Part shown: positions 1 through 64,000 of the stretch, one piece after another | How the letters are laid out: every line of letters starts with the position of its first letter | How positions within the stretch are numbered: the first letter of the stretch is position 1 | Position numbers and translations under genes: made by a program | Assembly (NCBI GenBank): GCA_902760805.1 | Contig: CACWHY010000007.1 | Coordinates: 9,588-73,587, forward strand | Source: Ruminococcus flavefaciens | GTDB taxonomy: Bacteria > Bacillota > Clostridia > Oscillospirales > Ruminococcaceae | Reading direction: 5' to 3' | DNA length: 64,000 nt | Notes under the pieces: model-generated | The model's input: only the letters and a program-made list of their open reading frames with translations | Told to the model about the DNA's origin: nothing | Database searches by the model: none

Positions 1-396
1 AAGGAGAATATCGAGACCGGTGCGTATCTTTCCGATCAGCCGCTCGATATCGACGAGCTTCTGAAAACGCTGGGTCTGTTTGAGCATCGCTATAAGCTGC
101 CGAATCAGCTTTCCGGCGGACAGCAGCAGCGGGTCTCGATCGGCCGCGCGATCGTCAAAAATCCGGATATTCTGCTTTGCGATGAGCCGACCGGCGCACT
201 GGATTACACCACATCCAAAGAGATCCTTCAGCTGATCGAGGAGGTCAACCGAAAGTACAGCAATACGATCATCATGGTGACGCATAATGAAGCAATCCGG
301 CTCATGGCAGATCATGTCATCAAGCTGCGGGACGGAAAGATCCGCCACGATGACCGCATCACTAAAAAGATCTCCGCCGCTGAACTGGAATGGTAA
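1..396 (+). CDS. ABC transporter ATP-binding protein, C-terminal part (5' end outside window)
   Basis: Frame 1 is open from base 1 to TAA at 394-396. The translation contains the ABC signature [14 protein letters not shown], Walker [13 protein letters not shown] and H-loop VTHN. The gene ends 12 nt upstream of an FtsX permease gene. Confidence 0.9.
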
Positions 397-408
397 GGGG
401 GGCGGATC

Positions 409-3144
409 ATGGAAACGGGAAAACGGCCGAAGAATCCGCTGCATAAGCGTGTCTGGCGTGATCTGCTCCGCGACTGGAAACGCTATCTGATGATCTTTCT
501 GATGCTGGTCGTGACGATCGGTTTTGTCTCAGGTATGTTTGTCGCAAATCACAGCATGATGTCCTCGCTGAACGAAAATGCGACGAAATTCCATCGCGAG
601 GACGGACATTTTGAGCTATCGCGCATTGCGGAGCCGGAGATCATTTCGGCGATCGAATCCGGCAAGAAGGCTGATATGGTCAGCATTTTCCGCAGCCGTG
701 CTTATGACGAAGCAGAGGACGAGATCGAAAAGGCAGTGCGGGATGCGATAGAAGAAAAAGTCCGTGAACAGGTCAAATCCGGGATCACGGAAACAGTCAC
801 GGAGACCGTAGATCAGCAGATCAGGATCTCCGGCGAAAAGCTGCCTGACGAAATGCGGCAGACGATGCTTGATGAAGCGCTGCGAACCGCAATGGACGAG
901 AACTATGAAGATGCGGTGCAGGAGGCGCTGGAGCAGGCATGGGACTCCGAAGAATATAAGGATGCGCTCAGTGAAGCGACCGACGAAGCGCATAAGGAGA
1001 TCGACGAAAAGATCGACGAGGAATATACAGAGATCGCTCAGCGCTATGAGCTGGATCAGAGCTTCGATCCCGTGCCGGTCAATGTATATGAACTGTTTTA
1101 TAAAAATGCCGATGAGCATATCGCCGAAAAGGATCCATATAAAGGCAAGATCCGCGTATACAGCGAACGCAGTGAGGTCGATCTCTACGATCTGCTTTCC
1201 GGCAGAGCGCCGGAGAATGAACACGAGATCATCATTGACCGAATGCACGCAGACAATGCCGGCATCAGAATAGGCGATACCGTAAAGGCAGGCAGTACGG
1301 AATTTGAGGTCGTCGGGCTTGCATCATTTACCGATTACATCACGCTTTATGAGAACAATACTGACACCATGTTTGATGCGCTGACCTTCGATGTCGGTAT
1401 GGTGACGGACGAGGGCTTTGAACGGATCAGCACTTCTCTGCACGCAAATTACGCATTCACATATAAGGAGAAGCCCGCAGATGTATCCGCAGAAAAAACG
1501 CTTTCCGATCACTTCCTGAAAGCACTCATCACACAGACTGCTGTATCCGAAAAGACCCTGGAGATCAAGGATTATGTTCCGGCGTATGCAAACAATGCGA
1601 TCAACTTCGCAGCGGATGACCTGGGCTCGGATATGGCAATGGGCGGCGTGCTGCTCTATATTCTGACGGCGGTCCTGGCGTTCATCTTTGCGGTCAGCAT
1701 CAGCAGTATGCTCGAAAAGGAAGCCTCCGTCATCGGAACGCTCCGTGCCTCCGGCTATACAAAAGGAGAACTGCTGCGCTATTATATGAGTGCGCCGCTG
1801 CTGGTCGTGATCCTTGCAGCGATCGTCGGCAATGTGCTGGGCTACACCGTTTTCAAGGAAGTCATCGTCGGGATGTACTACAACAGCTACAGCTTGCCGT
1901 CCTACGAAACGCTCTGGACACCGGAGGCATTCATCCGCACGACGGTCGTTCCGTTTGTGCTGATGCTGCTCATCAATTTCATTGTGATCGTTCGGAAGCT
2001 GCGGCTCTCCCCGCTGCGCTTCCTGCGGCATGATCTCAAAAAGACGCACCGCAAGAAAGCGATCCGCCTGCCGCGCTGGAGCTTCTTCCGGCGGTTCCGG
2101 CTGCGTGTATTTTTGCAGAATCTCCCGAATTATCTGATGCTGTTTATCGGTATCACATTTGTCATGCTGCTGCTTTCGATGGCAGTCGGAATGCCCTCGA
2201 CGCTCTCTTACTATCAGGAGCGGATGCCGGATATGATGTTCGCCAAGGAACAGGTCATCCTGTCGGACTATCTGGATGAGGACGGCGGGATCATCAAGAC
2301 AAAAGCGGACAGCGCAGAGCCGTTCTCGATCAGCTCACTCGAATACCGCACCGAAAAATACAATGAGGAGATCTCGGTCTACGGCATTGTGGAAAACAGC
2401 AGATACATTGATATCACAGTGCCGGAGCATGACGATGAAATGTGGATCTCAACAGCATTTTCCGCCAAGTATCATCTGAATACCGGCGACAGCTTCACGC
2501 TCTCCGAGAAATACGAAAACAAGCAGTATACATGGAAAGTCGCGGGTGTTTATACCTATGATGCAGCGCTCGCAGTGTTCATGCCAAACGACCGATTCAA
2601 TGAGATCTTTGAACGGGATGCAGAGGCATTCAGCGGCTATCTTTCAGATGAAACGATCACCGATATTGATGAAAAGAGCATTGTCAAGCGCATCACTGCG
2701 GATGATATGGTGAAGATCGCAAAACAGCTCGATCACTCGATGGGCAGCTATATGCTGTATTTCCAGTATGTCTGCATGATCGTTGCCGCGATCATCCTCT
2801 ATCTGCTGACGAAGATCATTATTGAGAAAAATGAGCGTCCGATCGCAATGGTCAAGATCCTCGGCTATGAAGACGGCGAGATCTCGCGGCTGTATCTTAT
2901 CACAACAGCGGTCGTTGTCATCATTTCAGAGTTTGCAGCAATGGCACTCGGCTATCTGCTGATGAAGATCTTCTGGGGCATCATGATGCGCACACTCGGC
3001 GGATATTTCGCATTCATCATGAAGCCGGAGGGCTTTATCAGGGAATTTGTACTTGTCACTGCCGCATATCTCGTCATCACTGTTTTCGATTTCATCCGCA
3101 TCAAGCATATTCCGAAGGTGCTTGCGCTGAAAAATGCGGAGTAA
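409..3144 (+). CDS. ABC transporter permease, FtsX/MacB type, with a long acidic helical insert
   Basis: 911-aa ORF directly after the ABC ATPase. It has an N-terminal TM (YLMIFLMLVVTIGFVSGMFV) and two clusters of FtsX-like TM helices (about res 430-560 and 790-905). Confidence 0.85.
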   Translation: METGKRPKNPLHKRVWRDLLRDWKRYLMIFLMLVVTIGFVSGMFVANHSMMSSLNENATKFHREDGHFELSRIAEPEIISAIESGKKADMVSIFRSRAYDEAEDEIEKAVRDAIEEKVREQVKSGITETVTETVDQQIRISGEKLPDEMRQTMLDEALRTAMDENYEDAVQEALEQAWDSEEYKDALSEATDEAHKEIDEKIDEEYTEIAQRYELDQSFDPVPVNVYELFYKNADEHIAEKDPYKGKIRVYSERSEVDLYDLLSGRAPENEHEIIIDRMHADNAGIRIGDTVKAGSTEFEVVGLASFTDYITLYENNTDTMFDALTFDVGMVTDEGFERISTSLHANYAFTYKEKPADVSAEKTLSDHFLKALITQTAVSEKTLEIKDYVPAYANNAINFAADDLGSDMAMGGVLLYILTAVLAFIFAVSISSMLEKEASVIGTLRASGYTKGELLRYYMSAPLLVVILAAIVGNVLGYTVFKEVIVGMYYNSYSLPSYETLWTPEAFIRTTVVPFVLMLLINFIVIVRKLRLSPLRFLRHDLKKTHRKKAIRLPRWSFFRRFRLRVFLQNLPNYLMLFIGITFVMLLLSMAVGMPSTLSYYQERMPDMMFAKEQVILSDYLDEDGGIIKTKADSAEPFSISSLEYRTEKYNEEISVYGIVENSRYIDITVPEHDDEMWISTAFSAKYHLNTGDSFTLSEKYENKQYTWKVAGVYTYDAALAVFMPNDRFNEIFERDAEAFSGYLSDETITDIDEKSIVKRITADDMVKIAKQLDHSMGSYMLYFQYVCMIVAAIILYLLTKIIIEKNERPIAMVKILGYEDGEISRLYLITTAVVVIISEFAAMALGYLLMKIFWGIMMRTLGGYFAFIMKPEGFIREFVLVTAAYLVITVFDFIRIKHIPKVLALKNAE

Positions 3145-3440
3145 CATCGGTGAGTGTCCGACCGTGTATTTATCATTCGCATAATGACGGTTGGCTTACA
3201 GCGAAGTGATCCTTCCATATCCCTTAACTGCATAACATCAATAGCATAAAGAGCATATACAAGGGTGATCTCACGCTTGCATATGCTCTTATTTTATCAA
3301 ATTTGGCTCTGTTTATTATTGGGGCTGCTCGATGGCTGTTTGACATTGGTATCCTGAAGCCCTCTATCCCCATAGGATGAAGGAGAATGACTGTTTGAGC
3401 TGTCTCATTTCCGTGTTTGTGAATGTACATATTTTCCTCC

Positions 3441-4085
3441 TCATTCCGGCTTTCTTACAACGCAGTGCAGGCGGCAGAAGCCACGTTTCTCAAAGGACTC
3501 CATGTGAAGTCCTGCATTTCTACTCAGCTCCCTGATGTCCTCTCTGCCGTATATCCGCACATCGCCCTTTCCGATAAGGTGGGCAAGGGGCATCTCGATC
3601 GTGTTGCAGAACCAGCGCACTGCTGCTGAATTCATGGTCATATCACGAAGCACAAGTCTTCCGCCGGGACGGAGCACACGGCTCACGCTGTTAAAAAAGT
3701 CATGTGGGTTTGGGTAATGGTGGAAGCTCTCACAGCAGATCACCACATCGAATGAATTTGCCTCAAAGGGAAGATTTTCGCAGTCTCCCACCACAAGCTC
3801 CACATTTTTCAAAGCCTTTCGCTTGGCGACCTCTATCATTTTCGGTGTCAGATCAATTCCCGTGTAATGCTTCTCCGGATACTTTTCGTGGAGCAGAGTC
3901 AGCATAGGACCCGTTCCGCAGCCGCAGTCCAGAAGATCGTTGAAGGGCTCCTTTTCAAGCTCCGCAAGCACATCGGGATAGTCCTTTTTGCACATATTGT
4001 AGACTCCGGCATTGTCCGATTCATAGATCTCCGCCGCCTTTGTGAACTCGCTCATGGTCAGGTCTTTGTATTCTTTTGCAGTCAT
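3441..4085 (-). CDS. class I SAM-dependent methyltransferase
   Basis: SAM-binding motif LLDCGCGTGP. The start is set at MTAKEYK (ATG at 4085), which is preceded by GAGGAG. The upstream in-frame ATGs lie at or before the predicted transcription start. Confidence 0.85.
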   Translation of the reverse strand: MTAKEYKDLTMSEFTKAAEIYESDNAGVYNMCKKDYPDVLAELEKEPFNDLLDCGCGTGPMLTLLHEKYPEKHYTGIDLTPKMIEVAKRKALKNVELVVGDCENLPFEANSFDVVICCESFHHYPNPHDFFNSVSRVLRPGGRLVLRDMTMNSAAVRWFCNTIEMPLAHLIGKGDVRIYGREDIRELSRNAGLHMESFEKRGFCRLHCVVRKPE

Positions 4086-4115
4086 ATCAACACTCCTCAT
4101 ATCATTAGCTTTTAT

Positions 4116-4131
4116 GTTAGTTTCCACTAAC
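4116..4131. promoter_or_regulatory. operator-like inverted repeat GTTAG-N6-CTAAC in the methyltransferase leader
   Basis: Perfect 5+5 inverted repeat gttagtttccactaac, located between the predicted -10 (4135-4140) and the RBS of the minus-strand methyltransferase gene. Confidence 0.4.
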
Positions 4132-4134
4132 TAT

Positions 4135-4163
4135 ATTATAGCACATTTTATTTCGTTTTGCAA
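4135..4163 (-). promoter_or_regulatory. sigma-70-type promoter of the methyltransferase gene
   Basis: The minus strand reads TTGCAA-17 nt-TATAAT. Confidence 0.5.
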
Positions 4164-4278
4164 GACTTTTCGTTATATTGTGCCCTGTTATTTATGAACC
4201 TCAATAATTATTTCCGCTGTCTTTTTACATTATTCATCCTGTCTATCCTGAAATTGGCTATATCGTCATGTTTTTGCT

Positions 4279-4462
4279 ATGGGGCTTGAAAACGGTTATG
4301 ATACGGTCGTCGGCGGAGCAGGCGGACATCTTTCAGACGATATGGCTCTTTCAGGCGGACAGAAACAGCGTGTCGCCATTGCCTCAGCAATAGCGGCAGC
4401 TTTCGGATCCGGGCAGTTCGGTGCTTGTTTCGACTCATGATCCCAGATCCATAGAACAGTGA
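4279..4462 (+). pseudogene. eroded fragment of an ABC exporter ATP-binding domain
   Basis: A short ORF encodes [30 protein letters not shown] (Q-loop-distal and signature region). An H-loop-like VLVSTHD follows in the +1 frame only about 20 codons later. There is no Walker A, no Walker B and no TMD. Confidence 0.6.
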
Positions 4463-4659
4463 TGTGATCATACGCTCAGGATAAAGAAAGGCGGGGAGGC
4501 TTCGTTTAAGTAGCGGAGTACGGATACCTTGTATCATCAGGTGGTATGCTGTGCTATATATTTCACATTCAGTGTCAGGAAGCTCAATGAGAAATAAACC
4601 AATACAAAAATAATCAGAGAAAGCCGTTCATTCTTGGACGGTTTTTTTGTGAGAAAGAC

Positions 4660-4688
4660 TTGAAAAAGCTGTTAGCATATGCTATAAT
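4660..4688 (+). promoter_or_regulatory. sigma-70-type promoter of the second ABC/FtsX operon
   Basis: TTGAAA-17 nt-TATAAT, about 50 nt upstream of the ATG at 4736 (RBS AGGAGG). Confidence 0.55.
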
Positions 4689-4714
4689 ATAAACGGGAGT
4701 TAGCAGTCGCTAAC
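4673..4714. promoter_or_regulatory. two operator-like palindromes overlapping or following the -10
   Basis: TAGCATATGCTA (4673-4684) is a perfect 12-mer overlapping the -10. GTTAGC-agtc-GCTAAC (4699-4714) lies just downstream of the -10. Confidence 0.4.
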
Positions 4715-4735
4715 CATAAGTTAGGAGGAAAAATA

Positions 4736-5437
4736 ATGTCAGCAGTTGAGTTTATTGATGTTGTTAAAATATACGGTAAAGGCGAGGGCAAGCAGGTCGC
4801 AGTCGATCATGTGAGCTTTACCATTGAAAAGGGAGAGTTCGTGGTCATACTGGGGCAATCTGGTGCAGGAAAGTCAACTGTTCTGAATATGCTTGGCGGT
4901 ATGGATGTTCCAACAGAGGGAAAGGTCATTGTTGACGGCAGAGAAATATCTTCCTACAATGACAAACAGCTTTCGGAGTACCGTGCTGATACTATCGGGT
5001 TTATATTTCAGTTCTACAATCTTCTTCCCGGATTGACTGCGTATGAAAATGTCGCACTTGTCAAGGATATCAAGAGATCTGCTCTCAGTCCCGATGAGAT
5101 GCTTGAACGTGTGGGACTTGCCGACCAGAAAAACAAGTTCCCTACACAGATGTCAGGCGGACAGCAGCAGAGGGTGTCAATTGCGAGAGCACTTGCCAAA
5201 GATCCGAAGATGATCCTCGGCGATGAGCCTACAGGTGCGCTGGATTCAGAAACGGGAAAGCTGGTCATCGATATGCTGCAAAAGCTGTCAACAGAACACG
5301 GAAATACGGTCATTCTCGTTACCCATAATGCAGATATCGCAAAGTGTGCTAACCGTATCATTCACATGAGGAACGGCAAGATCAAGTCGATCAAGACCAA
5401 TGATAAGCCTATGTCAGTGAATGACATCGAATGGTGA
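4736..5437 (+). CDS. ABC transporter ATP-binding protein (MacB/FtsE-like)
   Basis: Walker A GQSGAGKST, signature [14 protein letters not shown], Walker [13 protein letters not shown] and H-loop VTHN. Confidence 0.9.
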   Translation: MSAVEFIDVVKIYGKGEGKQVAVDHVSFTIEKGEFVVILGQSGAGKSTVLNMLGGMDVPTEGKVIVDGREISSYNDKQLSEYRADTIGFIFQFYNLLPGLTAYENVALVKDIKRSALSPDEMLERVGLADQKNKFPTQMSGGQQQRVSIARALAKDPKMILGDEPTGALDSETGKLVIDMLQKLSTEHGNTVILVTHNADIAKCANRIIHMRNGKIKSIKTNDKPMSVNDIEW

Positions 5438-5447
5438 GGTGACGGCG

Positions 5448-7742
5448 ATGCTCAAACGTAAAATGCTGCGTGACATCAAAGCCAACTTTGCGCAGTTCTT
5501 TTCCATCATGCTTTTGTCCCTGATCGCCATGTGGTGCTATACGGGATTTCAGGCGAATGTCATCGGCGGCAACAAGGCGAGAGCCGATTTCGAGAGTAAC
5601 TCAAACTTCGCTGACGGCTGGATATACGGTGCAGACTTCAGTGAGGAACAGGCAACGAAAATTGCGGATATAAGCGGTATGAAAGATGTTCAGCTCCGCA
5701 CCGAGATCCTAGGAAAAGCCGATGAAAAATACAATACAGCGGAGATGTACTGCTATTTTCAGAACAACACAGATGTCACGATCCCGAGGACTGTTGAAGG
5801 TGCAGACTTTGATGCAAACGACGAAAATGGCTTGTGGCTGTTCAGCAGATTTGCCGAGACATGGGGCATAAAAGTTGGTGACAAATTCACTGTTCATGTA
5901 ATGGGACTGGACATTGAAAAAGAGGTCAAGGGACTTATCGTCACACCCGAATATGAATTCGCCTGTGCTTCAACTGATACGGATTCTGATTTTCATAACA
6001 TCGGATTTGCCTATTTATCGCCAAAAGTTCTGCCGGAAGAAATGCGTATCAATAATGAGATGATATTCACCTGCGACGGAAAAGCACTCAGCTATGAGGA
6101 CGAGATCGCAAAGGCACTTGATGACAACTACGCATATCTTGCCGACCGAAACAGTATCCGTGGGTGGTATCAGCTTTCGGACGAACTTGCACAGCATGAC
6201 AGCTTTTCGTACATATTCTCTTTCGTGTTTGTATCGATCGCGCTGCTTGTTATCATGACTACAATGAAGCGAATGATCGCTCAGCAGAGGACGCAGATAG
6301 GCACGCTCAACGCTCTGGGTATGAAAAAGCGAAAGATCCTGTTTCACTATCTCAGCTACAGCTTTGTGCTTTCGGTGATCGGCTGTGCTTTGGGTAATAT
6401 TCTTGGTGTGCTGACATTCGGCAGGCTTATGGTCAATATGTTCAGCCAGTTCTATACCGTTCCGAACTGGCAGCCGGGATTTAGCTACAAAAGTATCATT
6501 GTTGCGGCAGTTCTTGTTCTGATATGCACGGGAACTTCATATTTCAGCTGCAAGCAGATACTGAAGATACACCCGTCTGAGGCGCTCAGACCTGCGGCTG
6601 CGAAAACTGCGAGACCTTGTATTTTTGAGAAACTTCCTTTCTGGAACAAGCTGAGTTTCAATGCAAGATACAATCTGCGTGACATCTCACGCTCGAAAAT
6701 GCGTGCATTTATGGGCATTTTCGGCACCTGCATGGGTATGATGATAATGGAGCTTGGGCTTGGCGCATATGATACGGTGGATCATGTCCGTGACTGGTAT
6801 TTTCACGATATACAGAACTATGAGTATCAGGTCATTCTCAATGACAGCTGTACTCCCGAACAGGCTGAGGAGCTGAAGATCGAGACTGACGGTGAGCTTA
6901 TCGCCATGGAGGCGGTGTCCATTGCCGCAAAGGACCACCCGACTTCCGACGGTATCATAAGCTGCAAGCTGGCAGTCACCGAAGGAGAACAGCTTTACTG
7001 CGTTTCCGATACAGAACTAAATACAACGCCTATCCCGAAAGGCACAGTCGCACTCACCATGAAACAGGCGAAAAAGCTGGGACTGTCCGTGGGCGATAAG
7101 GTGTACTGGAAAACTGCAACAGGCAGCAAATGGAATGAGAGCAAGATCGGACTTATCTCACGCCACCCGAATATAACAGGATCAACAATGCTCCGTGAAG
7201 ATTACGAAGCTGCCGGAATGGAGTTCCGTCCTGTTATGCTCGTTTCAAAAAATGACTGCGAAAATGTTGCAGATAATGAGTGTGTTTCCGCAGTTCACAG
7301 CATGAAAGACCTGGTGGCGGCTTTTGACAAAATGATGGAGATCATGGATCTGCTCGTATATTTCATGGTCATATTCTCCGTTCTGCTTATAGTCATAGTT
7401 CTCTATAATTCGGGAAATCTGTCATTCAACGAACGTGAGAAGGAGTTTGCAACACTGAAAGTTCTCGGTTTCAAGAGCAGTGCCATACGCAAACTTCTCT
7501 CCACGCAGAATTTATGGCTGTCCATGATCGGTGTTATATGCGGAATTCCCCTCGGACGTGTTCCGTTACAGGCTATGATGGACTCAAACGGTGATGCCGT
7601 AGACTGGCCATGCTATATTGCACCCACAACATTCATGATCTCGGCGATATTTGTAATGACAGTATCCGTCCTTGTCAGCTTCCTGTTCTCACGCAGGATA
7701 AAGAGGATAGACATGGTTGAAGTGCTGAAAGGCATGGAATAA
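5448..7742 (+). CDS. ABC transporter permease, FtsX family (two FtsX modules)
   Basis: Starts MLKRKMLRDIKANF, typical of FtsX permeases. It has TM clusters mid-protein and at the C-terminus, and it follows the ATPase gene. The ORF-track start at 5421 would overlap the ATPase gene, so the ATG at 5448 is preferred. Confidence 0.85.
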   Translation: MLKRKMLRDIKANFAQFFSIMLLSLIAMWCYTGFQANVIGGNKARADFESNSNFADGWIYGADFSEEQATKIADISGMKDVQLRTEILGKADEKYNTAEMYCYFQNNTDVTIPRTVEGADFDANDENGLWLFSRFAETWGIKVGDKFTVHVMGLDIEKEVKGLIVTPEYEFACASTDTDSDFHNIGFAYLSPKVLPEEMRINNEMIFTCDGKALSYEDEIAKALDDNYAYLADRNSIRGWYQLSDELAQHDSFSYIFSFVFVSIALLVIMTTMKRMIAQQRTQIGTLNALGMKKRKILFHYLSYSFVLSVIGCALGNILGVLTFGRLMVNMFSQFYTVPNWQPGFSYKSIIVAAVLVLICTGTSYFSCKQILKIHPSEALRPAAAKTARPCIFEKLPFWNKLSFNARYNLRDISRSKMRAFMGIFGTCMGMMIMELGLGAYDTVDHVRDWYFHDIQNYEYQVILNDSCTPEQAEELKIETDGELIAMEAVSIAAKDHPTSDGIISCKLAVTEGEQLYCVSDTELNTTPIPKGTVALTMKQAKKLGLSVGDKVYWKTATGSKWNESKIGLISRHPNITGSTMLREDYEAAGMEFRPVMLVSKNDCENVADNECVSAVHSMKDLVAAFDKMMEIMDLLVYFMVIFSVLLIVIVLYNSGNLSFNEREKEFATLKVLGFKSSAIRKLLSTQNLWLSMIGVICGIPLGRVPLQAMMDSNGDAVDWPCYIAPTTFMISAIFVMTVSVLVSFLFSRRIKRIDMVEVLKGME

Positions 7743-7766
7743 AAATGAAAAAGGCAAGGTGTCAGA

Positions 7767-8141
7767 ATGAAACAGACAAGACCTAAGTGTGATGCAGCAG
7801 AAGCAACGTATACTGAGCGACAGCTTGCCGAAAATACATTTTCCTTTTGTATGGAGCATAAACAGGAGCATTTTACGATCTTGTTCCTTGCAGCCCGTGC
7901 AGGTGTTTCTCCTACAAAGCTCAAGCAGGTATACCGCTGTGTTTACGGCACCCCATTATTTGCGCATATCCGCAGAGAGAAGATGCTTTTTGCTGCCCAA
8001 AGGTTAGCTAGCTCTAACGACAAGATCATTGATATCGCCGAAGCCTGCGGTTATGACAATGCGAGCAAATTTTCTGCGGCATTTCGCAGCGCCCTGGGCT
8101 GTACGCCCACAGAATACCGCCGCCGTGTCCGTTTGGAGTAG
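7767..8141 (+). CDS. AraC-family helix-turn-helix domain protein (no sensor domain)
   Basis: The C-terminal two-HTH pattern IIDIAEACGYDNASKFSAAFRSALGCTPTEYRR is typical of AraC/XylS. The protein is only 124 aa. Confidence 0.7.
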   Translation: MKQTRPKCDAAEATYTERQLAENTFSFCMEHKQEHFTILFLAARAGVSPTKLKQVYRCVYGTPLFAHIRREKMLFAAQRLASSNDKIIDIAEACGYDNASKFSAAFRSALGCTPTEYRRRVRLE

Positions 8142-8213
8142 AAAGCGCATCATTACTATGCTATAATGAAACAAATGGAGTGAAAGCTCCGGAATAAAAA
8201 AGAGGTGATCTGT

Positions 8214-8519
8214 ATGAGCCGTTTACCTTGGGCAAAGCTCGGTTTGTTTGCAGGCGGTGTACTGTTTGGTACAGCAGGGATCAAGATCCTGAGCAGCAAG
8301 GATGCGAAAAAGTGCTATACAAATGCGACCGCAGCCGTTCTTCGTGCAAAGGACTGCGTGATGGAAACCGTCACAACTGTGCGTGAAAACTGCGATGATA
8401 TTCTCAGCGATGCAAAGGACATCAATGCAGAACGTGCTGCTGCCGATGAAGAAGCTGTCATTGCGGATGCAGCTGAAACTGTCATTGAAGATGCTGCTCC
8501 GGAGTCAGCAGAAGAATAA
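8214..8519 (+). CDS. small membrane-anchored protein with an acidic tail (function unknown)
   Basis: ATG at 8214 lies 8 nt after AGAGG. The N-terminus has a hydrophobic segment LGLFAGGVLFGTAGIKIL, followed by a helical, acidic C-terminus. Confidence 0.5.
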   Translation: MSRLPWAKLGLFAGGVLFGTAGIKILSSKDAKKCYTNATAAVLRAKDCVMETVTTVRENCDDILSDAKDINAERAAADEEAVIADAAETVIEDAAPESAEE

Positions 8520-8526
8520 CCAGATG

Positions 8527-8551
8527 CAGACCGCTCCGGCGGTCTGTTTTA
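8527..8551 (+). terminator. intrinsic terminator/attenuator between the small gene and the P-type ATPase
   Basis: cagaccgc-tccg-gcggtctg forms an 8-bp stem and is followed by TTTT. It sits 17 nt before the ATPase ATG. Confidence 0.6.
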
Positions 8552-8567
8552 TTGTGAGGTGTTGGAA

Positions 8568-10637
8568 ATGAAATGTAAGATCCTGCATGAATCAAAAGGA
8601 CGTATCCGTGTTCGTTTCTGCCAGAAGTTCATGACGCTGCATCAGGCGGATATGGCGGAATATGCGCTGTCTTCGGTCAGCGGCATCACCAAAGTTCAGG
8701 TGTTTGACCGCACCTGCGATGTGATCCTTTATTACCGCTGTGACAGGAAAACAGTGCTGTCTGCACTCGCACATTTTCGGTACAATGAGGAAACGGAAGC
8801 GCTTGTTCCGGCACAGACAGGCAGGGCGCTGAATCGGGAATACGAAGAAAAGCTGACATCTGCGGTCATGCGGCGTTTCCTCCACAAATTCCTGCTGCCG
8901 CTGCCCTTCCGCCGTCTGTTTTCTTTTTTTACAGCGCTGAAATATCTCCGAAGAGGGCTGAAATGCTTGATGCACGGCAGACTTGAGGTCGAAGTGCTTG
9001 ATGCAGTTGCGATCACGGTCTCGATGCTTCGCAGCGATCTCAATACCGCCGGAAGCGTGATGTTCCTGCTGAAGATCGGTGATATTCTCGATGAATGGAC
9101 GCACAAGAGATCGGTCGATGAGCTTGCAAGGACCATGTCGCTCGGCATAGAACAGGTCTGGAAGAAGACGGAGGACGGACAGGAACTGCTTGTTCCCGTC
9201 ACGCAGATCCAGAAGGATGACTGCGTTATCGTGCGCACCGGCTCGATGATCCCACTAGACGGAAAGGTGATCGCAGGCGATGCGATGATCAATCAGGCAT
9301 CTATGACAGGAGAATCTGTGCCTGTTCACAGATATGAGGGCGCATATGTCTACGCAGGAACTGTTGTCGAGGACGGCGAATGCACGGTACAGGTCGAGAA
9401 TACCGCAGGCAGCGGACGGTATGACCGCATCGTGAAAATGATCGAAGAATCACAGCAGATGAGATCATCGGCAGAGAGCAAGGCGGCTCATCTTGCGGAT
9501 AAACTCGTGCCGTGGTGCTTAGGCGGCACATTGCTGACCTGGCTGCTGACACGCAATGCAACAAAAGCAGTGTCGATCCTGATGGTGGATTTCTCCTGCG
9601 CATTGAAGCTCGCTATGCCGATCTCAGTGCTGTCAGCAATGCGGCAGTGCGCCGGATCGGGCATTACGGTCAAGGGCGGCAAATTTCTCGAAGCGGTCGC
9701 CGACGCAGATACGGTCGTATTTGACAAGACCGGTACGCTGACACATTCACAGCCCCGTGTGGCAAAGATCATCACGTTCGGCGGCCGTGATGAAGCGGAG
9801 ATGCTGCGGCTTGCTGCGTGTTTAGAGGAGCATTATCCGCATTCGATCGCAAATGCGGTCGTTGCAGAGGCGGCGCAGCGTGGCCTTCTCCATGAGGAAC
9901 GCCATTCCAAGGTGGAATATGTGGTCGCACACGGGATCTCCAGCATGATCGACGGCGAACGTGTCGTTATCGGCAGTCATCATTTTGTGGTGGAAGACGA
10001 AGCCTGCAAAGCCCCTGACGAGCCGATTTTCCGTCATCTGCCGAAGGAGTATTCTCATCTGTACCTTGCGATCGGCGGCGAGATCGCAGCTGTGATATGT
10101 ATTGAAGATCCGCTGCGTGAGGAAGCAAAAACGGTCATCGAAACGCTGCACGGACTGGGGCTTTCCAATATTGTGATGATGACAGGCGACAACGAAAGGA
10201 CCGCAAGATCTGTTGCGGAAAAGGTCGGTGTCGATACATATTATTCTGAGGTACTGCCGGAGGATAAGGCAGTATTCATTCGCAAAGAGCATGAAGCCGG
10301 ACGGCGTGTCATCATGATCGGCGACGGTGTGAACGATTCTCCTGCACTCAGTGAATCTGATGCTGGGATCGCGATCAGCACCGGTGCGGCTATTGCAAGA
10401 GAGATCGCAGATATTACGATCTCCGCAAATGATCTGTATGCACTGATCTCGCTGAAAAAGCTCAGTGATGCGCTGATGAAGCGGATACACCGAAACTACC
10501 GCACGATCATTGGTTTTAATACGGGACTGATCCTCCTTGGTGCTGCCGGTATCCTGCCGCCTGCGACATCTGCTCTGCTGCATAATGCTTCGACATTGGC
10601 GATAGGTCTGAAAAGTATGACCGATCTTACGGTATAA
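8568..10637 (+). CDS. heavy-metal-type (P1B-like) P-type ATPase with an SCA membrane motif
   Basis: Phosphorylation motif DKTGTLT, plus MTGDN and GDGVNDSPAL. The TM motif reads DFSCALKLAMP where CPC/SPC-ALGLATP is usual. The N-terminus (KILHESKGRIRVRF) is HMA-like without CxxC. Confidence 0.85.
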   Translation: MKCKILHESKGRIRVRFCQKFMTLHQADMAEYALSSVSGITKVQVFDRTCDVILYYRCDRKTVLSALAHFRYNEETEALVPAQTGRALNREYEEKLTSAVMRRFLHKFLLPLPFRRLFSFFTALKYLRRGLKCLMHGRLEVEVLDAVAITVSMLRSDLNTAGSVMFLLKIGDILDEWTHKRSVDELARTMSLGIEQVWKKTEDGQELLVPVTQIQKDDCVIVRTGSMIPLDGKVIAGDAMINQASMTGESVPVHRYEGAYVYAGTVVEDGECTVQVENTAGSGRYDRIVKMIEESQQMRSSAESKAAHLADKLVPWCLGGTLLTWLLTRNATKAVSILMVDFSCALKLAMPISVLSAMRQCAGSGITVKGGKFLEAVADADTVVFDKTGTLTHSQPRVAKIITFGGRDEAEMLRLAACLEEHYPHSIANAVVAEAAQRGLLHEERHSKVEYVVAHGISSMIDGERVVIGSHHFVVEDEACKAPDEPIFRHLPKEYSHLYLAIGGEIAAVICIEDPLREEAKTVIETLHGLGLSNIVMMTGDNERTARSVAEKVGVDTYYSEVLPEDKAVFIRKEHEAGRRVIMIGDGVNDSPALSESDAGIAISTGAAIAREIADITISANDLYALISLKKLSDALMKRIHRNYRTIIGFNTGLILLGAAGILPPATSALLHNASTLAIGLKSMTDLTV

Positions 10638-10671
10638 AAGGTAAGCAATAAATGTCTGTACACAATAAAAA

Positions 10672-10708
10672 CGGTGCTATGAGGGAACTCGCAGCACCGC
10701 CTTTTTTT
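10672..10708 (+). terminator. intrinsic terminator after the P-type ATPase gene
   Basis: cggtgct...agcaccg forms a 7-bp stem, followed by CC and TTTTTTT. Confidence 0.6.
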
Positions 10709-10764
10709 ACTCTATCAATGATATATCCTGAGAAAGATCCACGGTGCGAAGCATTGTTATCTGA

Positions 10765-10793
10765 TTGACTTTTTCGGCGCTCAGATGTATAAT
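10765..10793 (+). promoter_or_regulatory. sigma-70-type promoter of the YjbR-EVE/DUF5131 pair
   Basis: TTGACT-17 nt-TATAAT. Confidence 0.55.
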
Positions 10794-10833
10794 GATTACA
10801 GAAAATACTTGTCAGAATGTGAGCTGAGTTATC

Positions 10834-11586
10834 ATGAAAACTATGCGTGAAGAAGTATTCGGATATATGCAAAAGAAGTACAAAGCAAAACCGGAATATC
10901 TGTGGGCAAGATTTCCTGAATATGCTGTCTTTCGCCACGCTGATGATCAGAAATGGTTTGGGATCGTGATGAACATATCCTATGATAAGATCAACAGGGA
11001 TAAAAGCGGTATGGTGGACGTACTGAATGTCAAGCTCGATGACATTCTCCTGCGTGACTTACTGGTACAGCAGGACGGTTACTATGTGGGCTATCATATC
11101 AGCCGTGGAAACTGGATCTCTATCGTCCTGGACGGCACAGTTCCATTTGATGCGATCACAAATCTGATAGATGTGAGCTATAACGTGACGGCTTCTAAAA
11201 AGACGAAGCAAAAAATAAGGCCGCCAAAGGAGTGGCTGATACCCTCAAACCCGAAATACTATGACATCGTTCACGCCTTTGATAATGCTGATGTGATCGA
11301 CTGGAAGCAGGGCGCAGGGATCAAGAAAAATGACACTGTTTTTCTGTATGTCGGCGCACCTGTGTCGGCTATTCTTTACCGGTGCAAGGTCACAGAAGTA
11401 GATATACCTTACGATTATCATTCATCCGGGCTTACGATCACCAAGCTGATGAAGATCAAACTGATAAAAAGATACAAGCCTGAGCAGTTTACATTTGAAC
11501 GGTTAAAAACAGAGTATGGCATTTTTGCTGTCAGAGGTCCGAGAGGAGTTCCGAATAGCCTGAGTGCTGCGCTGAAAGGAAAATAA
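10834..11586 (+). CDS. MmcQ/YjbR-family domain fused to a PUA-like (EVE-type) domain
   Basis: The N-terminal half matches the YjbR pattern: PEYLWARFPEYAVFRHADDQKWFGIVMNI, VLNVKLDD and GYHISRGNWISIVLDG. The C-terminal half reads WLIPSNPKYYDIVHAF..IDWKQGAGIKKNDTVFLYVGAPVSAILYRCKVTEV, which resembles EVE/PUA-like reader modules. The second call is less certain. Confidence 0.65.
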   Translation: MKTMREEVFGYMQKKYKAKPEYLWARFPEYAVFRHADDQKWFGIVMNISYDKINRDKSGMVDVLNVKLDDILLRDLLVQQDGYYVGYHISRGNWISIVLDGTVPFDAITNLIDVSYNVTASKKTKQKIRPPKEWLIPSNPKYYDIVHAFDNADVIDWKQGAGIKKNDTVFLYVGAPVSAILYRCKVTEVDIPYDYHSSGLTITKLMKIKLIKRYKPEQFTFERLKTEYGIFAVRGPRGVPNSLSAALKGK

Positions 11587-11587
11587 T

Positions 11588-12457
11588 ATGCACGATATCT
11601 GGAATCCCTGGCACGGGTGTATCAAGAAAAGCGAGGGCTGTGACCATTGCTATATGTATTTTCTTGACAAGATGAGAGATCAGGACGGCTCAAATATATA
11701 CCGGACTAAGGCAGGCTTCAACTACCCGATACAGAAAGACCGCAAAGGAAATTACAAGATAAAAAGTGGAGAGCAGATAAGAGTTTGCATGACCTCGGAT
11801 TTCTTTCTTGCCGAGGCAGATGAGTGGCGTGATGAAGCATGGGAGCTTATGAAGATACGCAGCGATGTGATATTCTTTCTGCTGACAAAACGCCCCGAAC
11901 GTGTGGCGGAGCATCTCCCGAAAGACTGGGGCGACGGCTGGGATAACATCTTTTTTAATGTGACAGCCGAAAACCAGCGGCGTGCAGACGAGCGTATCCC
12001 CATACTGTTTGAACTCCCTTTTAAGCACAAGGGCGTGATGTGCGCTCCATTCATCGGTCAGGTCAGTATGAGAAAATATCTTGAGACTGGACAGATCGAG
12101 CAAGTTCTCTGCGACGGCGAGAATTACGACGGCGCAAGACCCTGTCATTACGATTGGGTGAAGCTCCTTCGGCAGGAATGTGTGGATAACAATGTGACAT
12201 TTGTATTCTGCGGAACAGGACGGCGCTTTGTCAAGGATGGAAAACTCTACAAGCTGGAGGGTAATATCCAGTCGCAGCAGGCAAGAAAGTCGGGTATGAG
12301 CTTTCGGGGGAAGCCGATACATTTTGACTTGTATGACAGCCTTGGATACCCTGTCAGAGATGAGGACAGATACAAGCCTGTATTCAGAGAACGCTGTGAG
12401 ACCTGCGGTATGCAGATGTGCTGTAATGGGTGCAGTAACTGCGGAAAGTGTGAATAA
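11588..12457 (+). CDS. DUF5131 (phage Gp37/Gp68) family protein with a Cys-rich C-terminus
   Basis: The N-terminus IWNPWHGCIKKSEGCDHCY is characteristic of the family. The C-terminus is CETCGMQMCCNGCSNCGKCE. The gene starts 1 nt after the previous stop. Confidence 0.75.
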   Translation: MHDIWNPWHGCIKKSEGCDHCYMYFLDKMRDQDGSNIYRTKAGFNYPIQKDRKGNYKIKSGEQIRVCMTSDFFLAEADEWRDEAWELMKIRSDVIFFLLTKRPERVAEHLPKDWGDGWDNIFFNVTAENQRRADERIPILFELPFKHKGVMCAPFIGQVSMRKYLETGQIEQVLCDGENYDGARPCHYDWVKLLRQECVDNNVTFVFCGTGRRFVKDGKLYKLEGNIQSQQARKSGMSFRGKPIHFDLYDSLGYPVRDEDRYKPVFRERCETCGMQMCCNGCSNCGKCE

Positions 12458-12539
12458 TAGCAGTTTAACGGCCAGCTGATCGAAAAGAGAGATCATGGCC
12501 TGTGGGGAACGGAGATCAGGTGCGCCAATAGGCTAAGGC

Positions 12540-13979
12540 TTACTGAACAGGATCATTTACGATACCCACAAACAGCGGCAGTCCTGTCTCGCTCATGATC
12601 TCAAAGATAAACGGTCTGTCCAGCTTGAAGTCCACATGATCTTCAGGAACGCCTGCACCTTCATAAGCCATGATCGTTAGAGAAGCCGCTTTGCAGCCCT
12701 CCTCGTCAATGGTAACTCTTGTATCTTGCTCTGCTTGACTCAGAAAAACACGCTCTGTATCGGTCAAAGGCGTAAAATTGGATCTTCCTGCATCAAAAAT
12801 ATCGGTAATGCCAAGCGCATTCAGTCCGGCACGCAGGTCTATTTTGGAAGAAACGTCAAATTTCGGAACAGACATATCAACGATCACATACTTGTTGTTC
12901 GGATAGTCCCAATTACTGAGCATAAGCTCTTTGACCTGTTCATCATTCAATAGATCGTCAGGTGAATGACCCTCGTCAGGAAGTATCAGCTTCATGTGAC
13001 CGTTATTTTCGAGCTGTAAGCTGACCGATGAGAAATGCTCTCCCCAACAATATCCCATATCTCTCTCTGAGTTCATGAAGTCACATTCGACATCACCGCC
13101 GACCGCATGAAATACGCCCTTTTCAGTATTTTCTGGCAAGAACTTGTTATTCCATTTTCCACTATAATTAACAGTAGAAGCAAGTGTCAGCAGCATTTCT
13201 GGATCCATTTTTATATCCGATACATAGTTTTCAAGAAGTCCGTCTGTCTGCTCATTCATCCAATCTTGCAACATCTTATTGTAATCATCAGATACAGGAT
13301 TACCAGTATACACAGATGAATAGTAAGTGTCGGCAAGTGTATCCACCGTATCCTGCTTATAATCGGCGTTACTGTTCGTCCAAAGAGAATTGGCGAGGAT
13401 ACATTTGGCCATACCATCATCCATATAATTCGCCAGCCAGATAGATCTCGAATGTGACCGCAGAGTATCAATATCTCCCTGACCAAGCACATCGAGTATC
13501 TGCTGTCTGCTGCTTCCGTCAGTTATCTCAGCCGACATACCAAGTGCCATATACAGGCTTAACGGAGAATATACAATGTTTTCACTCTCGGCTCCTGTTA
13601 GAAATGTGTTCGCTGTATCAGAAAAAAACGTGTCAAAGCCGTCTTTGTATCCTGCCGGTTGATCTCTTAACGCTTGTTTTGCATCGTTCCATTGTGTTAA
13701 AGCATCTTGATCCATTTCATCAGGATACATAGGCATTTCGGGATATGCTGCCGCTGCAAGTAACATCGCATTGCTGCCGACCTTGTCAGAAGGAGAGATC
13801 ACAGTATCATCACCTGTTTTCGGGAGAATAGCAATACAGGCAATGACCGCCGCAGCACATACTCCGCCCAGAGCAGTCCACTTGATAATGCTGCTCTTTT
13901 TCTTTTTGGCAGTCAGTTCAGGAACGAGTTTTTCATCTGTATCACCGATCACATCAAGAAGAATATCCTTGTTTTTCAT
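12540..13979 (-). CDS. membrane-anchored serpin with an anti-sigma-like N-terminus
   Basis: Short cytoplasmic N-terminus, then Lys-rich stretch, then TM (IIKWTALGGVCAAAVIACIAILP). The rest is serpin-like, ending in hinge/RCL DEEGCKAASLTIMAYEGAGVPEDHVDFKLDRPFIFEI. Its ATG overlaps the sigma gene stop (ATGA). Confidence 0.85.
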   Translation of the reverse strand: MKNKDILLDVIGDTDEKLVPELTAKKKKSSIIKWTALGGVCAAAVIACIAILPKTGDDTVISPSDKVGSNAMLLAAAAYPEMPMYPDEMDQDALTQWNDAKQALRDQPAGYKDGFDTFFSDTANTFLTGAESENIVYSPLSLYMALGMSAEITDGSSRQQILDVLGQGDIDTLRSHSRSIWLANYMDDGMAKCILANSLWTNSNADYKQDTVDTLADTYYSSVYTGNPVSDDYNKMLQDWMNEQTDGLLENYVSDIKMDPEMLLTLASTVNYSGKWNNKFLPENTEKGVFHAVGGDVECDFMNSERDMGYCWGEHFSSVSLQLENNGHMKLILPDEGHSPDDLLNDEQVKELMLSNWDYPNNKYVIVDMSVPKFDVSSKIDLRAGLNALGITDIFDAGRSNFTPLTDTERVFLSQAEQDTRVTIDEEGCKAASLTIMAYEGAGVPEDHVDFKLDRPFIFEIMSETGLPLFVGIVNDPVQ

Positions 13980-14527
13980 ACGCCTACACCTTCCTTTTCT
14001 AAGTAAACTCTGAGTTTATCCCGAATACGCTGTAATATCATTTTGACAGCGCCCTCAGAAATGCCATTCCGTTTTGCTATCTCAGCTACAGGCATCATGT
14101 ACCAGTAACGCAGGAGAAATATCTTTCTGTTTTTGTCGGGGAGACTGCGAAGAAAGCTGTCCATAAGCTCCTTTAGTGCGAGCCTGTCCTCAATGGGAGT
14201 ATCTTCACCGATACATTCTCCCAGTTCGTCAAGACATAATGCAACTTGTCCGCCGCCATATTTTTTTGATCTATCCTTGCGGTACTTGTCGATCGCAAGA
14301 TTACGGGTGATCTTACCAAAGAATACCGTTAATCGGCTCGGCTTTTCAGGGGGCATAGTATTCCAAGCACGAAGCCAGGTATCATTAACGCATTCCTCTG
14401 TATCCTCTGCTGAGTGCAGAATGTTGTTCGCAATGGTACTGCAATAACCGCCGTATTTCGTCTTGCTTTCTTTTATTGCAGATCCTTTTCTTTGCCAGTA
14501 AAGCTCTATGATATGAAGATCTTCCAT
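13976..14527 (-). CDS. RNA polymerase sigma-70 family (ECF-like) sigma factor
   Basis: Region-2-like ECVNDTWLRAW and region-4 HTH PVAEIAKRNGISEGAVKMILQRIRDKL. The start MEDLHII is preceded by GAGGAGG. Confidence 0.85.
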   Translation of the reverse strand: MEDLHIIELYWQRKGSAIKESKTKYGGYCSTIANNILHSAEDTEECVNDTWLRAWNTMPPEKPSRLTVFFGKITRNLAIDKYRKDRSKKYGGGQVALCLDELGECIGEDTPIEDRLALKELMDSFLRSLPDKNRKIFLLRYWYMMPVAEIAKRNGISEGAVKMILQRIRDKLRVYLEKEGVGV

Positions 14528-14612
14528 AGCGCACCTCCTCGATGCCCCTTCACCCATATAGACGAGATCCATATTGCTCAGGTAACGGTAATTTTGAAAA
14601 AAATCTATGATC

Positions 14613-14641
14613 ATTATATCACAGATAACACGAATACGCAA
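14613..14641 (-). promoter_or_regulatory. candidate sigma-70-type promoter of the sigma-serpin operon
   Basis: The minus strand reads TTGCGT-17 nt-TATAAT. Confidence 0.45.
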
Positions 14642-14654
14642 TTCCCCAAAAGGG

Positions 14655-14683
14655 TTGACACTTCACGGTAAATATGGTAAAAT
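14655..14683 (+). promoter_or_regulatory. candidate promoter of the AraC/GyrI-MutS-like operon
   Basis: TTGACA-17 nt-TAAAAT. Confidence 0.5.
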
Positions 14684-14778
14684 AAATGAAAATTACCCAG
14701 AAAATGTGAGCACAAAAAGTCGGGCAGGATCGGCTGTGATGTGATATACTGGTGTTACAGCGGAGGGAAGTGAGCGCT

Positions 14779-15612
14779 ATGCAGGGCTGGATAGAAGGAT
14801 TTCAGCAGTCCATAGACCACATAGAGAAAAACCTTTCCGAAGAGCTTGATATTGAGGAGATAGCAGCCAAAGCGGCTCTTTCGCCCTTCTATTATCAGCG
14901 TATCTTCGGAGCTATGTGCGGAATGACTGTGGGAGAATATATCCGAAGCCGGCGAATGACATTGGCGGCGCAGGAACTTACCTGCTCGGATAAAAAGGTG
15001 ATCGACATCGCTGCGAAGTACGGCTACGATTCTCCCGACAGCTTCGCAAAAGCCTTTCAGCGCTTCCACGGCATCACTCCGGCACAGGCGAAGTCCTCCG
15101 GAGCGAGCCTGAGGTCACTGGCTCCGCTGCATATCAAGATCACATTGGAGGGCGGAAATATGCTAGAGTACAAGATCATTGAAAAGGCACCGTTTACGGT
15201 AGTGGGCGTCAGAAAGAGCTTCAATTCCGAGACCAGCTACAAGGAGATCCCGAAATTCTGGGGAGAGTGGCTGTCGGACATGAAGGGCCTGAAGGGAATG
15301 TTCGGCCTTTGTTCTGACATGGACGGAAGGAACTTCGACTACTGGATCGCTGACCTGTATGAGCCGTGGAAGGAGATCCCTGAGGGCTGTGAAACATACC
15401 AGATCCCCGGCGGACTTTGGGCGCAGTTCAAGTGCAAGGGTCCTCTTCCCGACAGTATGCAGACGGTCAATACCCAGATCTGGTCGGAATGGCTGCCGGC
15501 ATTGCAGGGATACGAGCTGGCAGGCAATTATTCCTTGGAGTTCTATCTTCCTCCGGCAAAGGATCCTGCCGACACGGAAAGCTATATCTGTATCCCGCTG
15601 AAAAAGATCTAA
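14779..15612 (+). CDS. AraC-family regulator with a GyrI-like effector-binding domain
   Basis: N-terminal AraC HTH pair (IEEIAAKAALSPFYYQRIF, VIDIAAKYGYDSPDSFAKAFQRFHGITP). The C-terminus is a GyrI/SbmC-like domain (KAPFTVVGV..., FELCSDMDG..YWIA). Confidence 0.85.
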   Translation: MQGWIEGFQQSIDHIEKNLSEELDIEEIAAKAALSPFYYQRIFGAMCGMTVGEYIRSRRMTLAAQELTCSDKKVIDIAAKYGYDSPDSFAKAFQRFHGITPAQAKSSGASLRSLAPLHIKITLEGGNMLEYKIIEKAPFTVVGVRKSFNSETSYKEIPKFWGEWLSDMKGLKGMFGLCSDMDGRNFDYWIADLYEPWKEIPEGCETYQIPGGLWAQFKCKGPLPDSMQTVNTQIWSEWLPALQGYELAGNYSLEFYLPPAKDPADTESYICIPLKKI

Positions 15613-15624
15613 GAGGTGAAAAAA

Positions 15625-17361
15625 ATGGATAAAAGCTCCAGATCAAGTCTTCTCCAGCCCGCTGGAACAGATGCCGAATACCGCAGGCTGCCGGATCATG
15701 TGCTGCACGATCTTGGCCTTGAGGAGTTCTGTCAGGCGGTATCATCAGACCCCAAGGAACGCCGTCTGATCACGAATATCCTTTCGCAGATCACAGCGGA
15801 TCCCGATGTTGCGGCCTACCGTCAGCAGATCTTCGGGGATATTATTCGGCTCCCTGAGCTGAGAAAGACCATTATGGAGCTTCTGGGAAAGATCCAGTTC
15901 ATGCAGGATTTTTCCACCATGCACAAGACCTCAGATGAGGAGCTGGGACTGTGGCACCTCTTTCACCGCTTGGACGAGCTGGACGACTACATCAGGACTG
16001 TGGAGACCATGCGTGAATGTCTTTCGGACGAGAGGATCAAGTCACAGGGTCTGATCTCCCTGAGAGAGCACATCACCGAGCTCTACCAGGACGCCTGCTT
16101 TGCCGAGATGAAGGAGGACATCGCTGCCCTGAAAATGAAGGCTTCCGATGTTCAGAGCGTCACCCTAGGCGTAAATGTCAACGAGCGCTTTGAAGCCGTC
16201 AGCATAGGACTGGTTTCGGTGAATAAAAAGCCGTTCAAGAAGTCCGGTATCGTCAGCAATTTCGCCGACGCCATCGCTGCCAAGGACAAGATACAGGAGA
16301 GCTCAGACTGGGACGGCGATATGCACTATCAGCTCATCGACAAGGAAGATAAGCGTGGCATCATCGACTTCATGAAGAACGAGGCCGGTCTGCTTGCGGT
16401 GCAGTCCTCATTCGCAACTGACGCAAGAGCCAAGTCCACGATCGTGAACGCTATGGCAGACGGAGCAACGGCAAATTCCACCTTCTACCTGGACGGCGTG
16501 GTGAACAAAATGCTCAGTTCATTGGTGAAAAAGCTGAGAGACACCCTTACCAAGTACGCAAATGTGGCTATAGTCAGCGTGTCCGGACTTGTGCCGGAGT
16601 TCATATACTACATCAGGTGTGCGGAGCTTATCAGCAGCCTTATGGAAAAGGGCTGTGTGTTCTGCCAGCCTCAGCCGGAAGCTGAGGACGGGAATTCCAT
16701 GGAGGCGAAGGGCTTCTACAATCTAAGGCTCGCTATGAATATGGAAAATGTCAGCGAGATCGTTCCCAACGACCTTGCATTTGACAAGGCGAAGACCGTC
16801 TATATCCTCACCGGTGCCAATCGTGGCGGAAAGACCACGGTCACACAGGCTGTGGGTCAGTTGTTCGTGCTTGCTCAGGGCGGACTTTTCGTTCCTGCGG
16901 AGAGCTTCCGATACGTCCCCTGCGACTGCGTCTACACCCATTTTCCGGCAGATGAGGACAAGACCATGGATCTTGGAAGGCTGGGAGAGGAGTGCGTTCG
17001 CTTCAAGGAGATGTTCTCTCAGTCAACGGGCAGGAGCCTTCTCCTGCTGAATGAGACCTTCTCCACCACCTCCTTTGAGGAGGGCTACTACATCGCAAGG
17101 GACTCCGTAAAGGCGCTTCTTACCAAGGAAGTTCGGACGATCTACAACACCCATATGCACAAGCTGGGGGAGGACGCTCAGGAGCTCACCCGTGAAAGCA
17201 GCCGTGCAGGGGCAGCCTCGCTGATCATGCGCACAGAGGACGGCAAGCGTTCCTTCAAGGTGGCTCTGGCTCAGCCGGAGGGCTCCTCCTACGCAAGGGA
17301 TATTGCCGAAAAGTACGGCGTGACCTATGATATGCTGGTCAGCGGCTCTGAAAAGCAGTAG
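15625..17361 (+). CDS. MutS-related ATPase (core and ATPase domain only; no mismatch-binding or nuclease domain)
   Basis: Walker A GANRGGKTT and a MutS-like Walker B region LLLLNETFSTTSFEEG. ATG at 15625 lies 8 nt after AAGAGG and 13 nt after the AraC gene stop. Confidence 0.8.
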   Translation: MDKSSRSSLLQPAGTDAEYRRLPDHVLHDLGLEEFCQAVSSDPKERRLITNILSQITADPDVAAYRQQIFGDIIRLPELRKTIMELLGKIQFMQDFSTMHKTSDEELGLWHLFHRLDELDDYIRTVETMRECLSDERIKSQGLISLREHITELYQDACFAEMKEDIAALKMKASDVQSVTLGVNVNERFEAVSIGLVSVNKKPFKKSGIVSNFADAIAAKDKIQESSDWDGDMHYQLIDKEDKRGIIDFMKNEAGLLAVQSSFATDARAKSTIVNAMADGATANSTFYLDGVVNKMLSSLVKKLRDTLTKYANVAIVSVSGLVPEFIYYIRCAELISSLMEKGCVFCQPQPEAEDGNSMEAKGFYNLRLAMNMENVSEIVPNDLAFDKAKTVYILTGANRGGKTTVTQAVGQLFVLAQGGLFVPAESFRYVPCDCVYTHFPADEDKTMDLGRLGEECVRFKEMFSQSTGRSLLLLNETFSTTSFEEGYYIARDSVKALLTKEVRTIYNTHMHKLGEDAQELTRESSRAGAASLIMRTEDGKRSFKVALAQPEGSSYARDIAEKYGVTYDMLVSGSEKQ

Positions 17362-17398
17362 ATCATGCCTTTCAGACTACAGATAAAATTTGCTCAAG

Positions 17399-17430
17399 AG
17401 CAGTCTGTATCATGCAGGCTGCTTTTCTTT
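17399..17430 (+). terminator. intrinsic terminator after the MutS-like gene
   Basis: 9-bp stem agcagtctg/caggctgct followed by TTTTCTTT. Confidence 0.7.
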
Positions 17431-17506
17431 ATAGGGGAAATAGGAAAGCTCTGCCATGGAGCTTTTCGATGGGGATGGCAGCTTTAGATCTCGGCCAAAT
17501 ATCCGC

Positions 17507-17539
17507 AAAAAAGCCCCGGAGCAGCTTATCTGTTCCGGG
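17507..17539 (-). terminator. intrinsic terminator after the deacetylase gene
   Basis: Minus-strand hairpin cccgga...tccggg followed by CTTTTTTG. Confidence 0.6.
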
Positions 17540-17546
17540 TCTTATC

Positions 17547-18830
17547 TTATTTGGAGCTGGCGAGGTATCTCTCACGCATGAGGATCAGGTCAAAGACCTC
17601 GATCCGGCGGTTTTGGCAGAGATCTCCTGCCTGCCAGTTTTTCAGCTGTCCGTTACCAAGGAGGAAGCTCTGCATGGCCACCAGGTCGGCGATAGTGAAC
17701 TCGCCGTCGGAATTCACGTCGCATTGGGTCTCCTGAGACTGGCCCTTCACCAAAATATCCACGCTGGTGACGGTCATCTCCTGAGAGGACGAGGCAGTGA
17801 CGGTCAGCCGGTCAAGGTCGGTGTAGCCGATGTCCAGGCTGTCCAGAGCGGCCTGAAGATCGCTTGCCAGGAAGCAGGCTGTGTCGCCGTTGGAGTAGAA
17901 GGGCTGCACCTGCTGCCAAACGGCGGTGCCTGACCACTTCTGCAATGCGATCACCGGCGGGTCTGGGCAGCTGTACTTCACCTCAATGGCGAAGCTGTCT
18001 CCCAGCTTTTCCAGCTCGGCGCCGTCCAGCACAGCGGTGTCGCTCCAGCCTGACCAGCTGCTTGCGCCCGCAGCCTCACCTGTGAAGATGTTCTTGTAGG
18101 GGGAGTAGCCAGAACAGGGGTATTTGGCAACAGTGGTGTAGATCATATTGCCCTTGGGAGTCTCGCCCTGACGCTGAAAAAGCTCGGTGAGCGTGACGAA
18201 CTCATAGCCCTGATCGATGAGCTCCGGCACCACGATCTTCAGAGCGTCAACGGTCTGGCTGTTTCCGGCAGCATCATGGAGGAGCACGATAACGCCGTCC
18301 CTGGCGCCGTTTAGGATAAAGTCGGCACGCTGCTGGGCGGTGACGTTCTCCATATAGTCCTTGCAGTCGATGCCGCAGATGAACGGCAGGTCGATGTTGT
18401 CATACATGGTCTGGCTGACGTCGATGAATGGCGGCCGGAAGAACTTAGTGTGTTCCCCGGTGATCTCCAGCACCTTCTGGTCAACGAACTCCACCTCGGC
18501 CTTGATGTCATCGGGAGCCATGCCGCCCATATTTGAGTGGGTCTTGGAGTGGTTGTCGATCTCGCAGCCCATATCGTAGGCACGCTTAACGGACTTGGCG
18601 CTGTCCTCATTGATGTTGTCGCCGATGAGGAAGAATGAGGCCTTAGCGCCGTATTCCTCCAGAATATCCAGCACATCGTTGGTGGTGGTAGTGTTAGGGC
18701 CGTCGTCAAAGGTCAGAGCGATGAGCTTTGTCTCCTGAGCCTGGGCACGAGCCGGGATCGCCGGCAGAAATGCTGTCATCATTGCAGCCGCCGCAGCTGC
18801 TGCCAGCACTTTGATAAAGGTATTCTTCAT
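17547..18830 (-). CDS. secreted polysaccharide deacetylase (NodB domain) with a C-terminal dockerin
   Basis: Signal peptide MKNTFIKVLAAAAAAAMMTAFLPAIPARAQA and NodB motif LTFDDGPN. The C-terminus CDVNSDGEFTIADLVAMQSFLLG is a dockerin repeat, followed by a degenerate second repeat. Confidence 0.85.
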   Translation of the reverse strand: MKNTFIKVLAAAAAAAMMTAFLPAIPARAQAQETKLIALTFDDGPNTTTTNDVLDILEEYGAKASFFLIGDNINEDSAKSVKRAYDMGCEIDNHSKTHSNMGGMAPDDIKAEVEFVDQKVLEITGEHTKFFRPPFIDVSQTMYDNIDLPFICGIDCKDYMENVTAQQRADFILNGARDGVIVLLHDAAGNSQTVDALKIVVPELIDQGYEFVTLTELFQRQGETPKGNMIYTTVAKYPCSGYSPYKNIFTGEAAGASSWSGWSDTAVLDGAELEKLGDSFAIEVKYSCPDPPVIALQKWSGTAVWQQVQPFYSNGDTACFLASDLQAALDSLDIGYTDLDRLTVTASSSQEMTVTSVDILVKGQSQETQCDVNSDGEFTIADLVAMQSFLLGNGQLKNWQAGDLCQNRRIEVFDLILMRERYLASSK

Positions 18831-19065
18831 GTTATCCCTCCGAAAAAATGTATATGTTAATCATATCACTTTTTTGTGGAAAACACAACTGTTTTCGCAG
18901 AAATACCCCTAAAAACTGCGAAATTTCCACCATTGGTGAAGTATCGTGCTCCTGTCGGAAGAGCTCCGGTTAAGAAAATGATAAGAAATCGTTAGGCTTT
19001 TGCTAAAGACAGTTTAGAAATATTCCTGTATAATAGAATTACGATAACGAAAAGGAGAGATCGGC

Positions 19066-19824
19066 ATGAAAGCTATCCTGCATACAGAAAAGCTCTGCAA
19101 GTCGTTTTCAAACAGCGGTTTGCAGCAGCACGTCATCAAAAACCTGGATCTTGAGATCATGGAGGGGGACTTCACTGTGATCATGGGCTCCTCCGGCTCA
19201 GGAAAATCCACCCTTCTCTATGCCCTTTCCGGCATGGATAAGCCAACTCTGGGCAAGGTGTTCTTCGGGGAGGAGGACATTTCATCCTACTCCAACGACC
19301 AGCTTGCAATTTTCCGGAGAAAGCACTGCGGATTTGTTTTCCAGAGCATCTATCTTCTGGAGAACATGGACGTTTTCGATAACGTTATGACAGGCGCTCT
19401 GGCGGTGCAGAAGAATTCCCCTGAGCTGGCGAAGAGGGCAGAGGAGCTTCTGGAAAAGGTGGGCATCAGGAAGGAGCTGTGGAAGAAATTCCCAAATCAG
19501 CTCTCCGGCGGAGAATGCCAGAGAGTTGGCATAGTCCGTGCGATCATCAATGAGCCTGAGCTCCTCTTTGCCGATGAGCCTACGGGCTCGCTGAATTCCG
19601 CATCGGGAAGGGACGTGCTGGACATCTTCACCGAGCTCCACGAAAAGGGACAGAGCATCGTCATGGTCACTCACGACCTGAGGACTGCACTTCGTGGAAA
19701 CAGAGTGGTATTCCTCCGTGACGGAAATATAGTGGGTGAGCACAAGATGCTGCCTTTCGGAAGCGACGACGAAAAGAAGCGCCGTGAGAGCTTGCAGAGC
19801 TTCCTTGACGAGATGGGTTGGTGA
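19066..19824 (+). CDS. ABC transporter ATP-binding protein
   Basis: Walker A GSSGSGKST, signature LSGGECQRVGIVRA, Walker B LLFADEPTGSLN and H-loop VTHD. RBS AAAGGAGAG. Confidence 0.9.
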   Translation: MKAILHTEKLCKSFSNSGLQQHVIKNLDLEIMEGDFTVIMGSSGSGKSTLLYALSGMDKPTLGKVFFGEEDISSYSNDQLAIFRRKHCGFVFQSIYLLENMDVFDNVMTGALAVQKNSPELAKRAEELLEKVGIRKELWKKFPNQLSGGECQRVGIVRAIINEPELLFADEPTGSLNSASGRDVLDIFTELHEKGQSIVMVTHDLRTALRGNRVVFLRDGNIVGEHKMLPFGSDDEKKRRESLQSFLDEMGW

Positions 19825-19828
19825 TCGT

Positions 19829-22324
19829 ATGTATAAGATAATGCGGCTTGCCTTAGCGAATATCCGCCGTCACAAAAGCGAATCTATCCTGCTGGGGATA
19901 CTGATCATGCTCTGCATGGCTCTGCTTGGGGGAGCTATCCCTGCTGAGAAGAGCGCAAACAGGATCTTTCCGGAGCTTTGGGAGCGCACCGGCTTCTGCA
20001 AGGCGCTGATCGCGCTGAAAGACGAGGTGGATCCTGAGCTTGCGCTGGAGGTGCTGAAGGAGGACGATTGTGTTGAGGACGGACAGATACTGCACTACCT
20101 GCATGGGCCTTCTGCGAGGATCCTTGACAAAAACGGCGATGAGAGCCTCTTCCCGTGCACATTCATAGACGTGGAGAACGAGGAGATCTTCGAGGACTTC
20201 GCCCTCCAGACCAAGCTGACAGACCAGCAGATCGCTGATCTGGAGCACCCGATCATAGTTCCGCTGAATGAGAAGAAAAGGCTGGAGCTGACAGAAGGGG
20301 ACAGCTTCTCCGTTATCGACGGAGCAAAGCGGTTCACCTTCACTGTGGCCGGCTTTTATGAGAGCGGCTATTTCTACGACACAAAATTCATCGTCAGCGA
20401 CGGCGATATGGCCATGCTGAAAAACGTTTTTGAACGCTTCACAGACCTGGCCTTCGATCCGAAGGATGGCGCAGACCTCACTGATATCAGCAAGAAATGG
20501 GAGGAGCGTGCCTCTGCGCTGGGACTGGACGTGGAGTCCGCTGCCTGCATAGGCATGGACGATTGGAGCAGCAACTTCTACATTGAGATCTTCTATGTTC
20601 TGAAGATCACAGAGGTGCTGGCGCTGATCATTCTGATCGCGATCGTGATAGTTATCGGCTTCCGAGTGGTCACTGACATCAAGGAGCAGATCGTTCAGAT
20701 CGGCGTGCTGGAGGCACTGGGCTACCGTTCCGGCGAGATCGCACTGGCCTACGCAGCGGAATACTTCCTGATCACACTGGCAGGCTGCATTTTCGGTGCT
20801 CTGCTGAGCATGGGCGTATTTTCGGTGCTTATCCGGATCTTTGAGGGACTTAAAGGCTACCCGGTGAGCCACAGCGCAGATCCGCTCTCTCTGGGGATCG
20901 TCTTCGCAGCGATCCTGCTGGTGGTGACTCTCCTGGCTTGGATAAAGGCTCGCTCTGTGCGGAAATATCCGCCTGTTCTGGCCTTCCGCAAGGGCATCGG
21001 CGACCACCATTTCGGAAAGAGCCGCTTCCCTCTGAGAAATGCAAAGGGCAGCGTCCACCTTCGTCTTGCATTGAAGGGCTTTAGCTCCCATATCCGCCAG
21101 AACATCGCCCTGACTCTTGTGACCGGAGTAACGGTGACGGCGGTGGTCCTCAGCTTTATCCTCTACAGCTTTATGGGGAACGGCCTGGATCTTGCATTCA
21201 GCATTGCCGGCTGTGAAATGGCCGATGCCAGCGTCACTGTCATGCCGGAAACTGACCCGGAGGATTTCGTCCGTGATGTTGAGGCTCTCCCAGAGGTGAG
21301 GAAGGTTCTGCCGGCCAGCTCTATGGGAGCGATATTTCTGGACGCTTACGAGCTGAATGACTCCTTTATGGCGAACGTTTACGCCGACTACAGCCAGACC
21401 GAGAACATCCACCCGATCAAGGGAAGATTTCCGGAGCACGATAATGAACTCATGATCACAAAGGCAGTTTCTACAGCAAGTGATCTGGACATTGGCGACA
21501 CACTTCGGCTGGAATACGGCTCTATCCGCCGGGAATACATCGTGACCGGTGTGGTGACGGCTCTGTTCAACAGTAATAGCGTCTATCTTACTGAGGAGGG
21601 CATGAAGCAGCTCGACCCGTTTTATACTCCCACCGAATTCCAGATCTTCAAGAGCGAAGGCACCACCTACAAAGAGCTGAAAGAGACTCTGGACAGCAGA
21701 TACGGCAAAAGCGCCGGTGATCTTGGCCAGACTGACAGCTCACAGGGAAGCTGTGAGGAGAGGATCCGAAAAAGAGCCGACCAGGTGATCTCTGCGATGC
21801 TTGAGCAGTCCGGCGCAACTCATGTGGAGTATTCCATACAAGTTGGAGATCAGGTGATCGGCGGCAGCAGCAGCTCGATCCGGATCCGCAGCTCATTTGA
21901 CATGATCCAGCTCCTGACATCCTACATGGAGCAGCTGTGCCAGACGGTCTCGATCACAACAAGGCTCTTCATGGTGATCTCAGCGGCAGTGGTCATGATG
22001 ATACTTTCCATGCTGATGTCCGGCGAGATCCGCCGCAGACGCAGAGAGCTTGGCATAATGAAGGGAATGGGCTACACATCCAAGGAGCTTATGCTCCAGC
22101 TTGCCCTCCAGATCATGCCGGCGGTGATCATGGCAACGTTCCTTGGTACAGCGGTGAGCCTGCTGGGAGTAAAGCTGATCGCAGGATTTGTTGGAAACAT
22201 CCCAATAAGTGTGCCCAGTGTGCTGGCGCTTGACCTGGCAGTCATCGCATTCTGCTTCGGCTGCGCATATCTGGGAGCAAGAAAGATAAAGAAGATCTCG
22301 GTATACGAGCTTATGACAGAATAA
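19829..22324 (+). CDS. ABC transporter permease, FtsX family
   Basis: Starts MYKIMRLALANIRRHKSE (typical FtsX N-terminus) 4 nt after the ATPase stop. It has two FtsX TM clusters. Confidence 0.85.
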   Translation: MYKIMRLALANIRRHKSESILLGILIMLCMALLGGAIPAEKSANRIFPELWERTGFCKALIALKDEVDPELALEVLKEDDCVEDGQILHYLHGPSARILDKNGDESLFPCTFIDVENEEIFEDFALQTKLTDQQIADLEHPIIVPLNEKKRLELTEGDSFSVIDGAKRFTFTVAGFYESGYFYDTKFIVSDGDMAMLKNVFERFTDLAFDPKDGADLTDISKKWEERASALGLDVESAACIGMDDWSSNFYIEIFYVLKITEVLALIILIAIVIVIGFRVVTDIKEQIVQIGVLEALGYRSGEIALAYAAEYFLITLAGCIFGALLSMGVFSVLIRIFEGLKGYPVSHSADPLSLGIVFAAILLVVTLLAWIKARSVRKYPPVLAFRKGIGDHHFGKSRFPLRNAKGSVHLRLALKGFSSHIRQNIALTLVTGVTVTAVVLSFILYSFMGNGLDLAFSIAGCEMADASVTVMPETDPEDFVRDVEALPEVRKVLPASSMGAIFLDAYELNDSFMANVYADYSQTENIHPIKGRFPEHDNELMITKAVSTASDLDIGDTLRLEYGSIRREYIVTGVVTALFNSNSVYLTEEGMKQLDPFYTPTEFQIFKSEGTTYKELKETLDSRYGKSAGDLGQTDSSQGSCEERIRKRADQVISAMLEQSGATHVEYSIQVGDQVIGGSSSSIRIRSSFDMIQLLTSYMEQLCQTVSITTRLFMVISAAVVMMILSMLMSGEIRRRRRELGIMKGMGYTSKELMLQLALQIMPAVIMATFLGTAVSLLGVKLIAGFVGNIPISVPSVLALDLAVIAFCFGCAYLGARKIKKISVYELMTE

Positions 22325-22336
22325 GGAGGAAAATCT

Positions 22337-24265
22337 ATGAACAAGCTAATGAGGAGAGCCATTGCAGGTGCAGTCTCTCTTATGGTGCTTCCGGCGGCGG
22401 TCATGAGCTACGGAGCCGAAGGGGGTCCTGAAGCTGCCAGTAACAAGCCTCACCAGAGCAGTGAGGTCCAGTCCTCAGTGGCGTCGGTGAGCAAGGTGTT
22501 CGTGACCGTTGCAGCTATGCAGCTGGCGGATCGGGGAAAGCTGGATATCGACCAGCCTGTGACGGAGTATCTGCCGGAGTTCAGGCTTGCGGACCCAAGA
22601 TACAGCCAGATAACTGTCCGTATGCTCATGGATCACAGCTCAGGGCTAATGGGCTCATACTACCACGACTCCATGCTTTTTGACAGCCGCAGCCCTCTTC
22701 CCCATGATGGTTTTCTGGAAAACATCAGCGGTGAGCGCTTAAAGGCTGACCCCGGGGAGTATGGCGCTTACTGCAACGACGGCTTCAACCTGCTGGAGCT
22801 GATAGTGGAGAGAGTGAGCGGTCAGGACTACACCGAATATCTGGAGCAGAATATCTGTCAGCCCCTTGGCCTTGACCAGACCGGCACTCCCCGGAATATC
22901 TTCCAAGCCAAGGAGCAGATGAGAGTTTTCCTGAATAACAGGGAGTACGCTCCTGAATACGTTATGAACTACGGTGACGGCGGCGTCATCTCCACAGCAA
23001 GGGATCTCAGCCGCTTCGGAAGCGCCTTTTTTAAGGGGAATACGGAGCTTCTCTCCGAAAACGCCAAAAGGGAGATGGCCACCCGCCGGAGCGAGGATCC
23101 CTACGAGGAAGGCTTCGGGCTTGGCTGGGACATCGTTTCCTCAGAGGCCTATGAGAAGGCAGGAGTGCAGATACTCAGCAAGGGCGGCGATCTGATCACT
23201 CAGCACGCCGAGCTGCTGGTGGCGCCGGATCAGATGATAAGCGTGGGAGTCACCTCATCAGGGGGCTCCAGCACAACGGACACTCAGCTGGCCATGGCAC
23301 TCATGGACATCGCCTTGGAGGAGCAGGGGATAAAAGTTGACCGCAGCAGGCCTGAGAAGAAGGAGCTCCTGGGCAGCGTGCCGGAGAAATACCTGCAATA
23401 TGAGGGCGTGTATACTGACGCTGCAAATATTTGGCAGCTTTCCTTCCCAGAGGGCAGATACATGGAGCTGAGCTGTCTCAACGACAAGATGGAGCCTGAC
23501 ATCATACTGATGTACACCACTGAGGACAGCTTTGTCCGGATCCTTGGAAAGCCAGATCCGGAGACAGCGATCCAGCCGCAGGAGTCCGAGATCATCAGGT
23601 TTGCAGAGCGAAATGGCAGGATATATCTCACAAAGGCCTCAGTGACCGGAGATGAGATCTTCGGCTTATTATCCTTCCCAGAGACCTATTACGCTCAGCA
23701 GCTGGAGGAAAACCCCGTCAGCCCGGAGGTGCAGGCAGCTTGGGATAAGCGTGACGGAAAGCACTATTACGCCTATGGAGAAAATATGGCATCGGTGATT
23801 TATTCGGAGGCTCCTTCCATGATCCTAAACATCCCTCAGGGCGTCAAGGGCTATATCAATGGCCACAAGATAACTGACAAGGATCACGCTGTGAGCGTTG
23901 CACACATTCCTTCCTCCTCGAGCCGTGACCAGAGCGACCTGCGAATGTTCACGGAAAATGGAAGGGAATTTTTGGTCATGGAGGATATGGGGATCACATA
24001 TATCTCAGAGGACGCTATCCCGGATCTGACCGACGACATCAGTCAGGTGAAGTTGACAACGGGCTGCGCAGCGTGGTATAATACCCAAAGAGGAATGATC
24101 ACGCTGGATATACCCGAAAATGCAGCGGTCTACATATATGACAAGCGAGACAAACTGACCTTCTCCAGCTATATGAAGCGCAGCGGCAACACCGTTGCTC
24201 TTCCGGAGCAGGGCAAGATCGTATTTGTGGGCGAAACAGGCAGTCAGGTGGGTATCTGGCGTTAA
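22337..24265 (+). CDS. serine hydrolase of the beta-lactamase/PBP family with an uncharacterised ~300-aa C-terminal domain
   Basis: Signal peptide, S-x-x-K motif SVSKVF and Y-x-N motif YCNDGF. RBS AGGAGG. Confidence 0.8.
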   Translation: MNKLMRRAIAGAVSLMVLPAAVMSYGAEGGPEAASNKPHQSSEVQSSVASVSKVFVTVAAMQLADRGKLDIDQPVTEYLPEFRLADPRYSQITVRMLMDHSSGLMGSYYHDSMLFDSRSPLPHDGFLENISGERLKADPGEYGAYCNDGFNLLELIVERVSGQDYTEYLEQNICQPLGLDQTGTPRNIFQAKEQMRVFLNNREYAPEYVMNYGDGGVISTARDLSRFGSAFFKGNTELLSENAKREMATRRSEDPYEEGFGLGWDIVSSEAYEKAGVQILSKGGDLITQHAELLVAPDQMISVGVTSSGGSSTTDTQLAMALMDIALEEQGIKVDRSRPEKKELLGSVPEKYLQYEGVYTDAANIWQLSFPEGRYMELSCLNDKMEPDIILMYTTEDSFVRILGKPDPETAIQPQESEIIRFAERNGRIYLTKASVTGDEIFGLLSFPETYYAQQLEENPVSPEVQAAWDKRDGKHYYAYGENMASVIYSEAPSMILNIPQGVKGYINGHKITDKDHAVSVAHIPSSSSRDQSDLRMFTENGREFLVMEDMGITYISEDAIPDLTDDISQVKLTTGCAAWYNTQRGMITLDIPENAAVYIYDKRDKLTFSSYMKRSGNTVALPEQGKIVFVGETGSQVGIWR

Positions 24266-24280
24266 AAAAGAGGTGTGAAC

Positions 24281-25012
24281 ATGAGGTATCAGTGCCTGAT
24301 GATCGATGATGATGCGACAATTGCCGAAACTACTGCGGAGTATTTCAATATGTTCGATATCACCACTGCTTCTGTGGGCAGCTATGAGGAGGCAGAGAGA
24401 TTTCTGGAGGAAAACCAGGTCTCTCTGCTCCTGCTGGACATAAATCTTGGGGAACGCTCCGGATTTGAGCTGTGCAAGCAGATCAGACGGAAGTACGATA
24501 TGCCCATACTGTTTATAAGCGCACGAACCAGCGACGACGACATACTGACTGCGCTGAACATCGGCGGTGACGACTACATAAAAAAGCCCTATACCATGAG
24601 CATTTTGCTGGCCAAGGTAAGGGCTGTGCTGGCACGGTATGAGAAAGCCGCCGAGGCGGCAAGGGAGGCTTCCCAGAAGCAGACAGCCGGTGCAGCTGTC
24701 CCGGATCAGATCCTTTTGGGGAACGGCGTTTCGCTGAACACAGGCACCCATCTTATCATTCGTGACGGCAAGAGCATTTCTCTGAAGGCCATGGAGTACA
24801 AGATGCTGCTGTATCTGCTGGAAAACAGAGGCAGAGTGGTGACCAAGGAGGAGTTCCTCAGCCAGGTCTGGCAGGATACATTCGTGGGGGAGGGGACTCT
24901 CCCCGTGCATATCCGGCACCTGCGTGAGAAGATCGAGCAAGATCCCAATGACCCCAAGATCATACGGACTGTCTGGGGAGTGGGCTACATCATCGGGAGC
25001 GACGAGGAATGA
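24281..25012 (+). CDS. OmpR-family response regulator
   Basis: Receiver domain (LMIDDD..LLLLDINL) and a C-terminal winged helix (IRTVWGVGY). ATG lies 7 nt after AAGAGG. Confidence 0.9.
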   Translation: MRYQCLMIDDDATIAETTAEYFNMFDITTASVGSYEEAERFLEENQVSLLLLDINLGERSGFELCKQIRRKYDMPILFISARTSDDDILTALNIGGDDYIKKPYTMSILLAKVRAVLARYEKAAEAAREASQKQTAGAAVPDQILLGNGVSLNTGTHLIIRDGKSISLKAMEYKMLLYLLENRGRVVTKEEFLSQVWQDTFVGEGTLPVHIRHLREKIEQDPNDPKIIRTVWGVGYIIGSDEE

Positions 25013-26277
25013 GGGGCTTTCGCAGATTTTTTGCAGTCCTAGCGGCGGCAGCGGTCGTGTTTCTTCTGGTGCTTTTGAGTCTAAGCGGAACTCAGCGGCA
25101 GGAGCGGGATATGGTCTTGCTAAACGACATCGTACAGACGGTCAGGGAGCATATCTCTCAGCCTGAGGAGCTTTCTCAGCTGGAGCTGGGCACGGAGCTG
25201 GCGGTCTTTTCCAAGACCGGACAGCTGATCTTCGCATCGGATAAGATCCCGGAAAGGCTGCGAACGGTCAGCGATGCCGGAAGAGAGGGCTATTTCTGTA
25301 TGGCGGTCACGGAGGGCGAGCGCTTCATGGGAACAGTGGCTGTGCCGGATCCGGTGCTGTCAGAGTACAGCACCAAGCAGAAGCGTCTGATGATCATGGC
25401 GGCAGCGGCGGTAGTCATCATCCTGGGACTGCTGGCAGCGGCCGGGATATTCATACGCCTGAGGATAGTGAGGCCCTTCCGGCAAATGGAGCACTTTGCG
25501 GAAAACATCGCCCGGGGCGACCTGGATCATCCGCTGCTCAAGGAGAAGGACGAGCTGTTCGGCAGCTTCACCGAGAGCTTCGACATCATGCGTGAGGAGC
25601 TGCGCAGCGCAAGAGAGCGTGAGGACAGCCTGAAGCTGCGTGAGAAGGAGCTTGCAGCCTCCCTCAGCCACGACGTCAAGACCCCAGTGACCGGGATCAA
25701 GCTGATCTGCGAGCTGCTGATGTGCAAGACCGACGACCCCTATCTTCGGGAAAAGATCTCCAGCATCGACCAGAAGGCCGATCAGATACATCTGCTGGCT
25801 GACGATATACTGACCTCGGCTTTGGAGGAGCTGGGGGAGATGCGTGTGGAGCTGAGAGATCAGTCCTCCAAGATCCTGCCGAAGCTTCTTTGCGAGCACG
25901 ACGTCCGTGGGCTGGTGAAGGCGGAAAATGTACCGGACTGCCTGATCTGCACAGACCCCGGGAGACTGTCCCAGGTGATCGCCAACATCATCAGCAATTC
26001 CTACAAATACGCCGGCACCCAGATCAGGGTCAGCTATGGATTTCAGGATAGTTTTCTGTCCATGGAGCTCTCAGATCTTGGCGGCGGAGTGCCCGAGGAG
26101 GAGCTTGACCTGCTGACGGTGAAATACTACCGAGGGAAGTCAAATTCTCAGGGCAGGGATGGCAGCGGCCTGGGACTTTACATCTCCGGGGAATTGATGA
26201 AGCGCATGAAGGGCAGCCTGAGCTGCTCAAACACCGGAGAGGGCCTTGCGGTGACCCTGCTGATACCCCTTTCATGA
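25009..26277 (+). CDS. sensor histidine kinase
   Basis: Two TM helices flank a ~110-aa outside loop, followed by a HAMP-like segment. H-box SLSHDVKTP, N-box NIISNSYKYA and G-box GSGLGLYI. The start overlaps the regulator stop (ATGA). Confidence 0.85.
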   Translation: MRGFRRFFAVLAAAAVVFLLVLLSLSGTQRQERDMVLLNDIVQTVREHISQPEELSQLELGTELAVFSKTGQLIFASDKIPERLRTVSDAGREGYFCMAVTEGERFMGTVAVPDPVLSEYSTKQKRLMIMAAAAVVIILGLLAAAGIFIRLRIVRPFRQMEHFAENIARGDLDHPLLKEKDELFGSFTESFDIMREELRSAREREDSLKLREKELAASLSHDVKTPVTGIKLICELLMCKTDDPYLREKISSIDQKADQIHLLADDILTSALEELGEMRVELRDQSSKILPKLLCEHDVRGLVKAENVPDCLICTDPGRLSQVIANIISNSYKYAGTQIRVSYGFQDSFLSMELSDLGGGVPEEELDLLTVKYYRGKSNSQGRDGSGLGLYISGELMKRMKGSLSCSNTGEGLAVTLLIPLS

Positions 26278-26315
26278 AAACGAAAAAATGCTCACCTTTA
26301 TGGTGAGCATTTGCT

Positions 26316-27335
26316 TTATTTGTTGTAGCCGTTAGGGTTGTTTTTCTGCCAATTCCAGGAATCCCGGCACATATCCTCCAGGGTCTTTTCTGTCTTCCAG
26401 CCAAGGACTGCCAGCGCCTTGTCAGCGTTTGCATAGCTCTCAGGCAGGTCGCCGGGGCGTCTTTCGCCGTAAACATGGGGAACAGGGACACCGTTGACTT
26501 TTTCGAAGGTCTCTACGATCTCGGTAACGCTGTAGGGAGTGCCTGTGCCCAGGTTGAAGATCTCCACGCCGCCGTGCTCCAGGATATAGCCGATCGCCTT
26601 AACATGGCCCTTTGCCAGATCCACCACATGGATGTAGTCACGGCGTGCAGTGCCGTCGGGAGTAGCGTAATCTCTGCCGAAAATGGTCAGCTTCTCACGT
26701 CTTCCAACAGCAACCTGAGAAACGTAAGGCATCAGGTTGTTGGGGATGCCCTGAGGGTCCTCGCCGATCCTTCCTGAGGGGTGAGCGCCAATGGGATTGA
26801 AATACCTCAGCAGCACTACAGAAAGCTGATCATCGGCCTTTGCAGCGTCCTCAAGGATCTGCTCCATCATGACCTTTGTCCAGCCATAGGGGTTGGTGCA
26901 GGTGCCACGGGGCATCTCCTCGGTGTAGGGAACGGGATTTTCCTCGCCGTAGACCGTAGCACTTGAGGAGAAAATGATCTTCTTCACACCGGCCCGCTCC
27001 ATGCTCTCAAGGAGCGAGAGGGTAGTGTCGATATTGTTGCGGTAGTACAGCACGGGCTTGGCCACGGATTCGCCCACGGCCTTTAGTCCGGCGAAATGTA
27101 TCACAGCGTCGATCTTGTTCTCAGCGAAGATCTGATCCAGCTTTGCGGAGTCCTTGATGTCGCACTCGTAGGTCTTGACGGCCTTTCCGGTGATCTCCTC
27201 CACACGCTTTACTGCCTCGGGGCAGCTGTTGGAATAGTTGTCAGCGATGACTACGTCGTAGCCGGCCTCCAGAAGCTCTACAGCTGTATGGGAGCCTATA
27301 TAGCCGGCACCGCCGGCAAGTAATACTGTACTCAT
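26316..27335 (-). CDS. galE: UDP-glucose 4-epimerase
   Basis: N-terminal Rossmann motif LLAGGAGYIGSHT with GalE-like length and motifs throughout. Confidence 0.9.
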   Translation of the reverse strand: MSTVLLAGGAGYIGSHTAVELLEAGYDVVIADNYSNSCPEAVKRVEEITGKAVKTYECDIKDSAKLDQIFAENKIDAVIHFAGLKAVGESVAKPVLYYRNNIDTTLSLLESMERAGVKKIIFSSSATVYGEENPVPYTEEMPRGTCTNPYGWTKVMMEQILEDAAKADDQLSVVLLRYFNPIGAHPSGRIGEDPQGIPNNLMPYVSQVAVGRREKLTIFGRDYATPDGTARRDYIHVVDLAKGHVKAIGYILEHGGVEIFNLGTGTPYSVTEIVETFEKVNGVPVPHVYGERRPGDLPESYANADKALAVLGWKTEKTLEDMCRDSWNWQKNNPNGYNK

Positions 27336-28537
27336 GTTTGTTTCTCCTCCGGATCATTTCCGGCAGCTCCTTCAGTCAGAGCATATCCGGTCGTATTTTC
27401 ATTATTTTTAGTGGCAGATGAATTTTTTCTTTCAAGAGCCGGCAGCAGCATCTCACGGTAGATGTAATCCAAGATAGCTGCGATCGGGATAGCCAGCAGG
27501 ATGCCCACAATGCCGTAGATCCTTCCGCCAGCGATGATGACGATAAGTATCCAAAGTCCTGAAACTCCCAGAGTTCCGCCAAAGAGCTTGGGCTTGATGA
27601 CATAGCCGTCAATGGTTTGCAGGATAATGGTGAAGATCACGAAAAACAGCGCATGGACGGGCTTGACCATGAGCAGGATAAATCCGCCGATGATCGCACC
27701 GACAAGTGGGCCGAAGGTAGGCACCAGATTGGTGACGCCGACCACCACTGAGACAAGTCCGGAATACTGCATACCCAGGATCGCCATGAAAATGGCATTG
27801 ACAGTTCCCACGATAAGGCCGTCGATCAGGTCGAAGATAACGTAGCGGTTCAGGATACCGTTGCAGTGGCTGAGGAAGGTCGAGGCGGACTTGTAGTGCT
27901 TCGGGCTCAGCAGAGCCTTCAGCAGGCGCTTCACACCGGCCTTCAGCTTGTTTTTGGCACCCAGCAGGTAGATCGAAAGTATGAATGCGATCACCCAGTT
28001 GACAACACTTTTTCCGGCATTTGTGGAGATGTTGATGATCTTGGAGGAGTTCTCCATGATGTAATCAACGATAGTGTTGATGATGTTCTCAGAGGAGAGG
28101 ACGAAATTCTGGAAGCTGGGTGACTCATGATCCTCAGGCAGGTAGCCACGGATCAGGCTTTGCAGTGATTTTGCGTAGGAGTCCAGGTTACTGATGAACA
28201 TGGACACGCTGTCGATGAGCTGAGGTATGAGTATGCTCATGATCAGCACCAGGAACAGTATGACCGTGGTCACAGCCAGGATTATGGAAAGTGTCCACTT
28301 GAGAGTCTCCTTGCGGATCCTGCGGAAGATCGATCTTTGGTAGAGCTTAGCCAGGGGATTCATCATATAGGCAAGGGCGCAGCCGCCGATGACTGTGGAA
28401 AAATAGCCCAGTATCTGAGTAAAGCCCTGCCATATATCAACGATGTTGGAAACTATAAGGTAAAAGGCAACAGTGATACACCCACCCAGCGCCGTAGCAA
28501 ACCAGCGTTTGTGTATCAGCTCCTTGATATGCTTCAT
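27332..28537 (-). CDS. AI-2E family transporter (PerM/YhhT-like)
   Basis: Polytopic membrane protein with the AI-2E pattern (..LIDGLIVGTVNAIFMAILG.., PTFGPLVGAIIGG). Its stop overlaps the galE start by 4 nt. Confidence 0.8.
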   Translation of the reverse strand: MKHIKELIHKRWFATALGGCITVAFYLIVSNIVDIWQGFTQILGYFSTVIGGCALAYMMNPLAKLYQRSIFRRIRKETLKWTLSIILAVTTVILFLVLIMSILIPQLIDSVSMFISNLDSYAKSLQSLIRGYLPEDHESPSFQNFVLSSENIINTIVDYIMENSSKIINISTNAGKSVVNWVIAFILSIYLLGAKNKLKAGVKRLLKALLSPKHYKSASTFLSHCNGILNRYVIFDLIDGLIVGTVNAIFMAILGMQYSGLVSVVVGVTNLVPTFGPLVGAIIGGFILLMVKPVHALFFVIFTIILQTIDGYVIKPKLFGGTLGVSGLWILIVIIAGGRIYGIVGILLAIPIAAILDYIYREMLLPALERKNSSATKNNENTTGYALTEGAAGNDPEEKQT

Positions 28538-28635
28538 TAGTTTGCACTTCTTTCATTTTCAGTGTCAGTTATATCGTATTTCTATTCTAGCACAGATCAG
28601 GAGAAAAAGCAAGTCAAAAAATGTGTTGGCCTGAT

Positions 28636-28668
28636 GAAAAAAGCGGCAGAGAGAAAACTCTCTGCCGC
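28636..28668 (-). terminator. intrinsic terminator after the dockerin/anti-sigma-like gene
   Basis: 11-bp stem gcggcagagag-aaaa-ctctctgccgc, followed by a T-run on the minus strand. Confidence 0.75.
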
Positions 28669-28680
28669 AGTCGTATCATA

Positions 28681-30303
28681 TCAGAGACCGGCGTCCCACA
28701 TTTGCAGAGCCAGAGCGTCCATTCCGTCAACTCCGTCGCCTGTATCGTGAACGTCAGCGTTTTTCAGTCCCTCCTCAGTAAGGGGATACTTTTCCGGAAG
28801 AGCGATATACTGGAGAACAGCCACAGCATCGCTCAGGTCGGTCCTGCCGTCGCAGTTAGCGTCGCCGCTTGCCGGAGCAGCAGCCATGTCCGGAGCTACC
28901 TCGCCGGAGGAGTACCTTTCCCTGAGGTCTACAAGGTGCTGGCCTTGCTCAGCAGAAGAGGGGATATGGCCATTGTCACGCTTGAAATACCTGAGAAGGA
29001 TATTTGCGTCGTAGATGTCTACACAGCCGCTTTCGTTGAAGTCGGCGATTTCCTTGATGTGGTCGGTGATATCCGTTGGCACGAAGGGAACGATGTGATT
29101 CTGCTCATAAATTGGAGCGTACAGGGTCTGGATAATGTCGATGTAGTCGAAATAGTCGAAAACTCCGTCGCCGTTCAGATCCTTTTCCAGCTCGCCGCTG
29201 TCCAGCTTTGCAAAGATCGGCACCTCTTCCTCGGTGGGGATGATCTCCTCCCTCAGATAAGTGGCACGAGCCTCCTCCATGTATTCGCAAAATCTGCCAA
29301 CAGCCTCTGCTCCGTCTGTTGAGTGGAACTGATAGCCCTCCACAGCCTCCAGGATCTCCTCAGTAGTGGGGAGACTGCCGTTTTTGTAAAGGTAGAAAAT
29401 GGTGTAGCTTATGTTGGCGCTGGATGACGGAACAGCCCAATGCGGATTAGCCGAGTGCTCACGGATCTTGTCCATGTAGGACTGGTCGAACACTGAGAGA
29501 GCCTCAAACATCTCCTCGGGGTGTGTCTCGCCGCCAAAATAGCCGTATTTTTCCCTGACCTGTGCCAGTGAAGCGTCATAGATCTCGTTGTAATGGAAGA
29601 TCTCGCAAAGGTCGCATATATCCAGCTCACCGTTGTCATTTGCATCGACTAAAATGTCGTTTTCCTGGATATATTCTATGAAACTCAGCTCATCTCCTGT
29701 GAAGTCACGCCACTCCTCCGCATAAGCCTTAGCAGGTAAGATCGCAGCGAAGGTCAGGACCGCTGAAAAGAATGCAGCATACTTTTTCATATATTCTTCA
29801 TCTCCTTCATTCAACTCTTGGCTGGGAGCAGTGGTCACCTCAGGCAGCTCCGGGAGAAAGCTCTCCGTGGGGAAGATCTCCTCCGGCGGCTCTGTATCAG
29901 GGCTATCCGGAAGGAGCTCCTGCTGCGGCGGCACAACTGGCAGCTCAGCCTTGTCGTTTTCCTTATTCTCGTGGAAGGCAGGCTCTGTTTTGTCTGGAGC
30001 AGTCACGTTTTGCTCAGGGCTTGCCGCCGTGGTCACTGCCGGAGCCGAAGATCCCGGCTCCCTCTCATCTGTCCCCACGGAAGGCTCCTCAGTGGCTAAA
30101 GCAGCAGTAGGCTCAGGCATTCTCCGCTCAGGCGGCCTGAGAGCGGGATCTTTCCCTGCGAAAACCGCCAGCAGGAAAGCTCCGCACACCGCAGCCGCAG
30201 CCCCGGATACTCTCCGGAACAACACACGCCTCCGGCGCTTTTCGGCCTCCGCCCGATCACGGCGCTCAAGAACGGCCGCTGCCATTTCCCTATAGTCCCG
30301 CAT
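28681..30303 (-). CDS. anti-sigma-like membrane protein fused to dockerin/EF-hand-repeat modules
   Basis: N-terminal Arg-rich segment plus TM (GAAAAVCGAFLLAVFAG), then a Pro/Glu-rich linker and an internal signal-peptide-like segment at res 172-195. Ca-binding repeats follow (DANDNGELDICD, DLNGDGVFDYFD, DFNESGCVDIYD). The C-terminus carries a canonical dockerin (DANCDGRTDLSDAVAVLQYI ... DTGDGVDGMDALALQMW). The start overlaps the sigma gene by 14 nt. Confidence 0.7.
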   Translation of the reverse strand: MRDYREMAAAVLERRDRAEAEKRRRRVLFRRVSGAAAAVCGAFLLAVFAGKDPALRPPERRMPEPTAALATEEPSVGTDEREPGSSAPAVTTAASPEQNVTAPDKTEPAFHENKENDKAELPVVPPQQELLPDSPDTEPPEEIFPTESFLPELPEVTTAPSQELNEGDEEYMKKYAAFFSAVLTFAAILPAKAYAEEWRDFTGDELSFIEYIQENDILVDANDNGELDICDLCEIFHYNEIYDASLAQVREKYGYFGGETHPEEMFEALSVFDQSYMDKIREHSANPHWAVPSSSANISYTIFYLYKNGSLPTTEEILEAVEGYQFHSTDGAEAVGRFCEYMEEARATYLREEIIPTEEEVPIFAKLDSGELEKDLNGDGVFDYFDYIDIIQTLYAPIYEQNHIVPFVPTDITDHIKEIADFNESGCVDIYDANILLRYFKRDNGHIPSSAEQGQHLVDLRERYSSGEVAPDMAAAPASGDANCDGRTDLSDAVAVLQYIALPEKYPLTEEGLKNADVHDTGDGVDGMDALALQMWDAGL

Positions 30304-30844
30304 GGAAGATCCCCTCCTTCTCCAGCTCTGTTTTCAGAGCCTTTTTCGCCTGATACAGCAGATTTGTCATCTGCCGGCTGCTTTTTCCCATGACAGCTGC
30401 CGCGTCTGAGACCTTGAATCCCTCAAGATACACCAGACAAACAGCCTGCCTGTACTCCGGCCGGAGCTTCCGCAGCGCCCTATGGACAGCGATACGCTGC
30501 TCCTCACGAAGATAATTTGCCTCGATGTCCTCGTCGCCAGCAATGTCGAGGATCTCGGCAGCTCCTGCACGAAGAGCCTTAGGCTTCCTGCGCAGTGAGT
30601 CAAGAGCTAAGTTCCGCCCTATGGAATAAAGCCATGTTTTGAAAGTGCTCTGCCCGGAAAACCGGGGCTTTTTGTAGGCCAGCCGGAAGAAGGTCTCCTC
30701 GGTCAGATCCTCGGCCTCGCCAAGGTCGCCTACTATCGAGCACAAGTACATAGTGAGCCCGTCCTTATAGCTGCAAACCAGCTCAGTCATGGCAAGATCG
30801 TCGCCGCTCAGATAGCGGCTGTAGCAGCTCTGGCCATTATCCAT
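30290..30844 (-). CDS. ECF-type RNA polymerase sigma factor
   Basis: Region 2 (EDLTEETFFRLAY, TWLYSIGRNLALD) and region 4 (YRQAVCLVYLEGFKVSDAAAVMGKSSRQMTNLLYQAKKAL). Confidence 0.85.
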   Translation of the reverse strand: MDNGQSCYSRYLSGDDLAMTELVCSYKDGLTMYLCSIVGDLGEAEDLTEETFFRLAYKKPRFSGQSTFKTWLYSIGRNLALDSLRRKPKALRAGAAEILDIAGDEDIEANYLREEQRIAVHRALRKLRPEYRQAVCLVYLEGFKVSDAAAVMGKSSRQMTNLLYQAKKALKTELEKEGIFHAGL

Positions 30845-30920
30845 TGATCGGCTCCTTTCCGGAAAATTGTGCCTTTCATCTTATTAGACGAGGGCTGAGG
30901 CAAAATGTCTTAGTGTTTTC

Positions 30921-30952
30921 AAAAAAATCCCGGAGCTGTGAGAACTCCGGGA
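30921..30952 (-). terminator. intrinsic terminator after the SIMPL gene
   Basis: Minus-strand hairpin tcccggag...ctccggga (8 bp) followed by TTTTTTT. Confidence 0.7.
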
Positions 30953-30975
30953 GCCATAGACGGCTGTTTCAGTTT

Positions 30976-31608
30976 TTACTCTATGTTCCAGACCACAGTT
31001 ATGCTCTCGCTGATGGTCTCTTCGGCTGCGGAGAGCTGGTCGGAAAGAAGGGCTTTGGCTCGGAGCATACCTCCGCCGCAGCTCATTATGCTGTCGTTTT
31101 CGCCATAGAAGCTGCCGCCGGCCTGTACCTCGTCGATGCCGCAGATCCGCTGTCCGATAGAGCCGGCGATCATCTCTGCCTTCGCCCGTGAGTCCTCCAG
31201 TGCCTCCTTCAGGAGCTCCTTGCGGATCTTCATCTTGTCGGACACAGAAAAGCTGGTATCCAGGGCGATATCCCAGCATTTTTCCGAGATAAGGCCGGTG
31301 AAAAAGTTGATTGTCCCCATGTTGAAGTCCAGGTCCAGAGTGATCCGGCGGCTGGCTGTGAAGATCGCGGTGTTTCCGCCGTTTTGGAGCTCCGGACGGA
31401 CAGCGCCTGTGGAAACGCCCTCCACCTTGATCTGACTCAGGTCGAAGCCCTTCTCCTGCAAGCTCCCCAGCAGCTCCTCGCACTGAGCCTCGGCCTTGGC
31501 GGCGGCCTTTGATGAAGTGGCCTCCGCAGTGCTGATGTCCAGCGTCAGCTTCATCCGGTCGTATGGCACGCTGCGCTTAGCGGTGCCGGTCATGGTTATC
31601 TTTCCCAT
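30976..31608 (-). CDS. SIMPL (DUF541) domain protein
   Basis: 210 aa with a SIMPL-like pattern: ITMTGTAKRSVPYDRMKLTLDIS, a central helical region and C-terminal ISESITVVWNIE. The call is by pattern recognition only. Confidence 0.6.
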   Translation of the reverse strand: MGKITMTGTAKRSVPYDRMKLTLDISTAEATSSKAAAKAEAQCEELLGSLQEKGFDLSQIKVEGVSTGAVRPELQNGGNTAIFTASRRITLDLDFNMGTINFFTGLISEKCWDIALDTSFSVSDKMKIRKELLKEALEDSRAKAEMIAGSIGQRICGIDEVQAGGSFYGENDSIMSCGGGMLRAKALLSDQLSAAEETISESITVVWNIE

Positions 31609-31740
31609 AGTCGTCCTCCTTCTGCAAGTGCAGTTTTCTCCATTATAGCATAGCTTGGGGAGGACTGCAAGAGCAGCTTGGTTGACAAGGGAGGGATAAT
31701 GTTGTAAAATATAGGTAGAATTTCCCCAAGGAGGACAAAT

Positions 31741-32493
31741 ATGAAACTCATCTCATGGAACGTCAACGGCTTTCGTGCCTGCCTGACCAAGGGCTTTGGA
31801 GACTTTTTCGCCCAGGCCGACGCCGATATTTTCTGCATACAGGAGACCAAGATGCAGCCTGACCAGGCGGATTTCTCCCCGGAGGGCTACCACAAGTATT
31901 TCCACAGCGCCGTGAAGAAGGGCTACTCCGGAACGGCTGTTTACACCAAAAAGGAGCCCATCTCTGTGACCTTCGGCATAAACGGCACCCACATGGACGA
32001 GGGCAGAGTCATCACCTGTGAGTACGATGAGTTCTATTTCGTGTGCTGCTACGTCCCCAATGCTCAGAACGAACTGAAGCGTATCGACTACCGAATGGAG
32101 TTCGAGGATGATATGCGCAGCTATCTCAGCCAGCTGGACAAGAAAAAGCCTGTGATCTACACCGGAGATCTGAACGTTGCACATGAGGAGATCGACCTGA
32201 AAAACCCCAAGACCAACATCGGCAACGCCGGCTTCTCCTATGAGGAGAGAGGCAAGTTCACCGAGCTGCTGGCAGCCGGGTTTGCGGACACATTCCGCCG
32301 TCTCTATCCGGACAAGGCGGAGGCCTATTCCTGGTGGTCCTACAGATTTAAGGCCAGGGAGAAGAACGTGGGCTGGCGCATTGACTATTTCGTGGTGTCT
32401 GAGCGGCTCATGGACAAGGTGGAGGACTCGCTGATCTGCTCGGATATCCTGGGAAGCGACCATTGTCCTGTTGAGCTTATCATCGATCTTTGA
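31741..32493 (+). CDS. xth: exodeoxyribonuclease III
   Basis: MKLISWNVNGFRA, IFCIQETK, GDLNVAHEEIDL and C-terminal SDHCPV. Confidence 0.9.
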   Translation: MKLISWNVNGFRACLTKGFGDFFAQADADIFCIQETKMQPDQADFSPEGYHKYFHSAVKKGYSGTAVYTKKEPISVTFGINGTHMDEGRVITCEYDEFYFVCCYVPNAQNELKRIDYRMEFEDDMRSYLSQLDKKKPVIYTGDLNVAHEEIDLKNPKTNIGNAGFSYEERGKFTELLAAGFADTFRRLYPDKAEAYSWWSYRFKAREKNVGWRIDYFVVSERLMDKVEDSLICSDILGSDHCPVELIIDL

Positions 32494-32503
32494 GACTGAG
32501 AAG

Positions 32504-32541
32504 AGAGGACGCACAGCCGTGCGTCCTCTTGCTGTTTTTTT
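32504..32541 (+). terminator. intrinsic terminator after xth
   Basis: 11-bp stem agaggacgcac-agcc-gtgcgtcctct followed by a T-run. Confidence 0.8.
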
Positions 32542-32571
32542 GGGGGATATGAAGAAATTCAACAAAACTTC

Positions 32572-32600
32572 TTGATTTTTTGTCGAATATATGGTATAAT
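32572..32600 (+). promoter_or_regulatory. candidate promoter of the CHAP-dockerin gene
   Basis: TTGATT-17 nt-TATAAT. Confidence 0.5.
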
Positions 32601-32662
32601 AGCATAAACCTGCTGTTTTGGGTGCAGGCTTTGAAAAGGGGAGACCCTAAGGAGGTAATTGT

Positions 32663-33844
32663 ATGAAGAGTTTCGTCAAAAGAGCAGCTGCTACAGCCGT
32701 GGGCTGTACAATGCTCGTGTCGTCTACAGGAATGACCGCTTCGGCGGTGGGAATGACCTATCCTGCTAGCGATTCCTATAAGAGCGGCGTTTACTTTAAG
32801 AATATTTCCGCAGTTCAGCTTACAGGAGATCAGCGTGTTGACATCGTGGCAGTTGCGCAGTCTCAGCTGGGCTATCATGAGGGCAGCAACGCCAATGACC
32901 TTTCCGGAAATTCCAACGGCTCCGGAAACTTCACAGAGTATGGCAAGAGAGCCGGAAACGTGAGCATGGGCTGGTGTGCCGCATTTGTCTCTTGGTGCGC
33001 AGACCAGGCCAGAGTCCCGTCAAGCATCATCAAGCGCCAATATACGGCCGATAACATCACCAAGCAGTCCAAGACCGGACTCTTCGGCGGCACATTCAAG
33101 GCCTACGGTACATATATCCCAAAGCCCGGCGATATCGTATACTGGGATACCAATGAGCCTCTGAACAACAATTCCGACCACGTTGAGATAGTCGTTGCGG
33201 TCAGCGGCTCGACTATCACCTCAATCGGCGGAAATTCCTCAGATAAGGTCAAGACCCACACTGTGGATCTTTCTTCCAGCGACGGCTTCTCGTATTTCCA
33301 CATTTTAGGCTTTGAGGTGCCGAATTATACAAGTTCTGCGGCTGCGACTACAACGACTACGACAGTCACAACGACAGTCACAACGACTACGGAAACGACA
33401 ACTACTGTTCCCGTGACGACAGAGCCGCCTTTTGAGCCTGAATACTCCTACGGAGATGTGGACGGCGACGGAACTGTAGACGCATCAGACGCTTCACTGC
33501 TCCTAGCCGAGTACGCTGCACGTCAGACAAATACCGCTAACGAGATTGCTGAAGAGGCCTCTCAGTATGCCGATATCGACGGCGACGGCTTCGTAGATGC
33601 AACTGACGCATCTATCGTTCTGCAATACTACTCTTATGTGCAGACCGGCGGCGATTCGGCTCTGGCCGATTACATGGAGAACATTTACTCCGCAGAGCCT
33701 GAGACAGAGGACCCGACTGAGGAGGAGCCTCCTGCCCAGCCTTCTGAGGAAGAACTTGCAGACCGACCCTCCGACCAGGACAGCGAAACTGAGCTGATTG
33801 AGGACAAGCCTGAGTTGAACACTGAGGAACAGCTCCAGGAATGA
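32663..33844 (+). CDS. secreted CHAP-domain (peptidoglycan amidase/peptidase) protein with a Thr-rich linker and a dockerin
   Basis: Signal peptide, CHAP catalytic Cys context GWCAAFVSWC and His context SDHVEIVVAV. Linker TTTTTTVTTTVTTTTETTTTVPVTTE. Dockerin repeats DVDGDGTVDASDASLLLAEYA and DIDGDGFVDATDASIVLQYYS. Acidic tail. Confidence 0.85.
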   Translation: MKSFVKRAAATAVGCTMLVSSTGMTASAVGMTYPASDSYKSGVYFKNISAVQLTGDQRVDIVAVAQSQLGYHEGSNANDLSGNSNGSGNFTEYGKRAGNVSMGWCAAFVSWCADQARVPSSIIKRQYTADNITKQSKTGLFGGTFKAYGTYIPKPGDIVYWDTNEPLNNNSDHVEIVVAVSGSTITSIGGNSSDKVKTHTVDLSSSDGFSYFHILGFEVPNYTSSAAATTTTTTVTTTVTTTTETTTTVPVTTEPPFEPEYSYGDVDGDGTVDASDASLLLAEYAARQTNTANEIAEEASQYADIDGDGFVDATDASIVLQYYSYVQTGGDSALADYMENIYSAEPETEDPTEEEPPAQPSEEELADRPSDQDSETELIEDKPELNTEEQLQE

Positions 33845-33872
33845 TCTCCCAGAGACAAAGCTGAAAAAACGT

Positions 33873-33916
33873 AATGTCTTTCCTCTGCTGAAAAGCGGGG
33901 GAAAGACATTTTTTCT
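33873..33916 (+). terminator. intrinsic terminator after the CHAP-dockerin gene
   Basis: 11-bp stem aatgtctttcc...ggaaagacatt followed by TTTTT. Confidence 0.75.
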
Positions 33917-33936
33917 CAAAAACTTGAAAAAAGTCC

Positions 33937-33965
33937 TTGACAAAGCCGGGGAGGCGTGATATAAT
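33937..33965 (+). promoter_or_regulatory. promoter of the rpsF-ssb-rpsR operon
   Basis: TTGACA-17 nt-TATAAT. Confidence 0.6.
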
Positions 33966-34001
33966 ATTTAGGTATCGTGTTTATGCGATATTATTATCCT
34001 T

Positions 34002-34022
34002 GCCCGCAGTTGGTTGCCGGGC
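34002..34022 (+). promoter_or_regulatory. hairpin in the rpsF 5' UTR (possible S6:S18 autoregulatory leader)
   Basis: GCCCG-11 nt-CGGGC hairpin, about 27 nt before the rpsF ATG. Assignment to the described rpsF leader motif is a guess based on position. Confidence 0.3.
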
Positions 34023-34048
34023 ATGATCCCAGAAGGAGGTGTACAGAA

Positions 34049-34342
34049 ATGGCAAAGGTATCCGCTAAGTATGAAGTAATGGTCGTTTTCAGCATGAAGA
34101 ACGGTGAGGAGGCTATGAAGGCTCTCGTTGAGAAGTTCAAGGAGAGGATCGAGCGTCACGCCGAGGCTGTTGAAGTCAACGAGGATTGGGGCAAGCGCAA
34201 GCTCGCTTATCCTATCGAGGACGAGACAGAGGGCTACTATGTTATCTACACATTTGAGTCTAAGCCCGATTACCCTGCTGAGCTGACAAGACGTCTGAAC
34301 ATCACAGACGGTATTCTTCGTTCACTCGTAACTGTTCTCTAA
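34049..34342 (+). CDS. rpsF: 30S ribosomal protein S6
   Basis: MAKVSAKYEVMVVF...WGKRKLAYPI. RBS GGAGGTG. The ORF-track N-terminal extension is rejected. Confidence 0.9.
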   Translation: MAKVSAKYEVMVVFSMKNGEEAMKALVEKFKERIERHAEAVEVNEDWGKRKLAYPIEDETEGYYVIYTFESKPDYPAELTRRLNITDGILRSLVTVL

Positions 34343-34371
34343 GCCATACCATTTTCTGAAAGGAGAAAGCC

Positions 34372-34899
34372 ATGAATAAAGTCATTTTAGTTGGAAGACT
34401 TACAGCAGACCCGGTTCTTAGACAGACACAGAGCGGGATTTCATCTTGCAGATTTACTGTGGCTGTGAATAGAAGAACTGCTGATAAGAATACAGGCGAG
34501 CGTCAGGCAGATTTCATCAATTGTACTGCATGGCGTCAGACAGCTGAGTTTATTTCCCGCTATTTCAGCAAGGGCAAGCTCATCGCTGTTGAAGGAAATC
34601 TCCGTACAGGCAGCTATACCGATAAGAACCACCCCGATGTTACCCACTATACCACTGATGTATTCGTTGATAACGTTGAGTTCGTGGGCGGAAAGTCTGA
34701 GTCCGGCGGAAACGGCGGAAATCAGAACTATAATAACGGCGGCTACAATAACGGCGGCTATAACGCTGGCAATAACGGCTTTCAGGCTCCTCCTGCACAG
34801 TCTGCTCCTTCGCAGCCTGCGCCTCAGAATAATGATATGTCCTACGGCAATCTCAGTGATTTCGAGGAGATCCTCAGCGACGGAGATGTTCCGTTCTAA
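34372..34899 (+). CDS. ssb: single-stranded DNA-binding protein
   Basis: OB fold MNKVILVGRLTADPVLRQT, a Gly/Asn/Gln-rich linker and the acidic tail DGDVPF. Confidence 0.92.
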   Translation: MNKVILVGRLTADPVLRQTQSGISSCRFTVAVNRRTADKNTGERQADFINCTAWRQTAEFISRYFSKGKLIAVEGNLRTGSYTDKNHPDVTHYTTDVFVDNVEFVGGKSESGGNGGNQNYNNGGYNNGGYNAGNNGFQAPPAQSAPSQPAPQNNDMSYGNLSDFEEILSDGDVPF

Positions 34900-34938
34900 A
34901 AAACTGATCTATACTTTATATGAATAGGAGGAATAGTC

Positions 34939-35181
34939 ATGGAAAAGGAGAGAAATTCCCGTCCTTCCAAGAAGCCCCGCAAGAAGGTTTGTATGTTCTG
35001 TGCGGACAGGATCGAGAGAATCGATTATAAGGACATCACAAAGCTCAGAAAGTGCATGACTGAGAGAGCAAAGATCCTTCCCAGACGTGTAACTGGCACC
35101 TGCGCTTTCCATCAGCGTGAGCTCACAGTTGCTATCAAGAGAGCAAGACACATCGCTCTTCTCCCTTATGTAAGCGACTAA
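34939..35181 (+). CDS. rpsR: 30S ribosomal protein S18
   Basis: [17 protein letters not shown]...[32 protein letters not shown]. Confidence 0.92.
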
Positions 35182-35193
35182 TAATGATAAATA

Positions 35194-35221
35194 GGGAGAC
35201 CGCTTCAGGTCTCCCTTTTTT
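35194..35221 (+). terminator. intrinsic terminator after rpsR
   Basis: gggagacc-gcttca-ggtctccc followed by TTTTTT. Confidence 0.85.
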
Positions 35222-35266
35222 ACAGCTATGTACGCTCCTGCGGCATCATCAGGAGCGTTAATGGGG

Positions 35267-35485
35267 TCAGTGGTCTGCGGTGTTGTATGAGAGCTCCTCG
35301 CTTCTCCGGAAGAGAAGTGAGATGCACCAGACAGCGGAAATGGCTACAAGGATGTAGACCGTCCGTGCCAGAAGGCTCCCTGCGCCGCCGAAAAGCCACG
35401 CAACCAGGTCGAATTCAAAGATCCCGACCAGTCCCCAGTTTATCCCTCCGATTATCAGAAGGATAAGCGCAAGTTTGTCCCACAT
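35267..35485 (-). CDS. DUF378 family small membrane protein
   Basis: LILLIIGGINWGLVGIFEFDLVAWLFGG is the hallmark DUF378 pattern. Confidence 0.75.
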   Translation of the reverse strand: MWDKLALILLIIGGINWGLVGIFEFDLVAWLFGGAGSLLARTVYILVAISAVWCISLLFRRSEELSYNTADH

Positions 35486-35593
35486 ATTGTGAACACCCCT
35501 TTATTAAGGATCGTTTCGGGAAGCACTGCTGTTTGTGCGTCCTGAGTATATTATGGCGCAGTTTTTCTGCGGTATTCAGGGAATTTTTGACAG

Positions 35594-35617
35594 AAAAAAG
35601 CGCCCCTTGCGGAGCGC
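35594..35617 (-). terminator. intrinsic terminator after the HPr-like gene
   Basis: Minus strand GCGCTCC-GCAA-GGGGCGC followed by TTTTTT. Confidence 0.7.
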
Positions 35618-35638
35618 TCCTCTGTGTTTTACCTTAGA

Positions 35639-35869
35639 TCACTTTACGATGTACTTGCTGATCTCCTTGAGGAAATCCTCGGCATCGTCTGTGTGAGCAT
35701 TGAGCTGGATAGGCTTAGAGAGGTCAAGGCTGAATATACCCATAATCGACTTAGCATCTACAGCGTATCTGCCGGAAACAAGATCAATGTCGAAATCGTA
35801 CTTCATCACGATGTTTACGAAATCCTTGACATCGTTGATCGCCTGAAGTGAAACAGTAGCATTAGTCAT
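35639..35869 (-). CDS. HPr-like protein lacking the His15 phosphorylation site
   Basis: 76 aa. YAVDAKSIMGIFSLDLSKP aligns with the HPr Ser46 region K-S-I-M-G. There is no GIHARPA-type His motif near the N-terminus. RBS GGAGG. Confidence 0.65.
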   Translation of the reverse strand: MTNATVSLQAINDVKDFVNIVMKYDFDIDLVSGRYAVDAKSIMGIFSLDLSKPIQLNAHTDDAEDFLKEISKYIVK

Positions 35870-36144
35870 GGTGTTTACCTCCTTCAAATAGTTGGGTGGT
35901 TGTTTTTTATCGTTTATTTCTTCTTCTGCGGCTTTTCCTGACCGCAATAACATAATAACACTAAAAAATCCCGATGTCAAGCCATTTACGGCAATTTCGT
36001 CAATTTAGTATAATATAGATATGCTTTTTGTCAGTTATTTTATTGATAACGGAGAGCTGTTAGAGTTGCATAAATACCTATGGTTATATTTGTGCAAAAT
36101 ATACATGAAACTCCTGCGAAAGAACTGTGTTGAGAAGGTGAAAT

Positions 36145-37452
36145 ATGTACAAGGTTTTTTTCATGACCTTTGGCTGCAAGGTCAACCAATATGAGACTGA
36201 ATGTCTTCGGAGCGCTTTTGCGGAGCTGGGCTTTTCCGAGAGCCCTTCACCGGAGGAGTCTGACGTGATCGTGGTCAATTCCTGCACGGTGACAAGCTCC
36301 GGCGACACAAGATCTGTTCACGGCCTTAGGAAGATGCGCAGAGCAGCTCCCGGATCTGTGATCGTGCTCACAGGCTGTATGCCTCAGGCTGACCCGGAGA
36401 TCTCGGCAAAGCTCCCGGAGGCCGACATAATCACCGGCACCAAGGACCGCTCCCGGATCCCGGAGCTGGCTCTGGAGGTCCTCAATGAGCGCAGAAGGAT
36501 AGTGGAGATAGGGGAGTACACCTCCCACGACCTCTTTGAGGTGGCGGAATACCGCAGTTCCTTCGGCCAGACCCGTGCTTTCATGAAGATCCAGGACGGC
36601 TGCAACTGCTTCTGTTCCTACTGCATGATCCCCTACGCTCGGGGGCGCTGCCGGTCAAAGCCCATGGAGGACATTCGCCGTGAGGCCGATATGCTGGCCT
36701 CTGCCGGCCACAAGGAGATCGTGCTTGTGGGGATAAATCTTGCCTTCTACGGCGCAGAATGGGGGCTTCGCCTGGCTGACGCTGTGGAGGAGGTCTGCAA
36801 GACTGAGGGCATCCAGCGTGTGAGGCTGGGCTCTCTGGAGCCTGAGATGCTCCTGACCGGCGACCTTGAGCGCCTTGCTGCCCAGAAGAAGCTCTGTCCG
36901 CAGTTCCACCTGTCCCTGCAAAGTGGCTGCGGAAGGACCCTAAAGGCCATGAACAGGCGCTATACACCGGAGGAATATCTGGCTGTGACTGAGCAGATCC
37001 GCAGACTTTTCCATGACTGCGCCTTCACCACCGACGTAATGGTGGGCTTCCCGGAGGAGACCGAAGAGGACTTTGCGGAGTCCATGGCTTTTGTCCGGAA
37101 GATCGGCTTTTCCAAGGTACACGTCTTCCAGTATTCCCCAAGGAAGGGCACCCCTGCTGCGGCTATGGAGCAGGTCCCCGAGCCGGTGAAGGCTGAACGT
37201 GCCGCCCGCATGAGAGCTCTGGGGGAGGAGCTTGCCCTTGAGCACCACAAAAACCTGGTGGGAAGGACCCTTCCCGTACTCTTTGAGAAGGAGGACAGCC
37301 CCGATTTCCACCGTGGATGCGCTCCGGATCACACGTTAATAAAAATTTCTCGAAAAAATCCGAAAAAAAGTTTGCGTAATCAGATAATTAGTGTTATAAT
37401 AGAAGAGAGCTTTTCCGATCACTGCTTCGGCAGGACTGCGGAAAAGGAATAA
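36145..37452 (+). CDS. mtaB: radical SAM methylthiotransferase, MtaB-like (tRNA ms2t6A)
   Basis: N-terminal MTTase domain FMTFGCKVNQYE, radical SAM CNCFCSYCMIPYARG and a C-terminal TRAM-like region. The MtaB versus MiaB/RimO choice is by overall resemblance. Confidence 0.75.
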   Translation: MYKVFFMTFGCKVNQYETECLRSAFAELGFSESPSPEESDVIVVNSCTVTSSGDTRSVHGLRKMRRAAPGSVIVLTGCMPQADPEISAKLPEADIITGTKDRSRIPELALEVLNERRRIVEIGEYTSHDLFEVAEYRSSFGQTRAFMKIQDGCNCFCSYCMIPYARGRCRSKPMEDIRREADMLASAGHKEIVLVGINLAFYGAEWGLRLADAVEEVCKTEGIQRVRLGSLEPEMLLTGDLERLAAQKKLCPQFHLSLQSGCGRTLKAMNRRYTPEEYLAVTEQIRRLFHDCAFTTDVMVGFPEETEEDFAESMAFVRKIGFSKVHVFQYSPRKGTPAAAMEQVPEPVKAERAARMRALGEELALEHHKNLVGRTLPVLFEKEDSPDFHRGCAPDHTLIKISRKNPKKSLRNQIISVIIEESFSDHCFGRTAEKE

Positions 37453-37513
37453 GCATTGCTGACCGCTTTTGCGGTTAAAATATCACCCCTTGCGGAGAAA
37501 TGGAGAACAGAAT

Positions 37514-40500
37514 ATGTCCGTATTCAGAATTTACGCCGAAAAAAAGCCGGAGTTCGCTGTCGAGGCACAGTCCGTGCTCAGCGATATCCGTACAGCCCTG
37601 CGCCTTGAGCTCACAGGCCTGAGGATCCTCAACCGCTACGACGCTGACAAGCTCAGCGAAGAGGACTTCCGTGCGGCTATCAGCACAGTCTTCTCTGAGC
37701 CTGCGGTGGATGTTGTTTACGAGGAGATGCCTCCCGTTGCTGCCGGTGACAGAGTTTTCGCCGTGGAGTACCTTCCCGGCCAGTTCGACCAGCGTGCAGA
37801 CAGCTGTGAGCAGTGTATCCAGATCCTTCGTCAGGGCGAGCGCTGTCGTGTGAGAAATGCCAGAGTCTACATAGTTTCCGGCAATATCACCGATGCTGAG
37901 TTCGACCGGCTGAAGTCATATATCATCAACCCTGTGGAGAGCCGTGAGGCTTCACTTGCCACTGTGGATACTCTCGATACAAATTACGAGATCCCCACTA
38001 CTGTTGAGGAGCTGGAAGGCTTCATCGACCTTAACGAGAAGGGCCTTCATGCCTTCGTGGACCAGTTCGGCCTTGCTATGGACTACGACGACATTGCCTT
38101 CTGTCAGGACTATTTCCGCAACACTGAGCACCGCAACCCCACTATCACTGAGATCCGCATGATCGACACCTACTGGTCGGATCACTGCCGTCACACTACA
38201 TTCCTGACTAACGTTGAGAATGTTGACATCAAGACTCCCTATATCCGTGATACATATGATATGTACCTGAACGTTCGTGAGGAGCTGGGCAGAACGGACA
38301 AGCCCGTTACCCTCATGGACATCGGTACTCTTGCCGCTAAGAAGCTGAAGGCTGACGGCCTTCTGCCCGACCTTGACGAGAGCGAGGAGATCAATGCCTG
38401 CTCCGTAAAGATCAAGGTGGACATCGACGGCCAGCTTGAGGACTGGATCCTCATGTTCAAGAACGAGACCCACAACCACCCCACCGAGATCGAGCCCTTC
38501 GGCGGTGCGGCTACCTGCCTTGGCGGAGCTATCCGTGATCCCCTGTCAGGACGCTCCTACGTTTACCAGGCTATGCGTGTCACCGGTGCGGCTAATCCTC
38601 TTGTTCCTGTTGAGGACACCATTGCCGGCAAGCTCCCCCAGAGAAAGATCACTGTTGGTGCTGCAAACGGCTACAGCTCCTACGGTAACCAGATAGGCCT
38701 TGCTACAGGCCACGTTGCTGAGGTATACCACCCCGGCTATGTAGCAAAGCGCATGGAGATCGGCGCAGTTCTGGGCGCTGCTCCTGCTGAGAATATCCGC
38801 CGTGAGGCTCCTGTTCCGGGAGACATCGTTATCCTCCTGGGCGGAAAGACCGGTCGTGACGGCTGCGGCGGCGCTACAGGCTCCTCCAAGTCTCATACTC
38901 TTGAGTCACTGGAGAGCTGCGGAGCCGAGGTACAGAAGGGTAATCCCCCTGAGGAGAGAAAGCTCCAGAGACTGTTCCGCAACCCCGAGGTAACTAAGAT
39001 GATCAAGCGCTGCAACGACTTCGGTGCAGGCGGCGTTTCCGTGGCTATCGGCGAGCTCACAGACGGCCTTGTCATCAACCTCAACGCTGTTCCCAAGAAG
39101 TACGACGGCCTTGACGGTACTGAGATCGCTATCTCCGAGTCTCAGGAGAGAATGGCAGTAGTCATCGCTCCCGAGGATCTGGATAAGTTCCTGGCTGAGG
39201 CTGCTAAGGAAAACCTGGAGGCTACTCTGGTAGCTGACGTTGTGGCTGAGCCCAGACTGAAAATGGTTTGGAACGGCAATACTATCGTTGACCTTTCAAG
39301 AGAGTTCCTCAACTCCAACGGAGCTCCCAAGTATACAGACATCACCGTTGAGGCTCCCTCTGATGAGGAGGAGAGCATCCCTGCCGACACCGCAGAGGCT
39401 TGGACTCAGCTGCTGGGCAACCTGAACGTTTGCTCACAGAAGGGCCTCATCGAGAAGTTCGACTCCACTATCGGCGCCGGCACAGTCCTCATGCCCTTCG
39501 GCGGAGCTTACCAGATGACTCCCTCACAGGCTATGGCCGCAAAGATCCCCGTTCTCAAGGGCGAGACCAACACCTGCTCACTTATGGGCTGGGGCTTTGA
39601 TCCCAATGTTTCCGAGAAGTCACCCTACCACGGCGCAATGATGGCTGTTATCGAGTCTATCGCCAAGGTAGTTGCTGCCGGCGGTACCTATAAGAAGTGC
39701 TGGCTGACCTTCCAGGAGTATTTCGAGAGAACTCAGAACGATCCCAAGCGCTGGGGCAAGCCTATGGCTGCTCTGCTGGGAGCTTTCAAGGCTCAGCTTG
39801 AAATGGGCTGCGGCTCTATCGGCGGTAAGGACTCTATGTCCGGTACCTTCGAGAACATCGACGTTCCTCCCACACTTGTTTCCTTCGCAGTTTCTACAGC
39901 AACGGCCGACAAGGCAGTTTCCACAGAATTCAAGGGCGCAGGTGACACAGTTATCTACCTTGCTCCCGATTACGACGAGAACGGCCTGCCTGTATTCGAC
40001 AGCGTGAAGGCTGTATTCGACCAGGTAGAGCAGATCATCGCTGACGGCCGTGCAAAGGCTGTTTGGACTATCGGCTGCGGCGGAGCTGCTGAGGGTATCG
40101 CTAAAATGTGCTTCGGCAACAAGCTGGGCTTCGAGTTCAGCACAAGAATGACCGCTAAGGAGCTGTACAAGCCCTGCTACGGTGCTTTCATCATCGAGCT
40201 TGAGGGCGATGCTCAGCAGAATGAGCGTGTTATCGGTAAGACTATCGCCGATTACAAGATCAGCGCTCTGGACTACACATTCAGCTTAGAGCCTGCTCAG
40301 CGTGTATGGGAAGGCAAGCTGGAGCCCATTTTCCCCTGCCGCATAAAGACAACTACAGCTACTCCCGAGACCTACTCCTACACAGACAGGCTCCACCTGA
40401 CAGCCTCTATCAAGGCCGCTCAGCCTAAGGTGCTGATCCCTGTATTCCCCGGCACCAACTGCGAGTACGACACAGCCCGTGCCTTCGAGAAGGCCGGCGC

Positions 40501-41218
40501 ACGCACTGAGGTAGTGGTCATCCGCAACCTCTCCGCAGGCGACATCGAGGAGTCGGTACGCTACTTTGAGACAGCTATCAAGAGCTCTCAGATCATCATG
40601 ATCCCCGGCGGCTTCTCCGGTGGTGACGAGCCCGAGGGAAGCGGAAAGTTCATCACTGCCTTCTTCCGCAACCCCAAGATCAAGGACGCAGTACACGACC
40701 TGCTGAAAAACCGTGACGGCCTTATGCTGGGTATCTGCAATGGCTTCCAGGCACTGATCAAGCTGGGTCTTGTGCCCTACGGCGAGATCGTGGACATGGC
40801 TGACGATGCTCCCACACTGACCTTCAACACCATCAACCGCCACCAGTCCATGATGGTCAATACCCGTATCGCCTCCAATAAGAGCCCCTGGCTCTACGGC
40901 TGCGAGGTGGGCGACATCCACAGCATCGCTATCTCACACGGCGAGGGACGCTTCGTTGCTCCTGACCGCCTGATCCAGCAGATGGCTAAGAATGGCCAGA
41001 TCGCTACTCAGTACGTTGACCTTAACGGCGATCCTACAATGGATATCCGCTACAACCCCAACACCTCTATCGAGGCTATCGAGGGCATTACTTCTCCCGA
41101 CGGAAGAGTCCTCGGAAAGATGGGTCACTCCGAGCGTAAGGGCAGCTACATCTGCAAGAACGTTCCCGGTGAAAAGGATCAGAAGATCTTCGAGAGCGGA
41201 GTTGCGTATTTCAAATAA
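37514..41218 (+). CDS. purL: phosphoribosylformylglycinamidine synthase (single-chain large PurL)
   Basis: 1234 aa. Contains NHPTEIEPFGGAATCLGGAIRD and a C-terminal glutaminase domain with GICNGFQAL and HGEGRF. Confidence 0.92.
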   Translation: MSVFRIYAEKKPEFAVEAQSVLSDIRTALRLELTGLRILNRYDADKLSEEDFRAAISTVFSEPAVDVVYEEMPPVAAGDRVFAVEYLPGQFDQRADSCEQCIQILRQGERCRVRNARVYIVSGNITDAEFDRLKSYIINPVESREASLATVDTLDTNYEIPTTVEELEGFIDLNEKGLHAFVDQFGLAMDYDDIAFCQDYFRNTEHRNPTITEIRMIDTYWSDHCRHTTFLTNVENVDIKTPYIRDTYDMYLNVREELGRTDKPVTLMDIGTLAAKKLKADGLLPDLDESEEINACSVKIKVDIDGQLEDWILMFKNETHNHPTEIEPFGGAATCLGGAIRDPLSGRSYVYQAMRVTGAANPLVPVEDTIAGKLPQRKITVGAANGYSSYGNQIGLATGHVAEVYHPGYVAKRMEIGAVLGAAPAENIRREAPVPGDIVILLGGKTGRDGCGGATGSSKSHTLESLESCGAEVQKGNPPEERKLQRLFRNPEVTKMIKRCNDFGAGGVSVAIGELTDGLVINLNAVPKKYDGLDGTEIAISESQERMAVVIAPEDLDKFLAEAAKENLEATLVADVVAEPRLKMVWNGNTIVDLSREFLNSNGAPKYTDITVEAPSDEEESIPADTAEAWTQLLGNLNVCSQKGLIEKFDSTIGAGTVLMPFGGAYQMTPSQAMAAKIPVLKGETNTCSLMGWGFDPNVSEKSPYHGAMMAVIESIAKVVAAGGTYKKCWLTFQEYFERTQNDPKRWGKPMAALLGAFKAQLEMGCGSIGGKDSMSGTFENIDVPPTLVSFAVSTATADKAVSTEFKGAGDTVIYLAPDYDENGLPVFDSVKAVFDQVEQIIADGRAKAVWTIGCGGAAEGIAKMCFGNKLGFEFSTRMTAKELYKPCYGAFIIELEGDAQQNERVIGKTIADYKISALDYTFSLEPAQRVWEGKLEPIFPCRIKTTTATPETYSYTDRLHLTASIKAAQPKVLIPVFPGTNCEYDTARAFEKAGARTEVVVIRNLSAGDIEESVRYFETAIKSSQIIMIPGGFSGGDEPEGSGKFITAFFRNPKIKDAVHDLLKNRDGLMLGICNGFQALIKLGLVPYGEIVDMADDAPTLTFNTINRHQSMMVNTRIASNKSPWLYGCEVGDIHSIAISHGEGRFVAPDRLIQQMAKNGQIATQYVDLNGDPTMDIRYNPNTSIEAIEGITSPDGRVLGKMGHSERKGSYICKNVPGEKDQKIFESGVAYFK

Positions 41219-41228
41219 TGAACAGAAA

Positions 41229-41258
41229 GGGGCAGTTTCGGCTGCCCCTAAAATTTTT
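41229..41258 (+). terminator. intrinsic terminator after purL
   Basis: ggggcag-tttcgg-ctgcccc followed by TAAAATTTTT. Confidence 0.6.
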
Positions 41259-41280
41259 GTGCAAAAATTATACATTTCTA

Positions 41281-41309
41281 TTGACTTGAAAAGTAAATTG
41301 GTGTATAAT
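41281..41309 (+). promoter_or_regulatory. candidate promoter of glgA
   Basis: TTGACT-17 nt-TATAAT. Confidence 0.55.
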
Positions 41310-41358
41310 GATAGAGAGCTGTAAAACAGCAAATCTAAAAATGTAAGGAGCTGACAGC

Positions 41359-42813
41359 ATGAAAAATATCCTCTTCGCTGCTTCGGAATGTGTTCCCTTT
41401 ATAAAGACAGGCGGTCTGGCTGACGTTGTGGGCGCTCTGCCGCAGTATATCAATAAGGACGAGTTCGACGTCCGTGTGATCTTGCCCTATTACACCTGTA
41501 TCCCCGCTAAATTCAGGGACAATTTCAAGTATGTTACTCACTTCTATATGGACTACGGCTACCGCCCCGACGGCGTTCACGTTGGCATCATGGAGTATGA
41601 GTACAACGGCATCAAATTCTATTTTGTTGACAACGAGTTCTACTATAAGTGTGACTACCCATATACCTCTGACCTGAAATGGGACATCGAGCGCTTTACA
41701 TTCTTCTGTAAGGCTGTTCTGGCGATTTTGCCTGTTATCGGCTTCCGTCCCGACATTATCCATTGCCACGACTGGCAGTCGGCTCTGATCCCGGTGTTCA
41801 TGCACTCTACCTTCGCCACAAATCCCTTCTACAGCTCCACAAAGACGATCATGACGATCCACAACCTGAAATTCCAGGGCGTGTGGGACATCGACACCTT
41901 CAAGTACAACACAGCTCTGCCCGATTATATGTTCACTCCCGATAAGCTGGAGTTCAACAAGAGCGCTAATATGCTCAAGGGCGGTCTGGTGTACGCTGAC
42001 TATATCACCACAGTTTCCGAGACCTATGCTGAGGAGATCAAGTATCCCTTCTACGGCGAGCAGCTCGACGGCCTGTTGAGGGCAAGATCTGCTTCTCTTC
42101 GTGGTATCCTCAACGGTATCGACTACAAGGTATTCGACCCGTCCAACGACAAGAACATCTTCGCTGAGTATGATTCCAAGAACTGCAAGGCTAAAAAGGC
42201 CGAGAACAAGCGCAAGCTCCAGGAGGAGCTGGGACTTCCCGTTGATGAGGGCAAGTACATGATCGCAATCATCTCCAGACTCACCGACCAGAAGGGTCTT
42301 GACCTGGTGAACTACGCTATCGAGCGCATCGTTGACGAGAACACTCAGTTCGTTATCATCGGCACAGGTGACTCTCGCTATGAGAATATGTTCAAGCACT
42401 ATCAGTGGAAGTACCCGGAGAGGGTCTCAGCAAATATCATGTACTCAGACCAGCTCGCCCACAAGCTCTACGCTGCGGCTGACGCTATGCTCATGCCGTC
42501 ACTGTTCGAGCCCTGCGGCCTGACTCAGCTGATCTCCCTGAGATACGGAACTATCCCGATAGTTCGTGAGACAGGCGGCCTGAAGGACACCGTTATACCC
42601 TACAATGAGTTCGACGGAACAGGCACGGGCTTCTCCTTCGCTAACTACAACGGCGACGAGATGCTGGGCGTTATCAACTACTCCAAGCACATCTACTACA
42701 ACCACCGTGACCAGTGGGACAAGATGGTCCAGCGTGGCATGGAGGCAGATTTCTCTTGGAACAGCTCTGCCCGTCAGTACGAGGGTATGTACAGCTGGAT
42801 GATCAATTGGTAA
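41359..42813 (+). CDS. glgA: glycogen (starch) synthase
   Basis: MKNILFAASECVPFIKTGGLADVVGALP, HCHDWQ and PSLFEPCGLTQL. Confidence 0.9.
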   Translation: MKNILFAASECVPFIKTGGLADVVGALPQYINKDEFDVRVILPYYTCIPAKFRDNFKYVTHFYMDYGYRPDGVHVGIMEYEYNGIKFYFVDNEFYYKCDYPYTSDLKWDIERFTFFCKAVLAILPVIGFRPDIIHCHDWQSALIPVFMHSTFATNPFYSSTKTIMTIHNLKFQGVWDIDTFKYNTALPDYMFTPDKLEFNKSANMLKGGLVYADYITTVSETYAEEIKYPFYGEQLDGLLRARSASLRGILNGIDYKVFDPSNDKNIFAEYDSKNCKAKKAENKRKLQEELGLPVDEGKYMIAIISRLTDQKGLDLVNYAIERIVDENTQFVIIGTGDSRYENMFKHYQWKYPERVSANIMYSDQLAHKLYAAADAMLMPSLFEPCGLTQLISLRYGTIPIVRETGGLKDTVIPYNEFDGTGTGFSFANYNGDEMLGVINYSKHIYYNHRDQWDKMVQRGMEADFSWNSSARQYEGMYSWMINW

Positions 42814-42862
42814 AAACTTTGCAGCGGTGCCATTGCGCCGCTGCTCCTATCTATGGAGGAGC

Positions 42863-43528
42863 ATGGAAAAAACTAAACTTAGGGGAGCCGTTTTCGATAT
42901 GGACGGCCTCCTCATCGACACTGAAAAGCTGTATCTGAAGTATTGGAAGCAGGCTGCGGCTGACTTCGGCTATGATATGCGTGACGAGCACGTTTTCGCA
43001 ATTCGCAGCCTTGCACGAAAGTTCTCCATCCCCAAGCTCAAGGGATTTTTCGGGGAGGAGTTCCCCTCAGAGGAGATCCGGGCCCGGCGAACTGAGCTCA
43101 TAAATGCGGACATCGACCAAAACGGTATCGACCTGAAAAAAGGTATGCCTGAGCTCATCGTCTACCTACAGGAAAGGGGAGTCCGCTGCGCAGTTGCCAC
43201 TGCCACCGCCCGGGATCGAACTGAGCGCTATCTGGGAAAGATCGGCGCCGGAGAGCTATTCGATGCAGTGATCTGCGGCGACATGGTGCATTCCGGCAAG
43301 CCCGACCCTGAGATCTACCTGACAGCAGCAAAGGCTCTTGGGCTGGATCCTCAGGAGTGTGCCGCCTTTGAGGACTCGCCAAACGGCATTCGTGCAGCTC
43401 ATGCTGCCGGCTGTGAGGCCATAATGATACCTGACCTGACCCCGCCTGAGGAGGAGATCATGCCTCTTCTCAGCGCAGTCTACCCCGACCTTTGGGCTGC
43501 TCGGGAATACTTTGAAGGGAGGCTCTGA
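42863..43528 (+). CDS. HAD-IA family hydrolase (beta-phosphoglucomutase-like)
   Basis: Motif I VFDMDGLLIDTE, plus GKPDPEIY and FEDSPNGIRAAHAAG. Confidence 0.8.
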   Translation: MEKTKLRGAVFDMDGLLIDTEKLYLKYWKQAAADFGYDMRDEHVFAIRSLARKFSIPKLKGFFGEEFPSEEIRARRTELINADIDQNGIDLKKGMPELIVYLQERGVRCAVATATARDRTERYLGKIGAGELFDAVICGDMVHSGKPDPEIYLTAAKALGLDPQECAAFEDSPNGIRAAHAAGCEAIMIPDLTPPEEEIMPLLSAVYPDLWAAREYFEGRL

Positions 43529-43529
43529 T

Positions 43530-43787
43530 ATGCCCGGAAAAACCAGCGTTTCCAAGATCTTTGAGATACCCAAGTTCTACTATTTCGACAGCGGCAACGA
43601 CTACTCCGGAAGCCTTGGCGATTTCGCCTACAAGGTCTGCACCGGCGAAAAGCTGGTCTGCAAGACCTGGCACGGCCGTCTTTGCTCCGAAAAAGCAGCG
43701 ATCGAAAACCAGCAGGAGTTCGACCGCACACAGGAGGGCTTCGACGCCATGATCGAATGGCTTGAGTCTGTCTACTCCTCAAAGTGA
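43530..43787 (+). CDS. hypothetical 85-aa protein
   Basis: ATG lies 2 nt after the HAD stop and is preceded by GGGAGG. No recognisable motif. Confidence 0.5.
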   Translation: MPGKTSVSKIFEIPKFYYFDSGNDYSGSLGDFAYKVCTGEKLVCKTWHGRLCSEKAAIENQQEFDRTQEGFDAMIEWLESVYSSK

Positions 43788-43833
43788 GCCTTATAGAGAG
43801 AGCTCCTTGGCGCAAAACCTAACGAATAAGATA

Positions 43834-43870
43834 AAGGATCCCGATACATTTGTACCGGGATCCTTGTTTT
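43834..43870 (+). terminator. intrinsic terminator (possibly bidirectional) between convergent operons
   Basis: 10-bp stem aaggatcccg...cgggatcctt followed by GTTTT. It lies between the glgA-HAD unit and the minus-strand cooS operon. Confidence 0.7.
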
Positions 43871-43922
43871 ATTGTGGTCTGAGGTCTCAGCTTCCGGCTG
43901 TGTATGGGCAGACTTCACCCAC

Positions 43923-44246
43923 TTACGACCGATCTTTTTTGTTTAACAGAGTTTCCTTCAGCAGATCGGACGGATCCTTTATGAGCAGATAGACTATCCA
44001 TACTACCAGAGCCAGTGCGATCACTGCCATTCCAAGAAATGTATCATTGAGCATATCCTTTGCCGAAGGTGTAAAGTATTCTGCACCGACCTCAAGGTAT
44101 TCGACTACACCGTCGACAAGCCACATCAGCGAAGCTCCCCAGAACATATAGAGCAGAACACCGATCTTCAGCTCTCTTGCCTTGGAGCTAGTATACCATT
44201 TCACCGTGGAAACTGCGGCTGCGATCATTGTGATAAGAAGTGTCAT
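43923..44246 (-). CDS. small integral membrane protein, paralog of the upstream gene
   Basis: 107 aa with 3 hydrophobic segments. It shares FWGAS and ML-N-D patterns with the neighbouring gene. Its start overlaps the upstream stop by 4 nt. Confidence 0.5.
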   Translation of the reverse strand: MTLLITMIAAAVSTVKWYTSSKARELKIGVLLYMFWGASLMWLVDGVVEYLEVGAEYFTPSAKDMLNDTFLGMAVIALALVVWIVYLLIKDPSDLLKETLLNKKDRS

Positions 44247-44635
44247 GCTGCTGCACCTGCCTTGCTTTTTTCTGTTTTCTCAGAGCCGATGATCTTATCC
44301 GCAGCGACCGCCAATACGCCCCATACAGCGGTAACGAGTATTGCCATTGCCGAGCCTGATGTGGCCATTTCGTGGAGCATTTTCACAGTCTCTGCCGGGT
44401 CGTTTGCAGCCGTCAGGAAGGGGAAGAATGGTGAGATCTCACCATGCCATAGGTGTTCAAACGCAAGCAGTCCGGAGCCGCCCCACAGCATTCCGTTGAG
44501 CCATTTCAGCTTTTCAGATAGGCGGATCTTATTATCGGTGGATTCATGATCGGAGTTAGCCTCTGATCTTTTTACTGCCTTTTGAATGATAGTTGTAACT
44601 GCCGCTTCTGCTGCCGGTACTATAAAACAAGCCAT
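44243..44635 (-). CDS. small integral membrane protein (unknown family)
   Basis: Start set at MACFIVP, 6 nt after GGAGGAA. 130 aa with hydrophobic segments and an LWGGSGLLAFEHLWHGE motif. Confidence 0.5.
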   Translation of the reverse strand: MACFIVPAAEAAVTTIIQKAVKRSEANSDHESTDNKIRLSEKLKWLNGMLWGGSGLLAFEHLWHGEISPFFPFLTAANDPAETVKMLHEMATSGSAMAILVTAVWGVLAVAADKIIGSEKTEKSKAGAAA

Positions 44636-44651
44636 TTTACATTCCTCCGTT

Positions 44652-46748
44652 TCATTTATCCCAGCCAAGAGCTTTTCTCTTGGCTTTCATATCAGCTACT
44701 ATCTTTTCGCCCAGCTTGACAGGATCTGTGTCAACGTTCATGGAAGATCCCAGGGTCTCAAGAGTGCCGTATTTCAAAAACTCGATAACATTCTTTGAGC
44801 CGTATATCTGTGCTTCAACACAGTGATAGGAGCTTATGCCGTTAAGTCTAAATCCAAGTGCAGCGTCGATGCCCTTTTCATTTCCCCATTCGGGAGAAGA
44901 AAAAGCAAAGGGCAATTCTGACATTTTATGCCCTAAAGCTCCTGCAATACCGGCGAATATCCCTGAGGAGCGTGTGTTGTCGATACATTCGCCAACGTGC
45001 CAAACAGGAGGAAGATCGGGCTTTAGGAACTCTCTTAGGCTGTCTCCGGCCTTTTCATTTCCCGATACCGCACAGTATCCCAATTTCATCAGCGGGAATG
45101 AAGCACAGCCGTTTGAAAGGATAAGAACATTGTTCTTCAGTAAAACATCTGCAACATCAACGATACATTTTTCATAAAGTACCTTCGGATTGTTGCATCC
45201 CACCATATTTACTATACCGAGTATGCGGCCGTCCTTGATCGCATCGGCAAGGGGCTGCATACTTCCGAAGCGCTTGTGGATATACTCCACCGAGAAACCC
45301 ACCTCTGCTTCGACCTCATAGGGCGGTATGTAAACAGGTATGCCCTTTCTAGCCTCAAAGCTCTCTATTGCACGGCGGACGATCTTTTCGGCAAGAGCCT
45401 TTGTCTCGCCGATATTGGAGTGGTGATGATCGTATTCGTAGCGTTCAGCTCCGGGAAGTCTTGCCGATTCGCTGGTCGTTACAACAGTTGTCTTAAAGCA
45501 GCGAGCTACTTCCATGATCGAGGGGAATACGTCCTGAACATCTGCCACCCAAAGATCCAGAGCGCCTGTTCCGAGAACGAGCTCGGCAGAGACAGCATTC
45601 GACAGCGGAACAACTCCTGCATACCTGTACATAGCCGACAGACCCGAACAGCATATGCCATAAAACTTTATTCCCTTAGCTCCCTTTGATTTGGCAAGCT
45701 CGATCAGGTCCTCACGCTTGCCGGCCTCAACGATCTGACTTACAAGAAGCGGCAGATGACCATGAACAGCGATGTTCACATATCCCTTTTCGAGGGCACC
45801 GATATTGACTTTCGATGTAACTCTGTCGCCCACGCCGAAGAGACTGTCCGTAGCAATAGAGGCTCCTACAACTCCCGAAAATGTGAAAGCAAGTCCGCAT
45901 CTTAGGAATTGCTGCATTACCGAACGCCAGTCTCCGTCAGTTGCACAGCCCGACTTATGGTAAGCCTCAAAGACCTCATGATAAGCACTTACAGGCAGTA
46001 TATCAAGATCCTTCCATACCTCCTGCCGTTCGGGCACAGCGCAGGCCGAAATGGTCTTGTATTCACCGGGAACAGTTCTCGAAAGGTCATCAAGCAGGGC
46101 ATCAGCCAGATCTCTTGCAACGTTTTTGAGCTGACGATTTTTCTGCTTTATACCAAAAGCCTCCGCAGTCGCCCTGATCTTCTGTTCGCCCAGTATGGGA
46201 ACATCCAGCTTGCCCTCAGCAGCCCATTTCAGTGCGAGCATGACCTCTCTAGCGTGCATACCGTGCTGTGCTGCACCAGCCGCCGCCGACCGCAGAAGAT
46301 TTCTTGCAACGATCAGATCGGCGTCCGCACCACAGACACCTTTCGGGCTTTTTGCTGTTACACGGCATGGACCCATATTACAGATCTTGCAGCAAATACC
46401 TGCAAGTCCGAAATTACATTGGGGCTTCTGCTTATCAAAACGGTCAAAGGCGGTGTCGATACCGAGCTGCTCCATTCGCAGAAGAAGCTCTCTGACGGCA
46501 GGGTCGGGGGTCTGTTCGATAACATCCTGCTTTGAAGGAAAAGTCTTTCTGTATTCCGAAACGGCATTCATATAGTCCTTGATGAATGCCTGAGGATCAT
46601 CAGCTTCGCTCTCGCCATGGCTTGCCTTCAAAATGACCGTAGGGATACCGTGTTCGTCGAAACCGATCAAATTTCTGTGTGAGTGGATATGCGCAGGGGC
46701 GCTGCTCTCCTCGTGTGAGTGGTGGTGCTTGTGTTCATGTTCGCTCAT
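44652..46748 (-). CDS. cooS: Ni-dependent anaerobic CO dehydrogenase catalytic-subunit homolog with a His-rich N-terminal extension
   Basis: B/D-cluster motif CNFGLAGICCKICNMGPCRV...GVCGADAD. Downstream CODH-like motifs AVHGHLP, GICCSG, VGCNNP, SNGCAS and VGECIDN. The N-terminus is SEHEHKHHHSHEE..HIHSH. The ATG at 46748 has better RBS spacing than the ATG at 46754. Confidence 0.85.
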   Translation of the reverse strand: MSEHEHKHHHSHEESSAPAHIHSHRNLIGFDEHGIPTVILKASHGESEADDPQAFIKDYMNAVSEYRKTFPSKQDVIEQTPDPAVRELLLRMEQLGIDTAFDRFDKQKPQCNFGLAGICCKICNMGPCRVTAKSPKGVCGADADLIVARNLLRSAAAGAAQHGMHAREVMLALKWAAEGKLDVPILGEQKIRATAEAFGIKQKNRQLKNVARDLADALLDDLSRTVPGEYKTISACAVPERQEVWKDLDILPVSAYHEVFEAYHKSGCATDGDWRSVMQQFLRCGLAFTFSGVVGASIATDSLFGVGDRVTSKVNIGALEKGYVNIAVHGHLPLLVSQIVEAGKREDLIELAKSKGAKGIKFYGICCSGLSAMYRYAGVVPLSNAVSAELVLGTGALDLWVADVQDVFPSIMEVARCFKTTVVTTSESARLPGAERYEYDHHHSNIGETKALAEKIVRRAIESFEARKGIPVYIPPYEVEAEVGFSVEYIHKRFGSMQPLADAIKDGRILGIVNMVGCNNPKVLYEKCIVDVADVLLKNNVLILSNGCASFPLMKLGYCAVSGNEKAGDSLREFLKPDLPPVWHVGECIDNTRSSGIFAGIAGALGHKMSELPFAFSSPEWGNEKGIDAALGFRLNGISSYHCVEAQIYGSKNVIEFLKYGTLETLGSSMNVDTDPVKLGEKIVADMKAKRKALGWDK

Positions 46749-46765
46749 GATCATGTCTCCTCAAA

Positions 46766-47536
46766 TCAAATATAATACTCGATAAAGCCTTCTGTTTTCA
46801 TATTGAAAAGTTCAAATATCTTATCACGGACGTATAAAAAGTCATCGCTCGTTCTGTCACGATGAGCTCCCAGCGGTACCTTGACGATACTCTTTATCCT
46901 GCCGGGATCTGCCATCATAACAACTATCCTGTCGGCGAGGAATACCGCCTCCTCAATATCGTGGGTAACGAAAATGATCGTCTTTTTTTCCTCCCTTGAA
47001 ATACGGAGGATATCCTCCTGGAGCTTCATTCTTGTGATAGCGTCCAGTGCTCCGAAGGGCTCATCCATAAAAATAATATCCGGGTCAACTGCAAGACCTC
47101 TTGCTATTGCCACTCTTTGCTGCTGACCGCCTGAAAGCTGCTTGGGGTAACGCTTTTCATAGCCTGAAAGTCCCACAAGCTCCAGATATTTTTTTGAGAT
47201 CTCAGCACGTTTTTCCTTTGGCACCTTCTTTGACTCAAGTCCAAGCTCAACATTTTTCAGAACAGTTCTCCAAGGGAGCAGGCCATAATTCTGGAAGATC
47301 GTTATATTGCTCAGAGAAGGCTCTGTGACTTCTTTTCCGCCGATCCTGACAGTTCCGCTGCTCACTTTCTCAAATCCGGCAAGAGCATTGAGCAGAGTGC
47401 TTTTGCCGCAGCCCGACGGTCCGAGCAGACAAATGAACTCTCCCTTTTCGATGTCAAGGGATACATGATCCAGGGCGGTAAATCTTTTTCCGTCCTGCAC
47501 GAAATCCTTGCAGGCATCTTTTACTTCGATGTACAT
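46766..47536 (-). CDS. ABC transporter ATP-binding protein (NitT/TauT family)
   Basis: Walker A GPSGCGKST, signature [14 protein letters not shown] and Walker B IIFMDEPFGALD. The start ATG overlaps the permease stop (TAATG). Confidence 0.88.
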   Translation of the reverse strand: MYIEVKDACKDFVQDGKRFTALDHVSLDIEKGEFICLLGPSGCGKSTLLNALAGFEKVSSGTVRIGGKEVTEPSLSNITIFQNYGLLPWRTVLKNVELGLESKKVPKEKRAEISKKYLELVGLSGYEKRYPKQLSGGQQQRVAIARGLAVDPDIIFMDEPFGALDAITRMKLQEDILRISREEKKTIIFVTHDIEEAVFLADRIVVMMADPGRIKSIVKVPLGAHRDRTSDDFLYVRDKIFELFNMKTEGFIEYYI

Positions 47537-48306
47537 TACTCCGCACCTCCCCATGATCTGAGGATCGCCTTTTCGATCAGTTTAAGTGCTCCGTCAAGCA
47601 GTATGCCTATGAGACCTATGACAAGGATAGTCGCAAGCAAAATATCTGCACGGATATTATTTCTTGCATCGATTATCTGATAGCCAAGACCTGACTGAGC
47701 ACCTACCATCTCGCCTGCAACAAGGAATATCCATGCTGTTCCCAGGGCAAGATGTATACCGTTTGCTATCTGTGGGAAAGCCGCCGGAAGTATCACCTTC
47801 CATGTCAGTGAGGGCTGCTTTATCCCGAAATTCTTTGATACTTTCAGATATATCGGGTCGATATTCCCCACAGCTGCAACAGTTGACAGCAAAACAGGGA
47901 AAAAAGCTGCAATAAAGATGATAACGATAGCGGGAACATCTCCGATACCGAACAGCAGAACGATGAAGGGCATCCACGCTGTAGGTGAGATCGGCCTTAG
48001 AAGCTGCACCGCAGGATTTATGTACTGAAAGACCTTTGGAAGTCTGCCAAGGATAAGTCCCAGGATCACAGCAACGATCACCGAACTAAAATAGCCTGCG
48101 GCAAATCGGTACATACTTGTTTTTATGTTCTCAAACAGTTTTCCGCTTACTATCATCTCGACTAAAGCATCAAATGCCATTTTGGGAGAGGGGAACAATG
48201 CCTTATCATAGCTGCTGACATAAAACAGCAGCTGCCAGATCAATATCAGTATTGCAACTGAGATCACAACGTTTTTCAGAGAGAGTAGCCTTTTCATTGA
48301 TTTCAC
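47536..48306 (-). CDS. ABC transporter permease (NitT/TauT family, BPD-type)
   Basis: 6-TM permease with the EAA-like loop VSKNFGIKQPSLTWKVILPAAFP. Confidence 0.85.
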   Translation of the reverse strand: MKSMKRLLSLKNVVISVAILILIWQLLFYVSSYDKALFPSPKMAFDALVEMIVSGKLFENIKTSMYRFAAGYFSSVIVAVILGLILGRLPKVFQYINPAVQLLRPISPTAWMPFIVLLFGIGDVPAIVIIFIAAFFPVLLSTVAAVGNIDPIYLKVSKNFGIKQPSLTWKVILPAAFPQIANGIHLALGTAWIFLVAGEMVGAQSGLGYQIIDARNNIRADILLATILVIGLIGILLDGALKLIEKAILRSWGGAE

Positions 48307-48312
48307 GCCCTA

Positions 48313-49236
48313 TCAAAAATCGTTCTTCACAAAATCCTCATAAGCAGGAGGAGCATCCGAAAGTCCATACTCCTTGACCTTTTCAGCAAGTGTGTTGTAG
48401 ATATCCTCTGTTATTTCAAGGTCATTATAGGATATCCATTGCAGAGAAATATCAAGCACTTCATCTGACTGAGAAAGATACTTCTTCGCTACCTCTTTGG
48501 CAGCCTCTTTATCGAGCTTGTTTCCGGCCTCTTTGTAGCCTTCAACGAAAGTCTTTGCATCCTCGTAGTGCTCGTCGATGTACTTGTCGGTAAGCACCAG
48601 TCCGCAGCAAAGAGAATCCTCCCAAAGCTCCTCGGAGCTGAAAAGCACCTTTCCTGCACCAAGAGAAACGCCCATTGCTCCAAAAGGCTCTGCAACGCAG
48701 TATCCGTCTATCTGACCGCTTGCAAGTGCGGAGGGCATCTCTGTAGGAGCGAGCTCTGTGACGTTCACATCGTTTATGGTAAGTCCGGCAGTTGCAAGCG
48801 CATCGTTCAGCAGTATGTTGTGTGATGACTGCCTATGGGGGATAGCAAAGGTCTTGCCCTTAAGATCGGCGGCAGATCCGATATCATTAGAAACGATGAT
48901 AACATTTCCGTCACGGTGTCCAAGAGCAACGGCTTTCAGACCGATACCCTCCTGCTTTGACTTCATGGCAAGCTCGATCAGCACAGAAGCGCCGTCTACT
49001 CTGTTTGAGTTTAGAGCGTCAAGCAATTCAGACCATGAGCCGTATTTTACAAGCTCCACCTTCAGGCCTGAGCTTTTTTCAAGCTCCTCAGCCTCCTCCA
49101 AAACAGCCAGAGAATGAGTGATGGGTAGGTATGCGATCTTGATAGTGTTTGCATCACCGCTGTCAGTTTTTCCGCAGGATACAGCGGATAAAGCAAGTAC
49201 AGCCGAGAGTGCTGATGCAAGTATTCTTTTTTTCAT
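48313..49236 (-). CDS. ABC substrate-binding lipoprotein (NMT1/THI5-like, NitT/TauT family)
   Basis: Lipobox LSAVSC after the signal peptide. Pattern IKIAYLPITHSLAV.. is typical of aliphatic-sulfonate/nitrate-type binding proteins. The alternative start at 49242 has poor RBS spacing. Confidence 0.8.
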   Translation of the reverse strand: MKKRILASALSAVLALSAVSCGKTDSGDANTIKIAYLPITHSLAVLEEAEELEKSSGLKVELVKYGSWSELLDALNSNRVDGASVLIELAMKSKQEGIGLKAVALGHRDGNVIIVSNDIGSAADLKGKTFAIPHRQSSHNILLNDALATAGLTINDVNVTELAPTEMPSALASGQIDGYCVAEPFGAMGVSLGAGKVLFSSEELWEDSLCCGLVLTDKYIDEHYEDAKTFVEGYKEAGNKLDKEAAKEVAKKYLSQSDEVLDISLQWISYNDLEITEDIYNTLAEKVKEYGLSDAPPAYEDFVKNDF

Positions 49237-49332
49237 GTTCATTCATCCTTTCAATAATAAAACTGCTCTCCGAGGCTGATTATTTACAGCCAAGAGGTCT
49301 TTCATATTTTTCCTATAGAATTCATAGGTTTT

Positions 49333-49361
49333 ATTATACAGCATAATTATTATTATGTCAA
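49333..49361 (-). promoter_or_regulatory. promoter of the ABC-cooS operon
   Basis: The minus strand reads TTGACA-17 nt-TATAAT. Confidence 0.55.
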
Positions 49362-49519
49362 GGATATTGATCAGTTTACTAGGTAAATCGTACAGCTAAC
49401 TAAAATCTATCCGGATGCACAGAAAAGTTTTATACATTCTTGATAGCTGAGCATATTTGGCGAACTATTGCTTGGCATCAGCGACCGTAAATACTATCCT
49501 CGGCGCTCTGGAAAAATGC

Positions 49520-49550
49520 AAAAAAAGGTGTGGCCGAAACCACACCTTTT
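49520..49550 (-). terminator. intrinsic terminator after the pseudokinase gene
   Basis: ggtgtgg-ccgaaa-ccacacc flanked by A-run and T-run. On the minus strand it is followed by TTTTTTT. Confidence 0.75.
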
Positions 49551-49554
49551 GCTT

Positions 49555-51573
49555 TTAACCTACATTTTCTCCGCCGTCCTGGGGGGGATCCACCGGAGTA
49601 TCGACCGGCGTATCTACGGGAGTATCCACCGGCGTATCTACCGGTGTATCCACGGGAGTATCAACTGGGACATCAACAACTGAGGACTCCTGAACGCTCG
49701 ACTCAGGAACATAAACTGAGCTTGACTCAGGCTCCTGGTAGTATGAGCTCTCCGGAGGCGGCGTTACAACAGCGTCGGCCGGCAGGTAGTAAACGATCAG
49801 CTTCTTGCCTTCCTTGTTGCTGAAATAGCTTCCGGCGCTAACGGTCTTGCCGTCGATCTGGAGTGATGAGATAGTGTTGGGCGTTCCATAAGCTGAGTTG
49901 GAAGCGATGAGGGAGTAGTTGGAGATACCGGCCTCCTTCAGCCTGTTCTCATACTGTGAAACTGTAAGGCCGCTGTAATCCGGGATCATAGCGGACTCCT
50001 TGCCCTTGCTGACCTTGACTCTGACAACGCTGCCCTGAGCCACCTGAGTGCCGGGCTCGATGCTCTGCTCGAAGATCATGTCAGCCTCGTAATTGTCGTT
50101 ATATTCGTATATGACCTCAAAGTTCAAGAAATCTCTGTACTTTTCCTCAGCTATCTCATAGAACTTGTTCACCAAGTCAGGCATTTCGGTGTCGGCCTTG
50201 ACTGTGGTGGGCTCGGTAGTCTCCTCGGTCGTGCCTGTTACCACATTATCGGAGACAGATGAGGAGCTTGAGGAGCTGGAAGAATTCCTGTCCTTTGGCA
50301 TGATCATCTGCATGATGACCACAGCGATGATCATTAGGATCGCCAGCAGGAGGACACCGATGATGATCGGCACCTTGATCCTGTCAACGGTGTTGACCTT
50401 TTCGTAGCGGTAGTCGTCGTAATCGCCCACATCGTCGTACTGAGGATAGGGAGCAGGCTCCTGGTAATAGGGCTGCTGGGGAGGCGGAGCGTACTGCTGG
50501 TTGGGGTCCTGATAGCCGCCATAGAACTCCTGCTGCTGAACAGGCGGAGCCTCGTTCTGGGGAGGAGGTACAGGCAGGGGCGTAGTGAAGGTGCTCTTCA
50601 TAGGAGAAGAGGGAGCTTCAAAGAGGCGTGTCACCAGCTCAGTGATAGTCTGGATCCTGTCTCTTCCGGCAAGATTCATGCCCTCCATGATAACACGGGA
50701 AACGTGCTGAGGGATCTTGCTGTTGAGGACCGCAGGCTCGCAGAGGTCGTCGTGCTTCATTCGGCTCATAGAGTCAACGGGCATACAGCCTGTAAGGGCT
50801 CTGTAGAGGAGTGCGCAGACTCCGTAAACATCTGTCCAGGATCCCTGACGGCTGCTGCTGCTTGCTGAATACTGCTCAGGAGCTGCATAGCCCTTGAAGA
50901 GCTCGTACTCAAGACCGGCGTTGGCAGTTCTAACGGCGGAAACGCAGAAGCCGGACAGCTTAAGCTCGCCCTTAGAGGTGATATAGACCGTATCGGGACT
51001 GATGGCCCTGTGGATTATGCCTGCATTGTGGAGGATGCCGATGGTAGTGAACAGGGGAGGGAAGATCTTTGAGACCTGCTCCCAGCTGAGCTCGCCGGCG
51101 TTATCCTTCAAATAGTCCAGCATTTTCACGCCCTCGATGTGCTCGAAGACGGTGTATGTAGTGTTGTTCTCGGCGAACATATCGAGAACAGGGGTTATAT
51201 TCGAATTATTGCGGAGCCTTGCAAGGGACTTGTTCAGCTCGGTATACTCGGCCATAAAGGCCTTATACTTGGCAAGGTTGTTGTAATTTACACTGATGAC
51301 GGCTTTGTTTTTTACACGGGTGCAAAGGTTTATTGGCATATACTCTCTGAGCATGACTTTGCAGCCAGTGGATATATCAAGGCCTGCGTATGTAGCGCCC
51401 TCGCCGTTATACTCAAGAAGGATCCCTACGAGGTACCTGTCATGAAGAATGGTACCCGGAGCAATGTACATAGGATCGAACGGGGTATGCTCATCGTAGC
51501 CGCAGTGCGGGCAGGCGGTGAGACCGGCGTCGTATTTTTCCAAACATCTGTAGCAATATTTGCGCTCTCCCAA
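49555..51573 (-). CDS. membrane protein: N-terminal zinc ribbon, degenerate Ser/Thr kinase (pseudokinase) domain, TM, two PASTA-like domains and a (VDTP)n tail
   Basis: Zinc ribbon CYRC..CPHC. Kinase fold with HRAISPDT in place of HRDxKxxN and SGF in place of DFG, while AAPE is retained. TM VPIIIGVLLLAILMIIAVVIM and a poly-Ser run. PASTA-like segment MPDLVNKF..VRVKVSKG and a second copy. Confidence 0.75.
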   Translation of the reverse strand: MGERKYCYRCLEKYDAGLTACPHCGYDEHTPFDPMYIAPGTILHDRYLVGILLEYNGEGATYAGLDISTGCKVMLREYMPINLCTRVKNKAVISVNYNNLAKYKAFMAEYTELNKSLARLRNNSNITPVLDMFAENNTTYTVFEHIEGVKMLDYLKDNAGELSWEQVSKIFPPLFTTIGILHNAGIIHRAISPDTVYITSKGELKLSGFCVSAVRTANAGLEYELFKGYAAPEQYSASSSSRQGSWTDVYGVCALLYRALTGCMPVDSMSRMKHDDLCEPAVLNSKIPQHVSRVIMEGMNLAGRDRIQTITELVTRLFEAPSSPMKSTFTTPLPVPPPQNEAPPVQQQEFYGGYQDPNQQYAPPPQQPYYQEPAPYPQYDDVGDYDDYRYEKVNTVDRIKVPIIIGVLLLAILMIIAVVIMQMIMPKDRNSSSSSSSSSVSDNVVTGTTEETTEPTTVKADTEMPDLVNKFYEIAEEKYRDFLNFEVIYEYNDNYEADMIFEQSIEPGTQVAQGSVVRVKVSKGKESAMIPDYSGLTVSQYENRLKEAGISNYSLIASNSAYGTPNTISSLQIDGKTVSAGSYFSNKEGKKLIVYYLPADAVVTPPPESSYYQEPESSSVYVPESSVQESSVVDVPVDTPVDTPVDTPVDTPVDTPVDTPVDPPQDGGENVG
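49582..49674 (-). repeat. in-frame 12-nt tandem repeat encoding (VDTP)x6-VDPP
   Basis: The plus strand shows ggagtatcgacc/ggcgtatctacg/ggagtatccacc..., with variation mostly at synonymous positions. Confidence 0.9.
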
Positions 51574-51849
51574 AGCAGTTCCTCCTTTACAAGTATATTG
51601 ATACGCAAAAATCGCATCATAACTATTTTATCAGCATTCAGTTGAAAAGTCAACAACTAAAATGCGGATATTTTGATTTTGTCGGAATTTGTAGCATTTC
51701 TGTAATAATTTAGCTCAGTTTGCTCACTATTTTGTAACAATTAGGCCGCATGACCTCCTTTCAGAAATAATTACTGCCGGGCGTTGCAATATTTTCAGGA
51801 TCATGCTATAATAAAGGATAAAGATCAAGACTATAAAAGGGAGGATCAT

Positions 51850-52866
51850 ATGGAGCTTTTAGGAACGATAACAGAGCTGGCCCAGGCCTTCGGGCCTTCC
51901 GGCTGTGAGGACGCTGCCGGAGAGCTGGCAAAGTCCATGCTGGAGGAATACTGCTCTGAGGTCTATATTTCGAACAATAACGTCATCGGACGCTTTGGGG
52001 AGCGCCGTGAAGGGCTGCCGGATCTGGTGCTTGACGCTCACATCGATCAGATCGGCATGATCGTCACAGGCATCTCTGAGGAGGGCTTCGTGAAGGTCGA
52101 CAGTCTGGGAGGCATCGACCGCAGGCTCCTTCCCACTCAGCAGGTGGTGATCTTCGGAAAGCGCCAGATCCCGGGAGTTTTCTCAACTCTTCCCCCTCAC
52201 CTTGCTCAAGGCGGCAACAAGGTCATGACCTTCGCTGAGGCCGCCATCGACACTGGGCTTTCCAAGGAGGAGCTGGAGGAGCTGGTCTCGCCGGGAGACT
52301 GCGTGAAATTTGATGTGGAGCTGAAAAGGCTACTGGGTGAGAGAGTCACCTGCGGAGCCTTGGACGACCGCTGCGGAGTGGCCTGCATCCTCTATGCGCT
52401 GGAGCTGCTAAAGGGCGAAGATCTGGGCTATAACGTGACCGTGATCTTCTCCTCTCAGGAGGAGGTGGGCGAGCGTGGCGCTAAAGTCGGGGCATTTGAG
52501 CTTGCTCCCGACATTGCTATCGCCGTGGACGTCAGCTTCGCCATGAACACCGGCGAGGACCCGAAAAAGTGCGGCGAGCTGGGGAAAGGCCCCATGATAG
52601 GCGTTTCTCCCTCTCTTTCAAGACGCATCTCTCAGGAGCTGATCGCCTGTGCAAAGAACGCACAGATCCCTTTCCAGTATGAGGTGATGAACGGCATGAC
52701 CGGCACCAATGCTGACCGGTATTCCGTGGAAAAGGGCGGCGCCGAGACCTGTACTGTGTCGATCCCCCTGAGAAATATGCACACTCCCGCTGAGGTCATC
52801 GACCTTAGGGACGTCAGACTTTCCGCACAGCTTCTTGCGGAGTTCATCAAGGAGGGCAGAAAATGA
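51850..52866 (+). CDS. M42 family metallopeptidase (glutamyl aminopeptidase/CelM-like)
   Basis: ELAQAFGPSGCED, LDAHIDQIGMIV, GALDDRCG and SSQEEVGERGA. RBS GGGAGG. Confidence 0.85.
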   Translation: MELLGTITELAQAFGPSGCEDAAGELAKSMLEEYCSEVYISNNNVIGRFGERREGLPDLVLDAHIDQIGMIVTGISEEGFVKVDSLGGIDRRLLPTQQVVIFGKRQIPGVFSTLPPHLAQGGNKVMTFAEAAIDTGLSKEELEELVSPGDCVKFDVELKRLLGERVTCGALDDRCGVACILYALELLKGEDLGYNVTVIFSSQEEVGERGAKVGAFELAPDIAIAVDVSFAMNTGEDPKKCGELGKGPMIGVSPSLSRRISQELIACAKNAQIPFQYEVMNGMTGTNADRYSVEKGGAETCTVSIPLRNMHTPAEVIDLRDVRLSAQLLAEFIKEGRK

Positions 52867-53879
52867 AGAGTCTTCTGAAGGAATTATGCCTTATCAACGG
52901 CGTTTCCGGGGACGAGCAGCTCGTCCGCAGCGCCATTATGGAAAAGGTGAAGGATCACTGCGATGAGATGCGCACGGATCCTCTGGGCAGCCTGATCTGC
53001 TTCAAAAAGGGAAAAAGCTCCGGCAAAAAGCTCATGGTCTGCGCCCATATGGACGAGGTGGGCTTCATCATCACCCACATAAACTCCGATGGCACTCTAT
53101 CCTTTGATCAGGTGGGAGGTATCGACCCTTCCGTTGTTATCGGCCGTCAGGTGAAGGTGGGAAATGCCGGTATACAGGGAGTTGTAGGCTCTCCGGCTGT
53201 GCATGATCTCTCCAAGGATGAGCGTGAGGCTCCCCCGAAATTCAGCGGCATGACTATCGACATCGGCGCTTCCTCGAAGGAGGAGGCTGAGAAATACGTT
53301 TCGCCGGGAGACTGCGCATATTTCAGCTCTGATTTCCTGGAAATGGGCAGCAAGATCAAGTCCAAGGCCATCGACGACCGTGCAGGCTGCGCAATGATGA
53401 TCAGCCTTATGCAGGAGGATCTGCCCTTTGACACATACTTCGTGTTCAACGTTCAGGAGGAGATCGGCCTCCGTGGATCTGGCGCCTCTGCCTATTCCGT
53501 TGCTCCGGACTTCGCCTTGGTGCTGGAGGCCACTACTGCTGCGGACATTGACGGAGTTTCCGGCGGAAAGAAGGTCTGCTGCCTGGGATGCGGTCCCGTG
53601 GTCAGCTTCATGGACCGCCGCACGATCTACGACAGAGAGCTGTACAGGCTGGCCTTCGACACGGCTAGGGAGATCGGTGTGCCCTGCCAGACAAAGAGCG
53701 CTGTTGCCGGCGGAAATGATGCCGGTGCCATACATATCAGCGGAAAGGGCGTGCGGACTCTGGCAGTCTCAGTGCCTTGCAGATACCTCCATTCGCCGGC
53801 CTGCGTGATAGAGTCGGCTGATCTGGAGAGCACCTACGCACTGGTCCGTGAGCTTGCAGGAAGGATACCAAAGCTATGA
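52863..53879 (+). CDS. M42 family metallopeptidase (second paralog)
   Basis: LINGVSGDEQ, AHMDEVGFIITHI, AIDDRAGC and NVQEEIGLRG. It overlaps the previous gene by 4 nt. Confidence 0.85.
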   Translation: MKSLLKELCLINGVSGDEQLVRSAIMEKVKDHCDEMRTDPLGSLICFKKGKSSGKKLMVCAHMDEVGFIITHINSDGTLSFDQVGGIDPSVVIGRQVKVGNAGIQGVVGSPAVHDLSKDEREAPPKFSGMTIDIGASSKEEAEKYVSPGDCAYFSSDFLEMGSKIKSKAIDDRAGCAMMISLMQEDLPFDTYFVFNVQEEIGLRGSGASAYSVAPDFALVLEATTAADIDGVSGGKKVCCLGCGPVVSFMDRRTIYDRELYRLAFDTAREIGVPCQTKSAVAGGNDAGAIHISGKGVRTLAVSVPCRYLHSPACVIESADLESTYALVRELAGRIPKL

Positions 53880-54685
53880 TCAAACTTGTGAAAAGCGACA
53901 GCGAGCTGGATAATGAGCTGCTGATGAGGTCCCTCTCCGGAAGAAAAATGCTGGCGTACATGAAGGCCTACGGTCCGGGGTATGATTTTTGCCGGTTTTA
54001 CACGGTAACTGACGAGTACGGCCGGGGCGGCAAGGGCTTCATGTTCATCATAAATTCCACCCTGATAATCTGCGGAGACGGCCGTCTTGGGGCAACTGAG
54101 GAGCTCCAGATCTTCATCAATATGAACGAGCCCTTCCGTATCGAGGGCGACCAGAAGATCCTCCGGGGGATAACTCTGGGCAGCCGCTATCAGGAGCTGG
54201 GACGGACGGTCTTCGAGCTGATCCCTGACGAGAACAGCTATAAATTCGCCGAGGAGTTCGTGGACTTCGACCCGTACCTCCCGGACGTTTACACCATACT
54301 CAGCGAGGGATTTCCCAATATTGCGGACTTTTCCCTGTGGTACACCGATACCTCGCACCGCTGCCGCCACGGTATCAGCCGAGTTTTCACCTACCGGGGC
54401 AGCACTACGGCTTCTGTGGTCTTCGACATCGGCGGAGAGGTGCTGATCGGGCAGGTGGCCACAAAGATCGAGGCTCGTGGCGCAGGCTATGCAAGGGAAT
54501 TCCTGAAATGGCTGGCTCTGTGGCTGAACAACATGGGCAAGCGTGCCTACCTTCTGGCGCTGGATATCCGTGTCAGCTTCTACAAGGAGATCGGCTTCCG
54601 TGAGGTCGAGAAGGAGATCGTCCTTGAGCGTATCGACGTGGAGAAGGACAGTCTCTCCAAGGGCAGACTTGCAGACGAGATGTGA
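53876..54685 (+). CDS. GNAT-like acetyltransferase-fold protein (tentative)
   Basis: The C-terminal segment GQVATKIEARGAGYAREFLKWLALWLNNMGKRAYLLALDIRVSFYKEIGFREV resembles the acetyl-CoA-binding core of GNATs. It overlaps the upstream gene by 4 nt. Confidence 0.5.
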   Translation: MIKLVKSDSELDNELLMRSLSGRKMLAYMKAYGPGYDFCRFYTVTDEYGRGGKGFMFIINSTLIICGDGRLGATEELQIFINMNEPFRIEGDQKILRGITLGSRYQELGRTVFELIPDENSYKFAEEFVDFDPYLPDVYTILSEGFPNIADFSLWYTDTSHRCRHGISRVFTYRGSTTASVVFDIGGEVLIGQVATKIEARGAGYAREFLKWLALWLNNMGKRAYLLALDIRVSFYKEIGFREVEKEIVLERIDVEKDSLSKGRLADEM

Positions 54686-54710
54686 CCATATACATTTGAA
54701 AGGAAATAAA

Positions 54711-55991
54711 ATGAACAGTAAGATAAATCAACTTTACGGCTTCGATCCGAAGCTCATAGAGATCGCAGAAAAGGCTGAGGCGGACTGCGCTGAGGCATTC
54801 AAAAAAATGGAGCAGACCGCTGAATACTGCGGAGCAAAGGTGCTCAAGGCCTTCTCAGATAATAAGGTCAGCGAGCAGTGCTTCTACGGCTCCACCGGCT
54901 ACGGCTACGGCGACATCGGACGTGACGTTATCGACAAGGTCTTCGCTCAGGCTCTGGGTACGGAGGACGCTCTGGTGCGCTTCAATTTCGTTTCGGGAAC
55001 TCATGCTCTGTCCGTGGCGCTTTTCGGCGTTCTCCGCACGGGGGACAAAATGGTTTCCATAACCGGCAAGCCCTACGACACTCTGGAGGAGGTCATCGGC
55101 CTTGCGGGTGAAAAGGGGAACGGCTCCCTCATGGACTACGGCGTGGAGTACGCACAGGTGGATCTGAATGAGGACGGCTCCCCTAAGCTGGAGGAGATCA
55201 CTGAGGCGGTCAAGGGTGCTAAGGTCGCCTATATACAGCGTTCACGGGGATATTCTCTCCGGGGAGCCTTCACCGTGGAGGACATCTCCGAGATGGTGAA
55301 GGCCGTCCGCAAGGGCAACCCTGATGCTATCGTTATGGTGGACAACTGCTACGGCGAGTTCGTTCAGGAGCTGGAGCCCTCTGATGCAGGAGCCGACATC
55401 ATGATCGGATCGCTCATCAAGAACGCCGGCGGCGGTATCGCACGCACAGGCGGATATATCGCCGGAAGAGCTGACCTGGTAGAGCTTTGCTCATACCGCC
55501 TGACCTGCGTTGGCATGGGCAAGGAGGTAGGCTGTACTCTTGGCATGAATCGTGAGATGCTGCTGGGACTTTTCTTCGCTCCCGACGTAGTTTGCGCTTC
55601 ACTGAAGACCTCTGCATTCGCTGGGGAGCTGTTCACAGCCCTTGGCTTTGAGTGCTCTCCCAGAAAGACCGATCCCCGAGGCGACATCATAACTGCCATA
55701 AAGCTGGGTGACGAGGAGCACCTGACGGCCTTCTGCCGTGGTATCCAGAAGGGCGCTCCCGTAGACGCATTCGTGACTCCTGAGCCATGGGATATGCCGG
55801 GCTACATCAGCAAGGTGATAATGGCTGCCGGAGCCTTCACCATGGGCGCTTCCATCGAGCTCTCCGCAGATGCTCCGATCCGTGAGCCCTTCGCAGTTTG
55901 GATGCAGGGCGGCATAACATACACCTCCGGAAAGCTGGGAGTTATGCTGGCTGCTCAGGAGATGATAGATCAGGGTCTTGTGCAGCTCTGA
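54711..55991 (+). CDS. methionine gamma-lyase family (YnbB/aluminium-resistance-like) PLP enzyme
   Basis: Starts MNSKINQLYGFDPKLIEIAEKAE. Contains YGYGDIGRD and IGSLIKNAGGGIARTGGYIAG (Lys in SLIKN context). Pattern recognition only. Confidence 0.75.
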   Translation: MNSKINQLYGFDPKLIEIAEKAEADCAEAFKKMEQTAEYCGAKVLKAFSDNKVSEQCFYGSTGYGYGDIGRDVIDKVFAQALGTEDALVRFNFVSGTHALSVALFGVLRTGDKMVSITGKPYDTLEEVIGLAGEKGNGSLMDYGVEYAQVDLNEDGSPKLEEITEAVKGAKVAYIQRSRGYSLRGAFTVEDISEMVKAVRKGNPDAIVMVDNCYGEFVQELEPSDAGADIMIGSLIKNAGGGIARTGGYIAGRADLVELCSYRLTCVGMGKEVGCTLGMNREMLLGLFFAPDVVCASLKTSAFAGELFTALGFECSPRKTDPRGDIITAIKLGDEEHLTAFCRGIQKGAPVDAFVTPEPWDMPGYISKVIMAAGAFTMGASIELSADAPIREPFAVWMQGGITYTSGKLGVMLAAQEMIDQGLVQL

Positions 55992-56010
55992 TCTTCACAG
56001 ACGATACCCC

Positions 56011-56039
56011 TTGCAATTACCGATATTGTATGTTATAAT
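56011..56039 (+). promoter_or_regulatory. candidate promoter of pcrA-pyk
   Basis: TTGCAA-17 nt-TATAAT. Confidence 0.55.
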
Positions 56040-56105
56040 TGTATAAGAATAGTTTCGTGATAAGCCTTACATTATACTAATTTTATAAATGGAGTAGATT
56101 CTTTT

Positions 56106-58466
56106 ATGGATAAACAGTCCTACATCAGCGCAAAACAGGCTGCGCTGAGAAAGTATTTCAGCCGCATGAACGATATGCAGCAGGAGGCCGTCTTTACTGT
56201 GAACGGTCCTGTTCTTGTGCTGGCAGGAGCCGGAAGCGGCAAGACCACTGTTATAGTGAACCGTATCGCCAACATGATCAACTTCGGAAACGCCTTTTTT
56301 GACGAGTCACGCATAGGCGATGAGGCCGACCTGAAATTCCTACAGGATTACGCCTCAGGCGCAGCCGATGACTTCGAGACTCTCCGGGAGACCGTTGCAG
56401 TTTCGCCCGTAAAGCCGTGGAATATCCTTGCTATCACCTTTACGAATAAGGCTGCCGGCGAGCTGAAGGAGCGCCTTCAGGATATGCTGGGGGAGGAGGC
56501 TCTTAACGTTCACGCCTCCACCTTCCACTCTGCCTGCATGAGGATCCTCCGCAGTGAGATCGGCGCACTGGGCTTCAGCAGCGACTTTACGATCTACGAT
56601 TCTGACGACAGCCAGCGCCTTATCAAGAATATCATGGCGGAGATCGACGTTTCCGAGAAGCAGCTTGCTCCAAGGGCTGTGCTCACTGAAATCAGCTTCG
56701 CCAAGGACAAGATGATAACTCCCGAGGAGATGCGTGCTGATGCCGGTATGGACTACCGTAAGAAGGTGATCTCCAAGCTCTACGCTCTGTATCAGGAGCG
56801 CCTGAAGGCCGCCAACGCCCTGGATTTCGACGATATCCTTGTGTTCACCGTGAAGATCTTCGAGGAGTTCCCGGAGGTACTGGAGAAGTACCGCCAGCGC
56901 TTCCGCTACATCTTAGTCGATGAGTATCAGGACACTAACCACGTCCAGTTCCGCCTTGTTTCGCTGCTCTCAAAGGAGCACTCCAACCTGTGCGTAGTGG
57001 GCGACGATGACCAGAGCATATACCGTTTCCGTGGCGCAAATATCGAGAATATCCTGGGCTTTGAGAGCCAGTTCAAGGGCGCCCAGGTCATCCGCCTTGA
57101 GCAGAATTACCGCTCTACACAGACTATCCTTGATGCGGCAAACTCCGTTATCGCCCACAATATGGGGCGCAAGGAGAAGACCCTCTGGACAGGCGGCGCC
57201 AAGGGCGAGAAGGTCTACTGGTACAAGGCTGTCGACGAGAACGATGAGTCAAAATTCGTGGCAGACACTATTGCTGCTGACTATAAAAAGACCGGTAAAT
57301 ATTCCGGTAACGCCGTGCTTTACCGCATGAACGCCCAGTCCAACTCAGTTGAGCGGACCCTGGTGCGCTGCGGCATACCCTACAGAGTTTACGGCGGCAT
57401 GAGATTCTACGACCGGAAGGAGATCCGTGACGTTACCGCCTACCTTAGCTTCATCAACAACCACAGCGATATGCTGCGTTTCCGCAGGATCATCAACGAG
57501 CCCAAGCGTGGCATCGGCGACTCGACTATCGCTCTTATCGAGGACATCAGCCGTGACCTGAGACTGACTCCCTTTGAGGTCATCAGCACCTGCGAGGATT
57601 TCGCTCCGCTGTCAAAGAAGGTCACTGCTCTGAAGTCCGCTGCGGCTATGTTCGCAGACCTTGACCAGAAGGCGCAGGAGCTGCCCCTGGACGAGTTTTT
57701 GGACTATGTTCTGGACAAAACAGGCTATCTTGACCACCTGAAAACTCTGGAAAACGCTGAGACAAAGATTGAGAACGTTGAGGAGCTCCGTTCCTCCATC
57801 GTCCAGTACATGAACGAAGCAGAGGAGCCTTCTCTGGGCGGATTTTTGGAGGAAGTCGCTCTGTACACCGAGGCCGACCGTGACGACGGCTCCGAGGACA
57901 AGGTCACTCTCCTGACGGTACATTCCGCAAAGGGACTTGAGTTCAAAAACGTGTTCGTTATCGGCCTTGAGGAAGGGATCTTCCCCAGCAGCCGTTCCTT
58001 TGACAGCGAGGATGACCTTGAAGAGGAGCGCAGACTTGCCTATGTTGCCATTACCCGTGCCAAGGAGAGGCTCTACCTCACCAGCGCAAGACAGCGTATG
58101 CTTTTCGGCCAGACCCAGCGCAATGTGACCTCACGCTTCATGAAGGAGATCGGTACCGAGCTCATCGAAAAGCACGATAATGCCGCTGCTATGCGTGCTA
58201 TGCTGGAGGAGAACGACAAGTCAGTTACCGAGGTACACTCTGCTACTCTCCAGCAGCAGCTTGCCAGAAACAAGATGCACGCCGGAGCTGCTCAGAAGGC
58301 TGCGGTGGAGTACAACGCCGGTGAGCGTGTCCTCCACAATATCTTCGGCGAGGGTACTATCGTTTCCGTAAAGAAAATGTCCAACGACGCTATGCTGGAG
58401 ATCGCCTTCGAGAAGGTGGGCACAAAGAAGATCATGGCCAATTTCGCCAAGCTGAAAAAACTCTGA
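56106..58466 (+). CDS. pcrA: ATP-dependent DNA helicase PcrA (UvrD family)
   Basis: Walker A AGAGSGKTTV, plus TFHSAC, VDEYQDTN, QNYRS and VHSAKGLEF. Confidence 0.9.
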   Translation: MDKQSYISAKQAALRKYFSRMNDMQQEAVFTVNGPVLVLAGAGSGKTTVIVNRIANMINFGNAFFDESRIGDEADLKFLQDYASGAADDFETLRETVAVSPVKPWNILAITFTNKAAGELKERLQDMLGEEALNVHASTFHSACMRILRSEIGALGFSSDFTIYDSDDSQRLIKNIMAEIDVSEKQLAPRAVLTEISFAKDKMITPEEMRADAGMDYRKKVISKLYALYQERLKAANALDFDDILVFTVKIFEEFPEVLEKYRQRFRYILVDEYQDTNHVQFRLVSLLSKEHSNLCVVGDDDQSIYRFRGANIENILGFESQFKGAQVIRLEQNYRSTQTILDAANSVIAHNMGRKEKTLWTGGAKGEKVYWYKAVDENDESKFVADTIAADYKKTGKYSGNAVLYRMNAQSNSVERTLVRCGIPYRVYGGMRFYDRKEIRDVTAYLSFINNHSDMLRFRRIINEPKRGIGDSTIALIEDISRDLRLTPFEVISTCEDFAPLSKKVTALKSAAAMFADLDQKAQELPLDEFLDYVLDKTGYLDHLKTLENAETKIENVEELRSSIVQYMNEAEEPSLGGFLEEVALYTEADRDDGSEDKVTLLTVHSAKGLEFKNVFVIGLEEGIFPSSRSFDSEDDLEEERRLAYVAITRAKERLYLTSARQRMLFGQTQRNVTSRFMKEIGTELIEKHDNAAAMRAMLEENDKSVTEVHSATLQQQLARNKMHAGAAQKAAVEYNAGERVLHNIFGEGTIVSVKKMSNDAMLEIAFEKVGTKKIMANFAKLKKL

Positions 58467-58481
58467 GAAAAGGTGATATAA

Positions 58482-59906
58482 ATGAGAAAAACTAAGATCG
58501 TCTGCACTATCGGACCGGCCACTGATGACGAGAATATCATGCGTGAGCTCATGCTTGCCGGCATGAACGTTGCTCGATTCAACTTTTCGCACGGCGAATA
58601 TGAGACCCATGAGAAGCGTTTCCGTCAGGTGGAGCGCCTGAGAAAGGAGCTGGATCTGCCGATAGCTACCCTCCTGGATACCAAGGGTCCTGAGATCCGT
58701 CTGGGGAAATTCGTTGACGATAAACCTGTGGAGATCCACGACGGCGACACATACACACTCACCACAGAGGACGTTCTCTGCACCGCCGAGGTGGGAAGCG
58801 TTTCATTCAAGAAGCTCCCCAGAGATGTGAGCATCGGCACCCGTATCCTTATAAATGACGGCGTTATCGAGCTCCTGGCCGAGAAGGTCACTAAGACTGA
58901 TATCGTCTGCCGAGTTATCCACGGCGGAAAGCTCTCCAACAACAAGGGCATCAACGTGCCGGGCGTTCAGCTCTCCATGCCATACCTCAGCGAGAGGGAT
59001 ATGGACGACCTGGAATTCGGCTCAAAAATGGGCTTTGACTTCATCGCTGCCAGCTTCGTAAGATCTGCGGCTGATATAAACTACCTGAGAAAATTCACCC
59101 AGAGCCTGGGCTGGTTTGACGTTCGCATAATCGCTAAGATCGAGAATACCGATGGCGTTGAGAACATCGACGAGATCCTTGAGGCCGCCGACGGTATAAT
59201 GGTCGCAAGAGGCGACATGGGCGTTGAGATCCCATTCGAGCAGATCCCTGCGATCCAGAAGGAGCTCATCCACAAGGGCTATAATGCCGGCAAGCAGGTG
59301 GTAACTGCCACACAGATGCTGGAGTCCATGATCACCAACCCAAGACCTACCCGTGCTGAGATCACCGACGTGGCCAACGCTATCTACGACGGCACCAGCG
59401 CTATCATGCTCTCCGGCGAGACCGCCGCAGGAGCCTTCCCGGTGGAGGCAGTAAAGACCATGGCTCTCATTGCCGAGACCACCGAGAAGAATATCGACTA
59501 CAAGGGACAGTTCTCTGAGCGCCGCTCCAATCCCGACGGAAACGTGGCTGAGGCTATCGCTCACGCAACTGTCACCACTGCCCATGACCTTGACGCAAGG
59601 GCTATAATCACTGTTTCTTTGGGAGGCCAGACCGCCCGTCTGATCTCCAAATACCGCCCGGAGTGCCCAATTATCAGCTGCACTATGAGCGAGACCGTCT
59701 GCCGGCAGATGAACATGAGCTGGGGCGTTATCCCCTTCATCATCGACGAGAAGACCTCCACTGACGAGCTCTTTGCCGCAGCTGTTGAGGCTGCCGAGGA
59801 GCACCGCCTTGTAAGGGACGGCGACCTGGTTGCTATCACTGCCGGAGTCCCCCTGGGAGTTTCCGGAACCACTAACCTGATGAAGGTCGAGAAGATAGGT
59901 ATCTGA
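58482..59906 (+). CDS. pyk: pyruvate kinase
   Basis: MRKTKIVCTIGPA, NFSHG, MVARGDMGVEIP and SGETAAG. Confidence 0.92.
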   Translation: MRKTKIVCTIGPATDDENIMRELMLAGMNVARFNFSHGEYETHEKRFRQVERLRKELDLPIATLLDTKGPEIRLGKFVDDKPVEIHDGDTYTLTTEDVLCTAEVGSVSFKKLPRDVSIGTRILINDGVIELLAEKVTKTDIVCRVIHGGKLSNNKGINVPGVQLSMPYLSERDMDDLEFGSKMGFDFIAASFVRSAADINYLRKFTQSLGWFDVRIIAKIENTDGVENIDEILEAADGIMVARGDMGVEIPFEQIPAIQKELIHKGYNAGKQVVTATQMLESMITNPRPTRAEITDVANAIYDGTSAIMLSGETAAGAFPVEAVKTMALIAETTEKNIDYKGQFSERRSNPDGNVAEAIAHATVTTAHDLDARAIITVSLGGQTARLISKYRPECPIISCTMSETVCRQMNMSWGVIPFIIDEKTSTDELFAAAVEAAEEHRLVRDGDLVAITAGVPLGVSGTTNLMKVEKIGI

Positions 59907-59946
59907 GCTGATAACCGTTAGCTAAAGGCTAACAGCTCAAAAACTC

Positions 59947-59975
59947 TTGACAAACCTCTGAACATCGTGTATAAT
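59947..59975 (+). promoter_or_regulatory. promoter of the valS T-box leader
   Basis: TTGACA-17 nt-TATAAT. Confidence 0.65.
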
Positions 59976-59981
59976 AGTAGC

Positions 59982-60240
59982 ATATGACAAAGACGATGAC
60001 GAAGAGGAGTACCCGCTGTCCCGATTTTCAGAGAGCCGCCGGCCGGTGTGAGGCGGTATGAGTGCTGTGGGGAAGTAGCTTCTGAGTCCTGCCGGTGAAA
60101 TCACAGTAAGCGGCGGCGTGTTCCTCACGTTACAGGGGAAGAGGCTATGCGGCCTCGCAGAGTGCGGGATCATTCCCGAATTCAGGTGGTAACACGGACA
60201 ATCGTTCGCCCTGGACCGAAAGGTCTGGGGCTTTTCTTTT
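59982..60240 (+). promoter_or_regulatory. T-box riboswitch leader (valine-specific by context)
   Basis: AGAGA box (cagagag) and a GAA-GUA-G candidate specifier at about 60075-60077. The T-box sequence is aattcaGGTGGTAacacgg at about 60180-60197. A terminator hairpin gccctggacc-gaaa-ggtctggggc plus TTTTCTTTT (60208-60240) lies directly upstream of valS. Confidence 0.8.
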
Positions 60241-60277
60241 ACCCGGACCGATCTTATCAGAAAAGGAGAAACTACCA

Positions 60278-62899
60278 ATGGCAAAGGAACTTGCAAAAGC
60301 ATACGATCCTAAGTCCTTCGAGGACAGGATCTACAAGGAGTGGAACGACAAGGGCTGCTTCAGAGCAGAGGTGGATCCCAAGAAGACCCCCTACACTATC
60401 GTTATCCCCCCTCCGAACATCACAGGACAGCTCCACATGGGTCACGCCCTGGACGAGACTCTTCAGGACATCCTTATCCGCTGGAAGAGAATGAGCGGCT
60501 ACAGCGCTCTGTGGCTCCCCGGAACTGACCACGCCGCTATCGCTACCGAGGCGAAGATCGTTGAGGCTATGCGCAAGGAAGGCATCACCAAGGAGGATCT
60601 TGGACGTGAGGGCTTCATGGAGCGTGCCTGGGAGTGGAAGAAGCAGTACGGCGGCCGTATCGTTGAGCAGCTCAAGAAGCTGGGCTCCTCCTGCGACTGG
60701 TCAAGAGAGCGCTTCACCATGGACGAGGGCTGCTCAAAGGCAGTCAAGGAGGTCTTCGTAAAGTATTATGAGAAAGGCCTTATCTATCGTGGCGAGAGGA
60801 TCATCAACTGGTGTCCTAAGTGCAAGACCTCGCTCTCTGACGCTGAGGTAACTTACGAGGATCAGGCCGGACATTTCTGGCACCTGCGCTACAAGATCAA
60901 GGACTCCGACGGCTATCTGGAGCTGGCTACCACACGTCCGGAGACTCTGCTGGGCGATACTGCTGTTGCCGTAAACCCCAACGATGAGCGCTATAAGGAT
61001 CTGGTGGGCAAGACAGTTATCCTGCCTATCGTTCACAGAGAAATCCCGATCGTTGCCGATGATTATGTTGAGATGGACTTCGGAACAGGCGTTGTTAAGA
61101 TCACTCCTGCTCACGACCCCAACGACTTCGAGGTAGGTCTGCGTCATGATCTGCCCGTTATCAACGTTATGAACGACGATGCAACTATCGTTGACGACTA
61201 TCCTGCATACGCCGGAATGGACCGCTACGAGGCCAGAAAGAAGATCGTTGAGGATCTGGAGGCTGAGGGCGCTCTGGTAAAGATCGAGGACTACAGCCAC
61301 AATGTTGGTACCTGCTATCGCTGCGGAACAACTGTTGAGCCTAAGGTGTCAACTCAGTGGTTCGTTAAGATGAAGCCCCTTGCTCAGCCGGCTATCGACG
61401 CTGTTAAGAACGGTGACACAAAGTTCGTTCCTGAGCGCTTCGACAAGATCTATTTCCACTGGCTGGACAATATCCGTGACTGGTGTATCTCCCGTCAGAT
61501 CTGGTGGGGACATCAGATCCCTGCATTCTACTGCGACGAGTGCGGCGAGATGGTAGTTACCAAGGAGGACGGCTGCAATTGTCCTAAGTGCGGAAAGCCC
61601 ATGAGACAGGATCCGGACACTTTGGATACATGGTTCAGCTCTGCGCTCTGGCCCTTCTCCACTCTGGGCTGGCCGGAAAAGACCGAGGATCTGGACTATT
61701 TCTACCCCACAAACACACTGGTAACAGGCTATGACATCATCTTCTTCTGGGTGATCAGAATGATGTTCAGCGGACTTGAGAATATGGGCAAGGCTCCCTT
61801 CGACACAGTTCTTATCCACGGCCTTGTTCGTGACGCACAGGGACGCAAGATGTCCAAGTCACTGGGCAACGGCATCGATCCCCTTGAGGTCATCAACGAG
61901 TACGGTGCTGACGCTCTCCGCTTTATGCTGGCTACCGGAAATTCTCCCGGAAACGATATGCGTTACATCGACGACAAGGTCAAGGCTGCAAGAAACTTCG
62001 CAAACAAGCTGTGGAACGCTTCACGTTTCATCATGATGAATCTTCCCGAGGACTTCGAGTTCAAGGGACTGCCTGCTGAGCTTGAGCTGGAGGACAAGTG
62101 GCTTGTGAACAAGTTCAACCAGCTGGCCAAGGAGGTCGGCGAGAACCTTGAGAAGTTCGAGCTGGGCGTTGCTTCACAGAAGATCTACGACTTCATCTGG
62201 GACGTTTACTGCGACTGGTACATCGAGCTCACAAAGCCCCGTATCCAGGCCGGCGGCGAGACCATGGCCAAGGCTCAGGCCGTTCTGGTATGGGCTATGG
62301 AGGGTATGCTCAAGCTGCTGCACCCCTTTATGCCTTTCATCACTGAGGAGATCTGGCAGGTGCTCACAGGCGGCCGCTCCATGATCATCCTGGAGACCTA
62401 TCCCACCTATGACTCCGCTATCGACTACTCCGCAGAGGAGCGTGATTTCGAGAAGATCATCGCTGCGATCAAGGCTGTCCGCAACGTTCGCACTGAGATG
62501 AACGTTCCGCCTTCGGTAAAGGCAAAGCTCTTCATCGAGACCGAGGACAAGGCTCTCTTCGAGTCCTGCGCTGTATTCTTCGAGAAGCTGGCTTCTGCCT
62601 CCGCAGTTGAGGCCGGCAGCAGCTTCAGCCACGAAAACTGCGCAAATGCAGTTACCGACACAGCCCGTATCTTCATCCCTATGGACGAGCTCGTTGACAA
62701 GGAGAAGGAGATCGCACGTCTGGAGAAGGAGAAGGCCAAGGTACAGAAGGACATCGACTTCCTGGGCGGAAAGCTGAACAATCAGGGCTTCATCGCAAAG
62801 GCTCCTGCACAGCTCATCGAGGCTGAGAAGGCAAAGCTGGCTAAGGCTCAGGAGAAAATGGCGAAGATCGAGCAGTCACTGGCTGCATTCAAGAAATAA
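60278..62899 (+). CDS. valS: valine--tRNA ligase
   Basis: HMGH (PPNITGQLHMGHAL), KMSKS (RKMSKSLGN) and a C-terminal coiled coil. Confidence 0.95.
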   Translation: MAKELAKAYDPKSFEDRIYKEWNDKGCFRAEVDPKKTPYTIVIPPPNITGQLHMGHALDETLQDILIRWKRMSGYSALWLPGTDHAAIATEAKIVEAMRKEGITKEDLGREGFMERAWEWKKQYGGRIVEQLKKLGSSCDWSRERFTMDEGCSKAVKEVFVKYYEKGLIYRGERIINWCPKCKTSLSDAEVTYEDQAGHFWHLRYKIKDSDGYLELATTRPETLLGDTAVAVNPNDERYKDLVGKTVILPIVHREIPIVADDYVEMDFGTGVVKITPAHDPNDFEVGLRHDLPVINVMNDDATIVDDYPAYAGMDRYEARKKIVEDLEAEGALVKIEDYSHNVGTCYRCGTTVEPKVSTQWFVKMKPLAQPAIDAVKNGDTKFVPERFDKIYFHWLDNIRDWCISRQIWWGHQIPAFYCDECGEMVVTKEDGCNCPKCGKPMRQDPDTLDTWFSSALWPFSTLGWPEKTEDLDYFYPTNTLVTGYDIIFFWVIRMMFSGLENMGKAPFDTVLIHGLVRDAQGRKMSKSLGNGIDPLEVINEYGADALRFMLATGNSPGNDMRYIDDKVKAARNFANKLWNASRFIMMNLPEDFEFKGLPAELELEDKWLVNKFNQLAKEVGENLEKFELGVASQKIYDFIWDVYCDWYIELTKPRIQAGGETMAKAQAVLVWAMEGMLKLLHPFMPFITEEIWQVLTGGRSMIILETYPTYDSAIDYSAEERDFEKIIAAIKAVRNVRTEMNVPPSVKAKLFIETEDKALFESCAVFFEKLASASAVEAGSSFSHENCANAVTDTARIFIPMDELVDKEKEIARLEKEKAKVQKDIDFLGGKLNNQGFIAKAPAQLIEAEKAKLAKAQEKMAKIEQSLAAFKK

Positions 62900-62904
62900 T
62901 TAGA

Positions 62905-63087
62905 ATGACTTTTTGGCGCCTTGCAGCAGTGCTGGCGGCTGTCAGCCTGATGTTTGGGTGCAGTGAAAAGAAAAGCGAGCCCTCCTCATCTGAGGAGAGC
63001 TCTGCTGTATCTGAGGAAGTTACGGAGGCTGAAACTGATCCGGAGCTGCAAGGTGTCAAATGGCTGAACGTTTTCACCTGGGTGTAG
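62905..63087 (+). CDS. lipoprotein signal peptide plus acidic Ser-rich linker (possibly the 5' part of a split gene)
   Basis: Lipobox LMFGCS. The ORF ends at a TAG that is in frame with the next ORF. Confidence 0.4.
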   Translation: MTFWRLAAVLAAVSLMFGCSEKKSEPSSSEESSAVSEEVTEAETDPELQGVKWLNVFTWV

Positions 63088-63090
63088 GAG

Positions 63091-63429
63091 ATGAATATGT
63101 CTCTGCCAATGGAAACTACCTTTGACGGCACAAAGACCTTCAAGTCCAGGGTCTATCACTGGAACAAGCCTCGTTTCTTCACGGACAGGGCAACTGTGGT
63201 ATATCTGGATAACGGCATACTGCTCTCAAAGCAGATATTCGAGAGCTTTAGAGAGGTCCAGCACCTTTACTGGGACCACTATACAGCAGATCTTGGGCCA
63301 ATGGGTACCGATGAGCTTGCGGAGTATTTTCTTGACGACGCAGGCAGTTTTGAGCCGGTATTCCAGCGGCAGGAGATAGAGGACTTCATGAGAAGTCCCG
63401 AGACTGTTCTGGCAAAATATGACGAGTAA
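63091..63429 (+). CDS. hypothetical protein (possibly the 3' part of the same lipoprotein gene)
   Basis: Same frame as 62905-63087, separated only by TAG-GAG. No signal peptide of its own. An AGGAG lies just upstream of the ATGs at 63091 and 63097. Confidence 0.45.
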   Translation: MNMSLPMETTFDGTKTFKSRVYHWNKPRFFTDRATVVYLDNGILLSKQIFESFREVQHLYWDHYTADLGPMGTDELAEYFLDDAGSFEPVFQRQEIEDFMRSPETVLAKYDE

Positions 63430-63441
63430 GGAGGGGAGAAA

Positions 63442-63744
63442 ATGGTAAAGCACATCGTAATGTTCAAGCTCAAGGAGGCTGACGGAAGAAGCGAGTATGA
63501 GAACGCTGTTGAGGCTCAGAAGCGCTTCGACAAGGTTATCGCTAACGTCAGCGAGCTGAAAAAGGGCGAGGTGGTGATCAACTCAAAGGAGGCTCCTGAG
63601 AGCAACTACACCATCGCTCTGATCTGCGATTTTGAGACGATCGCAGACCTGAACGCATATCAGGTACACCCGGCTCACCTGGAGTTCGGAAAATTCATCG
63701 GCACAGTTAAGACAGACAGAGCGTGCATCGACTACGAATATTGA
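63442..63744 (+). CDS. Dabb (stress-responsive alpha/beta barrel) family protein
   Basis: MVKHIVMFKLKE..., YQVHPAHLEF. 100 aa. Confidence 0.8.
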   Translation: MVKHIVMFKLKEADGRSEYENAVEAQKRFDKVIANVSELKKGEVVINSKEAPESNYTIALICDFETIADLNAYQVHPAHLEFGKFIGTVKTDRACIDYEY

Positions 63745-63777
63745 GAATAGGAAAAAATTGCAAAAGGAGGTGATCCT

Positions 63778-64000
63778 ATGACGGATCTTAAAGGTAAATG
63801 GGCGCTGATCACCGGCGCCGCAAGAGGTATCGGCAGGCTGGCTGCTCTGGAAATGGCAAGGCAGGGGGTCAACCTGATCCTTCACAGCAGAAATATCGAG
63901 CACTGTCAGGCTGTTCTGGAGGAAGTAACTGCTCTGGGCGTTCAGGCGAAGGCAGTTCAGGCTGAGCTGAATGATCTTGCTCAGGTGGAGGCGATGTGTG
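63778..64000 (+). CDS. SDR family oxidoreductase, N-terminal part (3' end outside window)
   Basis: KWALITGAARGIGR Rossmann motif. RBS AAGGAGG. The ORF is still open at the window end. Confidence 0.85.
   Translation, partial: MTDLKGKWALITGAARGIGRLAALEMARQGVNLILHSRNIEHCQAVLEEVTALGVQAKAVQAELNDLAQVEAMC

Follow-up and report, generated by a model that had tools for sequence, protein, structure and literature searches.

Organization of the locus

Two genes that overlap by four nucleotides lie on the minus strand of the window (the whole 64,000-nucleotide stretch of Ruminococcus flavefaciens DNA that was analyzed), the first coding for an extracytoplasmic function-type (ECF) sigma factor and the second for a membrane-anchored serpin that is a candidate anti-sigma factor (Table 1). 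An earlier reading of the letters alone (here, the sequence-only reading) had described a 183-amino-acid ECF-like open reading frame and its ATGA overlap with the next frame, and both were confirmed. The same four-nucleotide overlap was found in 54 of 59 sigma-serpin pairs. This comparison strongly supports translational coupling, in which the sigma factor and the serpin protein would be produced jointly via overlapping stop and start codons. Because the layout recurs in dozens of diverged genomes, it is not a product of chance.

Table 1. Features of the sigma-serpin locus, with positions in the window
Feature	Position	Strand	Description and basis
Open reading frame containing the sigma gene	13976-14641	minus	Translation from the conserved ATG at 14527 yields 183 aa (MEDLHII at the N terminus)
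Housekeeping-type promoter candidate	14613-14641	minus	TTGCGT (14641-14636), N17, then TGATATAAT; read from sequence
ECF-type promoter candidate	14558-14588	minus	CCGTTACC (14588-14581) and CGTCTAT (14564-14558); 17 nt separate GTTAC and CGTC
Ribosome-binding site GGAGG	14534-14538	minus	6 nt before the sigma ATG; kept across loci
ECF (group 4) sigma gene, 183 aa	13976-14527	minus	Pfam and NCBIfam matches
ATGA overlap	13976-13979	minus	Sigma stop TGA (13978-13976) and serpin start ATG (13979-13977)
Membrane-anchored serpin gene, candidate anti-sigma factor, 479 aa	12540-13979	minus	N terminus inside, serpin outside
Cytoplasmic tail, aa 1-29	13893-13979	minus	MKNKDILLDVIGDTDEKLVPELTAKKKKS; conserved motif; candidate sigma-binding module
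Single TM helix, aa 31-52	13824-13889	minus	IIKWTALGGVCAAAVIACIAIL-P; hydropathy; Ala/Gly-rich
Variable extracytoplasmic linker, aa 53-70	13770-13823	minus	Candidate site-1 cleavage region
Conserved N-terminal extension of the serpin domain, aa 71-110	13650-13769	minus	LLAAAxYPEMPxYP motif and extra helix aa 91-105
Serpin core, aa 125-477	12549-13607	minus	Pfam PF00079, PDB sequence matches, AF2 and Foldseek
Hinge and reactive-center loop, P17 (E426) to P3' (P445)	12645-12704	minus	EEGCKAASLTIMAYEGAGVP; gap-free alignment to tengpin
Predicted P1, Ala442	12654-12656	minus	Canonical P17 Glu and tengpin register

The sigma factor matched the Pfam families Sigma70_r2 (8.9e-9), Sigma70_r4_2 (1.3e-12), and Sigma70_ECF (6e-11), as well as the NCBIfam model TIGR02937 (sigma70-ECF; 8e-22, 77.6 bits compared to a cut-off of 42.9); none of the specific NCBIfam subfamily models scored above its threshold. 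Region 2 corresponds to approximately amino acids 31 to 86 and region 4 to amino acids 121 to 173. These were the only sigma regions matched, with region 3 and a C-terminal extension absent, and the protein has the size (∼180 to 200 amino acids) and the regions (2 and 4 only) of ECF (group 4) sigma factors. The sigma-70/ECF identity, for which the sequence-only reading had called for a profile search, is one on which Pfam and NCBIfam agree.

Conservation of the pair

Relatives were encoded in 409 species genomes. In 67 of the best 80 loci from these genomes a homologous sigma factor gene (33 to 94% identity) adjoins the serpin gene, so that pairing and coupling, which the sequence-only reading had proposed to survey in related genomes, are kept down to 33% sigma identity. 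Two loci show the reverse gene order, with the genes still adjacent. The unit is spread over hundreds of rumen and gut species belonging to Oscillospiraceae, Ruminococcus, and Lachnospiraceae, one of them a Ruminococcus from the human gut (locus L003), and most of the relatives come from rumen MAGs.

Two candidate promoters precede the pair

The sequence-only reading had placed a promoter at 14613 to 14641. A promoter candidate is indeed present there, but it is of the housekeeping type; the ECF-type promoter, which is probably the autoregulated one, is located closer to the sigma gene, at 14558 to 14588. The housekeeping-type candidate has a TG-extended TATAAT (TG at 14621-14620; TATAAT at 14618-14613), is kept in the closest relatives (loci L002 to L004), and probably supplies basal levels of sigma and anti-sigma factor. 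Its −35 hexamer agrees with the consensus at only three of six positions, which is why a simple promoter scan missed it.

The ECF-type motif, CGTTAC-N17-CGTCTAT, fits the ECF pattern of an AAC-like −35 and a CGT-like −10 element. It recurs in related loci at an equivalent position before the sigma gene, and its −35 and −10 variants vary along with the sigma subgroup. The pattern GTTACN{16,18}CGTCT was found just upstream of the first gene of the operon in 29 loci, this gene being the sigma gene in 28 and a leading serpin paralogue in L055, where a serpinA-sigma-serpinB operon is preceded by the ECF-type promoter. Within the window the pattern matched twice, compared to 0.15 matches expected; the second match is antisense inside rpsF. 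The sigma factor whose gene follows immediately probably recognizes the motif, and since this promoter is conserved upstream of the pair, the unit probably induces itself.

The serpin may also be a product that the sigma factor controls. The sequence-only reading had offered a sigma-controlled protease shield as its alternative, and this is supported as well, without excluding an anti-sigma function, by the operon's own ECF-type promoter, by the second serpin gene of some operons, and by lipoprotein-type serpin relatives that have no sigma gene nearby and are also located behind ECF-type promoters. Because of these relatives the serpin is clearly an ECF output, and a sensor role is not needed to account for the linkage. 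In its strict form this alternative holds that the serpin is a tethered shield and nothing else, that the sigma factor is regulated otherwise (through its transcription or by an anti-sigma factor encoded elsewhere), and that the tail is a targeting or topology signal. Bifidobacteria provide a precedent: the serpins of B. longum and B. breve stay attached to the cell through a membrane anchor at the N terminus, that of B. longum being simply anchored in this way, and the B. breve serpin is protease-induced and autoregulated, with sensing by a separate two-component system (PMC8012564). These serpins differ from the window unit in having no sigma/anti-sigma pair and, in B. breve, in that sensor and effector are separate proteins. 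The conserved features of the N-terminal tail, described below, make the output-only account improbable.

The tail and membrane helix as probable sigma partner

The N-terminal segment, the lysine patch, and the single TM helix were found exactly as the sequence-only reading had quoted them. In the tail, the acidic motif h-x-x-h-h-G-x-h-D-E-x-h-h precedes a patch of four or five Lys/Arg residues, which lies between the acidic part and the hydrophobic helix. It has no Cys or His motif and matched no Pfam family even at E ≤ 10. Class I anti-sigma domains are four-helix bundles of ∼80 to 90 amino acids, often with an HxxxCxxC zinc motif; assignment of the tail to this class (zf-HC2 or RskA-type ASDI) was rejected on account of its ∼29 residues, the missing HxxxCxxC, and the missing Pfam match. 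Membership in the RsiV type (DUF4179 plus DUF3298) was also rejected, as neither domain matched in the window protein. DUF4179 gave sub-threshold matches in two relatives (E values of 0.067 and 0.42; 11 to 14 bits compared to a cut-off of 30), located in the basic patch and the TM helix.

A hydropathy maximum of 2.0 to 3.0 near amino acids 31 to 45 was present in all sigma-coupled relatives, and the helix consisted of 32% Ala and 14% Gly over 97 relatives, a composition that hints at a resemblance to S2P substrates. The serpin domain is placed outside the cytoplasm because the same domain also occurs as a lipoprotein. The predicted arrangement, with the N terminus inside, the C terminus outside, and a single TM helix, is that of single-pass anti-sigma factors controlled by regulated intramembrane proteolysis (RIP). 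The linker that follows is hypervariable in sequence and length (15 to 66 amino acids from the end of the TM helix to the YP motif and at times >100), and the confidence of the AF2 model starts after it, at amino acid 71.

Several comparisons point to the tail as the partner of the sigma factor. In the 11 loci without a sigma gene, a lipobox signal peptide replaces the tail and TM helix, and these lipoprotein-type loci branch at two or more points of the serpin tree. The lipobox replaces the tail exactly where the sigma factor is absent. Pairwise distances of the tail correlated with those of the sigma factor (r = 0.89; 0.82 for region 2 and 0.87 for region 4) but only at r = 0.47 to 0.49 with those of the extension and serpin halves of the same protein, although such distance correlations may be inflated by shared history. 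The partial correlation of tail and sigma factor given the serpin was 0.85 (P ≤ 0.0005), whereas that of tail and serpin given the sigma factor was 0.00. The tail also occurs on serpin-less proteins next to homologous sigma factors. One of these partners (P0150; 65 amino acids, on seven contigs) begins 24 nt after its sigma gene, and another (P0167; 114 amino acids) has a 4-nt overlap with its sigma gene; the tail and TM helix are their sole conserved features, and their sigma factors are 38 to 48% identical to the serpin-coupled ones (E values of about 1e-45 to 1e-60).

These findings bear directly on the suggestion that the serpin is an output only. A topology signal requires the basic patch and TM helix but not a conserved acidic motif of 20 residues, nor would it be expected to vary with sigma regions 2 and 4 rather than with its own ectodomain, or to recur without a serpin beside related sigma factors. 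No other conserved gene family was found among the genes neighboring the pair, and no conserved neighbor other than the serpin gene could take the anti-sigma role.

The comparisons strongly support the tail and TM helix as the conserved partner module of the sigma factor. The anti-sigma reading of the sequence-only account is thus strengthened by the conserved pairing and coupling, the lipobox swap, the tail-sigma covariation, and the serpin-less tail-TM partners, and the serpin protein is probably the anti-sigma factor. Counting against this are the length of the tail, only ∼29 residues compared to the 80 to 90 of classical class I domains, and its lack of a match to any known anti-sigma family. 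The tail would bind the sigma factor directly, as a short anti-sigma module of ∼29 amino acids that appears to be absent from current domain libraries.

The ectodomain is a serpin with an inhibitory-type loop

The sequence-only reading had recognized a complete serpin, and the profile search and structure prediction that it proposed both agree with this. Pfam Serpin (PF00079) matched amino acids 125 to 477 at 1.4e-60, covering profile positions 13 to 370 of 370. The AF2 model of amino acids 71 to 479 had a pLDDT of 90 and a pTM of 0.87, and a Foldseek search with it retrieved 415 PDB matches at E ≤ 0.001, of which the top 50 were all serpins (E values down to 6.6e-31; TM up to 0.91). The protein thus qualifies for the serpin fold, which is defined by three sheets and eight or nine helices. 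The N-terminal extension was modeled as a strand (amino acids 72 to 75) and a helix (amino acids 91 to 105) with a pLDDT of 86 to 93. Its residues Y79, P80, Y85, P86, W97, and L104 show little or no variation, and the extension is also present in lipoprotein-type relatives.

The closest solved relative is tengpin of Thermoanaerobacter tengcongensis (PDB 2pee, 2pef, and 2vh4), which was the best PDB match in sequence (7e-35) and was found by Foldseek at 6.6e-31. Identity is only ∼25%, and the extension sequences are not alignable, but the loops are equal in length and similar from P2 to P3' (AAG-IP in tengpin compared to GAG-VP). Tengpin inhibits leukocyte elastase with an SI of 2.1, and its N-terminal extension packs on the serpin core, locks the native state, and governs the equilibrium between native and relaxed forms (PMC1905895).

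The loop register, with E426 as P17, G428 as P15, C429 as P14, A431 to L434 as P12 to P9, T435 as P8, and A442 as P1, is the same as that of tengpin (TAAG-IP compared to EGAG-VP), with no gaps between the hinge and the RPF motif. The P1 Ala and the P12-P9 residues AASL that the sequence-only reading had derived from the alpha-1-antitrypsin register were retained, but the Phe of the F-x-x-x-RPF motif lies at P9', one position beyond its place in alpha-1-antitrypsin. The hinge, IDEEGC[KT]A[AS]xxT, is conserved over ∼80 relatives, in sigma-coupled and lipoprotein forms alike, whereas positions P7 to P2' are hypervariable. It has the consensus features of inhibitory serpins, namely, P17 Glu, P15 Gly, an uncharged P14, small residues at P12 to P9, and P8 Thr, and because the loop aligns without gaps to that of an inhibitory serpin and is inserted from P15 to P2 as strand 4A in the AF2 model, its length is compatible with full protease translocation. 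The inhibitory-type hinge previously proposed is therefore borne out by the conserved consensus and the loop length of tengpin, and the ectodomain is likely to be an inhibitory serpin.

Ovalbumin and hormone-binding serpins are precedents for serpins that do not inhibit. The ectodomain could in principle be a ligand-binding or bait domain that senses a signal other than a protease or is cleaved without trapping, and some features fit such a role. The window protein has unusual, though uncharged, residues at P14 (Cys) and P9 (Leu; Val in tengpin), the hinges of a few subgroups are deviant (VDQYGIKAVAAT in serpinB of L055 and EEGVKGAAIT in L059 to L069), and AF2 placed G428 to G441 (P15 to P2) into sheet A as strand 4A, i.e., in the loop-inserted, relaxed form. 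The inserted loop of the model is uninformative on the native state, yet it lends the metastable form no support. Against this role, the key hinge residues (P17 Glu, P15 Gly, uncharged P14, small P12 to P10, and P8 Thr) are retained, in the lipoprotein-type relatives likewise, the loop aligns without gaps to that of an elastase inhibitor, and the hypervariability of P7 to P2' resembles the diversification of an inhibitor driven by its targets. A non-inhibitory sensor is very improbable.

Comparison with known systems

One of the two closest parallels, besides the N-terminal latch of tengpin, is RsiV, the anti-sigma factor of SigmaV in B. subtilis, Enterococcus, and C. difficile, the ectodomain of which binds a hostile host enzyme, lysozyme, leading to a site-1 cut and then cleavage by the site-2 protease; the operon is autoregulated, and its output defends against the same enzyme (PMC4183432, PMC5014341, PMC6066255). 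As is proposed for the window pair, an ECF sigma factor is cotranscribed with a single-pass anti-sigma factor that has its N terminus inside. However, the RsiV ectodomain (DUF4179/DUF3298) binds noncovalently and reversibly, whereas the serpin would trap covalently and refold irreversibly. The window protein further differs in its cytoplasmic part of ∼29 amino acids with no anti-sigma Pfam match. We know of no report that ties tengpin to a sigma factor.

RsgI ectodomains are CBMs or glycoside hydrolases, and the signal is polysaccharide binding rather than attack by a protease. SigI/RsgI systems resemble the proposed unit in combining an alternative sigma factor with a single-pass anti-sigma factor, a swappable ectodomain of a free-standing type, and an autoregulated operon, and both occur in cellulosome-producing Clostridia. 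Such systems are mentioned in PMC7826278. SigI differs in having a SigI-C domain and in not being a canonical ECF sigma factor, and RsgI has an RsgI_N domain, for which Pfam gave no match in the window protein.

In beta-lactam sensing by BlaR1/MecR1 and by SigmaP-RsiP-PbpP, an extracytoplasmic domain borrowed from a target or defense protein is covalently acylated by the threat and a resistance gene is induced. The proposed serpin switch shares with these systems a covalent suicide event that is signaled across the membrane. They differ from the window proteins in having other folds with no homology and in relying either on a metalloprotease that cleaves a repressor or on a PBP as separate sensor.

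Proposed mechanism

The reading that best accounts for the locus, to which we assign a probability of roughly 0.6, is a self-inducing, two-gene ECF sigma/anti-sigma unit in which the anti-sigma ectodomain is a working inhibitory-type serpin. At rest, the sigma factor would be held at the membrane by the tail, with basal levels of both proteins made from the housekeeping-type promoter. A serine protease would then attack the reactive loop; because the P1 residue is small, an elastase- or subtilisin-like enzyme is the probable target. The serpin would capture the protease covalently and pass from the stressed to the relaxed state. By analogy with known systems, sigma release would be protease-triggered, and we give about even odds that protease attack is the trigger. 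Envelope damage of any kind could instead set off RIP, the serpin then being only a passenger.

How capture might be reported across the membrane is a more tentative matter. It is possible, although we consider it somewhat less than an even bet, that the irreversible stressed-to-relaxed change is itself the transmembrane signal, with loop insertion undocking the extension and licensing RIP. The fold switch would shift the strands and helices on which the N-terminal extension docks, as in tengpin, and would leave the juxtamembrane segment open to a first cut. Within the same favored unit, the first cut could instead be made straight in the flexible linker by surplus protease that the serpin is unable to take up.

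In a rival account, the protein is an anti-sigma factor in which the serpin does not signal by its change of shape and only shields its own tether. Free serpin would neutralize proteases nearby, and after saturation, free protease would clip the exposed linker (site 1), with RIP to follow. All of the evidence for an anti-sigma factor counts equally here, the disordered, hypervariable linker and the Ala/Gly-rich helix are in keeping with it, and one-for-one consumption of the serpin makes an overflow detector logical. The strong conservation of LLAAAxYPEMPxYP right after the linker is unexplained on this account; however, the motif is also present in lipoprotein forms and so may merely stabilize the fold. 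Such titration is a rather unlikely explanation.

By either route, the site-2 protease would cut the Ala/Gly-rich TM helix, the tail would be degraded, and the sigma factor would be freed. In the self-inducing unit that we favor, the freed sigma factor would transcribe its own operon from CGTTAC-N17-CGTCTAT, replacing the spent suicide inhibitor and restocking the sensor, and in some genomes an extra serpin gene would also be induced.

Implications

ECF sigma/anti-sigma pairs are a major class of bacterial signaling systems, and the signal sensed by most of their ectodomains is not known. In a literature search no paper describing a serpin anti-sigma factor was found, and the serpin/ECF pair would constitute a new form of ECF/anti-sigma signaling. 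The mechanism of its ectodomain, irreversible and protease-triggered, is fully understood in serpins, so that the input signal can be guessed and directly tested. The arrangement also suggests a compact protease biosensor for engineering, made up of reactive loop, tail, sigma factor, and promoter.

If the proposed unit is confirmed, the sensor would be the defense molecule itself, and the loop would replenish an inhibitor that is consumed stoichiometrically. In gut and rumen, proteases of host, microbial, and dietary origin have a bearing on inflammatory disease and on cell-surface machinery, for example, cellulosomes. If the fold change is the signal, the suicide inhibitor would be a single-use receptor, the consumption of which is reported to transcription and answered by resynthesis of the inhibitor. 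The serpin mechanism would then serve in sensing, a use not previously described, and the tail would define a new short anti-sigma module of ∼29 amino acids with a wide distribution among Clostridia of gut and rumen.

An ECF sigma factor gene overlaps the gene for a membrane-anchored serpin

The 183-aa sigma factor (13976-14527) and the 479-aa serpin protein (12540-13979) are encoded head to tail on the minus strand. The upstream protein is an ECF sigma factor, with Pfam matches to Sigma70_r2 (8.9e-9), r4_2 (1.3e-12) and Sigma70_ECF (6e-11) and an NCBIfam match to TIGR02937 (8e-22); in the NCBIfam search with the 183-aa protein, no specific sigma subfamily model reached its cut-off. No NCBIfam model matched the serpin protein, and its homologues are named only "hypothetical protein". 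Re-reading of both ORFs and their overlap, together with the sigma matches, bore out the ATGA junction described in the sequence-only reading, and the short cytoplasmic segment and single TM helix that it had placed at the N terminus of the second protein were found at residues 1 to 29 and 31 to 52. Co-expression of the two proteins and the membrane topology are strongly supported.

Features of the sigma-serpin operon, its surroundings and related loci (window positions unless a locus of a relative is named; aa, residues of the serpin protein)
Feature	Position	Strand	Remarks
Upstream ORF (sigma factor)	open from 14641; conserved start, ATG at 14527	-	183 aa; N-terminus MEDLHIIELYW
GGAGG	6 nt upstream of sigma ATG (14527)	-	read in sequence
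Stop/start overlap	sigma TGA 13978-13976; serpin ATG 13979-13977	-	serpin ORF 479 aa, ends at 12540
Tail	aa 1-29	-	MKNKDILLDVIGDTDEKLVPELTAKKKKS; acidic, basic after
TM helix	aa 31-52	-	single hydrophobic helix
Linker	aa 53-70	-	short, variable
Extension	aa 71-110 (13650-13769)	-	conserved; LLAAAxYPEMPxYP plus extra helix
Serpin core	aa 125-477	-	Pfam 1.4e-60; profile positions 13-370 of 370
Promoter candidate, housekeeping-type	14613-14641	-	TTGCGT, N17, TG-extended TATAAT
Promoter candidate, ECF-type	14588-14558	-	CCGTTACC ... CGTCTAT, 17-nt spacing; nearer sigma gene
Polysaccharide deacetylase	17547-18830		with CBM65 and dockerin
CHAP peptidoglycan hydrolase	32663-33844		with dockerin
GGAAC-N16/17-CGTCT(A/T)A, ECF-type	L046 5946-5970; L048 5956-5980; L052 142-166		before lipoprotein-type serpins
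GGAAC-N16/17-CGTCT(A/T)A, ECF-type	L064 5911-5935; L071 334-359; L072 5853-5877		before lipoprotein-type serpins

Two dockerin-bearing enzymes in the window mark the host as a cellulosome-producing Ruminococcus, and the closest relative of the serpin, at 86% identity, is from Ruminococcus sp. YRD2003. The immediate neighbors of the pair (an AraC/GyrI regulator, a MutS-like ATPase, DUF5131 and YjbR) do not belong to the conserved unit. A DUF5131 protein (N-terminus MxxIWNPWHGC...) is encoded near the serpin both in the window (11588-12457) and in the distant locus L063 (6131-7213), which is probably a coincidence.

The window also contains a second ECF sigma gene (30290-30844, minus strand; 184 aa, 28% identical to the first), which overlaps the gene for a 540-aa protein (28681-30303, minus strand). 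The N-terminus of this protein is short, Arg-rich and free of the serpin-family tail motif; a single TM helix and a long linker rich in Pro, Glu and Thr lead to a type I dockerin at the C-terminus (Pfam 7.9e-10). It is a candidate anti-sigma factor that would plug into the cellulosome.

Conservation of the sigma-serpin pairing

The scan covered one genome per species and found relatives in 409 genomes, all of them Clostridia (Ruminococcus, Oscillospiraceae, Lachnospiraceae, Acetatifactor and Mageeibacillus) and mostly from rumen and gut, including one human-gut Ruminococcus MAG. The best 80 loci were analyzed. Sigma-adjacent serpins, for which the sequence-only reading had suggested a survey, were found in most of them: a sigma homologue (33 to 94% identity) adjoins the serpin in 67 of the 80. 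The 4-nt overlap is present in 54 of the 59 sigma-serpin pairs in which both genes are readable. The order is swapped (serpin-sigma) in 2 of the 80 loci and is serpinA-sigma-serpinB in 2. No conserved third gene (protease, S2P or other anti-sigma factor) was found around the pair in the 80 loci; the most frequent neighbor family is a generic ABC-type ATPase (11/80).

Serpin fold and reactive loop

That the ectodomain is a complete serpin, as first proposed from the sequence, was borne out by both the profile search (Pfam, 1.4e-60) and structure prediction. A first AF2 run on the full-length protein with 18 sequences gave a pLDDT of 44.5 and was set aside; prediction of residues 71 to 479 with 117 homologues gave a pLDDT of 90 and a pTM of 0.87. 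When this model was submitted to Foldseek, the best 50 of 415 PDB matches were all serpins. The top match was tengpin, the serpin of Thermoanaerobacter tengcongensis (6.6e-31), and cleaved miropin was also among the leading matches (rmsd, 2.1 Å). Tengpin is the closest solved relative by sequence as well (7e-35), with a gap-free alignment of the reactive loop. Because the domain matches, the tengpin alignment, AF2 and Foldseek agree, the original observation of the sequence is confirmed in every detail.

The canonical hinge places E426 at P17, G428 at P15, C429 at P14, A431-A432-S433-L434 at P12 to P9, T435 at P8, A442 at P1 and P445 at P3'. The hinge (IDEEGC[KT]A[AS]xxT) is conserved across about 80 relatives, as are the P2 Gly and the P3' Pro, and P7 to P3 and P1 to P2' are freely variable. 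A fixed hinge with such variable positions would be expected of inhibitors that adapt to diverse targets. Register, hinge conservation and tengpin alignment agree with the inhibitory-type loop proposed earlier; P1 is Ala, and P12 to P10 are small residues (AAS, then L434 at P9). Tengpin inhibits leukocyte elastase with an SI of 2.1 (PMC1905895), and in the window serpin the loop is as long as in tengpin and resembles it from P2 to P3'. An inhibitory-type serpin outside the cell is strongly supported, and the loop comparisons make it likely that the ectodomain does inhibit. The serpin might instead be a non-inhibitory bait or ligand sensor, a proposal weakened by the canonical hinge, which is common to the lipoprotein forms and tengpin. 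In the AF2 model of residues 71 to 479 the loop is inserted in sheet A, in the relaxed form; the predicted structure shows a loop able to insert and is uninformative on the native state.

The P14 residue of most serpins is Thr, Ser or Val; in the serpin family of this locus, Cys at P14 (C429, 12693-12695) is nearly invariant. A second Cys, C193 (13401-13403), at the start of strand 2A, is present in >90% of close relatives and lost, for example, in L063. A C193-C429 disulfide was dropped because C193 is missing in some relatives. These Cys residues may confer redox sensitivity on loop insertion or may have no significance at all. The extension is common to sigma-coupled and lipoprotein forms and was predicted by AF2 as a confident strand and helix; it has no sequence similarity to the N-terminal latch of tengpin but occupies the same position.

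The cytoplasmic tail as partner of the sigma factor

A tail motif, roughly M-K-x-x-E-x-L-x-D-x-I-G-x-I-D-E-x-L-I, followed by a Lys/Arg patch and a TM helix at about residue 35, is present in every serpin directly after its sigma, or before the sigma in swapped loci. In the 11 loci without sigma, a lipoprotein signal peptide stands where the tail would be, and the ectodomain with its YPEMPxYP extension is of the same kind. These lipoprotein forms occur in at least two places of the serpin-domain tree (neighbor joining, no support values).

Pairwise distances of the tail, sigma region 2 and sigma region 4 intercorrelate at 0.82 to 0.89, and those of the extension and the two serpin halves at 0.73 to 0.78; cross-block correlations are about 0.5, with the TM helix intermediate. 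The distances thus form two covarying blocks that meet at the membrane. The partial correlation of tail and sigma given the serpin is 0.85 (p ≤ 0.0005), and that of tail and serpin given the sigma is 0.00. Since the tail tracks sigma region 2 (∼300 to 550 nt off) far better than its own, nearer extension (∼150 to 300 nt off), mere physical linkage is insufficient as an explanation.

A profile search with the tail and TM helix returned only short proteins (30 to 104 aa), many of which are serpins cut short at a contig end; P0150 and relatives of P0162 were usable, and a follow-up search with P0162 returned only five short proteins. The gene for P0150 (65 aa, on seven contigs) lies 24 nt downstream of an ECF sigma gene whose product shares 39% identity with the window sigma (E, 2e-44). 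P0167 (114 aa) has a different small ectodomain and an ATGA overlap with its sigma, which is 38% identical to the window sigma and 46 to 48% identical to serpin-coupled sigmas. The contexts of P0150 and P0167 point to the tail and TM helix as the common denominator of the partners of this sigma clade, with the serpin as one exchangeable ectodomain. The gene context of P0169 was uninformative, and P0149 is cut off by an IS element.

Tail and TM helix as the partner module of the sigma are strongly supported, and we put the probability that the serpin protein is the anti-sigma factor of the adjacent sigma at about 0.8, judging from comparative sequence analysis. The alternative of an output-only shield, with the serpin merely regulated by the sigma, is weakened by the lipoprotein swap, by the covariation of the tail with the sigma, by the serpin-less partners and by the lack of any other conserved partner gene around the pair. 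In length, the tail falls far short of class I anti-sigma domains. Pfam searches with the N-terminal segments of six subgroups (E ≤ 10) gave only noise and a sub-threshold DUF4179, and a tail-motif regular expression found no non-serpin carrier among all ORFs of the 80 loci and the window; three matches were alternative starts of one permease ORF. The tail lies outside the known anti-sigma domain families yet probably works like one of them.

Among loci of relatives, L081 (3417-4198; also L082 and L083) encodes a homologous ECF sigma and a 65-aa partner (tail, TM helix and ∼20 residues); a number of small ORFs and a resolvase come next in L081, and this pair may lie on a mobile element. L086 (957-1867) encodes a homologous ECF sigma and a 114-aa partner, whose tail and TM helix are joined to a Cys-containing domain of 60 aa. 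In L084/L085 (601-2546), the gene after the sigma encodes the tail but is truncated after 67 aa by an insertion sequence (HTH_Tnp_1 and rve transposase). It would be a natural regulatory mutant if the remnant binds the sigma without sensing, or if the remnant is unstable.

Promoters of the serpin operons

An ECF-type promoter on the operon is strongly supported. A promoter candidate does occur where the sequence-only reading had placed one, at 14613-14641, and is of the housekeeping type; the ECF-type candidate is a separate one. The ECF-type motif is kept at the same position in related loci, and its -35/-10 variants (CGTTAC/CGTCTAT, TGTAAGA/TGTGTAT, CAATATT/TGTCTTAT and TGTAAC/TTGATAT) differ from one sigma subgroup to another, a pattern that would arise if every sigma recognized a promoter of its own. 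The pattern stands just upstream of the first gene of the operon in 29 loci, and this gene is the sigma in 28. In its strict form it matched twice in the window (0.15 expected) and revealed no further regulon members there; the second match (34306-34332), antisense inside rpsF (ribosomal protein S6), was taken as chance. The sigma probably induces its own operon via the candidate at 14558-14588. Judging by this candidate, the one output ascribed to the sigma is its own operon, i.e., more serpin.

The operons in L055 (5571-9585) and L063 (974-4688) have three genes: serpinA, whose product is signal-anchored and lacks the tail motif, the sigma gene, and serpinB, whose product carries this motif. 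In L055, the ECF-type promoter pattern precedes serpinA, and the hinge of serpinB is deviant (VDQYGIKAVAAT). Such operons may divide the work between a serpin that acts as effector and one that acts as sensor.

The lipoprotein-type relatives were, unexpectedly, found behind GGAAC-N16/17-CGTCTAAT, with 6 of the 24 matches in all loci ≤60 nt from their start codons. No sigma gene was found within the 1.6- to 7-kb flanks of these six serpins. Thus, the serpin family is an ECF output even without an adjacent sigma. This pattern suggests that a serpin already under ECF control acquired the anti-sigma tail, giving rise to the fused form.

Comparison with known systems and proposed mechanism

RsgI proteins of cellulolytic clostridia have modular anti-sigma ectodomains. 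The nearest characterized logic is that of sigmaV and RsiV, an enzyme-binding anti-sigma factor whose ectodomain binds lysozyme, with the site-1 cut following (PMC4183432, PMC5014341, PMC6066255). A membrane-anchored bacterial serpin is already known from B. longum, and B. breve has protease-induced serpin expression through a two-component system (PMC8012564). The siropins of E. siraeum (44 and 48 kDa), considered here as potential members of the family, were described with no sigma context. In the literature searched, no link between a serpin and an anti-sigma factor or ECF group was found, in line with the sequence-only reading, which knew of no characterized serpin-type anti-sigma factor. 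What appears to be new here is a serpin as ectodomain in ECF/anti-sigma signaling and an undescribed short anti-sigma module, not a new category.

In the proposed mechanism, the tail would sequester the sigma until the serpin traps a protease that attacks its reactive loop and passes into the relaxed form. This change would shift s1A-s3A and helices E and F. In tengpin, these elements form the surface on which the N-terminal extension is held, and the extension and the native state are linked thermodynamically (PMC1905895). The juxtamembrane segment would then be cleavable, a site-2 protease would cut the Ala/Gly-rich TM helix (32% Ala and 14% Gly in 97 relatives), and the freed sigma would re-induce its own operon. 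We give roughly even odds to a protease being the trigger. In the main variant, an overflow model, surplus protease would clip the disordered linker once no free serpin is left. The conformational switch and the overflow model alike would constitute a homeostat for a suicide inhibitor.

What the first reader, a model, noticed from the sequence alone, without database searches (positions are those of the whole stretch)
28681..30844. Second ECF sigma paired with an anti-sigma-like protein whose ectodomain is built from dockerin/EF-hand repeats
Seen in the sequence:
- The ECF sigma gene (30290-30844) overlaps by 14 nt a 540-aa ORF.
- That ORF has an Arg-rich N-terminus and one TM (GAAAAVCGAFLLAVFAG), then a Pro/Glu-rich linker.
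- Isolated Ca-binding-loop-like repeats follow (DANDNGELDICDLCEIF, DLNGDGVFDYFDYIDIIQTL, DFNESGCVDIYDANILLRYF).
- The C-terminus carries a canonical two-segment dockerin (DANCDGRTDLSDAVAVLQYI ... DTGDGVDGMDALALQMW).

Established knowledge: in cellulosome producers, SigI/RsgI-type anti-sigma factors carry carbohydrate-binding sensor domains. Dockerins normally dock enzymes onto cohesins of scaffoldins.

Inference: an anti-sigma factor carrying a dockerin could report cohesin occupancy or scaffoldin availability to transcription. This would be a feedback link between surface-complex assembly and gene expression. Alternatively it could anchor the signalling protein in the complex.
Basis: partly seen in the sequence, partly recalled or inferred. 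Interest (0 to 1): 0.65.

Follow-up and report, generated by a model that had tools for sequence, protein, structure and literature searches.

The report
Sigma partner gene hiding a secreted twin
A rumen Ruminococcus pairs a stress-type sigma factor with a membrane protein that carries a cellulosome docking module, and the same gene holds a conserved internal start site and export signal, so it probably also makes a free secreted copy, which suggests a possible link between gene control and cellulosome assembly.

Summary
An ECF sigma gene (30290-30844, -) overlaps by 14 nt a 540-aa ORF (28681-30303, -). That ORF has a short Arg-rich N-terminus, one TM helix, an acidic Pro/Glu linker, three isolated dockerin-type Ca loops and a true C-terminal dockerin (R. 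flavefaciens group 1 type).

The pairing is not chance. All 80 sampled relatives of this sigma have an overlapping partner with the same roughly 35-aa N-terminal motif plus a TM. Sigma type and N-terminal type co-vary even where the ectodomains are swapped. The operon has its own conserved ECF-type promoter and is flanked by terminators.

The main new result lies at codon 172. There the ORF contains an in-frame Shine-Dalgarno, ATG, Lys-Lys and a Sec signal peptide. This 26-nt stretch is the longest run identical at nucleotide level among orthologues that share only 44-49% amino-acid identity. It recurs in 13 family loci, and a stand-alone secreted homologue starts exactly there. The linker frame also stays open in 13/13 loci.

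Best reading: one gene gives two products, a membrane-tethered anti-sigma-like form and a free secreted dockerin protein.

Cohesin-occupancy sensing remains untested. The pair is not a SigI/RsgI member. I found no published description.

The parts
30928..30952 (-). Intrinsic terminator of the upstream SIMPL/DUF541 gene. It isolates the operon on its 5' side.
   Evidence: 10-bp stem followed by TTTTTTT.
30884..30913 (-). ECF-type promoter, CTAAGA-N17-CGTCTAA. Predicted to be autoregulatory.
   Evidence: The motif is conserved at about -75 to -45 upstream of 41/77 related sigma genes. It is the only strict match in the 64-kb window. 21/22 strict matches in 735 kb of related loci lie directly upstream of sigma genes.
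30290..30844 (-). ECF sigma factor gene, 184 aa, with regions 2 and 4.
   Evidence: Pfam Sigma70_r2, r4_2 and ECF, and TIGR02937. 597 relatives at E<=1e-10; those that carry a name are mostly Ruminococcus.
30290..30303 (-). 14-nt overlap between the sigma stop and the start of the long ORF (translational coupling). The SD AAGGAGGGG lies 8 nt upstream of that ATG.
   Evidence: dG -12.7. The same -14 overlap recurs in many of the 80 loci.
28681..30303 (-). Long ORF, 540 aa: the membrane-tethered anti-sigma-like dockerin protein.
   Evidence: The frame is open through the linker in 13/13 family loci, against 71 and 66 stops in the other two frames.
30205..30303 (-). Cytoplasmic N-terminal segment, aa 1-33 (MRDYREMAAAVLERRDRAEAEKRRRRVLFRRVS). 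Putative sigma-binding helix.
   Evidence: The motif M[KR]xYxE..A..V..RRD.Y...KK.KR is conserved in 80/80 partners of this sigma type. It co-varies with sigma type. No Pfam family matches.
30154..30204 (-). Transmembrane helix, aa 34-50.
   Evidence: Kyte-Doolittle 2.05 over 19 aa.
29809..30153 (-). Acidic Pro/Glu/Thr linker, aa 51-165. Presumed to span the cell wall.
   Evidence: Composition. Length and sequence vary between homologues but the frame is always open.
29783..29808 (-). Internal translation-initiation region, GAAGGAGATGAAGAATATATGAAAAA (SD, 10-nt spacer, ATG of Met172 at 29788-29790).
   Evidence: It is the longest stretch identical at nucleotide level in three orthologues (26 nt; the next longest is 11 nt). 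SD dG is -9.7, stronger than all 20 other ATGs in the gene. Local GC is 0.30 against 0.55 for the gene, and mRNA structure is low.
29719..29790 (-). Sec-type signal peptide of the short form, aa 172-195 (MKKYAAFFSAVLTFAAILPAKAYA|EE).
   Evidence: It has an n-region KK, a 15-aa h-region and an AxA site, with A195 and E197 invariant. It is detached from the fold, at pLDDT <50, in the model. The stand-alone homologue P0112 starts here.
28894..29718 (-). All-alpha ectodomain of unknown fold, aa 196-470. It carries three F-hand Ca loops (29611-29646, 29146-29181, 29008-29043).
   Evidence: AlphaFold pLDDT is about 80 to 90 over most of it, and Foldseek finds no PDB match outside the dockerin. The loop residues are invariant.
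28684..28869 (-). C-terminal dockerin, aa 479-540, of R. flavefaciens group 1 type.
   Evidence: Pfam Dockerin_1. 5M2O_B at E 7.4e-14 and 51% identity. Of 6 published cohesin-contact residues, 4 are identical and 1 is conservatively changed.
28643..28668 (-). Intrinsic terminator ending the operon.
   Evidence: 11-bp stem with 8 GC pairs, followed by TTTTTT.

Best explanation
This is a self-contained, autoregulated two-gene operon of a rumen Ruminococcus.

The operon (shown):
- An ECF-type promoter (CTAAGA-N17-CGTCTAA) precedes the sigma gene, and terminators flank the unit.
- The sigma gene is translationally coupled, through a 14-nt overlap, to a 540-aa ORF.
- That ORF is an in-frame fusion of two modules.

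Module 1: a roughly 33-aa cytoplasmic helix plus one TM. This module always accompanies this sigma family, so it is inferred to be the sigma-binding, anti-sigma part.

Module 2: after a roughly 115-aa acidic linker, a complete secreted cellulosomal protein. It keeps its own Shine-Dalgarno, ATG, Sec signal peptide, a novel all-alpha Ca-loop domain and a group 1 dockerin.

Selection (shown):
- The fused frame stays open in every family locus examined.
- The internal initiation region is conserved at nucleotide level.

Products (inferred): the mRNA yields two proteins.
- The long form is anchored in the membrane. Its linker is long enough to cross the wall and present the ectodomain and dockerin to ScaA/ScaB-type cohesins.
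- The short form (Met172-540) is exported. It is cleaved after about Ala195 and joins the cellulosome as a free component identical to the tethered ectodomain.

Signalling (speculative): the state of the tethered copy would control release of the sigma factor. That state could be docked or undocked, outcompeted by the free copy, or proteolysed. Released sigma re-transcribes the same operon. The system would then tune production of this dockerin protein to cohesin availability or ligand.
For: Sigma and pairing:
- Pfam and NCBIfam identify an ECF sigma.
- All 80 GTDB loci fetched with the sigma alignment have an overlapping downstream ORF with the conserved N-terminal motif plus a TM.
- Four sigma types (A-D) each go with their own N-terminal flavour in 10/10 family loci. 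Meanwhile the window's closest ectodomain homologues (P0002 and P0003, 44-49% identity) carry a different sigma and N-terminal type.

Operon:
- The promoter motif is conserved and almost exclusive to sigma upstream regions.
- Terminators flank the unit, and there is no internal sigma-70-like promoter.
- Metatranscriptome contigs span the sigma/ORF junction and the internal start.

Internal start:
- A strong SD lies 7-10 nt before the internal ATG in 10/10 loci, with dG -8.2 to -12.6. That puts it in the top 0-7% of all ATGs in each gene.
- A 26-nt block is identical across three orthologues, whereas only 39% of conserved degenerate codons are identical elsewhere.
- The region is unstructured and AT-rich in 13/13 loci.
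- P0112 is a stand-alone secreted homologue starting at the same MKK signal peptide. A gene call in genome assembly GCA_000701945.1 chose the internal start.
- The internal signal peptide occurs only in dockerin-bearing partners (5/7) and in 0/73 others. SD and signal peptide decay together in L019 and L020.

Long form: there are 0 stops in the linker frame in 13/13 loci, against 71 and 66 in the other frames.

Dockerin. Group 1 dockerins bind ScaA Coh1-2 and ScaB Coh1-4 (PMC5429695).
Against: - There is no direct evidence for either protein product. No proteomics, ribosome profiling or 5'-end data are available, and the RNA evidence is low-depth contigs only.
- No known anti-sigma domain is detected in the N-terminus. 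A sigma/N-terminus complex prediction could not be run.
- Topology of the long form is awkward. The internal signal-peptide-like segment has to pass through the translocon without acting as a stop-transfer.
- In some relatives (L018, L019, L020) the internal SD and signal peptide are weak or decayed. The short form is therefore not indispensable to the family.
- The rest of the genome is unseen, so further regulon members and the cohesin partners are unknown.
- One of six cohesin-contact residues differs (L87 to A).
Confidence: 0.6

Rival explanations
1. There is a single product only. The 540-aa membrane protein is the sole functional product. The internal SD/ATG/signal-peptide block is then kept for a role within the long protein. 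It could be a signal-peptidase-type site-1 cleavage site that releases the ectodomain (as RsiV is cut by signal peptidase), a membrane-associating hinge, or an SD-like translational pause that helps export.
For: - The fused frame is universally open.
- In L019 and L020 the long ORF persists although the internal SD and signal peptide have decayed.
- The AxA site and the A195/E197 invariance would also fit a protease site.
- RsiV cleavage by signal peptidase is a known precedent (own knowledge).
Against: - A protease site or hinge does not explain conservation of synonymous positions over 26 nt. That block includes the SD, the ATG itself and AAAAA.
- It does not explain the AT-rich unstructured window.
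- It does not explain the use of AGG/AGT codons that spell AGGAG in 6 loci carrying the 'ERS' motif.
- SD and signal peptide decay together, as expected if they serve one function, namely initiation plus export.
- A translocated h-region lies in the wrong orientation for signal peptidase.
Confidence: 0.22
2. The pairing is an ordinary ECF sigma/anti-sigma pair, and the dockerin merely anchors or localises the protein. The sensed signal would be unrelated to cohesins, for example envelope stress, Ca2+, or a ligand of the all-alpha domain. Cellulosome assembly would then not feed back on transcription.
For: - The same sigma and N-terminal module is fused to many unrelated ectodomains without dockerins. 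That is 73/80 loci, including a serpin. The signalling chassis is therefore generic.
- Only the operon's own promoter carries the motif locally.
Against: - Dockerin-bearing partners form the clade closest to the window's sigma: the top five hits, L017-L021, all have one.
- A second, unrelated dockerin fusion exists (L035). Recurrent recruitment of dockerins suggests the docking matters.
- This rival is compatible with the dual-product reading. It differs only on what is sensed.
Confidence: 0.45
3. The long ORF is an evolutionary or annotation accident. On this view the real genes are a short anti-sigma and a separate secreted dockerin protein, and read-through into the second is non-functional.
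For: - Some gene callers annotate only the short form (P0023, P0055, P0149).
- A stand-alone homologue exists.
Against: - No stop codon separates the two parts in any of 13 loci, although the linkers differ in length and sequence. The per-locus chance of an open frame is 0.001-0.08.
- The identical 540-aa product is seen on 13 contigs.
- The apparent 'short' N-terminal proteins (P0072, P0085) end in unrelated tails that look frameshifted.
Confidence: 0.04

Closest known systems
SigI/RsgI biomass-sensing pairs of Clostridium (Acetivibrio) thermocellum and relatives
   Same: - Multiple paralogous sigma/anti-sigma operons occur in a cellulosome producer.
- The anti-sigma has a short cytoplasmic N-terminus, one TM and an extracellular cellulosome-related module.
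- The operons are bicistronic and autoregulated.
   Different: - The sigma here is a two-domain ECF, not a SigI.
- No RsgI_N domain or RsgI autoproteolytic periplasmic domain is detected.
- The outer module is a dockerin-bearing protein rather than a CBM, GH or PA14 sensor.
- A nested internal start is present.
- The literature states that Ruminococcus lacks RsgI receptors (PMC11557425; PMC12663171).
ECF sigma V / RsiV of Bacillus subtilis and other RIP-controlled single-pass anti-sigma factors (own knowledge)
   Same: - An ECF sigma is co-transcribed with a single-pass anti-sigma.
- A signal-peptidase-type AxA site is implicated in ectodomain release.
- The promoter is autoregulated.
   Different: - There is no DUF4179 or lysozyme-binding domain.
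- The AxA site here sits about 145 residues beyond the TM, inside a complete signal peptide preceded by an SD and an ATG.
Short (class II) anti-sigma domains such as CnrY and NepR (own knowledge)
   Same: The sigma-facing segment is only about 30-45 residues, so a 33-aa N-terminus is not too short to bind an ECF sigma.
   Different: There is no significant sequence similarity. The best NepR hit is E 0.013, and only to a type-D N-terminus. Binding is untested.
In-frame nested genes using internal translation initiation (two-polypeptide phage endolysins, PMC9430671; bacterial N-terminal proteoforms, PMC11005335; ClpB, IF2 and CheA from own knowledge)
   Same: An internal SD and start codon lie in the same frame, and the two products share a C-terminus.
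   Different: Here the internal start exposes a signal peptide. The two products would therefore differ in compartment and topology (membrane-tethered against free extracellular), and the long form is a transcription regulator's partner. I found no described example of this among anti-sigma factors.
R. flavefaciens group 1 dockerin proteins of unknown function
   Same: - The dockerin is 51% identical to Doc1a (5M2O_B).
- Contact residues S40, V43, Q47 and Q83 are kept, and I39 becomes L.
- 118 dockerin proteins of R. flavefaciens FD-1 contain domains of unknown function (PMC2930009).
   Different: - It sits in a sigma operon and is fused to a TM/anti-sigma module.
- L87 is replaced by A.
- The FD-1 dockerin inventory paper contains neither the word 'sigma' nor 'transmembrane'.

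Membership tests
ECF (group 4) sigma-70 factors | Regions sigma2 and sigma4 are present, and regions 1.1 and 3 are absent. Size is about 170-200 aa. | tested here: met
   Sigma70_r2 covers aa 25-87 and Sigma70_r4_2 covers aa 119-170. Sigma70_ECF and TIGR02937 score 81.5 bits against a cutoff of 42.9. The protein is 184 aa.
ECF (group 4) sigma-70 factors | An autoregulated promoter with a conserved -35 element and a CGT-containing -10 element. | tested here: met
   CTAAGA-N17-CGTCTAA is conserved upstream of related sigma genes and is nearly exclusive to them. Its function was not tested experimentally.
Membrane anti-sigma factors of ECF sigmas | Co-transcribed and adjacent to the sigma gene, with a cytoplasmic N-terminus followed by a single TM. 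| tested here: met
   There is a 14-nt overlap, a 33-aa N-terminus and one TM. The arrangement is conserved in 80/80 loci.
Membrane anti-sigma factors of ECF sigmas | A recognisable anti-sigma domain (ASD/zf-HC2, RskA, RsgI_N, NepR and similar). | tested here: not met
   No Pfam or NCBIfam family matches the full protein or the N-terminal 64 aa at E<=1.
Membrane anti-sigma factors of ECF sigmas | Physical binding and inhibition of the cognate sigma. | not testable with these tools
The only indirect support is co-variation of sigma type with N-terminal type.
SigI/RsgI system | A SigI-type sigma, the RsgI N-terminal domain, and the RsgI periplasmic autoproteolytic domain. | tested here: not met
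   Pfam scans show only ECF sigma domains and Dockerin_1.
Type I dockerin (Pfam PF00404), R. flavefaciens group 1 | Two F-hand Ca-binding loops each followed by a helix, scoring above the Pfam gathering threshold. | tested here: met
   39.2 bits against 22.9. Foldseek gives TM 0.76 (target-normalised), rmsd 1.6 A and 51% identity to 5M2O_B.
Type I dockerin (Pfam PF00404), R. flavefaciens group 1 | Conservation of the single-binding-mode contact residues of Doc1a: I39, S40, V43, Q47, Q83 and L87. | tested here: inconclusive
   The window protein has L, S, V, Q, Q and A at these positions. Four are identical, one is conservative and one is changed (alignment; residue list).
Type I dockerin (Pfam PF00404), R. 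flavefaciens group 1 | Ca-dependent binding to a cognate cohesin. | not testable with these tools
   No cohesin gene lies in the window. A binding assay is needed.
EF-hand proteins | Paired EF-hands recognised by the EF-hand profiles. | tested here: not met
   EF-hand_7 gives E 0.21 and 12.4 bits against a cutoff of 30. Foldseek matches to EF-hand proteins have probability below 0.1. The loops have Asp at position 12, as dockerins do.
Genes with functional in-frame internal initiation | A conserved SD, spacer and start codon inside the ORF, with constraint at synonymous sites. | tested here: met
Genes with functional in-frame internal initiation | Demonstrated second polypeptide. | not testable with these tools
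   No proteomic or ribosome-profiling data are available.

The most novel reading that the evidence does not exclude
One gene encodes both a membrane-tethered anti-sigma sensor and, from a conserved internal start, its free secreted twin. The two compete for the same ScaA/ScaB cohesins. Cohesin vacancy would then be read out by the tethered copy and converted, through the ECF sigma, into more of the free copy. This would be a self-titrating occupancy feedback, and it would be the first regulatory mechanism proposed for ruminococcal cellulosomes, which lack RsgI sensors.
Probability: 0.2. Interest if true: 0.88.

Novelty: new variant of a known kind. Interest (0 to 1): 0.7.

Why it matters
How Ruminococcus regulates its cellulosome or amylosome genes is an open question. 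Recent papers state that these bacteria lack the RsgI receptors used by clostridial cellulosome producers (PMC11557425, PMC12663171).

This locus, and the family found around it, offers a concrete and testable candidate. It is an expanded set of ECF sigma / single-pass partner pairs, and in the R. flavefaciens group their outer part is a cellulosome-docking protein.

The nested internal start would also be an unusual use of in-frame alternative initiation. It would give one protein two topologies, a tethered regulator and a free structural component, from one mRNA.

Related loci come from named strains and isolate-type assemblies (R. flavefaciens Y1; GCA_000701945.1; GCA_000621785.1). The experiments are therefore feasible if those strains can be grown.

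At a practical level, these genes are inconsistently annotated, some as long forms and some as short. That affects counts of signal-peptide-bearing dockerin proteins.

Tried and rejected
1. Known anti-sigma or RsgI domains. Pfam and NCBIfam scans of the whole protein and of six N-termini found nothing significant.

2. First genome-contig scan with the ectodomain alignment found no relatives. The metagenome scan gave only 3 loci. The second genome scan, with the sigma alignment, was the productive one.

Sigma binding therefore stays inferred.

4. Fold search of the ectodomain. Only the dockerin matched PDB, and the central domain has no structural relative.

5. Split forms as an ancestral state. 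P0072 and P0085, which end near the internal start, have unrelated C-terminal tails that look frameshifted. P0023 'starts' at the internal Met only because of gene calling, since the upstream frame is open.

6. An internal promoter for the short form. No sigma-70-like or ECF-type motif lies inside the operon.

7. A local regulon. The ECF promoter motif is found nowhere else in the window or in the flanks of related loci.

8. Transcript 5' ends. Only low-depth metatranscriptome contigs exist, and they show transcription but not start sites.

9. A cohesin partner in the window. None was found among the large ORFs.

10. Two DNA-search runs failed on pattern syntax. They were redone in Python.
Full report
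**What is there**

On the minus strand, a 184-aa ORF (30290-30844) overlaps by 14 nt (ATGCGGGACTATAG) a 540-aa ORF (28681-30303).

The first ORF is an ECF sigma factor. Pfam matches Sigma70_r2, r4_2 and Sigma70_ECF, and NCBIfam matches TIGR02937 above its cutoff.

The second ORF reads as follows:
- 33 Arg-rich residues;
- a hydrophobic helix, VSGAAAAVCGAFLLAVFAG;
- a roughly 115-aa acidic Pro/Glu linker;
- three DxNxDGxxDxxD loops, whose key residues are invariant in homologues down to 26% identity;
- a C-terminal Dockerin_1 domain, scoring 39.2 bits against a threshold of 22.9.

The identical protein occurs on 13 contigs, and its named close relatives are annotated as hypothetical proteins of Ruminococcus sp. 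MAGs. DNA runs that hold the locus are bovine and sheep gut and digester metagenomes.

**The pairing is systematic**

Three homologues of the 540-aa protein (P0003, P0010 and P0002) also sit directly after, or overlapping, an ECF sigma gene. So do five further family members.

I used an alignment of the window sigma and 46 relatives to fetch 80 loci from species-representative genomes. They come from Ruminococcus, Oscillospiraceae, Acutalibacteraceae and Lachnospiraceae. In 80/80 loci an ORF overlapping or within a few nucleotides of the sigma stop, commonly with the same -14 geometry, begins with the motif M[KR]xYxE..A..V..RRD.Y...KK.KR. A TM follows.

Across the dockerin family there are at least four sigma types, and each goes with its own N-terminal flavour. 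The window's nearest ectodomain relatives (44-49% identity) carry a different sigma and N-terminus pair. The N-terminal module therefore travels with the sigma and not with the ectodomain.

This is the best evidence available here that the module is the sigma-facing, anti-sigma part.

**The operon**

Upstream of related sigma genes lies a conserved ECF-type promoter, [C/G]T[A/G]AGA-N17-CGTCTAA. The window copy is at 30884-30913.
- It is the only strict match in the 64 kb.
- 21 of 22 strict matches in 735 kb of related loci lie immediately upstream of sigma genes.
- Strong terminators flank the unit at 30928-30952 and 28643-28668. No sigma-70-like promoter lies inside it.
- Metatranscriptome contigs cover the sigma gene, the junction, the linker and the 3' part at low depth.

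The unit therefore looks like an autoregulated bicistronic operon whose only local output is itself.

**The unexpected part: an internal start**

At codon 172 the ORF reads EGDEEY-MKKYAAFFSAVLTFAAILPAKAYA-EEW. This is a textbook Sec signal peptide. In the DNA it is preceded by GAAGGAGAT, 10 nt before the ATG. Homologues keep this feature. The evidence that it is an initiation site, not merely a peptide motif, is as follows.

1. In 10/10 family loci an AGGAG, GGAGG or GGGAG lies 7-10 nt upstream of the ATG. Duplex energies with the anti-SD are -8.2 to -12.6 kcal/mol. These are comparable with the true starts of the same genes and rank in the top 0-7% of all ATGs in each gene.
2. In the three closest orthologues (44-49% amino-acid identity), the longest nucleotide run identical in all three is the 26-nt GAAGGAGATGAAGAATATATGAAAAA. 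The next longest run is 11 nt. Only 39% of conserved degenerate codons are identical elsewhere.
3. The 40-nt window around the ATG is less structured than the gene mean in 13/13 loci and shows a local GC dip. In the window gene it is 0.30 against 0.55.
4. A stand-alone homologue with no sigma nearby (P0112, locus L008) begins exactly at this MKK signal peptide. In genome assembly GCA_000701945.1, the gene call chose the internal start although the upstream frame is open and overlaps the sigma stop.
5. Among the 80 sigma partners, an internal signal peptide occurs only in dockerin-bearing ones (5 of 7) and in none of the other 73. In L019 and L020 the SD and the signal peptide have decayed together.
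6. In the AlphaFold model of residues 172-540 (pLDDT 77.8), the first 24 residues are a detached low-confidence helix and are not part of the fold.

**The long form is also selected**

The linker differs in length and sequence between loci. Even so, the reading frame from the TM to the internal ATG has 0 stops in 13/13 loci, against 71 and 66 in the other two frames. The per-locus chance of an open frame is 0.001-0.08.

The locus is therefore not two separate genes. It is a fusion in which both the long frame and the internal initiation region are maintained. The simplest reading is two products: a roughly 58-kDa membrane-tethered form, and a roughly 37-kDa secreted form (after cleavage near Ala195) identical to the tethered ectodomain.

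**The ectodomain and dockerin**

Foldseek against PDB matches only the C-terminal 60-70 residues. The best hit is 5M2O_B, the R. flavefaciens group 1 dockerin bound to ScaB cohesin 3, at 51% identity and rmsd 1.6 A. phmmer gives E 7.4e-14.

The published Doc1a contact residues are I39, S40, V43, Q47, Q83 and L87 (PMC5429695). The window protein has L, S, V, Q, Q and A at those positions. Group 1 dockerins bind ScaA cohesins 1-2 and ScaB cohesins 1-4 in R. flavefaciens FD-1.

The central all-alpha domain has no structural relative, and EF-hand profiles do not reach threshold. No cohesin gene lies in the window.

**How it most likely works**

Shown:
- an ECF sigma gene;
- an overlapping start codon preceded by its own SD, consistent with translational coupling;
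- a conserved candidate promoter of the type seen in autoregulated ECF operons;
- a genuine dockerin;
- a conserved internal initiation region with a signal peptide;
- a conserved fused frame.

Inferred:
- the N-terminal helix binds the sigma;
- the linker carries the ectodomain across the wall to surface cohesins;
- the internal start yields a free secreted twin.

Speculative: docking, competition with the free twin, or proteolysis of the tethered copy controls sigma release. The operon would then titrate its own dockerin protein against cohesin availability.

**Comparison with known systems**

Functionally this resembles the SigI/RsgI biomass sensors of cellulosomal clostridia, but it is not a member. 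The sigma is a plain ECF, and no RsgI domains are present. The literature says Ruminococcus lacks RsgI receptors and that its regulation is unknown.

It also recalls RsiV-type anti-sigmas cut by signal peptidase, and short class II anti-sigma domains (both from own knowledge). There is no sequence evidence for membership in either.

In-frame internal initiation is known for phage endolysins and other bacterial proteoforms. I found no example that exposes a signal peptide inside an anti-sigma factor, and no paper describing a dockerin-bearing anti-sigma.

**Verdict**

The anti-sigma-plus-dockerin reading is well supported by context. Cohesin sensing is untested.

It is a new variant of the ECF sigma/anti-sigma theme, and I did not find it described. 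It bears on an open question in cellulosome biology. Interest 0.7.

Noticed in passing
window 12540-14641 (-): The other ECF sigma in the window (13976-14641) overlaps by 4 nt a 479-aa protein. That protein has a short N-terminus, one TM (IIKWTALGGVCAAAVIACIAILP) and a full serpin domain at aa 125-477. It looks like an anti-sigma-like protein with a protease-inhibitor ectodomain, and it has no internal signal peptide. A second serpin fusion, on the type-A chassis, occurs in L033 (a Lachnoclostridium MAG).
   Followed up: partly
window 32663-33844 (+): A 393-aa secreted protein carries CHAP/DUF2272 (a cell-wall amidase-like domain), a poly-Thr linker, a Dockerin_1 domain at aa 263-322 and an acidic C-terminal tail. 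It is a dockerin-borne peptidoglycan hydrolase lying 1.8 kb from the sigma operon on the opposite strand. It has no ECF promoter motif.
   Followed up: partly
L035 (Ruminococcus sp. RGIG8638), ORF starting 5021: A type-A sigma partner of 591 aa has an unrelated beta-rich-looking ectodomain and a different dockerin (DVNLDGTIGVDD...DVDGDGAVTLSD). It has no internal signal peptide. This suggests a second, independent recruitment of a dockerin onto this anti-sigma chassis.
   Followed up: partly
L017-L022, L024, L089, L009, L011 and window 30908-30913: The sigma clade whose partners mostly carry dockerins uses CTAAGA as its -35 element. Most other type-A sigmas use GTGAGA or CTGAGA. This may reflect promoter insulation between paralogues.
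   Followed up: no
L007 3427-4035 (-) and 4001-5176 (+): In genome assembly GCA_000701945.1, gene calls include a probably spurious 181-aa antisense ORF over the linker and only the short form of the dockerin gene. Family members are inconsistently annotated as long or short forms in public data.
   Followed up: yes
P0012 (570 aa): This cluster representative joins an MnmE/TrmE-like N-terminal half to the C-terminal half of a P0010-like family member. It is probably an assembly chimera.
   Followed up: no
window 29950-30070 (linker, aa ~78-93): A short motif, TDEREPxSxAxAV, inside the otherwise unconserved linker is invariant in the window protein, P0002 and P0003. These proteins have different sigma and N-terminal modules, so the module-swap junction lies between the TM and this motif. 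Its role is unknown.
   Followed up: no
window 17547-18830 (-): A 427-aa protein combines a polysaccharide deacetylase (CE4) domain with a CBM65 domain. It is a plant-cell-wall-related enzyme in an otherwise housekeeping neighbourhood.
   Followed up: no

Follow-up and report, generated by a model that had tools for sequence, protein, structure and literature searches.

Six genes on the minus strand of the 64-kb window (the whole stretch of DNA that was analysed) form an operon, and its promoter, genes, junctions and terminator all proved on checking to be as originally predicted. A sigma-70 promoter (TTGACA-17-TATAAT, 49333-49361, minus strand), which matches at 12/12 positions and is the top-scoring candidate in the region, precedes genes for a substrate-binding lipoprotein (SBP) of the NitT/TauT (NMT1_2) type (48313-49242; Pfam and NCBIfam, NMT1_2 E 2.9e-37), an ABC permease of the TauC/SsuC/NtrB-like kind (47536-48306; BPD_transp_1, E 2.8e-22), and an ABC ATPase (46766-47536; ABC_tran, E 1.1e-31), the start of which is set at the ATG of its TAATG overlap with the permease gene. 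These are followed by cooS (44652-46754), encoding a 700-aa Ni-CODH homologue of clade B, structural group B-1 (Prismane E 2.9e-136; TIGR01702 score 497 bits, cut-off 478), and by genes for two small membrane proteins, HP1 (44243-44635, 130 aa), which falls in no Pfam or NCBIfam family, and HP2 (43923-44246, 107 aa), which has three predicted helices. The remaining junctions, also read directly from the sequence, are an 11-nt gap between the ATPase gene and cooS, a 16-nt gap containing a GGAGG site between cooS and HP1, and a 4-nt overlap (ATGA) between HP1 and HP2; this spacing suggests that the six genes are co-transcribed. An intrinsic terminator-like hairpin with a 14-bp stem (7 GC pairs) and a T-rich tail lies on the minus strand at 43834-43865. 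Moreover, a 17-bp palindromic, operator-like box, CCTATGAATTCTATAGG (CCTA-N9-TAGG, 49312-49328, strand not assigned), begins 4 nt past the -10 hexamer and overlaps the likely transcription start.

Operons of this type have been described before. Inoue et al. (2019) found that Ni-CODHs of structural group B-1 occur with NitT/TauT ABC transporters, for which nickel import was proposed (PMC6344411), and the gene order SBP-TM-NBD-CooS-HP1-HP2 was reported for an operon of Ruminococcus flavefaciens by Böhm et al. (2026; eLife, Angew. Chem.; PMC13592312, PMC13056359), who proposed that the enzyme's substrate enters through the transporter (PMC13592312). The operon type and the idea of substrate import were therefore already published (PMC13592312, PMC6344411) and are not original to the prediction from which we began. 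The characterized enzyme, RfCODH, has a CO oxidation rate of just 13 mU/mg and does not reduce CO2; it turns over neither nitrate nor bicarbonate, and its reported substrates include no sulfur compound (PMC13592312). The published RfCODH work makes no mention of sulfur-assimilation neighbours or of a shared operator; what the present analysis adds, from 80 related loci, is the linkage to MetY and CysK, the shared CCTA-N9-TAGG box, and the purifying selection acting on CooS.

The window CooS is 95% identical to that of R. flavefaciens FD-1, in which Asp415, Glu177, Leu180 and Leu341 agree with the published RfCODH numbering (PMC13592312), and the window operon is almost certainly orthologous to the clade B module already published. 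Conservation of the C-cluster ligands is incomplete: five of the six are kept, and the C-cluster cysteine Cys333 of ChCODH-II is replaced by Asp408. The B- and D-cluster cysteines are all retained, as are the equivalents of His93 and Lys563. In addition, Glu170 and Leu173 stand where ChCODH-II has His99 and His102, Leu334 takes the place of Asn262, a DHHH loop occupies residues 441-444, and the N-terminus is His-rich (10 His within residues 1-36). Our comparison set comprised 80 related genome loci, 40 of them with full flanks, in which CooS is at least 84% identical throughout and which are not phylogenetically independent; the set covers CooS proteins in this identity range rather than deeper clade B members such as those of Campylobacter and Selenomonas. 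Aspartate at the Cys333 position and leucine at the Asn262 position are found in 80/80 of these homologues, glutamate at the His99 position and the His-rich N-terminus each in 79/80, and the cluster ligands are invariant over all 80 loci; the same clade B hallmarks were described earlier (PMC6344411, PMC13592312). Even the closest relative differs from the window cooS at 57% of synonymous sites, and against Lachnospiraceae these sites are saturated, with amino-acid identity still 85-89%. At ~0.02, the dN/dS of cooS is two- to threefold lower than that of the co-transferred ABC genes, which implies that the enzyme is not vestigial.

The block had been judged by eye to be AT-richer than its surroundings, and codon composition bears this out: the operon has a GC content of 47.4% compared to 52.2% for the other window genes and a GC3 of 48.9% compared to 62.3% (sd 9.1), with its six genes ranking 4th to 13th lowest among 44. 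None of the window's flanking genes is present in any related locus, the operon is found in several phyla, and in R. albus 7 it is located on a plasmid typed as conjugative, all of which, with the GC3 shift, supports the suggestion of horizontal acquisition. Pfam scans, extended to the remaining ORFs of at least 90 aa (except for a few short ones taken to be artefacts that overlap other genes or run antisense), found no CooC, CooF, ACS, hydrogenase or FNOR in the window; a CxxCxxCxxxC motif is absent from all 51 window ORFs, and there are no canonical CODH partners among the recurrent neighbour families annotated in the 80 loci. The weak CO oxidation of the 95% identical RfCODH, its lack of CO2 reduction and the Asp408 substitution favour the non-classical role that had been put forward for CooS.

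The two membrane proteins do not accompany the module everywhere: HP1 was detected in ~31 and HP2 in ~25 of the 80 loci, mostly from Ruminococcus and other Oscillospiraceae. HP1 carries a conserved motif, LWGGSGLLAFEHLWHGE, and a MACF start kept in 31 homologues; its homologues fall into over 7,900 clusters, none of them named, and its AF2 model is of low confidence (pLDDT 49.5). The HP2 model (pLDDT 77.5) has no Foldseek match in the PDB, and the profile match of HP2 to HP1 is weak and collinear (E 0.022). We regard HP1 and HP2 as lineage-specific accessories, which may form a heterodimeric membrane pair.

On the transport side, all 72 homologues compared keep Cys23 of the SBP, just past the signal peptide, and H43, H109, H136, H141, C182, C212 and C213 are likewise invariant. 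The SBP aligns over nearly its full length with PDB 3UN6 (E 1.8e-64, ~47% identical as counted from the printed alignment) and falls below the NCBIfam cut-offs for SsuA, TauA and SaoX. Against a sulfur reading, its pocket, with four His and three Cys that never vary, and the Zn-bound homologue 3UN6 look more metal-like than sulfonate-like. Every NCBIfam equivalog score of the permease is under its cut-off; the permease resembles TauC, SsuC and NtrB, and the ATPase resembles TauB and NtrCD, its best NCBIfam match being the nitrate transporter ntrCD. The TauT/NitT family is known for small anions and organosulfur compounds and is not known to include a metal-cation importer. That the transporter delivers the CooS substrate is the working hypothesis here and in the literature alike.

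Sulfur genes recur near the related loci, unlike those of nitrogen metabolism, which show no recurrence in the 80. MetY (TIGR01326) or CysK (TIGR01139), both scoring above cut-off, lies within 10 kb in 21/40 full-flank loci, sometimes in the same operon; for any sulfur-related gene the count is 27/40, the other 13 having none nearby. Gene orders include CysK-SBP-TM-NBD-CooS-MetY-LysR (L057), SBP...CooS-MetY-CysK-Rrf2 (L045), LysR-SBP...CooS-CysK (L012), HP1-HP2-CooS-SBP-TM-NBD-MetY (L073) and MetY-SBP...CooS (L031 and L078). Further neighbours are CysE, MoaD-MoeZ, a TusA-like protein, thioredoxin, the C-S lyase PatB, GshA, a family 2A encapsulin with cysteine desulfurase cargo, a small sulfite-reductase-like protein, and MetNIQ and cystine-type ABC transporters. 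In the window itself no cys/met gene adjoins the operon, and the link to sulfur is the single 17-bp box. This is the sole match within 64 kb, a frequency that arises by chance in 46/100 shuffles. In 1.29 Mb of related loci there are 49 boxes, all but six of them intergenic (43/49), where shuffled sequence gives 10.2 +/- 3.4. The box lies upstream of the SBP gene in 20/58 cases, metY in 9/15 and other genes in 12/459; elsewhere among the related genomes it stands before cysK, a metQ-like gene, trx, a gshA operon and the gene for an Rrf2 (CymR-like) regulator. The operon therefore probably belongs to a cysteine/methionine regulon. Because the box holds a T-N11-A core, a LysR-type regulator could bind in place of Rrf2.

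Our best reading, for which we consider the case evenly balanced, is that the operon is a sulfur-starvation-inducible module that frees assimilable sulfur from an imported compound. We infer that a repressor, probably an Rrf2/CymR-like protein of the kind encoded beside the module in other genomes, would sit on the CCTA-N9-TAGG box at the transcription start and close the consensus promoter when cysteine is abundant. On derepression, the TauT-type transporter would bring in a sulfur-containing small molecule or anion, candidates being a sulfonate, thiosulfate, sulfite, or a linear CO2 analogue such as thiocyanate; that the cargo is a sulfur compound converted by CooS is a more tentative proposal. 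The CODH homologue might then receive low-potential electrons by way of its D and B clusters, which are intact, and use its Asp-ligated Ni-Fe-S C-cluster for an oxygen-independent reductive cleavage of a C-S or S-O bond that gives sulfite or sulfide. The freed sulfur would pass to cysteine and homocysteine via CysK and MetY.

Nickel supply, as proposed by Inoue et al., is a serious though less likely alternative. Here, the ABC system would import Ni(II) or another metal, which the His-rich N-terminus of CooS would capture and load into the C-cluster, standing in for CooC, CooJ and CooT, while the real substrate arrives by diffusion or another route; such a function is compatible with a role in sulfur metabolism. 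The invariant His and Cys residues of the SBP, the His-rich tail in 79/80 CooS homologues, the absence of a nearby maturase gene from the window Pfam scans, and the label 'metal ABC transporter substrate-binding protein' given by one source to a close SBP homologue are all consistent with this idea, as is the finding that recombinant RfCODH held just 0.2-0.5 Ni per monomer (PMC13592312). The closest solved SBP relative, 3UN6, was crystallised with zinc (PMC6344411), although this metal may come from crystallisation, and Böhm et al. find that these ~300-aa SBPs are far smaller than known Ni-binding SBPs. Moreover, the permease and ATPase are of TauT/NitT lineage, and a nickel importer would be expected to be under nickel control, yet the box is common to metY and cysK.

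Detoxifying reduction of NH2OH or a related N-O compound by CooS, as in hybrid-cluster proteins (HCPs), with a nitrate-type transporter taking in an N-oxyanion, is improbable. CODHs and HCPs do form a single superfamily (PF03063), and the ntrCD match of the ATPase fits such a detoxification, but NH2OH is 'a rather questionable substrate' according to the authors of the RfCODH study, nitrate is not turned over (PMC13592312), and it is sulfur rather than nitrogen genes that recur. Still harder to credit is a true CO dehydrogenase, slow or active only under certain conditions, for detoxifying or scavenging gut CO, its low measured activity reflecting incomplete maturation in E. coli. The retained C-, B- and D-cluster ligands and the equivalents of His93 and Lys563 speak for it, as do the low nickel occupancy of the recombinant enzyme and the band that cyanide produces at the canonical 2110 cm-1; the cryo-EM structure, however, shows blocked gas channels and an altered proton relay, and the window CooS has the same substitutions. 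No CooF, hydrogenase, ACS or FNOR is available in the window as electron acceptor, CO needs no ABC importer, and regulation is probably shared with cys/met genes. We attach least weight of all to a non-catalytic CooS, whether it senses redox state or a metabolite or is a structural relic travelling with the transporter, given its tighter constraint than the ABC genes and its invariant cluster ligands.

The window operon can be set beside known systems. The RfCODH operon has an identical gene order (PMC13592312, PMC13056359), and both operons encode the His-rich tail and DHHH loop and lack maturases; the window operon differs in belonging to another Ruminococcus species (a MAG lineage of higher GC) and in its chromosomal position. 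Group B-1 Ni-CODHs likewise have a carboxylate residue (Asp or Glu) in place of the second C-cluster cysteine, an N-terminal His-rich region, associated COG0600, COG0715 and COG1116 proteins, and an SBP homologous to 3UN6 (PMC6344411), but where Inoue et al. favoured nickel import, the regulation and neighbourhood seen here point to sulfur metabolism. With the canonical clade F enzymes ChCODH-II and RrCooS, the window CooS shares the fold family, the D and B clusters, His261, four of five C-cluster cysteines, and the Lys563 and His93 equivalents; it departs from them in its distal proton-relay residues (Glu170 and Leu173 for histidines), the Cys333 to Asp408 and Asn262 to Leu334 changes, an extra N-terminal domain, and the lack of CooC, CooF, hydrogenase and ACS partners. 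ChCODH-V (clade D) and the HCPs resemble clade B in being CODH-scaffold enzymes whose active-site cluster is altered, with carboxylate ligation, and whose CO chemistry is weak or absent; clade B is a different clade, binds nickel and cyanide in the manner of a C-cluster, and has a dedicated importer. The sulfonate systems TauABCD and SsuEADCB, which serve aerobes in sulfur starvation, and the CymR-controlled ssuABC-like transporter of S. aureus share the TauT/NitT transporter family. Membership of a cysteine-responsive regulon is demonstrated for S. aureus ssuABC (bioRxiv 10.64898/2026.05.20.726469) and probable for the window operon, whose transporter is paired with an oxygen-sensitive Ni-Fe-S enzyme in contrast to the O2-dependent dioxygenase or monooxygenase of the Tau and Ssu systems.

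The six minus-strand genes of the operon encode, in order, an NMT1_2-type substrate-binding lipoprotein (SBP; 48313-49242), a BPD_transp_1 permease (TM; 47536-48306), an ABC ATPase recognised by a family profile match (NBD; 46766-47536), a 700-aa Prismane/CODH protein matching PF03063 and TIGR01702 (CooS; 44652-46754), and two small hydrophobic proteins without a family, HP1 (44243-44635) and HP2 (43923-44246). ORF calls and family assignments bear out the tight packing claimed in the original prediction, and so does a reading of the junctions in the sequence: permease and ATPase overlap at TAATG, 11 nt separate the ATPase from cooS, 16 nt with a GGAGG precede HP1, and HP1 and HP2 overlap at ATGA. 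The proposed minus-strand promoter (TTGACA-17-TATAAT, 49361-49333) matches at 12 of 12 positions, and a minus-strand hairpin with a 14-bp stem (43865-43834) ends the unit as a terminator. Canonical partners had been reported as absent from the window: Pfam scans of the window's remaining ORFs of 90 aa or more, leaving aside a few short ones taken for antisense or overlapping artefacts, found no CooC, CooF, ACS, hydrogenase or FNOR, and the ferredoxin motif CxxCxxCxxxC occurs in 0 of 51 window ORFs. The by-eye estimate that the operon is AT-richer is matched by a computed GC3 of 0.489 versus 0.623 (sd 0.091) in other genes, with all six operon genes among the 13 lowest of 44. As an observation, the original prediction is confirmed.

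As judged by a full-length match above the curated TIGR01702 cut-off, which it passes narrowly (497.4 bits; cut-off 478), CooS is a member of the Ni-CODH catalytic subunit family; its PF03063 score is 455.6 bits. In the best alignments to solved CODHs (6T7J and 6ELQ), C113, C121, C122, C125, C130 and C141 each pair with a cysteine in both structures; these six we take to be the D- and B-cluster cysteines (C39 and C47; C48, C51, C56 and C70 in the reference enzyme ChCODH-II), so that both sets appear to be present. The expectation that all C-cluster ligands are retained holds for five of the six canonical residues (His261, Cys295, Cys333, Cys446, Cys476 and Cys526): the His261 equivalent and four of the five cysteines are kept (H333, C369, C520, C550 and C590), but Cys333 is replaced by Asp408, and all 80 homologues at related loci likewise have Asp here. 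The equivalents of His93 and Lys563 are conserved in the alignment, the distal proton-relay histidines (His99 and His102) are replaced by Glu170 and Leu173, and Asn262 is replaced by Leu334. CooS also has an extra three-His loop (DHHH at 441-444) and an N-terminal extension with 10 His among its first 36 residues. Structural group B-1 is defined by Asp/Glu at the second C-cluster cysteine together with a His-rich N-terminal extension (PMC6344411), and clade B is marked by Glu/Leu at His99/His102, Ser/Leu at Asn262 and an extra three-His loop (PMC13592312); on this alignment, CooS carries the defining features of both. The homologue in R. flavefaciens FD-1 (707 aa) has Asp415, Glu177, Leu180 and Leu341, the published numbering of RfCODH, the R. 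flavefaciens clade B Ni-CODH. Because CooS is 95% identical to this FD-1 protein, we infer that it is a clade B member, and its operon has the complete NitT/TauT ABC importer expected of that clade, with the two conserved hypothetical proteins that often accompany it.

This operon type has already been described, and as a feature it has no novelty. Inoue et al. 2019 linked every clade B group with NitT/TauT ABC components (PMC6344411), in Böhm et al. 2026 (eLife) 64% of clade B operons include ABC genes and maturases are almost absent, and the order SBP, TM, NBD, CooS, HP1, HP2 is the 'canonical clade B architecture' of Böhm et al. 2026 (Angew. Chem.). RfCODH, the 95%-identical orthologue, oxidises CO at 13 mU/mg without CO2 reduction (PMC13592312); it does not reduce nitrate or bicarbonate, reduces NH2OH weakly, and has blocked gas channels in its structure (Böhm et al. 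2026, Angew. Chem.). Sulfur compounds are not among its reported substrates. Mirror-tree correlations led the same authors to see the enzyme's substrate as the probable cargo of the transporter (Böhm et al. 2026, Angew. Chem.), so that the original interpretation, in which CooS may act on, or be supplied by, an imported small molecule, is in part borne out but coincides with the current published hypothesis and is not new. A link to sulfur is reported neither in the main clade B papers nor in the broader literature covered by full-text searching, and the most relevant papers do not report the sulfur-regulon lead developed here; Katayama 2024 describes a minor, separate 'cysteine synthase' context in Megasphaera only.

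Scanning one genome per species gave 80 related loci with CooS proteins 84-96% identical, from Ruminococcus, other Oscillospiraceae, Butyrivibrio, Pseudobutyrivibrio, Eubacteriaceae and [Eubacterium] cellulosolvens, as well as from MAGs labelled Spirochaetales and Thermoguttaceae. The predicted conservation of the ABC-cooS neighbourhood is seen throughout this set, in that ABC genes adjoin CooS wherever the contig permits; the SBP gene adjoins it in 72 of the 80 loci, and the ABC genes lie mostly upstream, with five downstream cases. The genes that flank the operon in the window (purL, glgA, HAD hydrolase, PASTA kinase, M42 peptidase) are absent from every related locus. R. albus 7 carries the six-gene operon on a 352-kb plasmid, pRUMAL02 (NC_014825.1, 9287-14721), which is typed as conjugative (MOBP, MPF_T) and also carries tig, clpP and clpX. 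Because of the GC3 shift, the absent flanking genes and this plasmid copy, the evidence supports the suggestion that the operon was horizontally acquired. The high CooS identity across families is not attributable to recent transfer, given that even the closest relative differs at 57% of synonymous sites and that these sites are saturated against Lachnospiraceae (dN about 0.1). With a dN/dS of about 0.02, compared with 0.04-0.07 for the ABC genes, CooS is under unusually strong purifying selection and is no relic, and strong constraint with older transfers explains its identity. The CooS proteins of the Thermoguttaceae MAG (a 124-kb contig) and the Spirochaetales MAG, both assigned to other phyla, are 88-89% identical to the window protein; in the former, cooS and its flanks have the same GC (0.59), evidence for an established transfer rather than a binning error.

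The window has a second low-GC3 block (0.42-0.59) at 4736-14641, containing ABC/FtsX genes, an AraC regulator, a DUF6110 gene, a P-type ATPase, a DUF5131 gene, a serpin and an ECF sigma factor, and this may be another acquired region. This serpin, together with two proteins that carry dockerins, one of which also has a CHAP domain (12540-13979, minus; 28681-30303, minus; 32663-33844, plus), marks the host as a cellulosome-producing Ruminococcus. HP2 and GlgA likewise place the window in a Ruminococcus sp. MAG lineage: Ruminococcus sp. MAGs encode an HP2 of exactly this sequence, and R. flavefaciens proteins are among the members of the 90%-identity cluster of GlgA.

The small membrane proteins are less constant neighbours than the ABC genes. 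HP1 (130 aa) is present in only about 31 and HP2 (107 aa) in only about 25 of the 80 loci, mostly in Ruminococcus and other Oscillospiraceae, and in Pseudobutyrivibrio an unrelated membrane protein replaces them 3' of cooS. Neither has a Pfam or NCBIfam family, although HP2 gives a sub-threshold Imp-YgjV match (E 0.0015). The two are not significantly similar by BLASTP, although the hhalign score (E 0.022) leaves room for a distant paralogy. AF2 gives no usable model for HP1 (pLDDT 49.5); its model of HP2 (pLDDT 77.5) predicts three helices and has no Foldseek match in the PDB. A SemiSWEET/PnuC-like identity is therefore unsupported, there being neither a family nor a PDB structural match.

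Clustering the ORFs of all 80 loci and annotating the recurrent clusters shows that the commonest non-core neighbours are the O-acetylhomoserine sulfhydrylase MetY (TIGR01326) and the cysteine synthase CysK (TIGR01139), each above cut-off and each in 19 loci. Forty loci extend 6 kb or more to both sides of CooS; of these, 21 have MetY or CysK and 27 have some sulfur-related gene. Other neighbours are MetQ, MetI, cystine-type ABC components, MoaD-MoeZ/ThiF, a TusA-like protein, thioredoxin, CysE, the C-S lyase PatB, glutamate-cysteine ligase, and a family 2A encapsulin with cysteine desulfurase cargo. Arrangements vary by lineage and are often tight, as in CysK-SBP-TM-NBD-CooS-MetY-LysR (locus L057), SBP...CooS-MetY-CysK-Rrf2 (L045, the Thermoguttaceae MAG), LysR-SBP...CooS-CysK (L012), HP1-HP2-CooS-SBP-TM-NBD-MetY (L073) and GshA-MetY-SBP...CooS-PatB-CysK-MetQNI (L031). 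In four Butyrivibrio loci (L071, L072, L075 and L076) a nitrogenase-like cluster, NifB-NifH-CysK(-like)-two NifD/K-like-NifX-like (for example L072, 588-7196), abuts the SBP gene upstream, and in FD-1 (L038, 13031-15972) a NifD/K-like pair lies just 3' of HP2 on the opposite strand. The NifD/K-like scores are far under nitrogenase cut-offs; the cluster may resemble, we presume, the methylthio-alkane reductase MarBHDK of anaerobic sulfur salvage.

The encapsulin and cysteine desulfurase genes (L002, 16391-19067; also seen in L010 and L079) follow the CooS operon of R. flavefaciens ATCC 19208 (L002) at a distance of 4-7 kb and sit amid CysE, MoaD-MoeZ, MetY, TusA-like, thioredoxin and ThiF genes. 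In Pseudobutyrivibrio xylanivorans (L058) a small sulfite-reductase-like protein (best match AsrC, 162 bits, under cut-off) is encoded upstream of, and a few genes away from, the SBP-CooS operon, and immediately before SBP lie porphobilinogen deaminase (hemC) and a uroporphyrinogen synthase/methyltransferase fusion (cobA/hemD), which suggests siroheme supply (coordinates at this locus, 1659-2525 and 4809-7244).

A 17-bp palindrome, CCTA-N9-TAGG, recurs at the promoters of related operons, often embedding the -35 TTGAC or lying just after the -10 hexamer. It occurs 49 times in the 1.29 Mb of loci versus 10.2 ± 3.4 in shuffles, and 43 of the 49 copies are intergenic. The box precedes 20 of 58 SBP genes, 9 of 15 metY, 2 of 10 cysK and 1 of 8 Rrf2 genes, compared with 12 of 459 remaining genes, among them a MetQ-fusion SBP, a thioredoxin and a gshA operon. 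The loci thus present a putative operator common to cysteine and methionine genes, as in a CymR-type (Rrf2) regulon. The sole copy in the window, CCTATGAATTCTATAGG (49312-49328), starts 4 nt past the -10 hexamer and so spans the likely transcription start of the operon, and an operator across the transcription start is in the typical position for a repressor. One match per 64 kb is not significant alone (at least one is present in 46 of 100 shuffles), and the window box carries weight through its position and the family-wide pattern. A second box at the -35 region, seen in many relatives, is degenerate here. A PF06838 (Met_gamma_lyase family) gene (54543-55991, plus) lies about 5 kb from the operon, separated from it by the PASTA kinase and two M42 peptidase genes; the window scan found no box upstream of it.

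From the neighbours and the box together we conclude that the module probably belongs to a cysteine/methionine regulon, with putative CymR-type regulation and derepression on cysteine limitation. Candidate regulators encoded nearby are Rrf2 proteins with CymR as best match in 10 loci, at 103 bits and under the cut-off of 195, and LysR proteins in 13 loci, and a LysR-type regulator may be the alternative binder of the box. Riboswitch or leader control of the operon was rejected, since Rfam gathering scans of the window and 12 diverse loci detected neither S-box nor T-box nor NiCo elements 5' of SBP. The sole Rfam match in the window is a T-box leader at 59987-60216 (plus; 115 bits, gathering score 93), directly 5' of the valyl-tRNA synthetase gene valS (60278-62899).

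An NMT1-type SBP, a BPD_transp_1 permease and a TauB/NtrCD-type ATPase make the importer a NitT/TauT system, and the permease and ATPase resemble sulfonate or nitrate types. The importer proteins score under the NCBIfam cut-offs for SsuA, TauA and SaoX/P/A equivalogs (SsuA_fam 127.5, cut-off 163.5; TauA 47, cut-off 304; SaoX 68, cut-off 300; SaoA 245, cut-off 360). The best NCBIfam match of the permease (47536-48306, minus) is SaoP of Haft's SAO ABC system (157 bits, cut-off 295), and membership in this selenocysteine-assisted organometallic system was rejected because the scores are far under the cut-offs. The proposal of Inoue that the ABC system imports a metal, nickel, is kept alive by the relation of SBP to the Zn-bound S. 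aureus protein 3UN6 (about 47% identity by count of the printed alignment, E 1.8e-64) and by the four invariant His and three invariant Cys among SBP homologues. It could not be established that PDB 3UN6 is the ssuA product that CymR regulates in S. aureus. Metal import would nevertheless be compatible with a sulfur-related role for CooS.

The most likely role of the module would be to free sulfur for assimilation from a compound that the TauT-type system brings in. A tentative extension, which we hold at below even confidence, is that clade B CODH forms the catalytic core of an unrecognised O2-independent sulfur-acquisition pathway in gut and rumen anaerobes. In such a pathway the CymR-type regulon would turn on the importer and the Ni-Fe-S enzyme together, the Asp-ligated C-cluster would reductively cleave a C-S or S-O bond in the cargo (a candidate sulfonate, thiosulfate, sulfite, or CO2-like anion such as host-derived thiocyanate), and the sulfide released would pass to CysK and MetY. 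The operon type being published, the residual interest lies in this testable sulfur-regulon lead: linkage to MetY and CysK and the common promoter box make the substrate question concretely and cheaply testable. If true, the proposal would mean new chemistry for the CODH scaffold and, if confirmed, would extend C-cluster chemistry beyond CO/CO2 and show how strict anaerobes in host-associated habitats scavenge sulfur without O2-dependent desulfonating enzymes. Aerobes perform the corresponding step with TauD- or SsuD-type oxygenases; here the CODH scaffold would offer a reductive route that needs no oxygen.
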